A stretch of DNA of 60,360 nucleotides, filler included. It is 5 parts of 5 records of this genome, joined end to end, with 100 filler letters (N's around TTAATTAATTAA, not from the genome) between each part and the next. Parts side by side here need not be neighbours in the genome. Positions count along the whole stretch, not along the records: positions 32,249 to 53,173 come from DRR723986_11238; 4 more parts are not named here. One strand, 5' to 3'. Positions 1 to 60,360 of the stretch are shown here, piece by piece; position 1 is the first letter of the stretch; every line of letters starts with the position of its first letter. The position numbers were made by a program, and so were the translations under genes. The notes below the pieces were generated by a model that was not told the origin of the DNA, searched no databases, and saw only the letters and a program-made list of their open reading frames with translations.

Positions 1-4
1 TTTC

Positions 5-20
5 GGGCCATCCATGGCCC
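5..20. repeat. Short perfect palindrome GGGCCAT-CC-ATGGCCC, possible REP-like element at contig start
   Basis: 7-bp perfect inverted repeat with a 2-nt loop, downstream of kdsA. Confidence 0.35.
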
Positions 21-100
21 TCAAAATTTTCGCAAAGTCGTTCCAGTCGCTCGCTCCCAAACTATTCAGTATGCAGTCTCTTAAACACCAACACCGCCAA

Positions 101-2616
<2,516 letters not shown>

Positions 2617-2665
2617 TTATTCATCTCAAGATGGGACGCCAGACTACCAGAAAGCCCCTCTCTAC

Positions 2666-4003
2666 TCAATCACAATCCCGCTCCACAATCAGCCGCCAGC
2701 CGGCGGCATGGGCGCCTCCGGAGTATTGTTCAGAACACCACAAATCGCCAATGGCAATCCATGCCTCTCCAGCCGCCGAGACCTCGTAAACCAGCGGCAG
2801 AGCCGCTCTCTCCCAGGGTGGCACGCCCTGCTCCTGCATCCAGGTTTTCAGCGGTCGGGAGGGTAAATTGCTGCCGAACCGGATTCGCTCGCCGCCCTGC
2901 CTCGTAGATACCCTTATTTCCGGACAGGAGGCTTCCGTTGTAGTGCTCTGCGAAGCAGGCACAAGCCGAAGGGTCCACCACCCCCACTCCATGACCTGGC
3001 CCGGCAACAAGGACCTGGGACCCACAGGGATTGCGACCTGGGGCACCAGGTAAAGGTGATCCCGATAACGGCGGATACAGAATCCGTCTCCACGAATTTC
3101 CGGAGTTCGATCCGAACCTGCGTGAATCAACTGGTCGAGTGCTGAGCACCAATCTGACAGCGCCGGAACCGGCAATCCCCGGCCATGAATCCACCAGCGC
3201 ACCAGGTTCCGGCGCTCGATCTGCCCAAGTGCCGAGAACGGGGCCAGGCGGATTCGACCTTTATCGTCGCCGCAACTCTGCCATTGCAACTCCGCCAGCC
3301 TCTGACTCAGGGTTTCACTCTCGGCGCAGGCCCGGGCACTGTGAGCAACGCGCTTCAACAAACCCGGCCAACGCTGTTTAAGGCCCGGCATTACCGAGTG
3401 CCGCAGATAATTGCGGTCGTGTACTTCACTCTGGTTGCTGGGATCTTCTACCCAGCTTACCCCCTGCTCACGCGCCACCTGCTCCAATCGACTGCGGGAT
3501 ACGCCAAGCCAGGGCCGGTAGAGATGCCCCAGCCCGAGCGACCGGGCAGCAGGCATTCCGGCCAGACCGTTTACGCCAGTACCACGCAGCAGCCGGAACA
3601 GAACCGTTTCTACCTGGTCGTCTGCATGGTGCGCCATCAGGAGAAGGTCGTTGTCTCCCAGAACCTCCCTGAAGACCTCGTAGCGCGCCGCTCTTGCTGA
3701 CTCTTCGAGGCTCCCCGCGCCCGTAGCTACATTCACTCGACGCACCTGGAGTTCGACGCCCAGTCCAGCACAGAGATCGATACAGGCGCGCTCCGTCTGA
3801 TCGTGATTGGACTGTAACTGATGATTGATATGCAACGCTCTGACGCGCGGATGGGCGGCCGCAACGACACGCAAAAGCAGGGATGAGTCCAGGCCGCCGC
3901 TCAAGGCGACCCAGAGTTCATCACAGGCGGGAAGTTTCTGAACCGGCCCGATCAGGTCTTCGGGCCAGGTATCCCGGCGAGCGGTGTTACCGCCCGCCGT
4001 CAT
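2666..4003 (-). CDS. tilS: tRNA(Ile)-lysidine synthetase
   Basis: PP-loop [24 protein letters not shown]; follows accA. Start placed at ATG 4003 (ORF is open to 4042). Confidence 0.95.
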
Positions 4004-4940
4004 AGCGGGTAAGACGCTCGTACCGGCGGGAAACCAGTTCATCCAGCGGCAATCGGCTCAGCTCAGCCACGCCCTGGGCCAGCGACGTCTTCAGGGTTTC
4101 CGCCATTTTTTCCGGATTACGGTGAGCGCCGCCCAGCGGCTCATCGATCACGTGATCCGCCACACCCAGCTCTTTCAGACGATCGGCGGTAACGCCCATG
4201 GCCTCAGCCGCCTGAGCAGCGTGCTCGGCGCTCTTCCAGAGGATGGAGGCGCAGCCTTCCGGAGAAATAACGGCGTAGGTGGAGTACTGCAACATGTTGA
4301 GCTGGTCGCAGACACCGATCGCAAGTGCGCCACCGGAACCACCCTCGCCGATCACGGTAGAGATAATCGGAGTTTTCAGTCTCGACATCACCGCGAGGTT
4401 GAATGCGATGGCTTCACTCTGTCCGCGCTCTTCGGCACCGATACCGGGATAAGCGCCCGGGGTATCGATAAAGGTCAGAATCGGCATTTTGAAACGTTCA
4501 GCCATTTCCATCAGGCGCAGAGCCTTGCGATAACCTTCCGGACGAGGCATCCCGAAGTTGCGCTTGACCTTGTCCCGCACTTCACGACCCTTCTGGTGGC
4601 CGATAATCATGACCGGCGTGTTATCGAGGCGAGCGGTGCCGCCAATGATCGACAGATCATCGGCGTAGCGTCGATCACCATGCAGTTCGTCAAAATCCTC
4701 GAAGATCAGGTCAATATAATCCTGGGTATAGGGCCGGCGCGGGTGCCGGGCCAGACGGGCAATGTCCCAGGACTTAAGGTCGGAGAAGATCGACTCGGTC
4801 AGACTGATGCTCTTCTTTTTCAGGCGGCTGATTTCGTCGGTGATATTGATATCGGTGTCGTTACCCACCATGCGAAGCTCTTCAATCTTGGCTTCCAGGT
4901 CGGCGATCGGCTGTTCGAAATCCAGGTAGTTAGGGTTCAT
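3987..4940 (-). CDS. accA: Acetyl-CoA carboxylase carboxyltransferase alpha subunit
   Basis: [12 protein letters not shown] start, [19 protein letters not shown]. Confidence 0.98.
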
Positions 4941-5042
4941 GATGTTCCATCATTTTATTGCCAGGCGGGCCGAAACCCGCCAAAACCAGAATTTGGGACA
5001 AAGATAGCAGCGCTGCCGGCAAGGCTAAAGCGGACATTGGTC

Positions 5043-8000
5043 TTAATCATAGACCAGTTCCACAGACTGGTCGCCCACCAGGTGCTTCAGCTCGAACAAC
5101 AGTGTGTCGTCTGGCTGTACCCGCCAGCTTTCACCCAGTTCAATACGGGTGCTGGCCTCGGCACTGCGGTACTCAATCCAGACCGGGCTGCCTTCACTGC
5201 GAAACGGCCTGAGGGTATCGTCCAGCTTGTCCAGAAGTCCATTCTGCAACTGCTCTGAACGCAACGCCAGTTTGATACCCCGGCTGAACTGCTGACGGGC
5301 GGTCGCCACATCCATCACGCTGCTGACCCGCATTTTCATCTGGCCGGAATAATCATCGTGGCTGACTTGTCCTTCCATCACAATTACCTGGTCCGACTGC
5401 AGCAACTCCCGGTTCTCGAAGAAGGCCTCGGAAAACAGGGTAGCCTCGATCCGGGCGCTGCGATCATCCAGAGTAATGAAGCACATGGTAGAGCCGGTCT
5501 TGGTCTTCATGGTGCGCTGGGCCACCACCAGCCCGGCTACCCGCTGTGGCGATTTATTGGGCTTCAGATCGGCGATGGAGCAACGGACAAACCGACGTAC
5601 TTCCCGTTCGTATTCATCAAAGGGGTGGCCGGTAAGGTACAGGCCCAGAGTGTCCTTTTCGCCTTTCAGGCGTTCTTTCTCCGGCCACTCCCGAACGTGG
5701 GCAACGTCCGCATAGGTGTCTTCATCATCGCCACCGCCCTCAAGCATTTCTCCGAACATGTCCACCATGCCGGCGGCATCGTTGCGGGACTGCTGGTCTG
5801 CCTGCTGGATGGCCTTGTCGATACTGGCCATCAGCTTGGCGCGATCGGCACCCAGTTTATCCATGGCGCCAGAGCGAATCAGGGCTTCCATGGCCCGCTT
5901 GTTGACCTTTTTCAGATCCACCCGGCGGCAGAAATCAAAGATATCCTGGAAAGGGCCTTCTTTGGCCGCTTCTACAATGCTCTCGATGGGACCTTCACCC
6001 AGGCCCTTGATTGCGCCCAGGCCGTAGACAATCTGGCCCTGATCATTAACGGTAAAGGTATAAGCGGATCGGCTGACGTCCGGCACCAGCAAGTCCAGCT
6101 TCATGTTGCGGCACTCTTCCACCAGCGTCACCACCTTGTCCGTGTTCTGCATATCGGCGGTGAGAACCGCAGCCATGAATTCGGCCGGATAGTGTGCTTT
6201 CAGCCACAGGGTCTGGTAAGACACCAACGCGTAAGCGGCAGAGTGGGATTTGTTGAAGCCGTAACCGGCGAATTTCTCCACCAGGTCAAAGATGTTTTCC
6301 GCCAGGGTCTTGTCGATGCCGTTGTTTTCACAACCGTCCAGGAAGATGGCTTTCTGCTTGGCCATTTCTTCCGGTTTTTTCTTACCCATAGCCCGGCGCA
6401 GCATGTCGGCGCCGCCAAGGGTATAGCCCGCCATCACCTGAGCGATCTGCATGACCTGCTCCTGGTACAGGATAACCCCGTAGGTGGGCTCCAGAACCGG
6501 CTTCAGGCCCTGATACTGGTAATCCGGATGCGGATAAGACAACGGCTGCCGACCGTGCTTCCGGTCGATAAAGTCATCCACCATGCCGGACTGCAGCGGA
6601 CCGGGACGGAACAGGGCTACCAGGGCGATCATGTCTTCCAGGGAGTCCGGTTGCAGGCGGCGGATAAGATCTTTCATACCCCGGGATTCCAACTGGAATA
6701 CCGCCGTGGTCTCTGCCTTCTTGAGCATGTCAAAAGAGGGCTTGTCGTCCAGCGGAATCGCGCTGATGTCGAGTTCGCCTTCCCCACGCTGCTGCCGGCG
6801 CGGGTTGATCATGTTCAGTGCCCATTTGATGATGGTCAGGGTCCGCAGGCCCAGAAAGTCAAATTTCACCAGGCCGGCGTCTTCCACATCGCCCTTGTCG
6901 AACTGGGTCACCAGACTGCCGCCCTCGTCATCACAGTAAAGCGGCGAAAAATCGGTGATCTTGGTGGGCGCGATTACCACGCCCCCCGCGTGCTTGCCGG
7001 CGTTACGGCACACGCCTTCGAGCTTCAGGGCCATCTCCCAGATTTCCTGGGCTTCTTCATCCTGCTCCAGGAATTCTTTGAGCTGGGGCTCCTGCTCGAT
7101 CGCCTTGTTCAGGGTCATGCCCACTTCAAAGGGGATCAGTTTGGAGAGTTTGTCTGCCAGGCCATAGGATTTTCCCTGCACCCGGGCCACATCACGGACC
7201 ACCGCCTTGGCGGCCATGGTACCGAAGGTAATAATCTGGGAAACCGCTTCCCGGCCGTATTTCTGGGCGGTGTAGTCGATGACGCGGTCCCGGCCTTCCA
7301 TGCAGAAGTCGACGTCGAAGTCAGGCATGGAGACCCGCTCCGGGTTCAGGAACCGCTCGAACAGCAGATCGTATTCCAACGGATCCAGGTCCGTGATCAG
7401 CAGCGCATACGCCACCAGCGAGCCGGCACCGGAACCCCGGCCCGGCCCTACCGGAACGCCGTTGTTCTTGGCCCACTTGATGAAGTCCATTACGATCAGG
7501 AAGTAGCCGGGGAACCCCATCTGGATAATGATATCCAGCTCGAACTTCAGGCGCTTGTAGTACTCTTCACGCTTTTGATCATACTCAGGATCGTCCTTGC
7601 TCAGGGTTTTCGCCAGCCGGGCTTCCAGTCCTTCTTCCGACACATGGCGAAAATATTCGTCCATGGTCATGCCGTCCGGGATCGGATAATTAGGCAAGAA
7701 GTATTCGCCCATCCGAACCTTCACCGAGCAGCGCCTGGCGATTTCCACGGTGTTTTCCACAGCTTCCGGAATGTCCGAGAACAGCTCGATCATTTCCTCG
7801 GCGCTGCGCAGATATTGCTGATCGCTGAACCGACGATCCCGCCTGGGATCGTCCAGAGTCCGGCTTTCGCCGATGCAGACCCGGGCTTCGTGGGCTTCAA
7901 AATCATCCGCCTCAAGGAAGTGAACGTCATTGGTCGCCACCACCGGCAAACCGAGCTCAGCTGCCAACTCCACACTCATGTGCAGACAATCCTCGTCACC

Positions 8001-8531
8001 GGCCCGCCCTGTGCGCTGCAACTCCAGGTAATAACTGTCGGGATAAAGGTTTCGCCAGTAGTCTGCACGCTCCCTGGCCAGTTCCGGCTTCCCGGCCAGC
8101 AAGGCCTTGCCAACGTCCCCCATCTTGGCGCCGGACAGCACAATCAACCCCTTGGCACGGGATTCCAACCAGGTTTTCTGGACAATCGGCTTGCCGTAGC
8201 GCTGACCTTCGGTATAGCCCTGGGAAATGATCTCCGTCAGGTTCAGGTAGCCATCGTTGTCTCGGGCCAGCAAGGTCAGCCGGAACGGGTTTTCGGGCTC
8301 ATCCGGATTCTCCAGCCAGATATCAGCGCCGATAATGGGCTTGACCCCCGCGCCCATGGCGGCCTTGTAGAAACGTACCAGAGAGCACATATTGGACTGT
8401 TCGGTCAGGCCAACCGCCGGCATGCCCAGTTCCGCGACCCGGCCGATCAGCGGTTTGACCCGAACCAGGCCATCCACCATGGAGTATTCGGAGTGAACGC
8501 GCAGGTGTACAAAGGTGTTTGCCATGGTCAT
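5043..8531 (-). CDS. dnaE: DNA polymerase III alpha subunit
   Basis: PHP domain [21 protein letters not shown], catalytic PDFDVDF, YGFNKSH; conserved dnaE-accA-tilS order. Confidence 0.99.
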
Positions 8532-9004
8532 TCGCCAATCAGTGCTCGGATGTCTTCTTCGGTCTGAGGCCCGAACCGGGCCTCAATCAGGGTGCCTTCA
8601 GGATCCACAACGAAAGTGGCAGGCAGCGCCATCGGCACCTGCCAACCGAACCCGGGCCCCGGATCAGAGGCCAGCATGGTAAATTCAATCCCCATACGTT
8701 CGCCGAGCTCAACCAGCGGCACACCCGTAACGCCATCAAAATTAACCCCAAGCACCGCAATATCCGGAGCCTTGTCCAACTCGTTCAGCTCGGGGATTTC
8801 CTCAAGGCAGGGTTTGCACCACTCCGCCCAGTAATTCACCAGTACCCATTGGCCGCGGTACTTGTCCCAATTGGCCGGGGTGCCGTCGGCCCGTTCCAGC
8901 TCGATCTTTTCACAACCTGAGACCAACAACAGCATCAGCATGAGTACCGGCCATGCCAGCCAACGTGCGCCACTACAAAAGAGCCCGGACTGAGGGTACT
9001 GCAA
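8528..9004 (-). CDS. TlpA-family thiol-disulfide oxidoreductase, probable lipoprotein
   Basis: [15 protein letters not shown] motif; LVSGC lipobox-like motif; start uncertain. Confidence 0.88.
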
Positions 9005-9071
9005 GGGTTATCCTCCTGTTAGACTAACGCCCCGGAAAAGTCTGCAATCAATAGGTTAAACGGCCACGACC

Positions 9072-9425
9072 ATGACAGAAGCTACCCGTATTTTCCATAA
9101 CCCCAGGTGCTCAAAATCACGCCAGACCCTGGAACTGTTGCAGCAAAAGGGCATCGAACCGGAGATTATACGCTACCTTGAGACGCCACCGACAGAGCAG
9201 GAACTTCTACACATTCTGGATCTGCTTGGTTGCGAACCCAGGGAACTCATGCGAATCAAAGAAGCCGAATACCGCGAACAGGGGCTGGACAACCCGGACC
9301 TCAGCCGAGAAGCCCTGGTACGTGCCATGGTGAATACACCGAAACTGATGGAGCGCCCGATCGTGCTGGCTAACGGCAAGGCCGCCGTCGGCCGGCCTCC
9401 GGAAAACGTACTGGACATTCTCTGA
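9072..9425 (+). CDS. arsC: Arsenate reductase, glutaredoxin-type ArsC family
   Basis: HNPRCSKSR and PKLMERPIV motifs. Confidence 0.92.
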   Translation: MTEATRIFHNPRCSKSRQTLELLQQKGIEPEIIRYLETPPTEQELLHILDLLGCEPRELMRIKEAEYREQGLDNPDLSREALVRAMVNTPKLMERPIVLANGKAAVGRPPENVLDIL

Positions 9426-10046
<621 letters not shown>

Positions 10047-10088
10047 ACTGGACCAAACTTTCAAACAACCCTTAATGCGGACTGCTCC

Positions 10089-10448
10089 ATGCTCCACAAC
10101 GACAAAGCCAGAAATACCGCACGCCTGACCATCACCCTTTACCTGGCCGTGCTCGCCACCCTGCTGGTCACTACGTTCTGGCCCGCACCGGTGGAGGGCG
10201 TTTCCATACCCCTGATGCTGACCGTCAAACTCCTGCCGCTGCTGGCGTTCGCGGTACCGGTTTTCCGGGGTCACAATCGGGGTTATATCTGGCTGGCCTT
10301 TGTGGTGATTTTCTACTTCACTCAGGCCGTGGTTTCGGCCTGGCTGTCGGAAGGCGCCGCCGGTCCCGTGACACTGACTATCCTGACGTTCCTGTTGTTT
10401 ACCGTTGCCATGGTGCATCTCAAGGTCAATCGACCGGTTGCAAACTGA
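10089..10448 (+). CDS. Small membrane protein, DUF2069-like
   Basis: Four hydrophobic segments, YIWLAFVVIFYF; usual position after arsC-wrbA. Confidence 0.75.
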   Translation: MLHNDKARNTARLTITLYLAVLATLLVTTFWPAPVEGVSIPLMLTVKLLPLLAFAVPVFRGHNRGYIWLAFVVIFYFTQAVVSAWLSEGAAGPVTLTILTFLLFTVAMVHLKVNRPVAN

Positions 10449-10474
10449 TGTTGCTGGCTCCCGGAGGCAAATAG

Positions 10475-12280
10475 ATGGCGAATGACACCGAGACCATGCC
10501 GGCACCACCGCATCGCCAGACCCTGACCCTGAGGGACATCTGCTCAGCGCTTGTGGAAAGCGGCGAGATCACCCAGCAGGATGCTGAAAAAGTACTGACG
10601 GCCAATCTCGGTGCCGCCTCTGGTGCCGGCCATACCCCACAGCGGCATCCTCTCGAACTGGTGGCGATTGCCGCTCTGACCAGCCAGCGGGACGGCCGAA
10701 CTCTTGATCTGGAGCGGCTGACCCATTGGCTTGCTCGCTGGGGCGGTCAGGACTACTACCATATCGATCCGCTGAAGATCGACACCCCGGCCATCGCGCG
10801 GGTGATGTCCTACGCCTTCGCACAGCGCCATGGCATTCTCGCGGTGGAGATCACACCGGATGAGGTGGTGATTGCCAGCACCGAACCTTTCAAGCGGGAA
10901 TGGGAAAGCAACCTCCGCCAGGCCGTGCGCAAAGACATTCGCCGGGTGGTCGCCAACCCGGAGGATATCCGCCGTTACACAGTCGAGTTCTATCAACTGG
11001 CAAGCTCGGTCAGCAAGGCCAGTGGCGGCCAGTCGCCAGGCGGTACCGGCAATCAGAATTTCGAACAGTTGCTGGACCTCGGCGCCAGCGAGAATCCGGA
11101 CGCCAACGACCAGCATGTGGTCAAAATCGTTGACTGGCTGCTGCAATATGCCTTCGAGCAGCGAGCCTCCGACATTCATATAGAGCCCCGGCGCACGGTT
11201 ACCCAGGTGCGGTTCCGGATCGACGGGGTGCTGCACAATGTCTACGAATTCCCGGAACACGTTGGCGTGGCCGTGACCAGCCGCCTGAAAATCCTCGGGC
11301 GCCTGAACGTAGCCGAGAAACGACGGCCCCAGGACGGCCGCATCAAGACCCGCAAACCCGATAACAGCGAAGTGGAGCTGCGCCTGGCCACCATGCCAAC
11401 GGCGTTCGGCGAAAAAATGGTGATGCGGATTTTTGACCCGGAGGTACTGCTCAAATCCTTCGAGCAACTGGGCTTCAGCAAGGAAGACCGGGAACGCTGG
11501 CAAACCATGACCTCGCGGCCCCACGGTATCGTGCTGGTAACCGGGCCCACCGGTTCCGGTAAAACCACCACGCTGTATTCCACGCTCAAACAACTGGCAT
11601 CTCCGGAGCTCAACATCTGCACCATTGAGGATCCGATCGAGATGGTGGAGCCCGCATTCAACCAGATGCAGGTGCAAACCAATATCGACCTGACCTTTGC
11701 CCACGGTGTGCGTGCCCTGCTGCGGCAGGACCCGGACATCATCATGATCGGTGAGATCCGGGATCTGGAAACGGCTGAAATGGCAGTGCAGGCAGCGCTA
11801 ACCGGGCATCTGGTTCTCTCAACACTGCATACCAACGATGCCCCCAGCGCCATCACCCGCCTGATGGAGCTGGGCATTCCGCCCTATCTGATCCGGGCCA
11901 CGGTACTCGGCGTGATGGCCCAGCGACTGGCGCGTACGCTCTGCCCGCACTGCAAGCAGCCCGGGGAGTCGGATGCTCACGCCTGGCAGACGCTGACCCG
12001 GCCGTGGAAGGCACTGCTGCCCCGGCAGTTCTACCAGCCGGTCGGCTGCCTGGAATGCCGGAACACCGGTTACATGGGCCGAGCCGGGGTATACGAGATT
12101 ATGGCACTGTCAGACAAACTCACCCGCCAGATCACCGATCACTGCGAGCTGGAACAGCTTCGGCTGGATGCCTACAAAGAAGGCATGAAGTCACTGCGGC
12201 TCAATGGCGCCCAGAAAGTGGCCGCGGGACTGACCACGGTGGAGGAAATTCTGAGGGTAACGCCGGAAAGCCAACGTTGA
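10475..12280 (+). CDS. GspE/PulE/PilB-family secretion ATPase
   Basis: ASDIHIEP, PQDGR, Walker A GPTGSGKT, LRQDPDIIMIGEIRD, His box, two CxxC motifs. Confidence 0.95.
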   Translation: MANDTETMPAPPHRQTLTLRDICSALVESGEITQQDAEKVLTANLGAASGAGHTPQRHPLELVAIAALTSQRDGRTLDLERLTHWLARWGGQDYYHIDPLKIDTPAIARVMSYAFAQRHGILAVEITPDEVVIASTEPFKREWESNLRQAVRKDIRRVVANPEDIRRYTVEFYQLASSVSKASGGQSPGGTGNQNFEQLLDLGASENPDANDQHVVKIVDWLLQYAFEQRASDIHIEPRRTVTQVRFRIDGVLHNVYEFPEHVGVAVTSRLKILGRLNVAEKRRPQDGRIKTRKPDNSEVELRLATMPTAFGEKMVMRIFDPEVLLKSFEQLGFSKEDRERWQTMTSRPHGIVLVTGPTGSGKTTTLYSTLKQLASPELNICTIEDPIEMVEPAFNQMQVQTNIDLTFAHGVRALLRQDPDIIMIGEIRDLETAEMAVQAALTGHLVLSTLHTNDAPSAITRLMELGIPPYLIRATVLGVMAQRLARTLCPHCKQPGESDAHAWQTLTRPWKALLPRQFYQPVGCLECRNTGYMGRAGVYEIMALSDKLTRQITDHCELEQLRLDAYKEGMKSLRLNGAQKVAAGLTTVEEILRVTPESQR

Positions 12281-12293
12281 GTAAAACGGACAA

Positions 12294-12879
12294 TCAGGCG
12301 CCCGGACGAAGCCCGCACTGCCCCAACAGATCCTGCCAGTGCCGGGTATGCCGCATCATGGCCTGATCCAGTTCCTGCCAGAGGCTATTCTGGGTATCAG
12401 CCGCCAGATGACGCTGGTACCAGGGCGTAAAACTCTCTGGCATCACGGCTTGCTGCTGTCTGGCGAGTTCCTCAAAGCCCGCAATCAGCGAATCCCGTGC
12501 CCGGCTGACGTCACTCATGTACGGCTGGATTTTTCCGATATAGATACTGAAGAAGAAGTTCTGAACAATTTCCGACTGGTTATTGGGCTGGCCGTTGAGA
12601 CACAGCGGCCTGCCCTCCAATCGAGTGCCGAGCAGCTCGGTACCGGCATTCAGGGTGCTGATCAGCAAGCGGGCGCTGTTAATAGTCTGGCCCGCCAGCA
12701 CATCCGCCTGCCAGCGCTGATGGATCTGGCCGAGATTCTCCAGGGAGATCTCGAGCTTCTGAGCCAGTAAGGCTTCCACCTGGCGGTTCAACTGCTGCAG
12801 ATCCCGGACCAGATCCGACGCGGGATTGCCCGTTTCCGCCACCGGATAATAGCCTTTGGACAGTGTGAACTGGCGCTCC
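12294..12879 (-). CDS. Hypothetical protein, DUF3080-like; 5' end cut by the contig break
   Basis: Frame open towards the gap; helical protein ending HTRHWQDLLGQCGLRPG. Confidence 0.6.
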
Positions 12880-12979
12880 NNNNNNNNNNNNNNNNNNNNN
12901 NNNNNNNNNNNNNNNNNNNNNNNTTAATTAATTAANNNNNNNNNNNNNNNNNNNNNNNNNNNNNNNNNNNNNNNNNNNN
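12880..12979. other. Artificial contig spacer
   Basis: N44-TTAATTAATTAA-N44, with stops in all six frames. Confidence 0.98.
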
Positions 12980-13264
12980 CTAGCGCGGGCCGTCAGGCCC
13001 GTCCCGCCCTTCCCTGCGGGGTGCGGGCGGTGGGGCGGGGCGGGCTGTCTGCCACCGCGTTCGGGGAATGCGGAACGGCTTGAGGAGCGGTTCAACAACC
13101 TGCAGACCCTCGTTATGAATGAGGGACCGGCAGGGGGCAGGTCATTGATCCGGAGGGATCCGGGCCAGCACGTCTGATCGCGAATACCGCTGTGGAGATG
13201 GCCCGCGCTCGAGCATGGAGCGCGATGCCTTTTGGAATAGCACCGAGGGGTATGATGATACCCG

Positions 13265-14125
13265 CTATTTGAAGCTGAAGCCGCGCTCTTCGAGGAAGCC
13301 TTTCAGCTTGTCCCGGTTCTTCAGCATCTCAGCCGTTGCGACCCGTTCCGCGGATTTCAGGGACCAGTCGACTACGGGCATGGACTGCTCTTCCTGGAAT
13401 TTCCGCATCGTGGCATTGTACAAACCGATGTCCTCGACCTCTGTTTCCGGCTGATAGGTTTCGCGGTGCCGCACGCTGCGCTGCGGAAGGCGCGGCTTGA
13501 TCGAGGCCGGGCGGGCCGGGTCTTCGCGGCCGACGGTCATCCCGAAGACAGAGAAAGATCCTTCGGGCAAGTTCAGTTCGGCGGACAGTTCGAGGGGATT
13601 GCTGCGCATGGACCCGATGTAGCAGGTGCCGTAGCCCATCGCCTCCAGGGCAACGCAGGCATTCTGGGCGGCCAGGGAAACGTCGACGACCGAGGTCAGG
13701 AAGAGTTCGAGATAATCGAGGCCTTCCGCGGTGGTGCCTTCGATCTCGGTCATCTTCCGAATCCGCGACAGATCGCAGACCCAGACCATCACCAGCGGCG
13801 CGGCGTAGATATGCTTTTGGTTGTTTGCGAGCGCGGCAAGCCTCGAAATGCGTTCGGGATCGGCGACCGTCACCACGTTCCACAGTTGCAAATTCGACGA
13901 GGACGGCGCGGATTGCGCGGCCGCAACCGCGACCGAGATGTCTTCTTCGCGTACCGCGTCGGGCAGGTAGGCCCGGACGGTGCGATGGCCGAGAATGGTC
14001 TCGAACACATCGCCCGAATACTTCGGCAAACCGGGCTCGTCACCTCCGTACCGTTCCGCGAACAGGCGAGCGACGCTGTCGTCGGTTTCCGCTGACCTTA
14101 CCATGTCGTTTTGCTGCTTTCCCAT
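13265..14125 (-). CDS. NfsA/FRP-like nitroreductase (NADPH-dependent flavin oxidoreductase)
   Basis: HRTVRAY, AAQSAPSSSNLQ, YGTCYIGSMR, IKPRLPQ; start placed at ATG 14125. Confidence 0.9.
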   Translation of the reverse strand: MGKQQNDMVRSAETDDSVARLFAERYGGDEPGLPKYSGDVFETILGHRTVRAYLPDAVREEDISVAVAAAQSAPSSSNLQLWNVVTVADPERISRLAALANNQKHIYAAPLVMVWVCDLSRIRKMTEIEGTTAEGLDYLELFLTSVVDVSLAAQNACVALEAMGYGTCYIGSMRSNPLELSAELNLPEGSFSVFGMTVGREDPARPASIKPRLPQRSVRHRETYQPETEVEDIGLYNATMRKFQEEQSMPVVDWSLKSAERVATAEMLKNRDKLKGFLEERGFSFK

Positions 14126-14350
14126 CGCACTCTCTTTTCGTTGGTCGTCGTCTTCGTTGAAATCCTGCCTTGCCGGCGGAACCGGCTGACACCCGCTGCG
14201 CAGGCCGCCACGCCCGTTCGGGCACAACCCTCCGGGTCATTCGGCGGGGCCGGAAGGACCCCGGCCCACTGGTCGCGCCGACCCGGACGGCCCGGAGCGC
14301 GTCTGCCGTGAAAATTGCACGGTTGCTGCCGCGTCACAAGCGCGAACATG

Positions 14351-14385
14351 AATTTTTTGAAATGACGTTGCATTTTTTTGAACCG
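14351..14385. promoter_or_regulatory. Putative IclR operator, copy 1
   Basis: AT-rich 35-mer matching 17974-18008 at 23/35 positions; contains imperfect palindrome GTTGCA-N5-TTGAAC. Confidence 0.5.
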
Positions 14386-14477
14386 CCTGTAGGGTTGAGC
14401 CAACTTGGGAAAGCGGCGGGCTGGCGCCGGGCAAAGACGCCCGTCCACCACGAGCCCGCAGTCTGTCGGAGGATGCT

Positions 14478-15194
14478 GTGCAGAAAGAATTCGTCGTCAT
14501 CAGTGCCCATGTGGGCGATTTCGTCTGGCGCTGTGGTGGAGCCATCGCGCTTCATGTCGCTGCCGGCTACAAGGCGACGATCGTCTGCCTGAGCTATGGG
14601 GAGCGCGGCGAATCCGCCCGGCTGTATGAAGAGCCCGGCATGACCGCCGAGAAGGCCCGCGCCCGGCGGCGATCCGAAGCCGAGGCCGCCGCCGAAACCC
14701 TAGGGGCCCGCATCATCTTTCTGGACGGCTCTGATTACATGCTGCGTGTCACCGATGAGATGCTGCACAAGACGGCCGCCGTGCTGAGAGAGACCCAGCC
14801 CGAGTTCATCCTGACCCATCCCGCCGCCGATCCGTCGAACTTGGATCACGTGACGACATACAACTTTGCGCTCGAAGCGCGCATGGTCGCCCAGGCCCAC
14901 GGTCATCCGGGCGGACCGGTCATCGGCGCTCCGCAGGTCTACTCCTTCGAGCCGCACCAAACAGAGCTGTGCCAGTTCAAGCCTGACACCCTGCTCGACA
15001 TCACCAGCGTCTGGACGGTCAAGCGCAAGGCGATGGAATGCCTGGCGGGCCAGAAGGCGCTTTGGGACTACTACGAGCGGGTCGGCTTGCAGCGCGGCGC
15101 GGTGTCCCGGCGTCGGCAAAAGGGCAAAGCCAGCGGCCCGGTCTATGGAGAGGCGTTCCAGAGCGTCTTTCCCACGCGCGTCGAACTTCTGTGA
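14478..15194 (+). CDS. galB: PIG-L/LmbE-family protein, 4-oxalomesaconate hydratase GalB-like
   Basis: SAHxxDFVWRxGGAIALH, CLSYGERGESA, FEPHQxE, LWDYYxRVxLQRG match the GalB pattern. Confidence 0.8.
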   Translation: MQKEFVVISAHVGDFVWRCGGAIALHVAAGYKATIVCLSYGERGESARLYEEPGMTAEKARARRRSEAEAAAETLGARIIFLDGSDYMLRVTDEMLHKTAAVLRETQPEFILTHPAADPSNLDHVTTYNFALEARMVAQAHGHPGGPVIGAPQVYSFEPHQTELCQFKPDTLLDITSVWTVKRKAMECLAGQKALWDYYERVGLQRGAVSRRRQKGKASGPVYGEAFQSVFPTRVELL

Positions 15195-15243
15195 GGGGCG
15201 GTGACGTGATCCGACTGACGCTGCAAGCCGACCGGGTGACGGC

Positions 15244-16095
15244 ATGACGATCACCGCGCTTCTGGGCGACTACCCGGGCACGAGGGCCTTGAAGGAAGGG
15301 CTGGGCTTCGGCGCCGAGTGCAGCTTTCTCCCCGGCCGCCCGGTGAAGCATTTCCGTGCCTTCGTCGAGCGTCTGCACATCGACATCGTCGAAGCGCCCG
15401 TCATGACCATGCTGATGGCGCATGACCGCAGCGTGCCGCTGGCGCTGCTGCCCGTCGTCGTGCTGGGCGGCACGCAGCATCGCCATTTGTACAGCCGCCG
15501 CGATGGGCCGATCCGTCGGCCCGAAGACCTCGTGGGCAAGAGGATCGGTGTCCGGGCCTACACGGTGACGACCGTGACCTGGCTGCGCGACATTCTGGAG
15601 CAGGAACACGGAATCCCCCGCGATGCGATCACATGGGTGGTCTTCGAACAGCCCCATGTCGCGGGCTTCGAGAACCCGCAAACCGTGGTGCAGGCGCCCG
15701 ATGGCGCCAGCGCCGAGGATATGCTGCGCGATGGCGCCCTGGACGCCGCGATCCTGCGCGCCGTGCCGGATGGCTATGATTTCGCGCCCGTGATCGAAGC
15801 GCCCGACAAGGCCGGAGAGGCGTGGTGCAAGACGCACGGGGCCATGCAGATCAACCATATGATGACCGTGCCGCGCGCCTTTGCGCAACGACATCCTGAT
15901 GCCGTGGCACGTTTCATGCAGGGGCTGGAGGCAAGCGTTGCCTGCGCAACGGAACGGCCGGGCGCGCAAACCCTGATTGGCCGCGCCGCCGTGGACCGCA
16001 GCCTTGCCCTGGCTGTCGCCTGCGCGCGCCGTCAGGGGCTCATTGCGGCCGAACCGGACCTGGAGGACCTCTATCGGGGGAACGGCCTGTCCTGA
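15244..16095 (+). CDS. 4,5-dihydroxyphthalate decarboxylase-like / ABC substrate-binding-fold protein
   Basis: GDYPGTRALK, PEDLVGKRIGVRAYTVTTVTWLRDIL, INHMMTV. Confidence 0.7.
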   Translation: MTITALLGDYPGTRALKEGLGFGAECSFLPGRPVKHFRAFVERLHIDIVEAPVMTMLMAHDRSVPLALLPVVVLGGTQHRHLYSRRDGPIRRPEDLVGKRIGVRAYTVTTVTWLRDILEQEHGIPRDAITWVVFEQPHVAGFENPQTVVQAPDGASAEDMLRDGALDAAILRAVPDGYDFAPVIEAPDKAGEAWCKTHGAMQINHMMTVPRAFAQRHPDAVARFMQGLEASVACATERPGAQTLIGRAAVDRSLALAVACARRQGLIAAEPDLEDLYRGNGLS

Positions 16096-16141
16096 GGGGT
16101 GGCCGTCGCAGGATCAACAGAATTTCAAAGGGAGGAAGAAC

Positions 16142-17101
16142 ATGAAGATCAACATGAAATCCGGGCTGACGGCCCTCGCGGGGATGATCCTTGCAGCCAC
16201 CTCGGTGCAGGCTCAGGACTGGAAACCCGAACAGCCGGTGCGCATGATCGTGGCCTTCGCGCCGGGCGGTCCCGTCGACCTTGTGGGGCGCGAGATCGCG
16301 CAGCGCTTGGGTGAATACCTCGACCAGACGGTGATCGTCGAAAACATGGGCGGCGCGGGTGGCATCATCGGCGCGCAGCACGTGGCGCAGTCCGAACCGG
16401 ACGGTCAGACGATCTTTTTCGCCGCCGCCGGCAACGTCGTGATCCGCCCGCTGGTGGACAACAACCGCGATCTTCAAAGCCAACTGCGGTCCGTCGGGCT
16501 GGTCTCCAAAAGCCCGCACGCGATGGTGGTCCGCGATGGGCTGGAGGTCGAGACCGTCGCAGAGCTGATCGCCTATGCCAAGGAGAATCCGGGCGAGCTC
16601 AACTTCGGCTCTGCCGGTACCGGCGCAGCGGCACATCTGGGCTTTGAGATGTTCAAGCAGGCGACCGGCGTCGAGATCGAACACATCCCCTACAAGGGGT
16701 CGGCCCCGGCAATCGTCGATCTGGCCGCTGGCGCCGTGGACATGTCGCTCAGTTCGATCCCGTCGCTGACCGCCATGATCGAGGCGGGCAAGATCCGCAT
16801 GATCGCCCTGACCGACGAGGCTCCGACCGACATGGGTGTGCCCAAGGTGTCCGACACGGTCGAAGGCTATGCCTATTCGACCTGGTATGGCGTGATGGTC
16901 CCCGCCGAGACGGACGACACCATCGTGCAAACCCTGAACAAGGGCCTCGAATTTGCCGTGTCCGACGAGGCGCTGGCAGAGCGTCTGGCCGGGATGGGCG
17001 CCAAGCTGGGGCATTCGACGCCCGAAGAGATGGAAGCATTCTTCAAGGAGGAAGTGGAACGCTGGGATGCCGTGATCGAGGCATCGGGCATCCGGAACTG
17101 A
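16142..17101 (+). CDS. Tripartite tricarboxylate transporter substrate-binding protein (TctC/Bug)
   Basis: Signal peptide, IVAFAPGGPVD, VENMGGAGG, HIPYKGS; GGAGG RBS before ATG 16142. Confidence 0.93.
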   Translation: MKINMKSGLTALAGMILAATSVQAQDWKPEQPVRMIVAFAPGGPVDLVGREIAQRLGEYLDQTVIVENMGGAGGIIGAQHVAQSEPDGQTIFFAAAGNVVIRPLVDNNRDLQSQLRSVGLVSKSPHAMVVRDGLEVETVAELIAYAKENPGELNFGSAGTGAAAHLGFEMFKQATGVEIEHIPYKGSAPAIVDLAAGAVDMSLSSIPSLTAMIEAGKIRMIALTDEAPTDMGVPKVSDTVEGYAYSTWYGVMVPAETDDTIVQTLNKGLEFAVSDEALAERLAGMGAKLGHSTPEEMEAFFKEEVERWDAVIEASGIRN

Positions 17102-17196
17102 CGGCAGCCGCCAAGGGGTAACGCCACCGGGCTTGCGATCGCTACAGGCGATCGCAAGCTCTTTTCGTTTCGGGACGCCTTCGGGCGGGTGGCGGT

Positions 17197-17949
17197 TCAG
17201 GCGGGCTCGTCGTCGACAGGGGACGCCGCGACGGGGGCGGCCTGTTCTCCGTAGAAGGCAGGATTGCCGCCGAGCGCCCGGGTCAGTTCGGCCCCGACCA
17301 TCCGCAACGCCTTTAGATGCAAAGCCACCGCTTCCGGGGCAAAGCGGTTAGGCGGCCCGGTCACGGCCAGAGCGCCGAACAGGGCATCGCCCCCCTGGAA
17401 CAGCGGCACCGCCATGCTGGCAACCTGTGGGTCGGTTTCGCCGAAGGTGTTGTAATACCCCTGCGCCCGGATGCTCTCGTAAAGGCTGCCTTCCTCACCC
17501 GAAAAGGCCAGTATGACACGCCCCGGAGAGCCGAAGTTCAGCGGCAGCAGGGTGCCCACCCGCACATGATGGCGGATGGACTGACTCGATTCATGGCGGA
17601 ACAGGCAGATCCGGTGATCGCCTTCGCGTACATAAAGTGCCGCGGTTTCCCCGGTCACCTTGGACAGTTGCCGCAGGGCCGGTTCGGCAGCGTCACGGAT
17701 GTTGAAGTTGCTCTGGTAGATCGTCCCCAGCCGGACGAGCGCAGGCCCCAGACGCCAGCTCGAATCCGGGTTCTGGATCAGGAAATGCCGGTTGGCCAAG
17801 GTGCGCGCGATCCTCAGCGCCGTCGCCTTGTCCAACGCGGTCTTGCGGGCAAGCTCTGCGAGGCTGAGCGTGACTTCCCCCTCTTCGAATGACTGGATGA
17901 TCGACAGCGCGCGTTCTACCGCAGAGACGCTTTCGGGTCGTTTTGCCAT
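17197..17949 (-). CDS. IclR-family transcriptional regulator
   Basis: SAVERALSII wHTH start, TGETAALYV, GSPGRVILAF, ALAVTGP. Confidence 0.93.
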   Translation of the reverse strand: MAKRPESVSAVERALSIIQSFEEGEVTLSLAELARKTALDKATALRIARTLANRHFLIQNPDSSWRLGPALVRLGTIYQSNFNIRDAAEPALRQLSKVTGETAALYVREGDHRICLFRHESSQSIRHHVRVGTLLPLNFGSPGRVILAFSGEEGSLYESIRAQGYYNTFGETDPQVASMAVPLFQGGDALFGALAVTGPPNRFAPEAVALHLKALRMVGAELTRALGGNPAFYGEQAAPVAASPVDDEPA

Positions 17950-17973
17950 GGATCGAACCTCACTCGCTTTGAC

Positions 17974-18008
17974 AATTATTTAAAACGCCGTTTCGCTCTA
18001 TGCAACTG
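17974..18008. promoter_or_regulatory. Putative IclR operator, copy 2
   Basis: Imperfect palindrome GTTTCG-N5-TGCAAC in the divergent iclR/dehydrogenase spacer; similar to 14351-14385. Confidence 0.5.
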
Positions 18009-18108
18009 TCTTGCGTCTTGATATAGCATAGCCCCATCGGAGCCGCCTGCAAACGCACCTGCTGACACCGCGCGGCCGACGGACCGCTGCACCAAGGGGA
18101 AGGACGAC

Positions 18109-19110
18109 ATGCCCGGCCGAACAGTATTGGTGACTGGCGCAAAGCTGCACGACGAAGCCGCGCAGATGCTGGAGGACGCGGGGGTCGCTACCGTCTATTC
18201 CGAGGACGCCATCGACAGCCATGATCTTGCGATGCTGGCGCGCCGCCATCGGGTCGATGGGATCGTCGTCAGGCAAGGGGTCATCGACGAAGAGGTCATT
18301 GCCGCCTCGGACCGCCTGATCGTTCTGTCTCGTCATGGCGTCGGCGTGGATCTGATCGACCTCGAGGCGGCCACGCGGCGGGGCATTCCGGTGCTGAAGG
18401 CGACAGGCGCAAATGCCAGTTCCGCCGCAGAGCACACGATCGGGCTGATCTTTGCGCTCATCAAGGATTTCTTCGCGCTGGATCGCTCTGTGCGCCAAGG
18501 GCGCTGGCCCAAGCAGGGATTCATCGGCCGCGATATTGCCGGTGCCAAACTGGGTCTGGTCGGTCATGGGGCCATCGGCGCCAAGGTCGCGCGCATCGCC
18601 TCGGCCCTGGGCATGCAGGTCGAGGTCTACGATCCCTCCGCACCGGCGGGGGATGGGTTCACTCGGGTCGAAACCCTGGACAAGCTGTTGGCGGGAAACG
18701 AGATCATCAGCCTGCACTGCCCCCTGACCCCGGAAAATCGCCACATGCTGAACGCCGACACCCTGTGGCGCATGCCGCGGGGCGCTCTCCTCGTCAACAC
18801 GGCGCGCGGCGGACTGGTCGAAGAGGATGCGCTGATCGCGGCGTTGCAGGCCGGGCAACTGGGGGGCGCGGCGCTTGACAGCTTTGCGCAAGAGCCGCCG
18901 CCCGCAAACCATCCGCTGTGGCAGATGTCGAATGTCATCCTGACCCCGCATATCGCGGGCGCAGGGCGCAGCGGCATAAAGGCGATGGCCGTGACCAGCG
19001 TCAAGAACATGCTCGATGCCTTTGCCGGCCGCCCCCTGCGCCGCGAAGTTCTCGCCAATCCTGCGGTCGTCGCCCGACCGCCCGCGGCGCCTCATATCAC
19101 CTACGAATAA
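18109..19110 (+). CDS. D-isomer-specific 2-hydroxyacid dehydrogenase
   Basis: RHGVGVD, GHGAIG Rossmann motif, SLHCPLT, VNTARG, TPHIAG. Confidence 0.93.
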   Translation: MPGRTVLVTGAKLHDEAAQMLEDAGVATVYSEDAIDSHDLAMLARRHRVDGIVVRQGVIDEEVIAASDRLIVLSRHGVGVDLIDLEAATRRGIPVLKATGANASSAAEHTIGLIFALIKDFFALDRSVRQGRWPKQGFIGRDIAGAKLGLVGHGAIGAKVARIASALGMQVEVYDPSAPAGDGFTRVETLDKLLAGNEIISLHCPLTPENRHMLNADTLWRMPRGALLVNTARGGLVEEDALIAALQAGQLGGAALDSFAQEPPPANHPLWQMSNVILTPHIAGAGRSGIKAMAVTSVKNMLDAFAGRPLRREVLANPAVVARPPAAPHITYE

Positions 19111-19128
19111 CGGAAAGAGACTGTTTCG

Positions 19129-19800
19129 ATGATCGGATTCAGAATTGAGCAGCGGCAGGCCGTCGTCGCACCGAAATGGGTCGAGGCCTTTCGCGGCCTG
19201 CCGGTGGCCAACATCAGCGACTCCATGCAGCGGATGTTCGCAGGCGGGGCGGATCTGCGCCCGATGCACGGATCCGGGTATCTCTGCGGGCCTGCCCTGA
19301 CGGTTGCCACCCGCCCGGGGGACAACCTGATGCTGCACAAGGCCATCGACATCGCAGAGCCGGGCGACGTGATCGTCGTCGACGGCGGCGGCGACACGAC
19401 CAATGCCCTGATCGGCGAGATGATGATCGCCCATGCGATCAATAGAGGCGTCGCGGGTGTGGTGATCCACGGCGCGGTGCGCGACATCGATTCCATCCGC
19501 AGCGGCACCTTTCCGGTCTACGCCAGCGGCGTCACGCACAGAGGCCCCTACAAAGACGGCCCGGGCGAGATCAACACCACCATCCGCGTCGATGGCCTTG
19601 TCGTTCACCCCGGCGATCTGATCGTGGGTGATGGGGATGGCCTGCTGTCCATTCCCAAAGATGCCGCAGAGGCGATCCACGCCGCCACGGTGGCCAAGCA
19701 GAAAGCGGAAGAGGCGCAGATGGCACGCATCGCCGACAGGACCAACGACCGGTCCTGGGTCGATGCAGCCCTGCGCGAGAAGGGCTGCCACGGCCTGTGA
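19129..19800 (+). CDS. RraA-family / HMG-CHA aldolase-like protein
   Basis: ANISDSM, PGDNLMLH, VVDGGG, GAVRD, PGDLIVGDGDG. Confidence 0.88.
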   Translation: MIGFRIEQRQAVVAPKWVEAFRGLPVANISDSMQRMFAGGADLRPMHGSGYLCGPALTVATRPGDNLMLHKAIDIAEPGDVIVVDGGGDTTNALIGEMMIAHAINRGVAGVVIHGAVRDIDSIRSGTFPVYASGVTHRGPYKDGPGEINTTIRVDGLVVHPGDLIVGDGDGLLSIPKDAAEAIHAATVAKQKAEEAQMARIADRTNDRSWVDAALREKGCHGL

Positions 19801-19848
19801 CGGCCCAGGCTACGCGCGACAAGAAGACACGCAGCGGAGGAGCAGCGT

Positions 19849-20298
19849 ATGAGGCAAGTTGATACCGGCGACATCGTGACCGGAGCACTGATCGGAGCGA
19901 CCGGCATATTCTTTGCGTCCTATTCGCTCGCGGAATATGACATCGGAACGATCAGGCGCATGGGGCCCGGGATGTTCCCGCTGGGAATCGGGCTCGTGCT
20001 GACCGCTCTGGGCGTCTTGATCGCGCTGCCGGCCTTCTTTCGCAGCGGCACCCTTCCGGGTGTCGATGGCAGGTCGCTGGTCATGGTTCTTCTGAGTATC
20101 ATGGCCTTCGCCCTGCTGGTCGGCCCCCTTGGGCTGGCTCCGGCAATCGTTGCCTCTACGATCCTGTCGTCCTACGCCGAGCGCAAGGTTGCGCCGCTGA
20201 CGCTTGCGGGTCTGTGCGCAGCGCTGACCTGCCTGGCCTATCTGATTTTTCGCATAGGCCTTGGCCTGCCGCTGTCCATGTTCAAGTGGCCGTTCTGA
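19849..20298 (+). CDS. tctB: Tripartite tricarboxylate transporter small subunit TctB
   Basis: MGPGMFP motif, about four TM segments, overlaps the tctA start. Confidence 0.88.
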   Translation: MRQVDTGDIVTGALIGATGIFFASYSLAEYDIGTIRRMGPGMFPLGIGLVLTALGVLIALPAFFRSGTLPGVDGRSLVMVLLSIMAFALLVGPLGLAPAIVASTILSSYAERKVAPLTLAGLCAALTCLAYLIFRIGLGLPLSMFKWPF

Positions 20299-21806
20299 TG
20301 GATCTGCTGGCAAACATCTCCATCGGGCTCGACACCGCGCTTTCGGTCGAGAACCTGAGCTACTGCTTTCTGGGCGTCTTTCTTGGCACGCTGATCGGCG
20401 TGATTCCGGGGATCGGATCCCTGGCGGCGATTTCGATGCTCTTTCCGCTGACCTTCCATCTGGATCCGACCACGGCGCTGATCATGCTGGCAGGCATCTG
20501 GTACGGAAGCTCCTACGGGGGCAACACCGCTTCCATCCTGCTCAACATTCCCGGCACGACGTCCAGCGCCGTGACCTGCCTCGACGGCTATCCGATGACC
20601 CGCCAGGGGCGCGGGGGCGTTGCCTTGCTGATGACCACCATGGCGTCTTTCATCGGCGGCACGATCGGCATCGTCATCCTGATGATCTTCTCTCCGACGA
20701 TCTCCGAATACGCGCTGAATTTCGGCTCGTCCGAGTATTTCGCGCTGATGCTGCTGGGTCTGGTGGCGGCCTCGACGATCACCTCGGGCGCACCGGCCAA
20801 GGGCCTTGCCATGGTCGTTCTGGGGCTGGCCTTCGGCGTGGTCGGCACCGACATCTATTCGGGTGTGCCGCGGTTCACCTTTGGCTCGCTGGACCTGATG
20901 GACGGGCTCAGCCTCGTGGCGCTCGCGATGGGGCTGTTCGGCGTGACCGAGGTGATCGCCAGCATCGGCAAGGTCGACATGACGACGATCGACCGCCAGA
21001 GCGTCAGCCTGAGGGCGATGACCCCCACGAAGGACGACCTCAAACGCTCGGGCATGCCGATCCTGCGCGGTACGGGTTTCGGCTCTTTCTTCGGCACCTT
21101 GCCGGGAACCGGGCCGTCCATCGCAGCCTTCATGGCCTACGCCATCGAGAAACAGATCGCCAAGGACCCCTCGCGCTTTGGCAAGGGCGCGATAGAGGGG
21201 ATCTGCGCGCCAGAAGCGGCAAACAACGCCGCGGACCAGACGGCCTTCATCCCGACGCTCACGCTGGGCATTCCCGGCAGCGCCACCATGGCCATCATGC
21301 TGGGCGCCCTGATGATCCACGGCATCAACCCCGGTCCGGGCCTGATGACAGAGCATCCGGACCTTTTCTGGGGCCTCGTGATGAGCTTCTGGATCGGGAA
21401 CCTGCTGCTTGTGCTGCTCAACGTTCCGATGATTGGGCTTTGGGTCCGACTGTTGCTGGTGCCGTATCACCTGCTGTTTCCGGCCGTCCTGATGTTCATC
21501 TGCCTCGGCACCTACACGGTCCACAACAACGTCGCCGATGTCTGGATGGTCGCCTTTTTCGGGGCGCTTGGATACCTGATGCGGTATCTGTCCCTGCCGG
21601 CCGCGCCACTGTTGCTGGGGTTCGTGCTGGGTCCGCTCATGGAGGAACACTTCCGTCGCGCCATGCTGCTGTCCCGAGGCGATTTCATGACCTTCTTCGA
21701 CCGGCCGATCAGCAGCGCCGTGATGGTCGTGACTGCCGCTTTGCTCGTCTGGACGGTCTGGTCGACCCTGCGCGCCGCTTCTGCGTCGCGCCGCGCGCGG
21801 ATCTGA
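20298..21806 (+). CDS. tctA: Tripartite tricarboxylate transporter large subunit TctA
   Basis: GTLIGVIPGIG, ILLNIPG, DGYPM, APEAANNA, TLTLGIPG. Confidence 0.95.
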   Translation: MDLLANISIGLDTALSVENLSYCFLGVFLGTLIGVIPGIGSLAAISMLFPLTFHLDPTTALIMLAGIWYGSSYGGNTASILLNIPGTTSSAVTCLDGYPMTRQGRGGVALLMTTMASFIGGTIGIVILMIFSPTISEYALNFGSSEYFALMLLGLVAASTITSGAPAKGLAMVVLGLAFGVVGTDIYSGVPRFTFGSLDLMDGLSLVALAMGLFGVTEVIASIGKVDMTTIDRQSVSLRAMTPTKDDLKRSGMPILRGTGFGSFFGTLPGTGPSIAAFMAYAIEKQIAKDPSRFGKGAIEGICAPEAANNAADQTAFIPTLTLGIPGSATMAIMLGALMIHGINPGPGLMTEHPDLFWGLVMSFWIGNLLLVLLNVPMIGLWVRLLLVPYHLLFPAVLMFICLGTYTVHNNVADVWMVAFFGALGYLMRYLSLPAAPLLLGFVLGPLMEEHFRRAMLLSRGDFMTFFDRPISSAVMVVTAALLVWTVWSTLRAASASRRARI

Positions 21807-21965
21807 TGTGGCATGCACGTGAGGATGGGGCATATGAATGCACGCCCAATTGATTCGGAGCGCGGCGACTATCTTCTAAGTATCTGAAAAATTTAATCTT
21901 TTCGAGACCGCCTCGGTGAGGCATGGCAATTGCATGCACACTCGGACCATAACCATGCACACTTC
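21807..21965. mobile_element. Candidate Tn7/Tn5053-like transposon end
   Basis: TGT at 21807, immediately after the tctA stop; four same-orientation ATGCAC-core repeats at 21813, 21838, 21934, 21955; downstream of tnsB/tnsC-like genes. Confidence 0.5.
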
Positions 21966-22040
21966 GAGGACACCAGAATACAAAAAAGGCCCGCAATATG
22001 CGGACCTTAACTCTTCATTGATGGTGTTCAGTCAGTTTGA

Positions 22041-23051
22041 CTATGGTGACTTGGCCCTGGTTTTTTTCTTGGATCGAGTCTTCTCATAGGCTTCCATCAA
22101 CTTCGACTGATCGAAGTGTCTTTGGTAGTCTGGCATCGTGAAGGGCGAGTATCCAAGAGGCAGTCCGGAAATTTTCGAGAATGCAGCGGAGAAGTGGTCG
22201 ATCCTGCAAACTTTGTCGGGTTCATGTGCAACATGACCGAAGGCCTCGATCAGTAGTTCAATCACCAGGCCCCAACGCTGGCACGCTGCAAAAGCGAGGC
22301 GATGAGGGAACTCATCGGTCGCGAAGCTATCGACGTCGAGACCGGCCTTGTCTGCGTAGCTGAAGATGACTTGCAGCAACTCCTCCATGTCTGCCTCTCG
22401 GGTCAGGTCGATCCCTTCGAACGACACGGTCCGAAGCAACCTGTCGAGTTGCTCCTCCTTCTTGATGTGGGTGGAAAGGCGGGGGATGCCGGAGAAGATC
22501 AACATCAACGGCCAATGCTGATCCTTGAGGAGTGACTTGAAGCTGTCCAGCATCTTTTGATTGGTGACGGAATCTTTCTCGGTGAAAACGTGCTGACATT
22601 CGTCGAAGTGAATACCAACAACACCTTGGAGCTCCGCACAGTTGCGGACCTTTGACCAAATCTCGGCTTGCGAATGGCGGCCCCTGTACTGGGGGCCCGT
22701 GAGAGGGTACCCCAGCTCCTCAAGAATTACGATCCCGAGGTCCTTCCAAGTGACCTTCCCGGATAGCAGACACGAAACGATGACTGCTGGGCGCCCATCC
22801 GGCATGATCGTCGTGCCATCATTGAACGCCTTAAGCATAGCTTGAATCTCGGTGGATTTGCCTTGGCGCGACTCCCCGATGACAACGAGGCCCCGCGCCT
22901 CGAAGCGCTCTCCGATGGATGCCTTGATGAAATAGTCGCTTGCACACCACTTCATCACGTCTCTCAGTTGGTCTGCGCGACCGAACGGGAACCGAGCTGC
23001 CAGCAGTGGTGTCAGCATCTTCACAGCGCATCCATCGATGAAACTCATCAC
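22041..23051 (-). CDS. TniB/TnsC-like AAA+ transposition ATPase
   Basis: Walker A GESRQGKS, Walker B IHFDECQH; overlaps the transposase stop. Confidence 0.85.
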   Translation of the reverse strand: MMSFIDGCAVKMLTPLLAARFPFGRADQLRDVMKWCASDYFIKASIGERFEARGLVVIGESRQGKSTEIQAMLKAFNDGTTIMPDGRPAVIVSCLLSGKVTWKDLGIVILEELGYPLTGPQYRGRHSQAEIWSKVRNCAELQGVVGIHFDECQHVFTEKDSVTNQKMLDSFKSLLKDQHWPLMLIFSGIPRLSTHIKKEEQLDRLLRTVSFEGIDLTREADMEELLQVIFSYADKAGLDVDSFATDEFPHRLAFAACQRWGLVIELLIEAFGHVAHEPDKVCRIDHFSAAFSKISGLPLGYSPFTMPDYQRHFDQSKLMEAYEKTRSKKKTRAKSP

Positions 23052-24128
23052 TTCAACTCCTTGATGTTGGTGGGCCGTGCGAGCTTGGCGAGTTTCTGGA
23101 TGGCTGGTGCCTTACCAGCAGGCGCGGCCACGTGATCGGTATCTACCGGCGAGGCGAGGCGTTCGTCGGAACCTGTTTCAGAACTGTGACTTCCGGGGTC
23201 GTCAGAGTGTGTAACCGGTTCCGCATTACCATCAATAACGGACGCGCCTTCACCGATCTTGAACGCTGTCGCATCTTGTCCGAGGCTGGTAATTGCATCC
23301 GGAGCGGTTGTCCCAGCTAAGGTTTTCGACCGAGCCATCCGAGCACCGGCGAAGACGACTTTTGCCATTTCCTTGCACTCTTCGACGGTGGTGTAGCTGC
23401 GCGGCAGTTCGTGTTCGACGCCGATCGACGAGATATCCTCGAAGCGACGCGCCTTAACGGCCATCAGGCGGTCATGGTAGATTTCGGTGGCCTCAGGCTC
23501 CTCGCGTCGGTACTCGGCCATGAGCTGCAACACCTCGCCGAGGGTCATATCGGCGAAAACAGTCATCTGCAGGTGAACTTCGATGGGATCAGGTTCTCCG
23601 GGCATCACCACCGTGGCAAGCGTCAGATCATCCGGATCCACGAAAACTTTCACCTTTCCTTTGAAGTGATTATTTTCCCGCGCGTCTTGGAGTTGGTCGG
23701 AATTGAACCAGATCCCTTCAAACACTCGGACGCCGTCATCAGTGGGAGTGGTGCTGGCCTCCCACCCAAGGTGAATTCGCCGGGTGTTCGGATCCGGCAC
23801 CCTCACCTGCCCCCGAGCCGCATTGATCGCGTCGTACACATCGCGAGGACGGCGGCCACCCATTCCAACGCCATAATTCCGCTCAAAAGGTTGTTCGTCG
23901 ATAAGATACCTGGTGAGCATCCCATAGAGCGGCTCCACATCGACCACTCCATTCTTGATGGCGTCATAGCCCGGGATGTCCCCAGGGCGTCGTCCGGTGT
24001 AGCCTGGCATCACCTTGAAGAACCGTGACTCGAGCGTGCCAAAGAGACGTTCATCATGCGCCCGGTCTTTCGGAGAGTAAGTTCGCGTGATGCCATTGAT
24101 GGTGCCCATCCCCATCAGAGCTTTGATG
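23048..24128 (-). CDS. Mu/TnsB-like DDE transposase, C-terminal part only
   Basis: PKDRAHDERLFGTLESRFFKVMPGYTG catalytic-Glu region and Mu-type C-terminal segment; N-terminal half absent. Confidence 0.8.
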
Positions 24129-24156
24129 TGTAATCCCCCCGTTTTTGCAGGGGCTT
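24129..24156. mobile_element. Possible IS terminal inverted repeat interrupting the transposase
   Basis: TGTAATCCCCCCGTTTTTGCAGGGG resembles TG-initiated IS3-type ends and coincides with the contig break. Confidence 0.3.
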
Positions 24157-24256
24157 NNNNNNNNNNNNNNNNNNNNNNNNNNNNNNNNNNNNNNNNNNNN
24201 TTAATTAATTAANNNNNNNNNNNNNNNNNNNNNNNNNNNNNNNNNNNNNNNNNNNN
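24157..24256. other. Artificial contig spacer
   Basis: N44-TTAATTAATTAA-N44. Confidence 0.98.
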
Positions 24257-24348
24257 TTGCGGAACAGCCCCTGCTTGCGGAACAGCTCCTGCCTGCGGAA
24301 CAGCTCCTGCTTGCGGAACAGCCTCTGGCTTGCGGAACAGCCCCTGGC
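24257..24348. repeat. Tandem repeat, at least 5 copies of an 18-19 bp unit (TTGCGGAACAGCYCCTGC)
   Basis: Units start at 24257, 24275, 24293, 24311, 24330; array is truncated by the contig start. Confidence 0.9.
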
Positions 24349-24555
24349 TTGTAAACCTTAACATGCCGTTTGCAGAAGCGGTCAAATACACTGAAAACTT
24401 TATGACTACATATTGGCGTTCGGCGGCGGAACAAACAGACGACATCTCTGAGTCGTTAGCCTGCCTTCAGCGCCCTTAACTGTTAGTTGTGTGCACGGTT
24501 TCTGCCGGTGACACACTTAACGGATTTGATGTTTGGCAACTCACGCGATACTCCT

Positions 24556-25767
24556 ATGAAAACCGTTTTCAAGATTTTGATTCCAGTGGTGATACTTGTC
24601 ATCTGCGGCATGATCAGCAAGTCCATTTTTGATTCCTTTGAGGAAGTCAAACGCCCAGCGCCACCGGCAGCGGTGAAGTTGGTACGCACGGACGTGGTCA
24701 GGCCATCAACCAACACCTTCCCTATCACTGCCTTTGGGAAACTGGTAAGCTCCAGCCCGGTGGACCTGATCAGCGAAGTTGAAGGCAGCCTGATGTCCGG
24801 CGACATTCGTTTTATTCCGGGCCAGAATTTCCGCGCGGGTGACGTGCTTCTGCGAATTGACGACCGCCAGGCGCAACTGAACCTGAACAGCAGCAAAAGT
24901 GACTTCCTGAATGCGCTGGCGACGGTTCTGCCGGAGATAAAAATTGACTTTCCGGATAAGTTTCCGGTCTGGGAGGCCTACTTCAATTCTTGCGGTTTTG
25001 ACTCTGAATTGGCTGAGTTGCCCGAAGTCAGGAACCAGAAAATTAAACTGTTTCTCTCGCGCTTTAACGTCTACAAACTCTACTTCTCAATCAAACGCCT
25101 GGAGATCGAAATTGAGAAACACTTCGTGCGTGCGCCGTTTAACGGCTCGATTACGAGCACGGATCTGCGCGTGGGTTCGCCGGTGCGAGCCGGCTCGCGC
25201 CTGGGACGCATCATCAGCCTGGATCAGGTAGAAGTTGAAGTAGCCGTGCCGGCTGAGAACGTGGCGGCGATTGATCGCTCAGAGCCTGTGCGGCTGACGT
25301 CGAGCGAAATGGACGGCGAGTGGACGGGGCGCATAACGCGCATCGGAACTGTACTTGACGAGCGTACACAATCGGTGCCGGTCTATGTTTCGCTGAGCGG
25401 CATGGACCGCCGCAAACTCTACGACGGCGTGTTCCTACGCGCGGAGTTCAGCGGTTCACCGATTGAAAACTCGGTCGTTGTGCCGCGCAAGGCGGTGTAT
25501 GAGAATCGGTATGTCTACACGGTGGACCAGGGCGTTTTGCGTGAAAGCCCGATTGAGATTGGACGCAGCCTGGATGAAAATCTGATCGTGCGCGGCGGAT
25601 TAAACGACGGCGATGTAATTGTAGTTGATGTGCTGCAGGGCGCTTTCGTGGGCATGCGCGTTAAAGCCATCACACCACAAAACGGCGCTGAAAATACAAG
25701 TACGCGTTCCGAGCCGCAAACGTCTGATCCCGCTGCGGAAACACAAACGGAGGACAAACAAGAATGA
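24556..25767 (+). CDS. RND efflux periplasmic adaptor (MFP) subunit
   Basis: N-terminal TM anchor, SEVEG lipoyl half, VRAPFNGSI, VVPRKAV; start placed at ATG 24556. Confidence 0.92.
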   Translation: MKTVFKILIPVVILVICGMISKSIFDSFEEVKRPAPPAAVKLVRTDVVRPSTNTFPITAFGKLVSSSPVDLISEVEGSLMSGDIRFIPGQNFRAGDVLLRIDDRQAQLNLNSSKSDFLNALATVLPEIKIDFPDKFPVWEAYFNSCGFDSELAELPEVRNQKIKLFLSRFNVYKLYFSIKRLEIEIEKHFVRAPFNGSITSTDLRVGSPVRAGSRLGRIISLDQVEVEVAVPAENVAAIDRSEPVRLTSSEMDGEWTGRITRIGTVLDERTQSVPVYVSLSGMDRRKLYDGVFLRAEFSGSPIENSVVVPRKAVYENRYVYTVDQGVLRESPIEIGRSLDENLIVRGGLNDGDVIVVDVLQGAFVGMRVKAITPQNGAENTSTRSEPQTSDPAAETQTEDKQE

Positions 25768-28700
25768 GAGCGATGATCACTCTGTTTGTTCGTTATCCAG
25801 TCCTGACAAACCTGCTGATGATCAGCGTGTTTGTCTTTGGCCTGATATCGCTGGCCGGCATGAAGTATGCCTTTTTCCCGGAAACACCGCCGAGTTTAAT
25901 CTTTGTGCAGGTGGCCTACCCCGGTGCTTCGCCCGAAGAAGTCGAAGAAGGTGTAGTTCTTAAAATTGAAGAAAATGTGGACGGCCTGGAAGGCGTGGAA
26001 CGCGTGACATCTGTCTCACGCGAAAATTCCGGTCAGGTCACAATTGAAATTCTCTCTGACGCCGAACTTGACAAGGTGCTGACGGATGTTAAGAATGCGG
26101 TGGACCGCATCAACTCCTTCCCCGTCGGCGCTGAGAAACCGGTGGTTTTTGAGCAGTCATTTCGCCGAAACGCTGCCTCGGTCGCGATCTACGGTGACGC
26201 CGACCTGGTTAACATGAAATACATCGTGGAAGACCTGCGCGACCGCATGCTCGCCAGTGACGCGATTTCACAGGTTGAAGTTTCGGGACTGCCAAACCTC
26301 GAGTTCTCAATCGAAGTGTCCGAAGCCGACCTGCAGCGTTTTAACCTGACATTCACTGAGATTTCGCGCGCGATTGCAGCCTCAAATATTAACATCTCAG
26401 GCGGAAAGTTTGAAACACGCGAAGAAGAGATTTTGATTCGCGCGCGTGGCCGCAATTATTATGCCTCTGAACTCTCCCAAATTGTCGTGCGCGCCAACCC
26501 CGACGGCACGGTTGTGCGTCTGGAAGACGTAGCCGAACTTAAGGAGCGTTGGGAAGACGTGCCCGACCGCACGCGCTACAATCAGCGTACGGCAATCGTG
26601 CTTAACGTCTCCAAGACTCAAACCGAAGACATCATTGAAATTGTAGAACAGGTCAAAGACCTGGTAGAAGATTTTAATGCCGTCAACGCGGTAGTGCAGG
26701 CTGAGGTGATCGACGACCAGACGATCAGTTTAACCCAACGTGTGGACCTGCTGATAAGCAGTGGACTGCAGGGACTGATTTACGTGATCATTGCGCTGGC
26801 ATTCTTTATGAATCTGCGCATCGCCGGCTGGGTCTCGGTCGGGATTCCATTCTCCTTCGCGGGCATGTTCATCGTCGCCTATCTGAGCGGGCTGACGATC
26901 AATGTGATTTCGACTTTCGGTATGATCATTGTGATCGGGATATTAGTCGATGATGCGATCGTTGTCGGTGAGAATATTTACGCCAAGTTTGAGAAAGGAC
27001 TGCCGCCCTACCGCGCTGCAATTGAAGGCACGATGGAGGTTGTGGGACCGGTGACGACGTCTATCGTCACCACGGTTCTGGCATTTATGCCCTTTTTCTT
27101 TCTGGATGGTTTCCTGGGCAAGTTCATTTGGCACATGGCGCTGGTGGTTATCGCATCACTCCTGTTCTCACTTGTTGAAGCCTTCTTTATTCTGCCGGGT
27201 CACCTGGCACATTCCAAGGGCCTACGGCCACATGCGCAGGACGGCACCGTTCGCAAGGCAATTGAGAACTTCATTGATAAGTTTACGAACAAGTTTTATG
27301 CGCCGATCTTGCGCTTCAGCATTAACTGGCGTTATTCGATAGTAATTGCGCCGATTGGTCTGTTTATCATTACGATCGCCCTGATGGGCACCGGTGTGAT
27401 CCGTGCGACCTTTTTCCCGAATATCGACGGCGATAATATGCCCGTTAATATTTCGCTGGTAGAAGGGCGCCAGGAAAAAGACACAGATTCAATCCTGACA
27501 ATGATTGAGGCAGCTGCCTGGAAACTCAACGAAGAGTTAAAAGCCGAACGCGCTGATGGCCAGGACGTCATCATTGGCGCACGCCTGGACGTCGGCAGCA
27601 ATGACTTTGGCGAAACCGGCAGCCACACCGGCAAACTTAACCTTCTGCTGCTCGACGGTGAACAGCGCGACATGGAATCGACGGTGATAGCTGCGCAGCT
27701 GCGCCAGGCTGTTGGCCCCCTGCCGGATGTGCAGAACATTTCTTATGGACGCACAAGTTTCTTCGGCAAACCGATTGCCGTCAGTCTGCTGGGCACAAAT
27801 CCGGATGAGTTAAACCAGGCGCGCAACAAACTCAAAGCTGAGCTTGAGAAAATGCCTGAGCTTAAAGATATTACGGAAACGGGCCGCGACGGACGCCGTG
27901 AAATTGACATTTCACTCAAGCCACGCGCATATGCGCTCGGTTTAACATTAAGCGATGTGGCCGGCCAGGTACGGCAGGGTTTCTTTGGTGAAGAAGTCCA
28001 GCGGATTCAACGCGGCCGCGACGAAATCCGCGTGTGGGTGCGTTATAACAATGAGGATCGCGCTTCGCTTGGATTTATCGACCGCATGCGGATTCGCACC
28101 GCCGACGGCGCCGAATATCCCTTCTCCGAACTCGCCAGTTACTCGCTGGAACGCGGTGTAAGTCAAATCAACCGCCTCAACCGCATGCGCGAGGTAAAAG
28201 TTGATGCTTCGCTCGCCGATGTTAACGATGACCTGCCGCCAATTCTAGCCAAGGTGCGCGATGAAATTGTTCCCGCCGTTTTGGCCGGAACTCCCGGTGT
28301 TCGCGCTTCCTTTGAAGGCCAGAGCCGCGACCGCAACAAACAGTTTGCATCGATGCAGCGCGCCTTTCCGCTGGCATTTGTAGCCATCTTCCTGATAATC
28401 GTGATTGTCTTCCGTTCGGCCTGGCAAGCACTGCTGGTTATGTCCCTGATTCCCTTTGGAATTCTGGGAGCCATCTGGGGGCACCACGTCTTTGGCATCC
28501 AGCTTAACGTACTCTCCATCTACGGGATCATCGCGCTCTCGGGGATTATTGTTAACGATAGTATTGTCCTGATCGATAAAATTAACCGCAATGTGCGTGA
28601 CGGCATGAAGGTCCGCGATGCGGTCTACAATGCCGGCCTGGCGCGTTTGCGACCGATTTTGTTAACAACAATCACGACCTCACTTGGATTGGCGCCGATT

Positions 28701-29063
28701 ATTCTGGAGAAGAGCCGCCAGGCACAGTTCCTGATTCCAATGGCCGTTTCAGTGGCTTTTGGTTTGGTCTTCGGCACCTTGATTCTCCTGCTAATTCTGC
28801 CTTCCGGCTTCGTGATTCTCAACGAGCTGCGCTACAGCTTCTCGCGCTTCTGGAACTGGGTCTACGACGGCCGCACGCCCACGCATGAGTCGGTAGAGCC
28901 TGCAATGCGCGAGGTAGAAGACTACGCCGCCATGCAAGCTGAAATCGGCGCCTCTGCAGACGCTGCAGCTGATGAATCTGCAGTGGCACAGCAGAACGCG
29001 AATGCAGGCGGCAGCCCGGGCCTTCCACCGGGAGCCAGTCAGCAGAATGAGGAGGCACGCTAA
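25764..29063 (+). CDS. RND efflux permease, AcrB/AcrD/AcrF family
   Basis: YPGASPEEVE, GILVDDAIVVGENI, GIIVNDSIV, RLRPILLTT. Confidence 0.96.
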   Translation: MRAMITLFVRYPVLTNLLMISVFVFGLISLAGMKYAFFPETPPSLIFVQVAYPGASPEEVEEGVVLKIEENVDGLEGVERVTSVSRENSGQVTIEILSDAELDKVLTDVKNAVDRINSFPVGAEKPVVFEQSFRRNAASVAIYGDADLVNMKYIVEDLRDRMLASDAISQVEVSGLPNLEFSIEVSEADLQRFNLTFTEISRAIAASNINISGGKFETREEEILIRARGRNYYASELSQIVVRANPDGTVVRLEDVAELKERWEDVPDRTRYNQRTAIVLNVSKTQTEDIIEIVEQVKDLVEDFNAVNAVVQAEVIDDQTISLTQRVDLLISSGLQGLIYVIIALAFFMNLRIAGWVSVGIPFSFAGMFIVAYLSGLTINVISTFGMIIVIGILVDDAIVVGENIYAKFEKGLPPYRAAIEGTMEVVGPVTTSIVTTVLAFMPFFFLDGFLGKFIWHMALVVIASLLFSLVEAFFILPGHLAHSKGLRPHAQDGTVRKAIENFIDKFTNKFYAPILRFSINWRYSIVIAPIGLFIITIALMGTGVIRATFFPNIDGDNMPVNISLVEGRQEKDTDSILTMIEAAAWKLNEELKAERADGQDVIIGARLDVGSNDFGETGSHTGKLNLLLLDGEQRDMESTVIAAQLRQAVGPLPDVQNISYGRTSFFGKPIAVSLLGTNPDELNQARNKLKAELEKMPELKDITETGRDGRREIDISLKPRAYALGLTLSDVAGQVRQGFFGEEVQRIQRGRDEIRVWVRYNNEDRASLGFIDRMRIRTADGAEYPFSELASYSLERGVSQINRLNRMREVKVDASLADVNDDLPPILAKVRDEIVPAVLAGTPGVRASFEGQSRDRNKQFASMQRAFPLAFVAIFLIIVIVFRSAWQALLVMSLIPFGILGAIWGHHVFGIQLNVLSIYGIIALSGIIVNDSIVLIDKINRNVRDGMKVRDAVYNAGLARLRPILLTTITTSLGLAPIILEKSRQAQFLIPMAVSVAFGLVFGTLILLLILPSGFVILNELRYSFSRFWNWVYDGRTPTHESVEPAMREVEDYAAMQAEIGASADAAADESAVAQQNANAGGSPGLPPGASQQNEEAR

Positions 29064-29064
29064 G

Positions 29065-30423
29065 ATGTTAACACAACCCAAATTTGACAAGGCTGCTTTG
29101 AAGACGCTCGTTTTTCTTTTGTTTGTGTTTGGCTGCGGCACGCCGCTCCTGGCTGCCGACACACTCTTGCCGACTGAGGCAATTCGAATTGGCCTGCAGA
29201 ACAACTTTGACGTGCGCATTCAGCGCAATCAGGATACGCTGGCCTCCAACAATCGCGGCCTGGGGCGCGCCGGATTCCTGCCGACGATCGACGCTACGGC
29301 CTCTGCAGAGCTCTCGACGAGTGACCAGGAAGCCAACGTTGATTTCCGCAGTTCGGTTACCGACGTGACCAACTTGCGTGCACAGCTGGCGCTCGACTGG
29401 ACGCTGTTCGACGGCTTCCGCATGTTTATTAACAACGAGCGTTTTGATCAACTGCAAATTCTGAGCCGGCAACGCACGCGTGACCTGCTTGAGAACCAGG
29501 CCGTCGCGATCCTGCAGCAGTACTATCAGATTGTCAGCCGCCAGGCGCTGTATGCCGTCGCACTCGAATCGCGTGACATTTCCGCTGCGCGTTTTGAGCG
29601 CGAAAAAGTGCGCAACGACCTGGGTGGAGTCACGTCCAGCCAGCTCTACAATGCCGAGGTGGCGTTTAACAACGATCGCTCGCGGGTGCTCGAAAACGAG
29701 CTGGCATTGGCGATTGCCAAAAAAGAGTTAAACGTTTTACTTGGGCGCGCGCCCGAACTGGAGTTTGCCGTTTTGGACCCGCAGACACCTGCGCCCCTGA
29801 CCGAATCGCTGGATGAAATTTTAAACATGGCACGTACGCGCAACAGTCAGCTTGGCATTGCACGCCAAACAATTGCACTTGCGGAGCAGGATGTACAGCT
29901 GGCGCAGGCCGCATATTACCCGCGTTTAGCGCTGAGTGCTTCGTATGCCTGGTCGGATCGCGAGTCAACTTCGGACAATCCCCTACCCTTTCCGGGTGCG
30001 GTCGCTACCGAAGAGATTACAACTCTGGATGGCCGCGTGGCACTTAACCTGAGCTACAATTTGTTTAACGGTTTCCGCGATGACATCCAGCAACAAAATG
30101 CGGTGATTGAACGACACAACGCCGAACTTGCGCTGGAGCAGACCCAGATCCGCATAGAAGGTTTGGTACGCGAACTGTTCCTGACCTACAGCAAACGCGT
30201 GGAGCTGGTGCAGCTGGAAGAAGAAAATCTTGCAGCAGCGCAGCGTTATCTGGACATCCAACAAGACCGCAATCGCCTCGGCTTAAGTACTTCGCTCGAA
30301 TTCCGCGATGCGCAGGTTAACATTGTTAACGTGCAGAACACGCTGATTACGGCACGTTATCAGGCACTGATTAGTCGCGCGCGCCTCGAACAGCTGCTCG
30401 GCGGCATCTCAATCGACCAGTAG
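29065..30423 (+). CDS. TolC-family outer membrane efflux protein
   Basis: Signal peptide, two OEP repeats (FLPTID..WTLFDGF; YYPRL..YNLFNGF); start placed at ATG 29065. Confidence 0.92.
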   Translation: MLTQPKFDKAALKTLVFLLFVFGCGTPLLAADTLLPTEAIRIGLQNNFDVRIQRNQDTLASNNRGLGRAGFLPTIDATASAELSTSDQEANVDFRSSVTDVTNLRAQLALDWTLFDGFRMFINNERFDQLQILSRQRTRDLLENQAVAILQQYYQIVSRQALYAVALESRDISAARFEREKVRNDLGGVTSSQLYNAEVAFNNDRSRVLENELALAIAKKELNVLLGRAPELEFAVLDPQTPAPLTESLDEILNMARTRNSQLGIARQTIALAEQDVQLAQAAYYPRLALSASYAWSDRESTSDNPLPFPGAVATEEITTLDGRVALNLSYNLFNGFRDDIQQQNAVIERHNAELALEQTQIRIEGLVRELFLTYSKRVELVQLEEENLAAAQRYLDIQQDRNRLGLSTSLEFRDAQVNIVNVQNTLITARYQALISRARLEQLLGGISIDQ

Positions 30424-30463
30424 TTTTTGACTCAGATTCACAATTCCGGACAGCGCCAGGCTA

Positions 30464-31633
30464 ATGGCAGAATTGCATCCGTTTAACCAACACCGCCGCA
30501 TCGATATTGTTGTGGCACTGACGCTGTTTATCGACATGGTCGTGTACAGCATTGTCATTCCAATTCTGCCGGCACAGGCCAAACTCTACGGCGCCGGCGA
30601 GGGCATGGTTGGTCTGCTGTTTGCCATGTACGCGCTGACATTGTTTATAGCGGCGCCATTTGCAGGGAAAATGGCCGACAAAATTGGACGGCGGACGCCA
30701 ACAATTCTGGGCCTGATTCTTTTAACATTTGGCACGGTGTTGTACGCAATCGCGGATCAATACTGGTTGTTAATTGCTGCGCGCGCACTGCAGGGTCTGG
30801 CAGCTGCGGCGACCTGGTCGGCAGGATTGGCGCTGGCTGCGGATGTTCATCCGTCCAACGAACGCGGCGCGGTCCTGGGCACGTTGCTTTCGGTGGCTTC
30901 GTCGGGTTTTCTGCTGGGGCCGCCGCTGGGCGCATGGTTACTGGATTTGGGTGGTTATTCGCTGCCTTTCATAGTGCTGAGTGTTGTGTTGATTGTTAAC
31001 ATTCTGGCCTGGGTATTTATTATTCGCGAGCCGGAACGCGTGGATGAACCCTCGCCCTCACTTAAACCATTATTACATGACAAACGCGCCTTGAGTCTGC
31101 TGGTAATTGTTGGTGGCGGCATCGCCATGATCACAATGATTGAACCAACACTTCCACTTTTTGCCGCAGAAGTGTTTAAGGCCACACCGGGAGAAATCGC
31201 CTGGTTATTTGTGGTTATCAGCGTTTTTACGATGATTGTTAATCCCATTGCCGGCCGACTCTCGGATCGCGTGCCGCGCAAACGCATTATTATTTCGGGT
31301 GCTATCGGCACGATTCTGCTATTTCCATTGATTGCTCTGGAATTTTCGCTGTTTACAAGTGGGCTTGTGCTGGCGCTGTTCGGCATTGCTTTCGCGTTTT
31401 ATTTTGCACCGACTTTACCGGCTTTGACGGACATTGCTGAGGAACACAAGATAGGATATGCCGGAGCTTTTGCGGCGTTTAATGTTGCCTACGCCGCCGG
31501 TACTTCCGTCGGCCCGCTCACGGGTGGATTTTTGATGCAGTGGACCAGTTTTGCCTGGGCTCTAATTGGCATGGCTGCTGTGGCCGCAACAAGCACGCTG
31601 TTTTATATCTGGGCGCTGCGTTCCAGGTCTTAA
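30464..31633 (+). CDS. MFS transporter (DHA1 / vesicular-amine-transporter-like)
   Basis: About 12 TM segments; motif A GKMADKIGRR and GRLSDRVPRK; ARALQG. Confidence 0.92.
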   Translation: MAELHPFNQHRRIDIVVALTLFIDMVVYSIVIPILPAQAKLYGAGEGMVGLLFAMYALTLFIAAPFAGKMADKIGRRTPTILGLILLTFGTVLYAIADQYWLLIAARALQGLAAAATWSAGLALAADVHPSNERGAVLGTLLSVASSGFLLGPPLGAWLLDLGGYSLPFIVLSVVLIVNILAWVFIIREPERVDEPSPSLKPLLHDKRALSLLVIVGGGIAMITMIEPTLPLFAAEVFKATPGEIAWLFVVISVFTMIVNPIAGRLSDRVPRKRIIISGAIGTILLFPLIALEFSLFTSGLVLALFGIAFAFYFAPTLPALTDIAEEHKIGYAGAFAAFNVAYAAGTSVGPLTGGFLMQWTSFAWALIGMAAVAATSTLFYIWALRSRS

Positions 31634-32123
31634 ACAAGTATGTATTTTTTGCTTGAGAAGTTTTTGGATTGTGGGACTATTGATTTGTGACGCTCTTGGC
31701 CTGGTGTCCGGCTGGGAATGTAGTTTCGGGGATATGATCGCTTCGCCCCATAAGAATGTGGCTTGCTGTTTACTTTTGTTTGGCATTGGGCCGGAAATTA
31801 ACAGATACCGAGGCTAAATGCTTTTTGCCGCAGAGTCTCAGGCACTTCAGTCGGGAGTCCGGGAAGCGGGCCCAAGGCTGCCCGAGACCGTGCCTACATG
31901 CGTATCACATTCAAGACATAAATCTCGCACGCAAAAATGGATCAGGCGGACAGTTTGTTATGCCTTTTTTGATGTTTGTAGGCAGGCATCAACTCAATTG
32001 TTTAGAGATGCCGAGCATGGGTAGAAAACAAGTTAAAAACGTTGAATGGGCAGGAATTAATATTCAGCGGGCATTTGATCGGGAAAATCGCATCAAAAAA
32101 TGCATTCAGATTTTTCTCCTACC

Positions 32124-32148
32124 GGGTCGAGCCCTAAGGGCTCGACCC
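32124..32148. repeat. Perfect palindrome GGGTCGAGCCC-TAA-GGGCTCGACCC at contig end (REP-like)
   Basis: 11-bp perfect inverted repeat with a 3-nt loop. Confidence 0.7.
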
Positions 32149-32248
32149 NNNNNNNNNNNNNNNNNNNNNNNNNNNNNNNNNNNNNNNNNNNNTTAATTAA
32201 TTAANNNNNNNNNNNNNNNNNNNNNNNNNNNNNNNNNNNNNNNNNNNN
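32149..32248. other. Artificial contig spacer
   Basis: N44-TTAATTAATTAA-N44. Confidence 0.98.
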
Positions 32249-32526
32249 CAATGCAATGCGCCGCAATTAGTTTAGCCTAACATCTGATCCTGTCATCCAC
32301 AAACCGGACCAGCCTCACTAAAAAATCGATAAGCTGCGCCAAAAACTGTTTGTGGATCAGATATTTAACAAATGGTGGCCGGCTCAAATTCAGTAGACTT
32401 TGGCAACACCTACAAACAAAAGAAAAAAGCCAGCCCCTTTGCCCCCCCCCCCAAAAAAAAATAAAAAAGAAAAAGAAAGGGGCGCAGCGCTCATGCCGTC
32501 AGGTCGTGTTTAACCAGCCACGACTA

Positions 32527-33099
32527 TCAACTACCGAGCCCATCCATAACACCTTCCATGAGTTTCTTCAGTGCCTCATCCGTAACAATCTTACCCATCG
32601 ATGTTTTGAATCTGAGTGTGCCGTCGAGTTTGGCTGCCTGTTTGATGCCGCTAACGTCGCCGTCAAGTGTGATCTTATCGAGCATGTTTAAGTGTGCAAG
32701 TTTGCGAATCAGATATTGTGCACTGCGCTCGCTAAATCTGTAGCTGCTGCTTAAATCAATTGAAGTGCCTGCGCCATAGACCTTTAAACCCATCGGATGC
32801 AGTTTAAGTTTGTAGATGTCCTCAAACGCAATTGTTTTACTGCGAATCTTCCACTGACTGACTGAGTCAGTATTTAAGCCCATCGAAAAAGCAAAGGACA
32901 AGGCAAACACTATGGCCAAAACGCCAGTAATTGAGCCGAAAACAATTGTGGCATTTAAATTGTCGTGTGACCAGACAGCATTTGTTAACAGGGTAGTCAA
33001 AAGTAAAAGTAATCCGTTAATCACGCGCGCGCTGGTTTTAACGCGCAGTTGTACCAGATTCCTGGATTTCTGCCTGCGTCGGGATTCCTTGTTTCGCAT
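32527..33099 (-). CDS. Hypothetical membrane protein (2 TM plus soluble domain), paralog of 33193-33672
   Basis: Two hydrophobic helices; shares the YR..A..LIR.LA...L..I.L.G...I.QAA pattern with its neighbour. Confidence 0.7.
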   Translation of the reverse strand: MRNKESRRRQKSRNLVQLRVKTSARVINGLLLLLTTLLTNAVWSHDNLNATIVFGSITGVLAIVFALSFAFSMGLNTDSVSQWKIRSKTIAFEDIYKLKLHPMGLKVYGAGTSIDLSSSYRFSERSAQYLIRKLAHLNMLDKITLDGDVSGIKQAAKLDGTLRFKTSMGKIVTDEALKKLMEGVMDGLGS

Positions 33100-33192
33100 G
33101 TTAAATCATCCAATTAAAACTGTGTGATCCTGTCATAAAAATTGCTCCGGGCCCAGACGTTCACACAAGGCGCTGCACTGGAACTTTGGTGT

Positions 33193-33672
33193 TCACGAAT
33201 CTTCGCCGTGGAGTTTGTCGAATGCAAGTTCAAACAGGCTCGCCGGAAAGGGGACTCCGCTGCCGATATGTAGCTTGCGTCCGGGCTGCGCCGCCTGTAA
33301 TATCGAGTGTGTTTCGCCTTTTAACTCAATCTGGCTCAGCCGTTTTACCTTTGCCAGATTGCGGATTAAAGTCGCCGCAGCGGTGCTGCCATCGCGATAA
33401 GCGCCACTGATTGTGATTGGCTTGCCCTGTGAGTGTTTAACAGTTAGACCGGCGTACCCAAGCTGCAATTCCGTGATCTTGTTTAACTCGATCGATCGCG
33501 TCCGCAAGCCATGCAGGACTATTCCAGCGTCGGTTAACTCCAACTGTAATTGAGCAAAATACCAGATGCCCATCAATGGCAAAACCAGGGAAACAGAAAA
33601 GCCAAGCGAAACCGCCATCTCTCCGTCAATGAAGCTCCAACCCGCCAGCAAACACAGGAATGCCGCACTCAT
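33193..33672 (-). CDS. Hypothetical membrane protein (2 TM plus soluble domain), paralog of 32527-33099
   Basis: Same shared pattern; start uncertain. Confidence 0.7.
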   Translation of the reverse strand: MSAAFLCLLAGWSFIDGEMAVSLGFSVSLVLPLMGIWYFAQLQLELTDAGIVLHGLRTRSIELNKITELQLGYAGLTVKHSQGKPITISGAYRDGSTAAATLIRNLAKVKRLSQIELKGETHSILQAAQPGRKLHIGSGVPFPASLFELAFDKLHGEDS

Positions 33673-33793
33673 CTTCAGGATGGATGCAAAGCTCTTTTTA
33701 AGAGGGAACTGTTGGGTGCCGCTCTGCCGATCGTTATGTGTGTCCCTGTTGTTAACTGGCGGTCCTTCTCAAAACTTGCGGACAAGGTAAAAC

Positions 33794-35551
33794 TTACATC
33801 CGCGAAATTTCTTCCTGCAGCAGCTGTTTCTGGTACATGTCCGCATACAAGCCGTTCCTCTCCAGAAGGGCCGCGTGATCGCCGATTTCAGCGACTTTGC
33901 CATGCTGCAGCACAATGATTTTATCGGCGTTTTTAACCGACGAAATCCGGTGCGCAATGATAATGCTTGTGCGGTCGCGCACTACTTCATCCAGGCCGCG
34001 TAGAATCCGCTCCTCCGTATTGGTATCAACGGCCGAAAGTGCGTCGTCAAATATTAAAACCTTGGGTTTGCGGATGACCGCGCGCGCTATCGAAGTCCGC
34101 TGCTTTTGTCCACCCGAAAGGGTAATTCCACGTTCACCAACCAGCGTTGAATATCCATCGCGGAACTGCGTGACCTCGTCGTGCAACTGCGCAATTTCAG
34201 ACGCCTGCATCACATCGTCATCACTTGCATCCGGCTGCCCAAAACGAATATTTTCTTTTATAGTTGTTGAAAACAGGAACGACTCCTGCGGCACCACCGC
34301 AATGTTCGTGCGCAAAACCTCAAGCGGATAGTCGCGCACATCCTGGCCGCCAACCAGTACCTGCCCCTGGCTGACATCGTACAGCCGCGTCAGCAATCGA
34401 ATCAGCGTCGATTTGCCGCTGCCCGTAGCACCCACAATTCCGAGCGTCTGGCCCGCATCCAGCTTAAAGTTAACATTCTGCAAAACCGTTTCTGTGTCGG
34501 TTTGATACGCGAAACTCACATCGCGGAACTCAATGCTGCCCAGCTTGTCAGCTTCCGCAGAATTGCTGCCCGTACCATCCTGAATATCAACTTCCAGATC
34601 AAAGATTTTGCCAAGACGTCCCATCGAGGCCGAGGCGCGCTGAATGATATTGATAACCCAGCCAATCGAAATTACCGGCCAGATCAGGAAGGTGACGTAC
34701 ATAAAAAACTGCGTAACCTCACCAATTGTGGCCTGACCATTGATGACCATTTCACCGCCGACATATAAAATGATAACCGAGGCGGTTCCAATCAGGACGA
34801 TCATCGACGGCATCATCAAGGCCTGAATCTTGATCAGCGATAGATTGCGTTTTAAGTATTCTTTACTCTGTTTCGCAAAATCCTGCGACTCGTAACCCTC
34901 GCGAGTAAACGAACGCACAACACGCACACCCGAGAGATTCTCCTGTGTTGTGGTTGTTAACGTTCCGTATTGTTCCTGAACGCGGCGGAAAAGCACATGT
35001 ACTTTGCGGCCAACCAGATACGTGACCAGCGAAACCAGCGGTAGGGGAATCAGCGTGTATAAAGTCAGGGTTGGGCTGACGATTAACATCATGACAATCG
35101 CAAACAGGCCACGCGTTAGCGTATTGGCCGAATACATAATCGCCGGGCCCAGAAATTCGCGCGTTGCCGAGATATCATTGGTACCCAGCGCCATCAGCTC
35201 GCCGGTCGAAGTTTTTTGAATCTCACGCATCGGCAGCGTTTCCAACTTGGCCAGCAGGTCGCGCCGTAATTCGTACTCAATCCGTCGCGAGGCAACAATA
35301 ATGGTTTTGCGCGTGTAAAACATAAACACGCCGGCTATCGCCGCAGATGCCAGAAAGTAACCCACGTACAACAAGACATTGCTGTATTCTCCGTGGCCAA
35401 ACTGCTCACTCTGCACCAGGTCAATCGTTTCGCCAATCAGCCGTGGACCAATAATCGCAGCTACATTGGAGAGCGTAACAAACACAAAACCAAATAGAAT
35501 GATCCTGGAATGTCGTTTGAGGTAGGGTATCAGCCGGCGAAGTTCTTGCAT
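33794..35551 (-). CDS. ABC exporter, fused permease and ATPase (MdlA/MsbA-like)
   Basis: 6-TM domain, Walker A GATGSGKS, signature LSGGQ, LIFDDALSAVD. Confidence 0.95.
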   Translation of the reverse strand: MQELRRLIPYLKRHSRIILFGFVFVTLSNVAAIIGPRLIGETIDLVQSEQFGHGEYSNVLLYVGYFLASAAIAGVFMFYTRKTIIVASRRIEYELRRDLLAKLETLPMREIQKTSTGELMALGTNDISATREFLGPAIMYSANTLTRGLFAIVMMLIVSPTLTLYTLIPLPLVSLVTYLVGRKVHVLFRRVQEQYGTLTTTTQENLSGVRVVRSFTREGYESQDFAKQSKEYLKRNLSLIKIQALMMPSMIVLIGTASVIILYVGGEMVINGQATIGEVTQFFMYVTFLIWPVISIGWVINIIQRASASMGRLGKIFDLEVDIQDGTGSNSAEADKLGSIEFRDVSFAYQTDTETVLQNVNFKLDAGQTLGIVGATGSGKSTLIRLLTRLYDVSQGQVLVGGQDVRDYPLEVLRTNIAVVPQESFLFSTTIKENIRFGQPDASDDDVMQASEIAQLHDEVTQFRDGYSTLVGERGITLSGGQKQRTSIARAVIRKPKVLIFDDALSAVDTNTEERILRGLDEVVRDRTSIIIAHRISSVKNADKIIVLQHGKVAEIGDHAALLERNGLYADMYQKQLLQEEISRM

Positions 35552-35555
35552 AGGG

Positions 35556-35563
35556 GCAAATTA
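35556..35563 (-). promoter_or_regulatory. Bacteroidota-type -7 promoter box TAATTTGC
   Basis: Ends 4 nt before the ABC exporter ATG. Confidence 0.4.
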
Positions 35564-36314
35564 CGAATATGAGGCCGCGCTTTCATGGATTGTGTCAGTA
35601 TTCGGGTGCAGTTTCTACTTCTGCACATGCCGACTGGGGCGCCAGACCCTGTAACCGTTCTGTTGACGAGTAGTGCGCCGTCTTAGTGAGCCACCTTGGT
35701 GAGCCGCAGGAGCCGCCAAGCGATATATTTGTTCTCATAGCAACGCTTGCACCACGCTTTAACTATGCTCTAACTACGATTCGGCGGCACTGGCGGTCAA
35801 AATACAATGGTCGTGTCGCCGTTCGGGGCTTGTGTACTTCAGCGCTTGTTGCATGGATTGTGGCACTGCCGCAGGCAGTAAATTCATCTCCAGATCAAGA
35901 TCACTTCGCCCTGCTCTCAGCCCTTACAGGTCTGTTCCCATCGCTTGTTGTTTGCTTTTGTTCGTCTCCGGGTCACAAGCCCCAATTCATTGAGCCGCAA
36001 GTCCTTTAGCCTCAAAAACTTCAGCCTCAAATGACAAGTCCGTCGCTGAATCTCTCATCAGCCACATCGGAAGCCAGTCGTATATGCACTTGTCCAAATG
36101 CGGTCGCTGCCGGTTTCGGTCCAGTTTTGAGCATCTTTGTCCAGGCGCGTGAGGGCCGCACACATCAACAACAAAAAGAATGCCGACGCGCCGGCCGGCA
36201 ACTCCTGCAACAGTGCCAAACAAAAAGTTCATAAAAAGGCGAGCCCAACTCCAAAAAGACAAAATCAAAGCAGAGCTGCACCAGTCACGTGTTCGCCACT
36301 TAAACAAAAGGCAC

Positions 36315-36344
36315 AAAAAAAATGGCCCATCACTGGGATGGGCC
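36315..36344 (-). terminator. Rho-independent terminator after module 1
   Basis: Minus strand GGCCCATC-ccagt-GATGGGCC followed by a T-tract. Confidence 0.75.
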
Positions 36345-36502
36345 GGGTAGTTAACAGTCGGGAAACTACGAGGCAGGCGCAACACTTCAACTGGATCAAT
36401 TAGCTAAATGTGGAGCCAAGCGACTCTGCTGCATAGTCGCCCAACTGTCAGTACCTTCACAGTCAAAACTCCAATCGGTCAGCACTAAAACAAAATCACG
36501 GT

Positions 36503-38188
36503 CTATTCACTTCGTCCAGACTTAACAAAACGGCGATTCACCTGCCCTTGTGTGCCGCGTAAAGTCAGAATGTACACTCCGGCAGTTTCACGCTGCAAAT
36601 TTAGAGTCAGGCTCTGTTGCCTCTGCGACTGCCCGCTGAAGACACGCCGTCCCATGATGTCTGTAATATGGATTTCCAGATTCTGCTTCGGCAAACCCCG
36701 TATTGTTAACTGGGAGCCAACTGGCTGGGGCGCAATGCTGATATTGTTTGATATCTGCTCGCTCATGGTTGGCTGGGCTTTGTCTTGGTCCGATGTTTCA
36801 AAGCCGTTTTTGGCTCCGGGAACCACTGTGCAGTTCGCAATATGTGCGCGATAATTGGCTCCGGATTTAGCTTCAAAACCAGGCCTGAGTGTAATCCGTG
36901 AGCCTGCTTGCATATCGATATCATCGAAGCTCCCTAGTTTGTAGTCGTTCTGAGCCACTATAAAGTCCGAAGCCCGGTAGTCTGCGACCGGAAAGACTTT
37001 GGGGTCGTGGAACTGTAGCTGTTCAACACAACAATCAGCAAGTTCAATATTCACCGGATTGTCGGCAGGGTACGCCAAAGCGTTTTGTTCGGTGAACTGT
37101 GAGTTCCCTTGAATATGTACCGTGCCGGACGAGTTTTTAACCGATCCACAATTGCCTACCCAAAGATACCAGTCATAGAATCCAGATTGTAGTACCGTAT
37201 TGTTGAATCCAAGTCCGGTCCAATAGATAAAAATCTCTTGAATGGAGTTAAAAGGGTCGTCATTCAGACCGTTAATATTAATCTCGGATTGTTGCCATAC
37301 AGTCGAATTACCAGCTCCTCTGATTTCCAGAGTATACCACTGGGCATTCTGGATTCTGACTTCCCAGGTTTCTAGCTGGCTGGGGTCAAAAGAGCCATCT
37401 ACTGAAGTATAAATGATGCCCGGATGTGTAACACAGGGGTGATCACAGACTCGGTAAATCTCAAAATCGTCGATCAACACATATGCTTTTTGGCAAAACG
37501 ACTGATTTTGTTTAGGACGCATTTCCAACGCGACCCTGTCGTAAGGATTTGACATATTAACAGTATTGGGTGACTTAAAGATTTTGGTAATGCGATGCCA
37601 GCCACCATTGACAGGATATTGATCCAGTTGATTTTCAATCACTAGGGAGCGTGTACCCGAACCTCCACTGCTATTCAATGAGCGGTACTTCGTGCCACAC
37701 CATGTGTCTGTGGCGTCACTTTCACCTTGGTAACTCAGCTGATTCTGCATGAAATGCAGTATAAGGCGACTGTCACTGAAATCTGTTGATGTTCCGTTGG
37801 GCCTCGTTGAAGGGAAGTAGACATGCACACTTAGAATGTACCAGATGTCACCTTCCAGAACGGGATTGCTGTTAACGTCCTGCTGAATTAATTCATGCTC
37901 TTGCATTCCGATATATCCGGAGCCGGAATGTGCATTAACATTTGCATGTTTAAATCCGTCACGAAACCAGTCAGCTGAATGCCAACTGTTACCGTCTGAA
38001 CTTGCTTGAAATCGATCACTCCAATCTTGAATGTTTTGAAAATTTGCGTAGGCATTGGGACCGGGGGCCCCGCTCTCAAATCCAGGGTTGTCAATTATAT
38101 TACTTTGAGTCAATGCCTGCATGCTCATCAGCAGCAGTAGAAGTGGGACCAAAGGCCACATGTATTTCTGTTTCATAGTGTTATCCAA
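36503..38188 (-). CDS. Secreted T9SS type A cargo protein (CBM-like + FlgD Ig-like + 3-coathanger-stack-like + CTD); module 1 gene B
   Basis: Signal peptide; NPGFESG; WTGLGFNNTVLQSGFY; AGSRITLRPGFEA; C-terminal IAPQPV...DIMGRRV...AGVYIL...RFVK. Start may be ATG 38176. Confidence 0.85.
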   Translation of the reverse strand: MDNTMKQKYMWPLVPLLLLLMSMQALTQSNIIDNPGFESGAPGPNAYANFQNIQDWSDRFQASSDGNSWHSADWFRDGFKHANVNAHSGSGYIGMQEHELIQQDVNSNPVLEGDIWYILSVHVYFPSTRPNGTSTDFSDSRLILHFMQNQLSYQGESDATDTWCGTKYRSLNSSGGSGTRSLVIENQLDQYPVNGGWHRITKIFKSPNTVNMSNPYDRVALEMRPKQNQSFCQKAYVLIDDFEIYRVCDHPCVTHPGIIYTSVDGSFDPSQLETWEVRIQNAQWYTLEIRGAGNSTVWQQSEININGLNDDPFNSIQEIFIYWTGLGFNNTVLQSGFYDWYLWVGNCGSVKNSSGTVHIQGNSQFTEQNALAYPADNPVNIELADCCVEQLQFHDPKVFPVADYRASDFIVAQNDYKLGSFDDIDMQAGSRITLRPGFEAKSGANYRAHIANCTVVPGAKNGFETSDQDKAQPTMSEQISNNISIAPQPVGSQLTIRGLPKQNLEIHITDIMGRRVFSGQSQRQQSLTLNLQRETAGVYILTLRGTQGQVNRRFVKSGRSE

Positions 38189-38298
38189 TGGAAAAGTTAA
38201 ATGTCACTTCAGAGACACTGTTGATTGCAGCCGGCCTGGCAAAACGACCGGATCCGCGTCTCTGTGGTCAATAAAATCAGGTACTTGTTTCCATCGGA

Positions 38299-39591
38299 TC
38301 ATCGTTGCGCACGCAGCGCATCAATCTCTTTCTGCTGCTGAATGACGTACAAGGTAAGCTCTTCGACTTTCTGCATGAGTGTTGTGTTCATCTCTGCGAC
38401 TCTTAAGCCCTTTTCTTCAACTTCCGCTGCTGAGGGCACATCCGGCAGGTGGCCGTTAGTGATAATAAACTCTTCTACTTCTGCGAGTGAGCGAAGTTCG
38501 TAGTCATCATCAAACACAAAGTCAGCCCAGCCAGATTCCACAACGATTTCCTTCGCACGAATCGCTCCATTCACCATCAGCCTGTACTCCGAGTTGTAGG
38601 TGCTGGTACCGATGCCAACCATGCTATTGTTATTCGCTGTAGGGTTGTGCACAACCAGGGCTTTTTCCCAGTTAACATTCACACCTTGAGAGCGGCTGTC
38701 GTTTGTCGACATATCCAGACTCATCTTGCCATTAAATCCATCATAGTTAAACCGCGCGGCCTGCCGACTATTGTGGAAGAACATCCCTGAATTGCCGAAA
38801 GTGCCTGGATAGGCATTCCAGGCCAGGGGAACGCCCGAAGCCGAACCACCCACATACAGGCGTGATAACCCGTTGGAACCCATTGCCAGAGCTTCGGAAT
38901 GGCAGATAGTTTGAAATTGCGACGGCAAGTTTGATATCTCCGTTAAGGCGCAATTTGAATTGAGGGCAATATCTGGACGTTCCCAAACCACACGCCCATT
39001 TTCATCCGCAATCAAAATGTCTCCAGGAGTTGCATCATCGCCGTTTAAGCGAATATTGCCAACTACATCAAGATCTGCCTGCGGGTCGTTTGTGCCGATG
39101 CCTAATTTCCCGCCTACATCAATTGCCAGGGGAAATCTGCGCGTATTATTAAATCCTTGAGTCACAATTTCAAAGAGGTTTTGCGGGTAGCCAATCCACG
39201 CATTTGGTGGGCAAATACTTTCCAGCCTGAAACCCACGTCTTCACAGTCGGCTTGAACATGCAGTTTGGCTTCCGGGAGAATGCTGGAAAACCAGTCACC
39301 AATTCCGACCTTACCATTACTGCGGATCACATCACTGCCATTGAGGCGCCATATTCCTATCGGTGAACCGTTTAAGCGATATTCACTTGTGTTCACGGCT
39401 CCGTCAATGTCTAAACGGTATTGTGGCGTGGAAGTCCCAATGCCAACATTGTCCGGACCGCTTCCGCTTGTCATCCCCAAGTGTGTGCCTGGATTGGGCA
39501 CGTAGATTTGCTGTGCTTGAACTTCATTAATAAAGGCTGCTCCAAAAGTCAGGAACCCAAGAGTCAGGTATAATTTTAGTGTCTGTCGCAT
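38299..39591 (-). CDS. Secreted tail-fibre/spike-like protein with VGIGT repeats and a C-terminal S74-chaperone-related coiled-coil domain; module 1 gene A
   Basis: Signal peptide; four (V/L)GIG repeats; WADFVF..YELRSLAEVE..NGHLPDVP..QKVEELTLY. Confidence 0.82.
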   Translation of the reverse strand: MRQTLKLYLTLGFLTFGAAFINEVQAQQIYVPNPGTHLGMTSGSGPDNVGIGTSTPQYRLDIDGAVNTSEYRLNGSPIGIWRLNGSDVIRSNGKVGIGDWFSSILPEAKLHVQADCEDVGFRLESICPPNAWIGYPQNLFEIVTQGFNNTRRFPLAIDVGGKLGIGTNDPQADLDVVGNIRLNGDDATPGDILIADENGRVVWERPDIALNSNCALTEISNLPSQFQTICHSEALAMGSNGLSRLYVGGSASGVPLAWNAYPGTFGNSGMFFHNSRQAARFNYDGFNGKMSLDMSTNDSRSQGVNVNWEKALVVHNPTANNNSMVGIGTSTYNSEYRLMVNGAIRAKEIVVESGWADFVFDDDYELRSLAEVEEFIITNGHLPDVPSAAEVEEKGLRVAEMNTTLMQKVEELTLYVIQQQKEIDALRAQR

Positions 39592-40007
39592 TGTTACACT
39601 CGCTGTAATAAGGTTAAATCAATCTGCTGCATTCCGTCAATTTGCAGGAGAGATAGCGCAAATTGTACCGGAGGGCACAGCAGTTCCTTTCGATCCTCCA
39701 GCGTACTGGTAGATCAATTATGGTTCTACAGATTAAACAGAGTTGCATCAGCCTGTCAGTGACAGACCTGCTTGTGCCTGTGCGTCAGGCATACGGTGTG
39801 TTGATACGTGAATATACTATTTGCATTCTCTGAATGCTTTCCCAATTGAATTTGACAAGACAATAGCAGGCGCAATCCTGTGAAGGAGTGCTGAATGGCG
39901 AATAATTACTTCGTACGACTTGTGCGCGTATCCGACATCTACGAGAGTGTTAAAACTGATGCCGATTGTTAACAAAAATGAACTGTACCTGGGTAGTTTG
40001 TACGGTT

Positions 40008-40054
40008 GCAATATAGTCAACTGCTTAAGCGAAGTAAATGGACTTGATATGTAC
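40008..40054 (-). promoter_or_regulatory. Module 1 promoter with 11-bp-spaced direct repeats
   Basis: Minus strand GTACAT-N5-GTCCAT overlapping TTTA, then N19, then TATATTGC. Confidence 0.6.
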
Positions 40055-40126
40055 TTATTGTCTATGTCATATTCCAGGTGCATACCTGAGTGAGAGTCCA
40101 TCAATTATACGTGAATGTCTTGTGTC

Positions 40127-41806
40127 TCAGATGCTTCGCAGGAATTCGTTCAGCTTTTGCTGGCGCCGCAGGTCCAACTTTTTACGGATGCGCCAGCGCG
40201 ACTTCAAAACGGCATTTTCAGAAATACTTAGCACCTCAGCCATCTCTTTAACACTTAAGTTTTCACGGCATAGGGTGCAAACTTTTACTTCTGAATCCGA
40301 TAGAGTTGTGTACAGGCTTCGCAGGCGGTCGTGAAAACCTGGGTATCTGGCGCGAATCTGGTTGAAGATATTTCGGCTGCTGCTTTCCTGCGCACCATTG
40401 TATCCGTTGCTCCTGGAAGTGATGGGATGCTTCACAGGCTCTGAATCTTGCGAGTTGAGTGCCTGGCGCCGTAGTTCGCGCATCAGCAATTCATTTTGGT
40501 CTTGCAGCTGCTGGATTTTGTCGCGGAGCGGTCCCTGGCGATATTCTTGTTCAGCGGCATAAATGCGCATTAGCACTGAGGGGCCCAGGACTTCGTTCTG
40601 CAACGATTGTTGTTCGGCGATCGTCTCCAGTGCGCGTTTGGGGTTGGGTCCATGCAAGTGCGCCTGAGTTTGAAGTACCAGCGCTTGCAGCTGGAAATGT
40701 TTATTGTCCAGTTGTGTTGCCAGCGAAATCAGGTCCTCCGCATAGTTCAAGGCCGATTCGGAGTCCTGCATTTTCAGGCAGATTTCACCGGCAGTAAACA
40801 ACAAAATAGCTTTTGTGAACTGGTTGCGCGGTGGTTTACACACCGCCAGGGCTTGTGTAATAGTATTTGCCGCAGCCTGCATTTGACCATGCCGTGCCAG
40901 GTGCTGCGCTTGTGTTTTTAACAATGTAGCGATCAGCGTAATCTGATTTTCTGTACGTGCCTTTGTTATCAGAGGATTAAACCGGGCTTCAAATTCGCTG
41001 CGATCTAACTCTGGGGCCTGCAAGATAAATTCTGTTGTATGGTAAAATTTGAGAATAGACCTAGCCTTGGTTTTCCGAACCATATTGCTCACATCCTGCC
41101 AAAGTGGCTTTAACACTTGCTGCAGTCCAAGGCGGAAACATATGTGAATAGCATCTATGCGAGTTCGAATACCAAAATTATGTGCACCAATGCTGTCTAT
41201 TCTGTCGTACGAATTCATTGAGCGGTAGTAGTAGCGGAATGCCAGATCAAACCGACCTAAGATGCGATAAGCACGTGCCAGATGAAATTCCTCATGTGCA
41301 CGCATTGACATGATGATGTCGCGTTCAGACACAGCTAACATTGTTGAATACGTCTCGAACAATTCTGAAGGAGTATGCTGAATGTTAACGCTATCAAAAA
41401 CGGCAACGTTTTGCGCGGCCAGGCGCAGCATTTCACTGGGGCGTGCCTGTTGATCCAGCATTGTAATAATATACGAGCGGATATTCACGGCAAACAGGGT
41501 GTCAGTACAAGTATCGAGCAAATGTTCGGCCTGTTGTAGCATAGCCGCAGTTCTTTTGGAGCGGCCCAGTCGTTCCAGGCAAATGGCTTCTATATAGAGT
41601 TTGAAGGCCTGCAAACATTGCCCGGCCGTTTGGCTTTGTTGGTGCCCGAACTTCTCAAGGTAAATATTGTGTTGCTGTAGTTCCGCCAGTGCTTCATCTG
41701 GCTCATAGATGGCAATATACATCGCCAGAATCAGGTGTTCTTGTATGGCTTTGGGCCCGGTAGCAAGGGCCAGGCGATTGCGTGCGTCCGTTCTACTGTA
41801 TATCAT
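40127..41806 (-). CDS. TPR/helical-repeat protein with C-terminal LuxR-type HTH (transcriptional regulator)
   Basis: Helical repeats and coiled coil, then YPGFHDRL...LSDSEVKVCTL...LSVKEMAEVLSISENAVLKSRWRIRKKL. Confidence 0.85.
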   Translation of the reverse strand: MIYSRTDARNRLALATGPKAIQEHLILAMYIAIYEPDEALAELQQHNIYLEKFGHQQSQTAGQCLQAFKLYIEAICLERLGRSKRTAAMLQQAEHLLDTCTDTLFAVNIRSYIITMLDQQARPSEMLRLAAQNVAVFDSVNIQHTPSELFETYSTMLAVSERDIIMSMRAHEEFHLARAYRILGRFDLAFRYYYRSMNSYDRIDSIGAHNFGIRTRIDAIHICFRLGLQQVLKPLWQDVSNMVRKTKARSILKFYHTTEFILQAPELDRSEFEARFNPLITKARTENQITLIATLLKTQAQHLARHGQMQAAANTITQALAVCKPPRNQFTKAILLFTAGEICLKMQDSESALNYAEDLISLATQLDNKHFQLQALVLQTQAHLHGPNPKRALETIAEQQSLQNEVLGPSVLMRIYAAEQEYRQGPLRDKIQQLQDQNELLMRELRRQALNSQDSEPVKHPITSRSNGYNGAQESSSRNIFNQIRARYPGFHDRLRSLYTTLSDSEVKVCTLCRENLSVKEMAEVLSISENAVLKSRWRIRKKLDLRRQQKLNEFLRSI

Positions 41807-42427
41807 TGTGTATTTTCCACCCTGAATCCCTAAGTGTACAGCCCGTTTACGAAGTACGTCCAGCCTAATTCAATTCATTCTTACAGCACTGCCATGCTTG
41901 TTCCGCACCAGATGACGTTGATAGCACCTTCTGTCCATGAGTTCGCTTCTGATAATCGACGGTCAGTTGTTTCCCGCGTGCAACAATCACCGACTTCAAC
42001 TATGTGCTCCTTAACAGAACAATTGAAGCACGCGTTACTCAATGCCATGTGTTTGTAACTATTCTTAGATATGGGGGTGGGACGCTAGCGAATCACTAAC
42101 AAGTTTAGAGTTGATGTTGCAAGTGCTGGGGTAATCACAACATCGGAACTGTTTCGCTTCATTGCTTTCTGATTGGTTGAACGACCACTACAATTTAAAG
42201 AACCATCCATAAACTGCAAGACAGTTTTTCCAAATTCGGAGAACTGGAATTGATGATTCTAACCAGTGTATTGCATATAGACCAAAATTGAGCTTGAATG
42301 TTACAGACCCGGCCCAGGTGCTTACATCGGGCAACCGTGTGCCTGGCTTCCAAGATTTTTGACTAAAAAGGATTGTTGAAAATCTGTGGCCGCCGGTTTC
42401 AGGATCAGTGCCAAACAAAAAGCTCAT

Positions 42428-42463
42428 AAAAAAGGCCCACCCCAAATCTTTGCAGGGGTGAGC
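42428..42463 (-). terminator. Rho-independent terminator after fbaB
   Basis: Minus strand GGCTCACCCC-loop-GGGGTGGGCC followed by TTTTTT. Confidence 0.7.
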
Positions 42464-42503
42464 CGATCATAGTCCCAAAACTTCAACACAAATGAATCGG
42501 AGC

Positions 42504-43553
42504 TTAGGCTACCGTTACATCGTCACACAGGTAAACATCCTGGATCAGTTGGAGCAACTTAACACCTTCATCCATCGGGCGCTGGAAAGCTTTGCGACCG
42601 GAAATCAGGCCCATTCCGCCCGCGCGTTTGTTAACTACTGCTGTAGCAACCGCATCCTCAAAGTCGTTGCTGCCCGATGCGCCACCACTGTTAATCAGAC
42701 CGATGCGTCCCATGTAACAGTTGGCCACCTGATAACGACACAGGTCAATCGGGTGATCGCTGCTCAGCTCCGAGTACATTTTTGGATGTGATTTGGCAAA
42801 CTTGAGCGCCGTAAAACCGCCGTTGTTTTCCGGAAGTTTTTGTTTAATAATATCCGCGTGGAGTGTTACGCCCAGGTGATTCGCCTGGCCCGTCAGGTCG
42901 GCCGCCACATGGTAATCTTTGTCTGCCTTAAATGCATTATTACGCGTGTAACACCAGAGAATCGTGGCCATGCCCAACTCGTGCGCATGTGCAAACGCAT
43001 GTGCGATGTCAACAATCTGGCGATTGCTCTCCGGCGATCCAAAATAGATTGTTGCGCCAACAGCCGCCGCACCCATTTCGTAAGCCTGGTCAATTGTGCC
43101 AAACAATTGCTGATCGTATTTGTTTGGATAGGTCATCAGCTCGTTGTGGTTAATTTTTACCACAAATGGGATGTGATGTGCGTATTTACGCGCTACCATT
43201 CCAAGGACGCCAAATGTTGAGGCGACAGCATTACAGCCACCTTCGATCGCCAACTTTACAATGTTTTCCGGATCAAAATAGGCCGGATTCGGTGCAAAAC
43301 TCGCACCTGCCGTGTGCTCAATCCCCTGATCCACCGGCAGAATCGAGACAAAACCACTCTTGCCCAGACGCCCGTGATTTAACAGGCGCTGCAGATTCCC
43401 CAGGACGCGGTTGTTGCGGTCCGAATGGGAAAATATTGCGTCGACACTCTCTGGCGACGGTAAGTGCAGCGCAGACCGGTCGATGGTCGTGCTACTGTGA
43501 TTAAGTAGATAGTCGGCGCGGTCGCCAAGGTATTCGCTGATGCGGTCGATCAT
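42504..43553 (-). CDS. fbaB: Class I fructose-bisphosphate aldolase (FbaB/DhnA type)
   Basis: [37 protein letters not shown]. Confidence 0.96.
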
Positions 43554-43626
43554 AATGCGGCCTCGGTAATTCGGTAATCCAGATATTCTAAAGGAAGGAT
43601 TGTTTGCATGTTTGAAATTGCAAGGT

Positions 43627-43634
43627 GCAATTTA
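43627..43634 (-). promoter_or_regulatory. Putative -7 box TAAATTGC for fbaB
   Basis: TAnnTTG variant about 74 nt upstream of the start. Confidence 0.35.
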
Positions 43635-43730
43635 CGAAATCTGCGCTTGTGCCGCCGGTGCAGAATCGGCAAGCTAAGTGCTAAAGCAGCTTCAGCCTGT
43701 GCATTTTTCCTAAAGAACCCAAAATTTACC

Positions 43731-43738
43731 TAACTTTG
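43731..43738 (+). promoter_or_regulatory. Putative -7 box TAACTTTG for the EEP gene
   Basis: Exact TAnnTTTG match about 90 nt upstream of ATG 43831. Confidence 0.45.
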
Positions 43739-43830
43739 GGGCGTGCGGAGATACACTTCCAGGTGTAAAAATTTGCCCGAAACCTGTACTGGGCCACAAC
43801 AGCCTGACAAGGGACGCAGCTACAACTACA

Positions 43831-44946
43831 ATGCAAACCGTCGTTACAATTCTCCTGACCCTACTTATCATTACGAACTTGCTGCCCCTTGTACGGCACT
43901 CGGCATGGTGGATTCGCGCATGTGATTTTCCGCGTTACCTGCTGTTGGGCCTGCTGATATTGTTTGGCGTAGCTCAAGTTCTTGTGGGTATGCCCGGAGG
44001 AATTGGCGGCGTGTTACTTGGTATCGGAATCACTGCTGCCGCATTGTACCAGCTCTTTACCCTGACCCGCTACTCGCGCCTGCGTACAGTGGAAGTGCCG
44101 TCCGCAGCGCCTGACTACGATCGCAGTCGTTCAGTTTCAATTTTGGTCGCCAACGTCCTGATGACTAATCGCGATGCAGAGCCACTCCTTAAACTTGTTA
44201 AACGCACACAACCGGATATCGTGCTTCTTTTGGAGCCCGACGAATGGTGGGGAAGTAAAACCGAAGTCCTGCAAAGTGATTATCAATGGCACATAGCAGA
44301 ATTGCGCGATAACCTATACGGCATTCAACTCTTTTCGCGTCTGGAGTTGGTCGCTCCGCGCATAGACCATATACTTAAACAAGATATTCCATCGCTTAAC
44401 ATGCAGGCCCGTTTGCCTTGTGGTGAGTTGGTTCGTCTGTATTGTTTACACCCGGAGCCGCCTTCACCAACTGAGGCTGATAGCTCGGCGCCGCGTGATG
44501 CTGAACTGTTAATCTGTGGTAAGCGCATCCGTGACGCACAGGAAAATTGCATTGTGGCGGGCGATCTTAACGATGTTGCCTGGTCACACTCAAATAACTT
44601 GTTTCAGGCTGTCAGTGGTCTGCTGGATCCGCGTAAAGGCCGGGGAATGTTTAACACATTTAATGCTTTTTACCCTTGGCTGCGTTGGCCGCTGGACCAT
44701 GTGTTTCATTCGCCAAAATTTAAACTTGTTTCCATGCAGCGCCACGAATTTATTGGCTCGGATCACTTCCCGTTTCAGGTTGAACTCGTACTGGACCCGG
44801 AAGGTGCAACTGCTGTAGAACCGCCGCACTTAGAGCGTGAAGAAGCTGTGGAAGCGGAAGCTGCGATTTCTGAGGGAGTCATTAAGGTGCAGACGGAAAA
44901 TTCTCAGGCGCCCGCCGAAAAGGCTAATCAAAGCCCTAAAAACTGA
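43831..44946 (+). CDS. Membrane-anchored endonuclease/exonuclease/phosphatase (EEP) family protein
   Basis: N-terminal TM segments; ANV, LLE, GDLND, LDHVF, GSDHFP motifs. Confidence 0.92.
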   Translation: MQTVVTILLTLLIITNLLPLVRHSAWWIRACDFPRYLLLGLLILFGVAQVLVGMPGGIGGVLLGIGITAAALYQLFTLTRYSRLRTVEVPSAAPDYDRSRSVSILVANVLMTNRDAEPLLKLVKRTQPDIVLLLEPDEWWGSKTEVLQSDYQWHIAELRDNLYGIQLFSRLELVAPRIDHILKQDIPSLNMQARLPCGELVRLYCLHPEPPSPTEADSSAPRDAELLICGKRIRDAQENCIVAGDLNDVAWSHSNNLFQAVSGLLDPRKGRGMFNTFNAFYPWLRWPLDHVFHSPKFKLVSMQRHEFIGSDHFPFQVELVLDPEGATAVEPPHLEREEAVEAEAAISEGVIKVQTENSQAPAEKANQSPKN

Positions 44947-45074
44947 GCGCTTCGCCCCTTCAAGGCAAGTGGCTTGCTGTTTCCTTTTGTTCGTTGTTTA
45001 ACCCAAATGCACAAGTCACGCAGTCTGCCACAAGCATTTAGTGCATTCAGCTGTAATTCCGGTTTAAAATAAGC

Positions 45075-45102
45075 GCGCCTCCTTCCGAGGGGAAGGAGGC
45101 GC
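45075..45102. terminator. Hairpin between convergent genes
   Basis: Perfect 12-bp stem GCGCCTCCTTCC-gagg-GGAAGGAGGCGC. Confidence 0.7.
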
Positions 45103-45194
45103 ACCAGTCGCCGACCAGTGACCTAAACCGGTCGTCTTCCTATCGTCAATTCACGCATTCGGCAGCGTATGCATGCCGCCGTCAAAATACCTGC

Positions 45195-48100
45195 TTAACG
45201 TTGAATCGTAAGCGGCACAGTTGTGGCGCGCCTGCCATCCAAAATCAGGCTTGCCAAATGCGCACCTGCAGGCAGGCTGCTCACGTCAATGCTCAGTGTC
45301 TGTTTGCCGGCACCCAGCATTCCAGCCTCAATTCGTTTAAGGCGCCGCCCCTTAACATCCACAATGTTAAACGCCACGTTCTGTGCGCGTTCCAACTCAA
45401 ATGTCATGTTAAGATCCGATCCCACCGGATTGGGGAACAAAGTCAATGCAAGCGCCTCTTCGTCAATTTGTACCGAGGTAGTTGTCCGCACACAGCAGCT
45501 TATGTACAGTTTGGCCCAATCAACACTTGTATCGTCCTGGATAAAAAAGTCAAGTGTGCCGTCCTGTAGTGCCGGTAAAACCGAACTTGTTAAGCCCGGT
45601 GTCAGATTGCCAAGGTCCAGCGAAATGACTGTCGCCGGCTGGCCTGACCAATAAACACCTGCCAGCGTGCCAATACCGATGCTGTAAATACTGGTACCGT
45701 CCTGCATTATCACGAGCCTGTCGTTGTAACTCAGACCACCATTTGTGCGCACCTGCAGCTCCAGCCTGGCTGCAACCACACAGCATTCCGGCCCCAGGCA
45801 ATCCGTGAAACTATGTGCGAAAAAGCGATTCTGCAGCGGATCGTCAAATCCCACCAGCGGATAGACAGAAAGCCAGCTTTGTAAATCGGCAGACGGGGCC
45901 GCCGGTGCAAAGTCCGGTCCAGGACCAAAGCCGTCATCTTCTCCAGCTGTGACTGAATGCTCTGAGACATTTGTGCATGTGCTATAGTTGCCAAAGTCCA
46001 GGTCTTCCACAGCCTGATTGCTGTTGAGGGTCGGTCTGTAGCTACCTGTGGGCGGTGCCGTCTGCACCCAACCCGACTGCTGGACTTCATACACCAGCCA
46101 CGGAGCGTACTCCAGGTCCTCGAATTTATACGTACCGTCATCAGCCGTAAAAGTTGATAGAACGACGTTGTTTTCCTGATTGACAATCACAATCTCCCAG
46201 CCACCCAGGCCAGTGTCTCCATCATCCTGGGCGCCATTGCAGTCTTTATCCCAATACTTTGTGCCGCAAATGCTGCCGCTTTCAATTGTGCAGAATAGCG
46301 TCAATTCCTGCTCACAGTCGATCCAGGTCTGCGAAACCGGATCAAAGTACTCAATCAAGAGGGTATGACTCGTCTGGGAGCCACTGATGCAGTAGGTACC
46401 CAGGTCTACAAGACCAATGCTTAGAGTCGTGTTAACAGTTAAGGTGCCACCAGTGATCACGTAATTGTGTGATCCGTCACCAGCATAACTAATTGATGCC
46501 GTAGAGCTAAGTGGAGTCAGCCGTATTGCACTGAATTCGCAGTCATATTCCTCTGCCACTTCGATTCCCAGGTCAAAACAGCAGGGGCCGATGGCTGGGT
46601 TATTTTGATAAACTGGCTGCAAGTGTTCGCAGCAGTCGGTAGGATCATCACAGCACAGGTCTACCCGCAAAACTGCGTAGTCAACACTCGTATCATCCTG
46701 AATGAAGAAATCGAGTGTGCCGTCCATCATTGCCGGGAGAACACTTGTTACCTGGTTGAGTGGCAGGTTGCCCAGGTCAATGTCAATTGTCACAGGGCCT
46801 GCGTTGCTCCAGGGATAACCCACCAGAGTTGAAATTCGAATGCTGTAGATGGCAACACCGTCCTGTACAATTACAAATGAATCGTTGGAACTTGCCCCCG
46901 GCAGTGTTTTTATGCGCAGGCTCAACGTTGCACCAACCAGGCAGCAGTTCTCAGGGATGAAGTCAACAAAGGAGTGCGCAAAAAAGCGGTTGGATACCGT
47001 GGCGTCAAAACCCGTTAGAATTCTGCCGTCAAGGTAATCGCTGAGTTCCGGTGTCAGGAAGGTGCCGGGCGCGTCCGGTGTTGCAGCAAACTCGTCCTTG
47101 GTTCCCGCACGCAAATTGTTGCGCGTCGGCCGCTCACAGGCTCGGTGATTGCCAAACTGAACCTGCGCGCTAGGGTCACTGTTACTTAACACAACCGTGT
47201 GCGAGGCCGTCGCGGGCGCAGTTTGTACCCAGCCGTTTTGTTGTGTTTCGCGCACCCGCCAGGTAGCAAATGCCAGGTCCGTAAAACAGAAACTGCCGTC
47301 AGGTGCCGTCGTTCTTGTTTGGCTCACATTATTGGCGGTGTTAACGATCGTAATTTCCCAATTGCGCAGTCCCGGTTCACCCTCGTCACGCATGCCGTTG
47401 CAGTTAAGGTCGTCGTACTTCACACCACAAATTTCGCCGCTCTCAATTGCGCAATACAGTTCCAGCTCCTGATTGCAGGAGACCCAGGTTTCGGTAATAG
47501 GATCAAAGTATTCAAAATCTACAGTGTAGTTGGCCTCCGAGCCCTGGATACACCAGGTGCCCAACTCAATGATTCCGGCGTGCACCTGCGTGAAGACGCT
47601 CACCTGACCATTTGCAATGCTGTACTCCAGATTGTCAGGTCCAAAGTAGTCTATCTGATTAACATTTCCGTTTATCGTCATACGCACGGCATCAAGCTGA
47701 CATGCATAACCCTCATCCACGCGCAGCCCAATCTGGAAACAACAGGGGCCCAGGTCCAGGTCGTTAGAGTAAAATGGGCTGATGTGTTCGCAGCAGTCTT
47801 CCGGGGCAGTACAGCAAAGCTCCACTTCAAGATCAACCCAGTCGACGCTTGTGTCATCCTGGATGAAAAAGTCGAGCGTGCCGTCCATCATGGCAGGCAG
47901 GACGCTGGTTAACTGGCGCGGAGGCAGATTTCCCAAATCGAGGACTACTGTGGAGGTACCGTTGCCTGTCCATGCATTACCCGCTACATCGCCTGGCGAA
48001 ATGCCATAAATCAATTCGCCGTTCTGCACAAAATAGAGCGCATCATTGCTACCTAAACCGTCAAGTGATCTAAAGGAAATTGTTAACCTGGCACCTACCA

Positions 48101-49100
48101 CACAACAGCCAGGCCGTAAATAATCTGTGAAGGAATGCGCAAAGAAGCGGTTGGCTGATGTTTCATCAAATCCTGTTAAGATAGATCCCGACAAACGCTC
48201 GCGCAACTCGGGAGATGGTGCCGCCGGTGTCGCCTCAGGTCTATCCGAGAAGTTATCTTTTGAACCCGCAGAGAGGCTAATCCGCTGAGGCTCTTCGCAA
48301 ATGCGTACGTTGCCGAAATCGTAGGTCCGCAGAGAGATATTGGACTGTAGTACAACTTCGTAGCGGCCTTGCGTTGGCGCGGTCTGTGCCCACCCAGCTT
48401 GCTGATCCTCGTAGATAAACCATGGTGCAAACTTCAGGTTGTCGAAAACATAACGGCCGTCAGAGTCGGTGACAGCGGTCTTGCGTGTATTACTTGGCTT
48501 GTGAAACGCCGTCATTGTCCAATTTGGCATACCCGGCTCACCGGGATCGCGCACACCATTACAGTTCCTGTCATTATACTTTATCCCGGAGATACTGCCG
48601 AGCTGAATCGGGAAGTATGGGACATCGTTGGGACCGGGAAACCTGATAAATTCACCGTTTGGATCGGTCTGGTAGGAGAGTGCCATCTCAAATGACGCTG
48701 CTGGAAGCCGAACCTCCACCAGTCCCAGGTCGTGTTCAACGCCGCTGCTGAACTGGCCCGTCCAGGTAATTGAGTTGCCGTCGCTCTCGGTTTTAAATTC
48801 ATTGGCATCAAGCATGCTCAGTTCCAGACGCTCACCGATGAATTCTATGCGAATGCGTGCATATTGACAAGGGGAATTCTGATTAATGTCAAGAAACAGG
48901 CGGAAGGCATTATCGTTCACCCTCGTGGCATTCTCGTGCCTCAAAGTCAGTGATTCCGCACACTCATCCGCAGCGGCCGGAAGTGTAAGTGCTGTTAACA
49001 TCAGACCGCACAACATTGCAATAAGGCAGTTTTTTTTCAGGATTGCCACTGGACAATCTCCACTTGAACAAAGTCTCAATTGAAACATGTTTAACCTCAA
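45195..49100 (-). CDS. Large Cys-rich T9SS cargo protein with three SdrD-B-like domains, each followed by a repeated unknown domain
   Basis: 3x G.I.G.KY.D..CNG..D.GE.G...W; 3x NRFFAHSF...GTLDFFIQDDTSVD; C-terminal LFPNPV...DVKGRR...LPAG CTD; start uncertain. Confidence 0.88.
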   Translation of the reverse strand: MRLNMFQLRLCSSGDCPVAILKKNCLIAMLCGLMLTALTLPAAADECAESLTLRHENATRVNDNAFRLFLDINQNSPCQYARIRIEFIGERLELSMLDANEFKTESDGNSITWTGQFSSGVEHDLGLVEVRLPAASFEMALSYQTDPNGEFIRFPGPNDVPYFPIQLGSISGIKYNDRNCNGVRDPGEPGMPNWTMTAFHKPSNTRKTAVTDSDGRYVFDNLKFAPWFIYEDQQAGWAQTAPTQGRYEVVLQSNISLRTYDFGNVRICEEPQRISLSAGSKDNFSDRPEATPAAPSPELRERLSGSILTGFDETSANRFFAHSFTDYLRPGCCVVGARLTISFRSLDGLGSNDALYFVQNGELIYGISPGDVAGNAWTGNGTSTVVLDLGNLPPRQLTSVLPAMMDGTLDFFIQDDTSVDWVDLEVELCCTAPEDCCEHISPFYSNDLDLGPCCFQIGLRVDEGYACQLDAVRMTINGNVNQIDYFGPDNLEYSIANGQVSVFTQVHAGIIELGTWCIQGSEANYTVDFEYFDPITETWVSCNQELELYCAIESGEICGVKYDDLNCNGMRDEGEPGLRNWEITIVNTANNVSQTRTTAPDGSFCFTDLAFATWRVRETQQNGWVQTAPATASHTVVLSNSDPSAQVQFGNHRACERPTRNNLRAGTKDEFAATPDAPGTFLTPELSDYLDGRILTGFDATVSNRFFAHSFVDFIPENCCLVGATLSLRIKTLPGASSNDSFVIVQDGVAIYSIRISTLVGYPWSNAGPVTIDIDLGNLPLNQVTSVLPAMMDGTLDFFIQDDTSVDYAVLRVDLCCDDPTDCCEHLQPVYQNNPAIGPCCFDLGIEVAEEYDCEFSAIRLTPLSSTASISYAGDGSHNYVITGGTLTVNTTLSIGLVDLGTYCISGSQTSHTLLIEYFDPVSQTWIDCEQELTLFCTIESGSICGTKYWDKDCNGAQDDGDTGLGGWEIVIVNQENNVVLSTFTADDGTYKFEDLEYAPWLVYEVQQSGWVQTAPPTGSYRPTLNSNQAVEDLDFGNYSTCTNVSEHSVTAGEDDGFGPGPDFAPAAPSADLQSWLSVYPLVGFDDPLQNRFFAHSFTDCLGPECCVVAARLELQVRTNGGLSYNDRLVIMQDGTSIYSIGIGTLAGVYWSGQPATVISLDLGNLTPGLTSSVLPALQDGTLDFFIQDDTSVDWAKLYISCCVRTTTSVQIDEEALALTLFPNPVGSDLNMTFELERAQNVAFNIVDVKGRRLKRIEAGMLGAGKQTLSIDVSSLPAGAHLASLILDGRRATTVPLTIQR

Positions 49101-49587
49101 AATCGTGTGAAGGCAGCCCGGGTGCCGTAGTTAAAATATAGATAAAGGCTGCCTGGCCGTTGTGTGTACAACAGCTTAATGCGCATGTGAAGAATTGATT
49201 CATCTTGTTTTGTATGCTGGGGCTACAAAACCTTCAGTCTGGTGTGAAAATGCTACACTCAGTCTGGTATCGAAGTCTGTTTTGGGATGTATCCCGCAGG
49301 AACCTGCCCTTGCATTAAATGAATTCGCTACAACTGTGAATTTGAATTCATCCCGTGACTCTGCTTGGTGCATGTGAGGCAGGAGTCAAAGCAGGGAGCG
49401 GAAAAAGTAGTGAGCAGAACCGCAGCCGACAGTGATATGAAAACATGTGATTCTAAGGCAGTCTCCAGCCATAGTGAGTTGACTGAATTCTTACTCCGGA
49501 ATCATTTAATCCAATTCCTGAACTTATTTGTGAATCGCTAATTGATTGTCAAAGTAGATAAATAATATCTTAGCTGCAAACTAAAAT

Positions 49588-49628
49588 GCGAACAGCCGCA
49601 TTTCCGGCCGGGAAATACAGCTGTTCGC
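49588..49628. terminator. Imperfect hairpin after module 2
   Basis: GCGAACAGC...GCTGTTCGC stem with inner ATTTCC/GGAAAT. Confidence 0.5.
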
Positions 49629-49696
49629 GAGCAAAAAATCATTTGTAAGCTTACGCTCTCATCAGAAGGCACATAATTTCTGACTACGCACTTGGC

Positions 49697-51370
49697 TTAT
49701 CGCTTAACAAATGACAGTGTTTGCATTTTATTGTTTTGCAGAATTGTTAACAAGTACACTCCAGGTGACCAGCTCGTCAGGTCTATGTTAAATGCACCCG
49801 ATGGTTCAACTTGTTCGGCGTACATTGTTCGGCCCATTATATCTGTAATACTCAATTCATAGCGCTCACGCACCAGACCAGTTATCACAATATTGTTGGC
49901 CGCCGGGTTTGGATTGACTTGTATGTCCAGCGGCAAGCCCGTTGCAGATGGAGCTACCGGATCTTCTACAGTGCCGCTATCACCCTGCTTGGCCCCTGGG
50001 ACCACGGTACATGCGGCAATACTGGCGCGAAAATCAGAGTTGGCAACCGCAAAACCGTGTTTCAGCGTGATTTTATTCCCGGCCTGGAACTCAATGTCTT
50101 TGCCGGAAAAGATGCGGTATTCCTGCTCTGCCGTTATGAAGTCACTCGCCAGGTATGTCGCCTCCGTGTTCAGCGGAAACGCACGCAACTCATGATGTTC
50201 TAAACAACAGTCCTTGTAATCGAAGTCCTGAATGAAATATACAGGGCTTATAGGCGGGAACTCATCCACCTGGGTGGGTGGATTCTTCATATCTACGGCC
50301 ACGTCTCTTTCGTCCGTCTCGGAACAATTGCCAAACTTAAGGTTAACGTGATATTGTCCATCACCCAAGGCATTACCATCGTTATCACGCCCGTTCCATG
50401 TGCCTGTGTAGTGCGCTCTCCCAAACACGGGATGGTTGTGCAGGCCTTGCGGGCTAAATTCTTCCTGTGTCCAAACGATGTCTCCATTTACATCTTCTTC
50501 TCTAATTTCCATTCGGTAGAGTGTGGCATTAAACACAATGAACTCGTAGTAGTTGGGCGGTGATTGTGCCGGATCAAAAGCTGAGGGCAGGGTAAATGTT
50601 AACTCGCCAAATTCTGGCGCACAGGGATGATCGCAGAACTTGATAATCTCAACATCATCTATCAGTACGTAGGCCCCGCTGCATTCCGGGTTTTCACCGC
50701 GCTGCCGGACTTCAATGGCAGTCCAATCAAATTTGTTAAACGAACCGCCTCTGTCAGGTGACTCTACCACAGCGGTGACGCGGTGCCAGCCATCTGCTAC
50801 GGGGAATTGTGTTAGGTCACCTTCTATCAGTCTTGTTTTGATTGACTGTCCGCCGCTGACATCCAGAGTGCGATAATTCTCTTCACAGAATTCTCCGCCG
50901 GCGGTATTAAGGGCCTTGTAGTGCATCTTTTCGCGCCCAAAGTGTATCACAATTTCGGCATCCGTAAATTCAGTGTCGTCGCCGTCAGGCGTCGTTGCAG
51001 CCAACTGAATCCACATACTCACCAGGTAAAACTCAAAGTCTTCATACTCTTCATTGTTGTGCAACTTCTGCTGCATCAACTCAAATTGTTGCATGCCAAC
51101 GTAACCGCTGCCATTTCTTGCGTCGATATTGTCATGTTTAAAGCCGCCGTCAAACCAGTCGCAGGAGTGCCATGAGTTACCATCGTTTGTGGTAAAAAAC
51201 TCATTAGACCATTCACTGATATCGCCGAACTGTCCATGATTTGTTGGATCTGGGCTGCCATTCTCAAAGCCGGCATTACTGAACAGATTGCCGGCCACCA
51301 GTAGGGGCGTATGTATGCACAGGCATACACATCCCACAATTACAGGCAGCAATCCCTTAAATATTTGCAT
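49697..51370 (-). CDS. Secreted T9SS type A cargo protein, paralog of 36503-38188; module 2 gene B
   Basis: NAGFENG, DGNSWHS.DWF, AYVLIDD.EI...CDHPC, TWNGRDNDGN, AGNKITLKHGF, VNPNPA...SPGVYLL...FVK. Confidence 0.85.
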   Translation of the reverse strand: MQIFKGLLPVIVGCVCLCIHTPLLVAGNLFSNAGFENGSPDPTNHGQFGDISEWSNEFFTTNDGNSWHSCDWFDGGFKHDNIDARNGSGYVGMQQFELMQQKLHNNEEYEDFEFYLVSMWIQLAATTPDGDDTEFTDAEIVIHFGREKMHYKALNTAGGEFCEENYRTLDVSGGQSIKTRLIEGDLTQFPVADGWHRVTAVVESPDRGGSFNKFDWTAIEVRQRGENPECSGAYVLIDDVEIIKFCDHPCAPEFGELTFTLPSAFDPAQSPPNYYEFIVFNATLYRMEIREEDVNGDIVWTQEEFSPQGLHNHPVFGRAHYTGTWNGRDNDGNALGDGQYHVNLKFGNCSETDERDVAVDMKNPPTQVDEFPPISPVYFIQDFDYKDCCLEHHELRAFPLNTEATYLASDFITAEQEYRIFSGKDIEFQAGNKITLKHGFAVANSDFRASIAACTVVPGAKQGDSGTVEDPVAPSATGLPLDIQVNPNPAANNIVITGLVRERYELSITDIMGRTMYAEQVEPSGAFNIDLTSWSPGVYLLTILQNNKMQTLSFVKR

Positions 51371-51404
51371 GATAATTTTCCTGTTTAATAAATAGGGTTG
51401 CTGC

Positions 51405-52688
51405 TTAGCGCTGTTGTTTAAGTGCGTTGATCTCTTTTTGCTGCTGAATTACGTACAAGGTCAGCTCTTCGATCTTGAGCATCAGACGCGCATTCATCTC
51501 ACCGACTTTAAGGCCTTGACCTTCGACTTCGCTGCCGGCGGGGATGTCGGGCAGGTGTTTGTTTTCCTGGATGAATTTTTCAACTTCTTCAAGCGGGCGC
51601 AGTTCGTAGTCATCTTCAAAAACAAAGTCACACCACTGTGTTTCAACCACAATTTCCTCGGCGCGAATTGAGCCACAAACCATCAACTTAAAGTTTGCGT
51701 CAAACGCATCTGTACCTATGCCCACGGCACCGGCATTGTGCATGACTAAAACATTCTCCCAGTTAACCTGGCTGCCAAGGTTGACCGTTTGGTCGGGATC
51801 CGACATTGCAAACTTCAGGGCACCGGCACCCGGGCTGTAACTGATTTTCGCGGCTTGTTTGGAAGCTGTGGAGTAGCGCAGGCCCGTGTTTGGCGCCGCT
51901 ACAGGGTAAGCGTTCCAGGCGATTGGCACATCGGATGTCCGGCCACCAACGTACAGGCGGTTGGTTCCATTAGCACCCAGTTCGACGGCGTCACTGTGAC
52001 AAATCGGCGCGTATTGGATCGGCAGATCGGTGACAGGCTGCGGGCCACAGCCCGTGTTTAACAAGTCAAAAGGATCAGCCCAGACGGAATTGCCGTTAAC
52101 ATCAGCTGAGAGCACGTAGCCATTTTGTGCGCTGGCGGAGTTAAGTTTAATATCGCCATTGAAGTCAATATCGGCCTGCGGGTCATCCGTTCCAATACCA
52201 ACTTGTCCAGTGCGGTCAATCGTGAGTGCATCCACGCTATTACCCGCATTGTCCATAGTAGTTACTTCTACCAGATTGCTGACGGTAACTGGGCCCTGTG
52301 TTAATTCGCACTGATTTTCGACTTTAAAGCCGACTTCGGTGCATTCTGCCAGGACATGCAGGTTGGCGCTCGGGAATAGCGATCCCTCGGATGTCTGCCC
52401 AATTCCCACATTGCCGGCGGCATAAAAAATGTGACTGCCATATGGTTTCCAAATGCCAATTGGTAGACCGTTTTGGCGGATTTGTGAAGCGTTGATTGTT
52501 CCGTTAATATCCAGCTCGTAGGCCGGAGTGTTAGTGTTTATGCCAAAGTGTGTTGGTCCACCACTGAGTGAAGACTGCGCGTAGGTGGCTACGTTATCGA
52601 CAAATAGTTGTGCATCTGCAGTTGTTTGTGTTAAAGTAAACACAAACGCAATAGTTGCGAATAAACGAAAAGTGTGACTCGTTAACAT
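51405..52688 (-). CDS. Secreted tail-fibre/spike-like protein, paralog of 38299-39591; module 2 gene A
   Basis: Signal peptide from ATG 52688; VGIG repeats; WCDFVF..YELRPLEEVE..HLPDIP..LKIEELTLY. Confidence 0.82.
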   Translation of the reverse strand: MLTSHTFRLFATIAFVFTLTQTTADAQLFVDNVATYAQSSLSGGPTHFGINTNTPAYELDINGTINASQIRQNGLPIGIWKPYGSHIFYAAGNVGIGQTSEGSLFPSANLHVLAECTEVGFKVENQCELTQGPVTVSNLVEVTTMDNAGNSVDALTIDRTGQVGIGTDDPQADIDFNGDIKLNSASAQNGYVLSADVNGNSVWADPFDLLNTGCGPQPVTDLPIQYAPICHSDAVELGANGTNRLYVGGRTSDVPIAWNAYPVAAPNTGLRYSTASKQAAKISYSPGAGALKFAMSDPDQTVNLGSQVNWENVLVMHNAGAVGIGTDAFDANFKLMVCGSIRAEEIVVETQWCDFVFEDDYELRPLEEVEKFIQENKHLPDIPAGSEVEGQGLKVGEMNARLMLKIEELTLYVIQQQKEINALKQQR

Positions 52689-53061
52689 CTGAGACTCCAA
52701 TGTGTTGGAATTGTTAAGTAATAGGTGCTCTGTCAGCGCTGGAATTACGCTGATGACTGTATTTGATTGTAGATGATTTGGCGCTGCCAGTGTCGTCGTG
52801 CAGTCGGCTGAAATTGGGGGGGACAGCACGGCGATGTAGTCAGGTCTCCACCGGTTTACGGCAGATGATGCTAGTGATGTTGTTAAACATTCAATTAATT
52901 CATCTTGGCTGCAGATGAGTATGCGTTATTGTCAAAAAATGAACCAGGTGTGCCAACGCGCGCAGATGTTGGCGATATCAGTTATTGATATTTTTGAGTA
53001 TCCGCAAAATACTCGCAGAAGTAGAATGACCAGGTGCAACTCCTGTAAAACTGATATGCAG

Positions 53062-53092
53062 CAAATATAGATTGTCACACCCACACATCAAA
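53062..53092 (-). promoter_or_regulatory. Bacteroidota primary-sigma promoter for module 2
   Basis: Exact TTTG-N19-TATATTTG (consensus TTTG-N19-21-TAnnTTTG). Confidence 0.7.
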
Positions 53093-53173
53093 TGGACAGT
53101 TTATGGACAATGGGTAATGGACAATGGACAGCGGATGGACAGCGGATGGACAGTGGATGGACAGTGGATGGAC
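53092..53173. repeat. ATGGAC direct-repeat array, mostly 11-bp period
   Basis: ATGGAC at 53092, 53103, 53117, 53124, 53135, 53146, 53157, 53168; runs into the contig end. Confidence 0.9.
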
Positions 53174-53273
53174 NNNNNNNNNNNNNNNNNNNNNNNNNNN
53201 NNNNNNNNNNNNNNNNNTTAATTAATTAANNNNNNNNNNNNNNNNNNNNNNNNNNNNNNNNNNNNNNNNNNNN
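53174..53273. other. Artificial contig spacer
   Basis: N44-TTAATTAATTAA-N44. Confidence 0.98.
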
Positions 53274-53436
53274 CACTACCTGTTAGCCACAAGCTAACAG
53301 CTCATGTTTTTGATTGATTGCACATCAGCGAATTGCTCCGCTTTGAGTTCCAAGGCATTTAACCTAAAGTCTCTTGGACTGACATCCAGCGGGCAGACTC
53401 AGCGGTTGAACGGCAAGAATTTCACCTAAAAAGTTT

Positions 53437-53477
53437 TCCCCACCACCTGTGTGCCTGTGGCTCACAGGTGGTGGGGA
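53437..53477. repeat. 15-bp perfect inverted repeat TCCCCACCACCTGTG...CACAGGTGGTGGGGA
   Basis: Seen directly; followed by a duplicated GGTGGTGGGGA. Confidence 0.75.
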
Positions 53478-53599
53478 GGTGGTGGGGATTCAGGCTTCCA
53501 GATTCGCATCAATACCTCAAGAATTTACACCCAACAACTAACAAAACCCTCAAAAAGCAAGCCGCCCGCCAAAAATCATTTGAAGGCGGAGGCGCTGCA

Positions 53600-53690
53600 A
53601 TCAGAGACCGTAAACCCAGAGATAGTTAAACCCAAAGACCGCAATCCCAAAGACCGTAATCCCCGAGACCCCAAATCCAAAGACAATTAA
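53600..53690. repeat. Degenerate 15-bp tandem repeat (CCCAAAGACCGYAAT), about 6 units
   Basis: Best units start at 53631, 53646, 53661, 53676. Confidence 0.75.
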
Positions 53691-53760
53691 CATTCCAGAC
53701 CGGCGCTGTTAACAAATGATGCGCTGGAGATCAATTCACAAAAAAAACACCCCAAAACAA

Positions 53761-53790
53761 AAAAGCCGACCACTATTGTGACCGGCTTTT
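53761..53790 (-). terminator. Terminator after hutU
   Basis: AAAAGCCG-loop-CGGCTTTT hairpin flanked by A/T tracts. Confidence 0.65.
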
Positions 53791-53824
53791 AAAATACATA
53801 GCTGCTCGTTAAAACTGCAGCTGA

Positions 53825-55504
53825 TTACTGCATCGGAATGTGGATTCCGTGCTCCGCAGCATTTTTACTGGCACGGTCGTAGCCGGCATCTGCGTGACGC
53901 AAAATACCCATCAAAGGATCGTATGTTAATACGCGCTGCAGACGCTTGGCCGCTTCGGGGGTTCCGTCCGCAACTACAACCATTCCGGCGTGGATCGAGA
54001 GGCCCATGCCAACTCCGCCGCCATGATGCAGTGAGGTCCAGGTGGCGCCACCAATTGAGTTTAAGGCAAAGTTTAAGTAAACCCAATCGGCAACTGCGTC
54101 AGTACCGTCCTTCATCGCTTCAGTTTCGCGGTGTGGAGAAGCGACGGAGCCGCAGTCCAGATGGTCGCGTCCAATCACGATTGGAGCTTTAACTTTTCCC
54201 TGAGCCACAAGATCGTTAAACAACTTGCCGGCCTTGGCGCGATCGCCATAACCCAACCAGCAAATACGCGAAGGCAGTCCCTGGAAACGCAAGCTGTTGC
54301 CGGCTTTGTTAATCCAGCGCTGCAGAGGCTCGTCGTCGGGAAACAGTTCACAAATGGCGCGGTCGGTGACGTAAATGTCTTCCGGGTCACCCGAGAGTGC
54401 TACCCAGCGGAAGGGGCCCTTGCCGTCGCAGAAGAGCGGACGTACAAATGCGGGCACAAAACCGGGGAAGTCAAAAGCGTTCTCGACGCCGGCATTTTCC
54501 TGCGCCTCACCGCGAATATTATTGCCGTAGTCAAAAACTATAGCACCTTTTTGCTGGAATGCGAGCATGGCTTTAACATGTTCGCCAATGCTTTTGCGTG
54601 AAGCTGCTACATAAGCCTCGGGATCGCTATCGCGCATGGCGTCGGCCTGTTCCTTGCTGAAGCCTGCGGGGTAATATCCGTTAAGTGGATCGTGTGCCGA
54701 AGTTTGGTCGGTAACGACATCGGGAATTACACCACGTTCGAGCATCTGCGGCAGGAGTTCGGCTGCATTGCCGAGCAGTCCAACTGAGATAGGCTCTTTG
54801 CGTTTAACATGGTCGTTAATGATTTCGAGCGCTTCGTCGAGCGTTTTGCACTTAACATCGCAGTAGCGGTCGTGGATGCGCTTATCAATGCGTTCTTCAT
54901 CCATTTCGATGCACAGCGCGGCAGCACCATTAAACGTGGCGGCCAATGGTTGTGCGCCACCCATGCCACCGAGGCCGGCAGTCAGGAGAAAACGACCGTG
55001 GAGGCTGCCGCCAAAGTGCTGGCGTGCACATTCGGCAAAGGTTTCGTAGGTGCCCTGGAGGATGCCCTGTGTGCCAATGTAAATCCAGGAGCCGGCAGTC
55101 ATCTGGCCGAACATCATCAGGCCGCGTTTGTCGAGTTCGCGGAAATGTTCCCAGTTGGCCCATTTGCCGACGAGGTTGGAGTTGGCGATCAGGACGCGCG
55201 GCGCATCGAGGTGTGTGCGTGCCACGCCGACAGGTTTGCCGGACTGCACGAGGAGCGTTTCGTCAACATCCATGTGCCGCAATGTGCTCAGGATGGCGTC
55301 AAAACTTTCCCAATTGCGTGCGGCTTTGCCGATTCCGCCGTAGACAATCAGTTTTTCGGGGTGTTCGGCAACTTCGGGGTCCAGATTGTGCTGGATCATG
55401 CGGTAAGCCGCTTCGATTTGCCAATTTTTGCAGGAGAGTTCCAGTCCGCGCGGGACGTGGATAGTTCGTTTGCCCGTCTGGGGCTGTTGTGCGACGTCAC
55501 TCAT
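53825..55504 (-). CDS. hutU: Urocanate hydratase
   Basis: [52 protein letters not shown]. Confidence 0.98.
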
Positions 55505-55706
55505 GGTATTCTGCAGATGTAGATGTGAACCGAATCGTAGCCTGCCTTGCGTTCAATTCGATGAGAAACTCGTCAATAACTGCTGTGGGCGCTGCCGCAG
55601 CATGCCGCACAGAATTTTTGTGCCTGAAGACGTTCATGCCCCAAGGTCTTTTTTCCCGGAAGTGATGCCCGGGAGAAATGTCTGGAAGAGGGCGCTGCGG
55701 GAACTC

Positions 55707-56078
55707 TTAACTGCCTTGCGACTGTTCGCGTGCATGTAGCGCCTGTAACTGTGCATCGTCCAGCTGTTTTGCTTCAGCTAGACTGCGCAGTAACTCCCAT
55801 GGGTAAATGCCGGTGTTGTGTCCGTCACGCCAACCAACCTGGATGGCGTAATTGCCAACTGGATTGATGCCTTCAATCTCGAACATTCCGGGACTGAAAG
55901 TCATCAGAGAAGGAGGTGCGACGACGCGTCCCATAATCGACTCGCCCTTGCAACTGGCGCAGGGGCAGCCTTTACGGAACTCTTCTGTCGTGATAGTAGC
56001 CGCGAAGCCATCTGCCCATTCCATGCGCAGCAGAAAAGGTTTGGGCGTGTTGATTTTACGAGGAATCAGAGGATTCAT
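55707..56078 (-). CDS. DUF971 / gamma-butyrobetaine hydroxylase N-terminal-like protein
   Basis: CPCASC, VGNYAI, W.DGH.TGIY.W; start placed at ATG 56078. Confidence 0.88.
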   Translation of the reverse strand: MNPLIPRKINTPKPFLLRMEWADGFAATITTEEFRKGCPCASCKGESIMGRVVAPPSLMTFSPGMFEIEGINPVGNYAIQVGWRDGHNTGIYPWELLRSLAEAKQLDDAQLQALHAREQSQGS

Positions 56079-56282
56079 AAGCAGGAGGGTGCGCCGGGCG
56101 CACAAAAAAACGCGCTCGGCAATCTGGCGCGATGATGACCGTTTTCACGATCTGTACCACTTTGCCGACTACAACGTCAGTGGGGTAATACAATTTTATA
56201 ATCAGTCAACAATTTTGCATTTTTGCTCTCTGGAGTTGACTGGATATCACATAATACTCAAACTCTATTTGGAGCCGTTGCG

Positions 56283-56609
56283 ATGGCTGATTTACAGAAA
56301 TTTACCGATGCCAATTTTGAGGCCGAAGTCCTCAAATCTGATAAACCAGTACTTGTTGACTTCTGGGCTACCTGGTGTGGACCTTGCCGTGCAATGGAAC
56401 CTGCCGTAGTGGAAGTCAGCGAAGAATTCAGTGGCAAAGCCGTAGTTGGCAAGCTGAATGTTGATGAAAATCAGGGCGTTGCCGCCAAATACGGCATCCG
56501 CTCGATTCCGGCACTGCTGTACTTTAAGGATGGCGAGGTTGTTGGTACGACCGTCGGCATGACCAAAAAAGCAGCCATTGTCGACAAGCTGAATACCGTG
56601 CTGGCTTAA
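56283..56609 (+). CDS. trxA: Thioredoxin
   Basis: VLVDFWATWCGPC, YGIRSIP. Confidence 0.96.
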   Translation: MADLQKFTDANFEAEVLKSDKPVLVDFWATWCGPCRAMEPAVVEVSEEFSGKAVVGKLNVDENQGVAAKYGIRSIPALLYFKDGEVVGTTVGMTKKAAIVDKLNTVLA

Positions 56610-56778
56610 GGCCGGGCACTCAGCTCTTTAAAATCTCTCCTGCAAAATTTCGTGGTTTGCGTGTAACTGATATCTAGAATATCTGATGCGCAAACCACGT
56701 ATTTTTTTGTTGAAATTGGTTCATCCCGTTCCCTAATCATTGGCGCATGCATTTTTGACGTGTGCTGAAAGGTTTTTG

Positions 56779-58483
<1,705 letters not shown>

Positions 58484-58606
58484 GTGCTGTTTTTGGCTGT
58501 GTTAAACAGCGGCTGAAAACTTCTGCGGCGTGCGCGCGTGTTTAAGCGGGCGCACGCTTAAACTTCTGACTGATATTATTCACGTTTAATATACTGGGTT
58601 CGATCC

Positions 58607-60004
58607 ATGATCGTTTTTGGGACCGATGGCTGGCGTGGTGAGATCGCCCGCGACTTCACCTTTGAAAATCTGTCCTATGTAGCCCAAGCCACAGCGGAAT
58701 ATGCGCTGGCGCTTGCTCCGGACAAACCGTCCGTTGTTATCGGCTATGACGCGCGATTCCTTTCGCGTGAATTTGCGGAAGAAGCTGCCTGTACTTTGGC
58801 TGCGCGCGGCGTTCTCGTGCACCTGGCCAACAGCATCTCTTCCACTCCACAGGTCTCCTTTGCCGCCAAGCAAAAAAAGGCGACGCTGGGCGTTGTGATT
58901 ACGGCCAGCCACAACCCGCCGAACTACAATGGATTTAAACTCAAAGGCGGATTCGGTGGTCCTGCACTCCCGGAGCAAATTAAGGAACTCGAAACCATTG
59001 TTGCCAAGTACGAGAGTGCCGGTACCGTGGCTGAGTTCAGTCCGCTGGACGACTATATCAAAGAAAAAACCGTGCGGATGTTTAATGCCAAGGAATCGTA
59101 CTTGCGCTACCTTAAACGCAAAATCGATGTTAAAGGCATTATTGACTCCGGCCTGCGTGTGGCTTACGACCCCATGCACGGCGCCGGAATTAACACAATC
59201 GACAGCATCCTGCCGAATACACATGAAATTCACGGCGACTACAATCCCTCGTTTGGAGATGTTAAACATCCCGAGCCAATGGCAGAGAATCTTTTGCCCC
59301 TGATTGAATTGATGAAAGCCGGAAATCACGACATCGGTTTTGCTACCGACGGTGATGCCGACCGCCTGGGCGCGGTTGACGAGAACGGCCGTTTTATCGA
59401 TTCACACCGCATTTTTATGCTGCTCCTCAAGTACTTGTTTGAGGATAAACGCAAGCGCGGCGCCGTCGCCAAAACCGTTTCGCTCACCGCAATGGTCGAT
59501 AAATACTGCGAAAAACACAATTTAACAATCAGGGAAACTCCCGTCGGCTTTAAGTACATCAGTAAACTGATGCTCGACGAGAAAATTCTGATTGGTGGCG
59601 AGGAATCGGGTGGGATTGGCACCCTGCTGCACATTCCCGAGCGCGACGGTATTTTTAACGCCCTGCTGCTCATGGAAATGATGATTACACGCAAGAAGTC
59701 ACTTGCCGAGCTGTGTGAAGAACTCGACGCGGAATTTGGTTTGCATCGTTATCGCCGTCGTGATGTTAAAGTTACACAAGCGGTTAAAGATCGCGTGTTA
59801 ACAGCAGCTGCGGCCCAGCCCACAAAGTTGGGGCGTTACGATGTGGAGCGTTATGATGGTCGTGACGGGCACAAGTTTTTTGTTAAAAACGGCTGGCTCC
59901 TGATTCGCGCATCCGGCACCGAACCTCTGCTGCGTTATTACGCTGAGGCCGATAGCCTCACAAAAGTTAACGAGCTGCTGGATGAAGGCATGAAGCTGGA
60001 GTGA
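58607..60004 (+). CDS. Phosphoglucomutase/phosphomannomutase family protein
   Basis: FGTDGWRG, TASHNP, DGDADR, GEESG, RASGTEP. Confidence 0.96.
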   Translation: MIVFGTDGWRGEIARDFTFENLSYVAQATAEYALALAPDKPSVVIGYDARFLSREFAEEAACTLAARGVLVHLANSISSTPQVSFAAKQKKATLGVVITASHNPPNYNGFKLKGGFGGPALPEQIKELETIVAKYESAGTVAEFSPLDDYIKEKTVRMFNAKESYLRYLKRKIDVKGIIDSGLRVAYDPMHGAGINTIDSILPNTHEIHGDYNPSFGDVKHPEPMAENLLPLIELMKAGNHDIGFATDGDADRLGAVDENGRFIDSHRIFMLLLKYLFEDKRKRGAVAKTVSLTAMVDKYCEKHNLTIRETPVGFKYISKLMLDEKILIGGEESGGIGTLLHIPERDGIFNALLLMEMMITRKKSLAELCEELDAEFGLHRYRRRDVKVTQAVKDRVLTAAAAQPTKLGRYDVERYDGRDGHKFFVKNGWLLIRASGTEPLLRYYAEADSLTKVNELLDEGMKLE

Positions 60005-60051
60005 CCGGCTTTACCTGCGAATCGCAGAAGTAGTGTGAAAGACAGATTTTT

Positions 60052-60089
60052 CAGGCGGGTAGTCTTATGACTGCTCGCCTGTTTTGTTT
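60052..60089 (+). terminator. Rho-independent terminator after PGM/PMM
   Basis: CAGGCGGGTAGTC-ttat-GACTGCTCGCCTG followed by TTTTGTTT. Confidence 0.75.
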
Positions 60090-60360
60090 AATGGCGTTTT
60101 GTAGTTAGGCGGGTGATCGAATGATTATTGCCTAGGCATGATATTCAGATTCTCTGATCGCTTTGAGCCCGGCGCAGCGCCTGGTCTCAGGCTCTTGTGA
60201 GGTTTTTGTTAGTTGGTGAGGCGGAAGAGTAAAGAATTTTAGCTGTTTTTAAGACTTCGAGTTTGATTGTGTTGGTTAGATGTGACGTGGCAAATCTTTA
60301 CTGTTGCGACTGAGCGTGTTGACGGAAGTATAAAGACTCGGGGATTGGGAGTCCCCCTCC

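Follow-up and report, generated by a model that had tools for sequence, protein, structure and literature searches.

The locus raises the question whether two neighbouring genes, here called A and B, which occur twice in the same order and on the same strand, form one functional unit at the cell surface. The window, that is the whole stretch of DNA analysed (60,360 nt), consists of five pieces joined by artificial spacers (N44-TTAATTAATTAA-N44). Both modules, A1-B1 and A2-B2, are located within the single 20.9-kb piece 32249-53173 and hence their spacing is real; sequence outside this piece is no physical neighbour of the modules. All four open reading frames were recovered on the minus strand at the coordinates given in the initial annotation. 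The name ACT is used here for the conserved helical C-terminal domain of A, of about 95 residues. The features are:

36324..36344, minus strand: terminator-like hairpin of module 1 (8-bp stem, -15.5 kcal/mol, z -2.8, followed by U8), about 160 nt past the B1 stop
36503..38188, minus strand: B1, T9SS cargo protein (561 aa from TTG 38188; 557 aa, including a signal peptide, from ATG 38176)
36521..36736, minus strand: T9SS type A C-terminal sorting domain of B1 (TIGR04183, 34.6 bits against a cut-off of 23; PF18962, 31.8 against 27)
36827..36979, minus strand: GCX_COOH (3-coathanger stack) domain of B1 (NF045639, 43.8 bits against a cut-off of 26)
37442..38104, minus strand: predicted CBM-like jelly-roll domain of B1, N-terminal, about residues 25-245 of the 557-aa form, with the motifs N..FE, HS.DW, ELIQQ and IDD
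38299..39591, minus strand: A1, secreted fibre protein (430 aa) with a signal peptide, four cysteines and a C-terminal ACT domain
38302..38589, minus strand: ACT domain of A1 (residues 335-430; helices 369-379, 388-394 and 398-429, pLDDT 90-97)
40127..41806, minus strand: TPR and LuxR/GerE-type regulator, just upstream of A1
49588..49628, minus strand: strong terminator-like hairpin of module 2 (18-bp stem, -31.4 kcal/mol, z -5.6, followed by a U-rich tail), 69 nt past the B2 stop
49697..51370, minus strand: B2, paralogue of B1 (557 aa)
51405..52688, minus strand: A2, paralogue of A1 (427 aa)
51408..51695, minus strand: ACT domain of A2 (from about residue 332 to 427; 65% identity with the A1 domain)

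A1 and A2 are identical at 202 of 431 aligned positions (47%, E 3e-134), B1 and B2 at 196 of 555 (35%, E 4e-124). Searches with the four proteins (tblastn) located exactly two copies each of A and B in the window, and likeness between the copies at the DNA level is confined to 258 nt (73%) within the coding region of the C-terminal domain of A. In the ACT tree A1 and A2 are mutual nearest relatives (support 88/99); likewise, the nearest B of either B1 or B2 is the other. The two modules thus go back to an old duplication of the entire pair, followed by divergence of the copies, and this divergence is compatible with a diversified target recognition. The initial annotation had described two diverged, colinear copies, each followed by a hairpin, and had listed motifs shared by the A and by the B proteins; order and strand are indeed the same in both copies, every one of the motifs recurs in the A1/A2 and B1/B2 alignments, and both hairpins are terminator-like. 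Across the whole region, terminator-like sites did not exceed shuffled sequence (22 versus 18.2 ± 4.8). The regulator encoded upstream of A1 possibly controls module 1. Sensors or regulators also adjoin the pair in four of 15 related loci and in a locus on an Emticicia plasmid.

Both A1 and A2 have N-termini with the appearance of signal peptides; the A2 frame is open to a GTG at 52829, and the form with the signal peptide begins at 52688. Each protein carries four VGIG/FGIN repeats, which in A1 take the form VGIGT..P...L at residues 49, 95, 163 and 325. Conservation within the A family is highest at the C-terminus (55-70% identity across matches), with variable N-terminal parts and a family consensus in which the region following the signal peptide is not conserved. 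The ACT domain is present in at least 3448 proteins. In the predicted monomer model of A1, of moderate overall quality (pLDDT 70), the C-terminus is helical and soluble. A T9SS sorting domain was not found in A1 or A2 with Pfam and NCBIfam models, and among 153 ACT proteins ACT and such a sorting domain never occurred in one protein (0/120 and 0/33).

A profile of 63 A family members matched the PDB sequences of the Bdellovibrio fibre proteins Bd2133 (E 5e-23), Bd1334 (4e-11), Bd3182 (2e-10) and Bd2439 (2e-8). The ten best Foldseek matches of the A1 model in the PDB were also solved Bdellovibrio fibres; their TM-scores by query were low (0.10-0.18), as expected because the query is a monomer model of a fibre. 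The fold of A further matched 169 viral models (E≤1e-3), among which S74 tail-fibre proteins were numerous. The initial reading of A as a secreted, phage-fibre-like protein devoid of a T9SS sorting domain is supported, and homology links its shaft to the mosaic adhesive trimer (MAT) fibres of Bdellovibrio.

The available part of the MAT report (Caulton et al. 2024, PMC10769870) describes a capping-loop motif, V-G-G/N-pi-x-x-P-x-x-x-L, with which the A repeat agrees, and proteins composed of a signal peptide, a conserved N-terminal β-rich domain of about 130 aa and a variable C-terminal tip with an S74 or other adhesive fold. On the basis of that text, A and MAT proteins have in common chromosomal rather than prophage genes, the signal peptide, the capping-loop motif, a phage-like β-helical shaft (trimeric in MAT, probably so in A), one conserved and one variable end, and many paralogues per genome. 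Their polarity differs, since the conserved end described for MAT is N-terminal whereas that of A is the C-terminal helical ACT domain, preceded by a variable N-terminal part. A has neither the variable C-terminal tip nor the S74 domain of MAT tips. The lack of a conserved region after the signal peptide argues against the MAT domain of about 130 aa in the A family, a comparison for which the solved MAT chains in the PDB represent C-terminal parts only. Finally, A is attached to a gene for a T9SS-exported, lectin-like partner, of which the available text on MAT makes no mention.

The C-terminal domain had been proposed to be related to S74. This assignment was not supported: Peptidase_S74 (PF13884) matched neither A1 nor A2 at E≤1, S74 was not among the 25 families listed of the 50 found in 63 A family members, and the family consensus reads G.I.A.E where S74 proteins have the catalytic SDxxxK. 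Similar to S74 phage fibres and spikes such as the K1F endosialidase and the L-shaped fibre of T5, A combines a variable fibre, trimeric in the phages, with a conserved C-terminal module; despite the similar fold, A differs from them by the missing PF13884 match, phage context and phage-record match. Trimeric autotransporter adhesins of the YadA type are also fibre adhesins that resemble A, given its presumed trimeric state, and YadA_head repeats occur in eight of the 63 ACT family members; in contrast, A1 and A2 have neither a β-barrel anchor domain nor a YadA match.

The resemblance of A to viral S74 fibre proteins, together with weak PHROG tail-fibre matches (phrog_9942, 33 bits), could indicate that the pair is a remnant of a prophage, a tailocin or an extracellular contractile injection system, in which A would be the tail fibre and B an accessory protein. 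Such an origin is very improbable: A had no match in 50,697 phage records (tblastn), and no phage, virion, sheath, tube or baseplate family was detected among the scanned ORFs of the window or 24 scanned locus neighbours. Likewise, phage genes were not found on the contig piece holding both modules, in line with the initial annotation. Moreover, A and B carry Sec signal peptides and B a T9SS sorting domain, features that virion proteins normally lack.

For B1, ATG 38176 is a likelier start than TTG 38188. B2 matched the same C-terminal families as B1, namely GCX_COOH at residues 408-455 (NF045639, 38.8 bits against a cut-off of 26) and the T9SS type A sorting domain at residues 486-557 (TIGR04183, 38.8 bits against 23; PF18962, 34.6 against 27). 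Both the sorting domain and the 3-coathanger-like domain ascribed to B hence score above the curated cut-offs in both copies. Of the proposed FlgD-Ig-like domain, a sub-threshold match remains, covering 23 residues of B2 (322-344; PF13860, 20.3 bits against a cut-off of 27) and absent from B1; the B model (pLDDT 83) places a β-sandwich at about residues 255-355. The N-terminal domain of about 250 aa affiliates with no Pfam or NCBIfam family, and no CBM family matched B by sequence at E≤1 in either collection. In a fold search, the predicted domain resembled carbohydrate-binding modules of the families CBM16, CBM4, CBM22 and CBM70, with TM-scores by target of 0.59-0.66 for the small modules (CBM16 2zew/2zey, 0.64-0.66; CBM70 4d0q, 0.59; CBM4 3k4z, E 1.6e-8). 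This agrees with the CBM-like domain of the initial annotation and suggests a lectin-like head, whose motifs listed above are conserved in the B family. B1, B2 and the homologues in related loci match both NCBIfam models that define T9SS type A cargo with GCX_COOH, models which do not describe the obligatory fibre gene upstream of B.

The linkage of both genes was followed in 15 loci retrieved with B as bait. All belong to metagenome-assembled genomes and were chosen by a single B peptide pattern, so that the B family is represented in part only. An ACT-bearing gene was located upstream of B on the same strand in every locus (17/17 including the two pairs of the window), adjacent to or overlapping B in ten and separated from it by one gene in five. 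The remainder of these loci, roughly 150 kb, contained only two further ACT matches, one of them a short fragment. The pair is therefore a conserved unit, as had been proposed. B is not dedicated to all such fibres, however: the B family comprises 210 representatives at E≤1e-3, far fewer than the ACT family, and no B homologue accompanies the 15 tandem ACT fibres within 28 kb of a Persicobacter plasmid, nine in 24 kb of a Fulvitalea plasmid, five beside T2SS-like genes on a plasmid of Fusobacteriota and a single one on an alphaproteobacterial plasmid. Other T9SS cargo follows ACT genes in Aureispira (GCX_COOH and sorting domain), in Amniculibacterium, behind the second fibre gene of locus L004 and in locus L011; among the cargo types encoded behind ACT genes are an M4 peptidase, a 151-aa protein and FG-GAP proteins. 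Over 13 pairs, ACT and B showed weak co-divergence (Pearson 0.28; 125 of 5000 permutations were as high). A small signal-peptide protein (190-250 aa) is encoded beside B in 11 of the 15 related loci and absent from the window; two of 14 such proteins weakly matched the PorV/PorQ family (best E 5e-4). According to the available part of a report on T9SS type B cargo (PMC9143113), such cargo is encoded beside a cognate PorP/SprF-like outer-membrane partner. The A-B pair shares with the system described there a cargo gene with a neighbouring partner gene for surface attachment, but the sorting domain of B is of type A and the partner is a soluble fibre rather than a β-barrel.

We give an even chance to the reading that the two genes of each module form an operon encoding a bipartite adhesin of the cell surface. 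A would be exported by Sec and most likely fold as a trimeric, phage-fibre-like β-helical shaft as in the MAT fibres, with the specificity residing in its variable N-terminal and middle part. ACT, as the constant end, may serve as a trimerisation or registration module, as a docking module, or as both. Once its type A sorting domain is removed, B would sit anchored on the outside of the cell and would display the lectin-like domain on a stalk of Ig-like and GCX_COOH domains. Since every B-family gene found lies behind an ACT fibre gene, B probably works with the fibre at the surface, where it might tether or cap the fibre or add a second, glycan-binding contact; a direct contact between A and B is the most conjectural part of this model.

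It is possible, though not probable, that A and B are co-expressed and physically independent, the operon co-delivering a fibre adhesin and a lectin, e.g. for one substrate or prey. The operon structure and the secretion signals on both proteins would suit this arrangement, as would the ACT fibres that function elsewhere without B, the different cargo types behind ACT genes and the weak co-divergence; but B was never seen away from an ACT gene (17/17), and the fixed order and strand with gaps or overlaps of a few bases are tighter than co-regulation alone usually needs. A role of B in fibre biogenesis, either carrying A across the outer membrane as a T9SS passenger or acting as a fibre-specific assembly or maturation factor, would account for a Sec-exported protein with no recognisable outer-membrane route and, as in the ACT proteins surveyed, no sorting domain of its own. 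Phage tail-fibre chaperones are encoded just after the fibre gene, a position matched by that of B immediately downstream of A. We nonetheless consider such a role distinctly unlikely. Most ACT fibres lack B and some occur in phyla without known T9SS, so that a B-independent route must exist; B is built as a displayed cargo with head, stalk and sorting domain rather than as a chaperone; and we know of no precedent for hitch-hiking on the T9SS.

Beyond the two-part adhesin of the present modules, a wider and rather doubtful generalisation is that ACT fibres and the T9SS cargo of the genes immediately following, in many cases with GCX_COOH, constitute a widespread, undescribed two-component surface display system of Bacteroidota. 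A T9SS-anchored protein would dock onto, or carry out, a Sec-exported MAT-like trimeric fibre via ACT, and B would represent one of several cargo classes.

To date, it is in Bdellovibrio that phage-fibre-like adhesins serving the bacterium's own surface have been characterised, and all seven papers of the searched library in which the term mosaic adhesive trimer appears concern this genus, its relatives or bacterial predation. The ACT proteins add a very large MAT-related family in Bacteroidota and beyond, of opposite polarity, in that the C-terminal domain is conserved and the N-terminal part variable. One branch of this family shows strict coupling to a lectin-like protein exported by the T9SS. 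If A and B touch, this would be a new way for T9SS cargo to organise surface fibres and would offer a handle on the retention of fibres on the cell, a point left open for MAT in the available part of PMC10769870. Should the two-component display system hold true, it would constitute a cell-contact apparatus capable of diversification and comparable with the fibres by which Bdellovibrio recognises its prey.

Two secreted fibre-like proteins, A1 and A2, are each encoded upstream of a T9SS cargo protein, B1 and B2, respectively. The four minus-strand open reading frames lie where the initial annotation had placed them.

Genes in the window considered here
38299-39591, minus strand: A1, open reading frame
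36503-38188, minus strand: B1, open reading frame with a probable ATG start at 38176
51405-52688, minus strand: A2, open reading frame
49697-51370, minus strand: B2, open reading frame
45195-49100, minus strand: T9SS type A cargo protein of 1301 aa, between the modules and behind the B2 terminator
40127-41806, minus strand: TPR and LuxR/GerE regulator, just upstream of A1
22041-23051, minus strand: TniB-like AAA protein (PF05621, E 5e-6), piece 2

Exactly two copies of A and two of B are present in the window. A1 and A2 share 47% identity over their full length (202 of 431 positions, E 3e-134), B1 and B2 share 35% (196 of 555 positions, E 4e-124), and all motifs previously named as common to the A and to the B proteins are present in these alignments. 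At the DNA level a likeness remains in just 258 nt (73%), within the region coding for the C-terminal domain of A, and hence the duplication is old. The gap between A and B measures 34 nt in pair 2 and 110-122 nt in pair 1. As the initial annotation had noted, a hairpin follows each pair; both are terminator-like, with 18 bp after B2 (-31.4 kcal/mol, z -5.6) and with 8 bp after B1 (-15.5 kcal/mol, z -2.8), the latter succeeded by U8. A hairpin in the A1-B1 intergenic gap was without significance (z -1.5). Bacteroidota-type -7 promoter motifs (none upstream of A1, one upstream of A2) were uninformative, and a scan for sigma-70 promoters gave no excess over shuffled sequences.

The window is not one contiguous sequence: four identical spacers of 44 N, TTAATTAATTAA and 44 N (12880-12979, 24157-24256, 32149-32248 and 53174-53273) mark the joins between five contig pieces, and genes of different pieces are not physical neighbours. 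Piece 4 (32249-53173, GC 0.49) carries both modules, so that their spacing is real, and also encodes a third T9SS type A cargo protein. The genes for a pilus ATPase, TniB, HutU and enolase, located outside piece 4, are not neighbours of the modules and may be those of another organism. Pieces 1 and 2 have a GC content of 0.59-0.62 and a tetranucleotide correlation to piece 4 of merely 0.22-0.38; over the whole window, tetranucleotide use in 1-24156 (pieces 1-2) is strongly unlike that in 24257-60360 (pieces 3-5). The CTP synthase at 949-2577 on piece 1 is letter-for-letter a Marinobacter protein. Because of this protein, the tetranucleotide contrast and the T9SS cargo on piece 4, two organisms may be mixed in the source bin. 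The TniB-like protein of piece 2 may point to a Tn7-like element and has no relation to the A-B pair.

A1 and A2 each have a signal peptide, and their four cysteines occupy conserved positions; neither protein matched a family in Pfam or NCBIfam. The S74-related C-terminus initially assigned to A could not be recovered, as A1 and A2 gave no Peptidase_S74 match at E<=1. A word-indexed search (7998 candidates scored) retrieved at least 3448 proteins at E<=1e-3, most of which have in common the last ~100 residues (55-68% identity) and differ in their N-terminal parts. This conserved helical C-terminal domain of ~95 residues, here named ACT, is the confident part of the A1 model (63-row alignment, mean pLDDT 70), with pLDDT 90-97 and helices at residues 369-379, 388-394 and 398-429. 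The shaft of A contains four VGIGT..P...L.V.G repeats. As single sequences, A1 and B1 found no match among PDB sequences; the profile of the A family (63 sequences) retrieved the solved mosaic adhesive trimer (MAT) fibres Bd2133 (5e-23), Bd1334 (4e-11), Bd3182 (2e-10) and Bd2439 (2e-8) of Bdellovibrio, and these fibres were also the ten best Foldseek matches of the A1 model in the PDB. In PMC10769870, MAT members are described as surface-displayed trimeric fibres that contain the capping-loop motif V-G-G/N-pi-x-x-P-x-x-x-L. Their N-terminal domain is conserved, whereas the C-terminal tips vary and are S74 in 13 of 21. A thus shares the shaft with these proteins, but its polarity is reversed and its conserved end is a different one. 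The passenger modules in the A family include YadA_head (8/63), SprB repeats (5/63) and T4 gp36 (4/63), which are parts of the adhesin type. T9SS sorting domains were absent from 120 ACT proteins of medium length among the matches listed and from 33 long forms. P0002, a homologue of A1 in a protein atlas, falls into unnamed clusters, a minority of whose members carry PF26696 ("PTL_trimer"), a name not found in the literature searched.

In both B1 and B2, NCBIfam models identified a T9SS type A sorting domain and a GCX_COOH 3-coathanger; B2 additionally showed a FlgD_ig match below threshold. No family was matched by the first 250 residues of B, and a word-indexed homologue search with residues 25-400 of B1 gave no match. 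An exhaustive profile search yielded 210 cluster representatives at E<=1e-3, of which 98 reached 1e-10 and 8 reached 1e-30. Almost all of them are 545-620 aa in length and share one layout with B. Invariant positions in an alignment of 40 sequences include N30, F33, W52, H66, Q99, Y149, D236 and several cysteines. The B1 model (pLDDT 83) combines the sorting domain with a jelly roll, a beta-sandwich and a small beta-stack, and the fold of the jelly roll resembles those of CBM16, CBM70, CBM4, CBM22 and MAM domains. On account of the sorting domain, GCX_COOH and the CBM-like jelly roll, B is considered a lectin-like T9SS cargo. Type A T9SS cargo proteins are attached to the cell surface and, as predicted from this knowledge, B should in the end be attached there as well.

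The pattern G[ML]xxYELIQQ, taken from an alignment of 16 B sequences, was used as bait on public genomes and matched 59 stretches, 15 of which were confirmed B relatives (L001-L015); the sample comprises B relatives retaining this peptide and no others, all from metagenome-assembled genomes of Bacteroidota. In 15 of 15 loci, or 17 of 17 with the window, tblastn located ACT upstream of B and on its strand, which upholds within this sample the initial proposal that A and B form a unit. In ten loci the fibre gene touches or overlaps B, and in the other five (L004, L007, L010, L011 and L014) a single gene separates the two. Elsewhere in the ~150 kb of these loci the ACT model gave only two further matches, including a short fragment in L015. 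The fibres themselves differ widely in their N-terminal parts and have ACT in common. Small signal-peptide proteins of 190-250 aa, one or two per locus, are encoded beside B, or separate it from the fibre gene, in 11 of the 15 loci (L001, L002, L004-L010, L014 and L015; e.g. L001:7704-8423 and L007:1454-2188). They display alternating hydrophobic patterns and aromatic C-termini, matched neither a Pfam family nor a PDB relative, and in 2 of 14 cases weakly resembled the PorV/PorQ family (best E 5e-4). The window encodes none, and they were ruled out as a third component there.

ACT fibres also occur without B. Eleven records of a plasmid collection matched A, and their fibres were mapped with the ACT model. 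The Persicobacter plasmid CP012864.1 (L024, 1-28441) bears 15 ACT fibre genes in tandem over 28 kb and the Fulvitalea plasmid pFA7 (L016) nine over 24 kb, diversified arrays that recall the 21 MAT paralogues of Bdellovibrio. The Haliovirga abyssi plasmid (L018, Fusobacteriota) encodes five fibres directly after a T2SS-like gspF/gspG/pseudopilin/secretin cluster, and the Leisingera plasmid (L017, Alphaproteobacteria) a single one beside polysaccharide export genes. No homologue of B was found on these four plasmids. L018 and L017 place ACT outside Bacteroidota, and long forms are also recorded under Ignavibacteria, Ca. Uabimicrobium and Lentimicrobium. Five single cases come from Bacteroidota plasmids: in Aureispira the fibre is followed by a protein with GCX_COOH and a T9SS sorting domain, in Amniculibacterium by a small protein with a T9SS sorting domain, in Emticicia by an M4 peptidase whose match to the sorting domain is weak (E 0.0025), and in the other two by unrelated hypothetical genes. 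In L004 a second fibre is followed by another T9SS protein, and in L011 a fibre by three T9SS proteins with GCX_COOH. According to the record annotation, a gene with an RHS repeat-associated core domain (L023, 2490-6909) succeeds the Amniculibacterium pair. The ACT tree is poorly resolved; in it A1 pairs with A2 as its sister (88/99), and one group (93/80) unites eight B-adjacent fibres with those of Emticicia and Aureispira, apart from the array fibres, a grouping that relatedness alone can produce. Identities of ACT and B were weakly correlated (r 0.28; 125 of 5000 permutations as high). Our reading is that the dependence is one-way, of B on an ACT fibre and not of the ACT fibre on B.

The other genes on piece 4 encode an ABC exporter, the TPR/LuxR-type regulator, a class I aldolase and a protein of the endonuclease/exonuclease/phosphatase family. 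The cargo protein between the modules contains three repeats of ~370 aa, each with an SdrD_B/carboxypeptidase-regulatory-like domain and cysteine-rich segments. Reg_prop/Y_Y_Y sensors with histidine kinase or LytTR output adjoin the pair in 4 of the 15 loci (L001, L003, L011 and L013), and a LuxR-type gene follows the fibre-peptidase pair on the Emticicia plasmid. Upstream of A2, an 11-nt tandem repeat ATGGACAGCGG (4.5 copies, 53124-53173) reaches the end of the piece and probably caused the assembly to stop at 53173.

The MAT-like shaft, T9SS type A cargo and GCX_COOH are already known kinds. In the literature covered, the ACT domain, the N-terminal family of B and their strict coupling are undescribed, and the supplements of PMC10769870 might list related fibres; publications on the 3-coathanger, on tail fibres with T9SS and on T9SS adhesins did not describe the A-B pair either. 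A showed weak tail-fibre matches in PHROGs (33 bits), and 169 viral models matched at E<=1e-3, many of which carry an S74 fibre protein annotation. A remnant of a prophage or injection system is nevertheless unlikely, since a search of 50,697 phage records gave no match to A and, in agreement with the initial annotation, none of piece 4's other genes is phage-like. Alternatively, A and B could be co-expressed, independent adhesins, or B could help in the export or assembly of the fibre. The simplest account is that the A-B pair forms a two-part surface adhesin, in which the MAT-like trimeric fibre A would supply variable recognition and the T9SS-anchored, lectin-like B would work with the fibre, perhaps as a tether at its constant ACT end.
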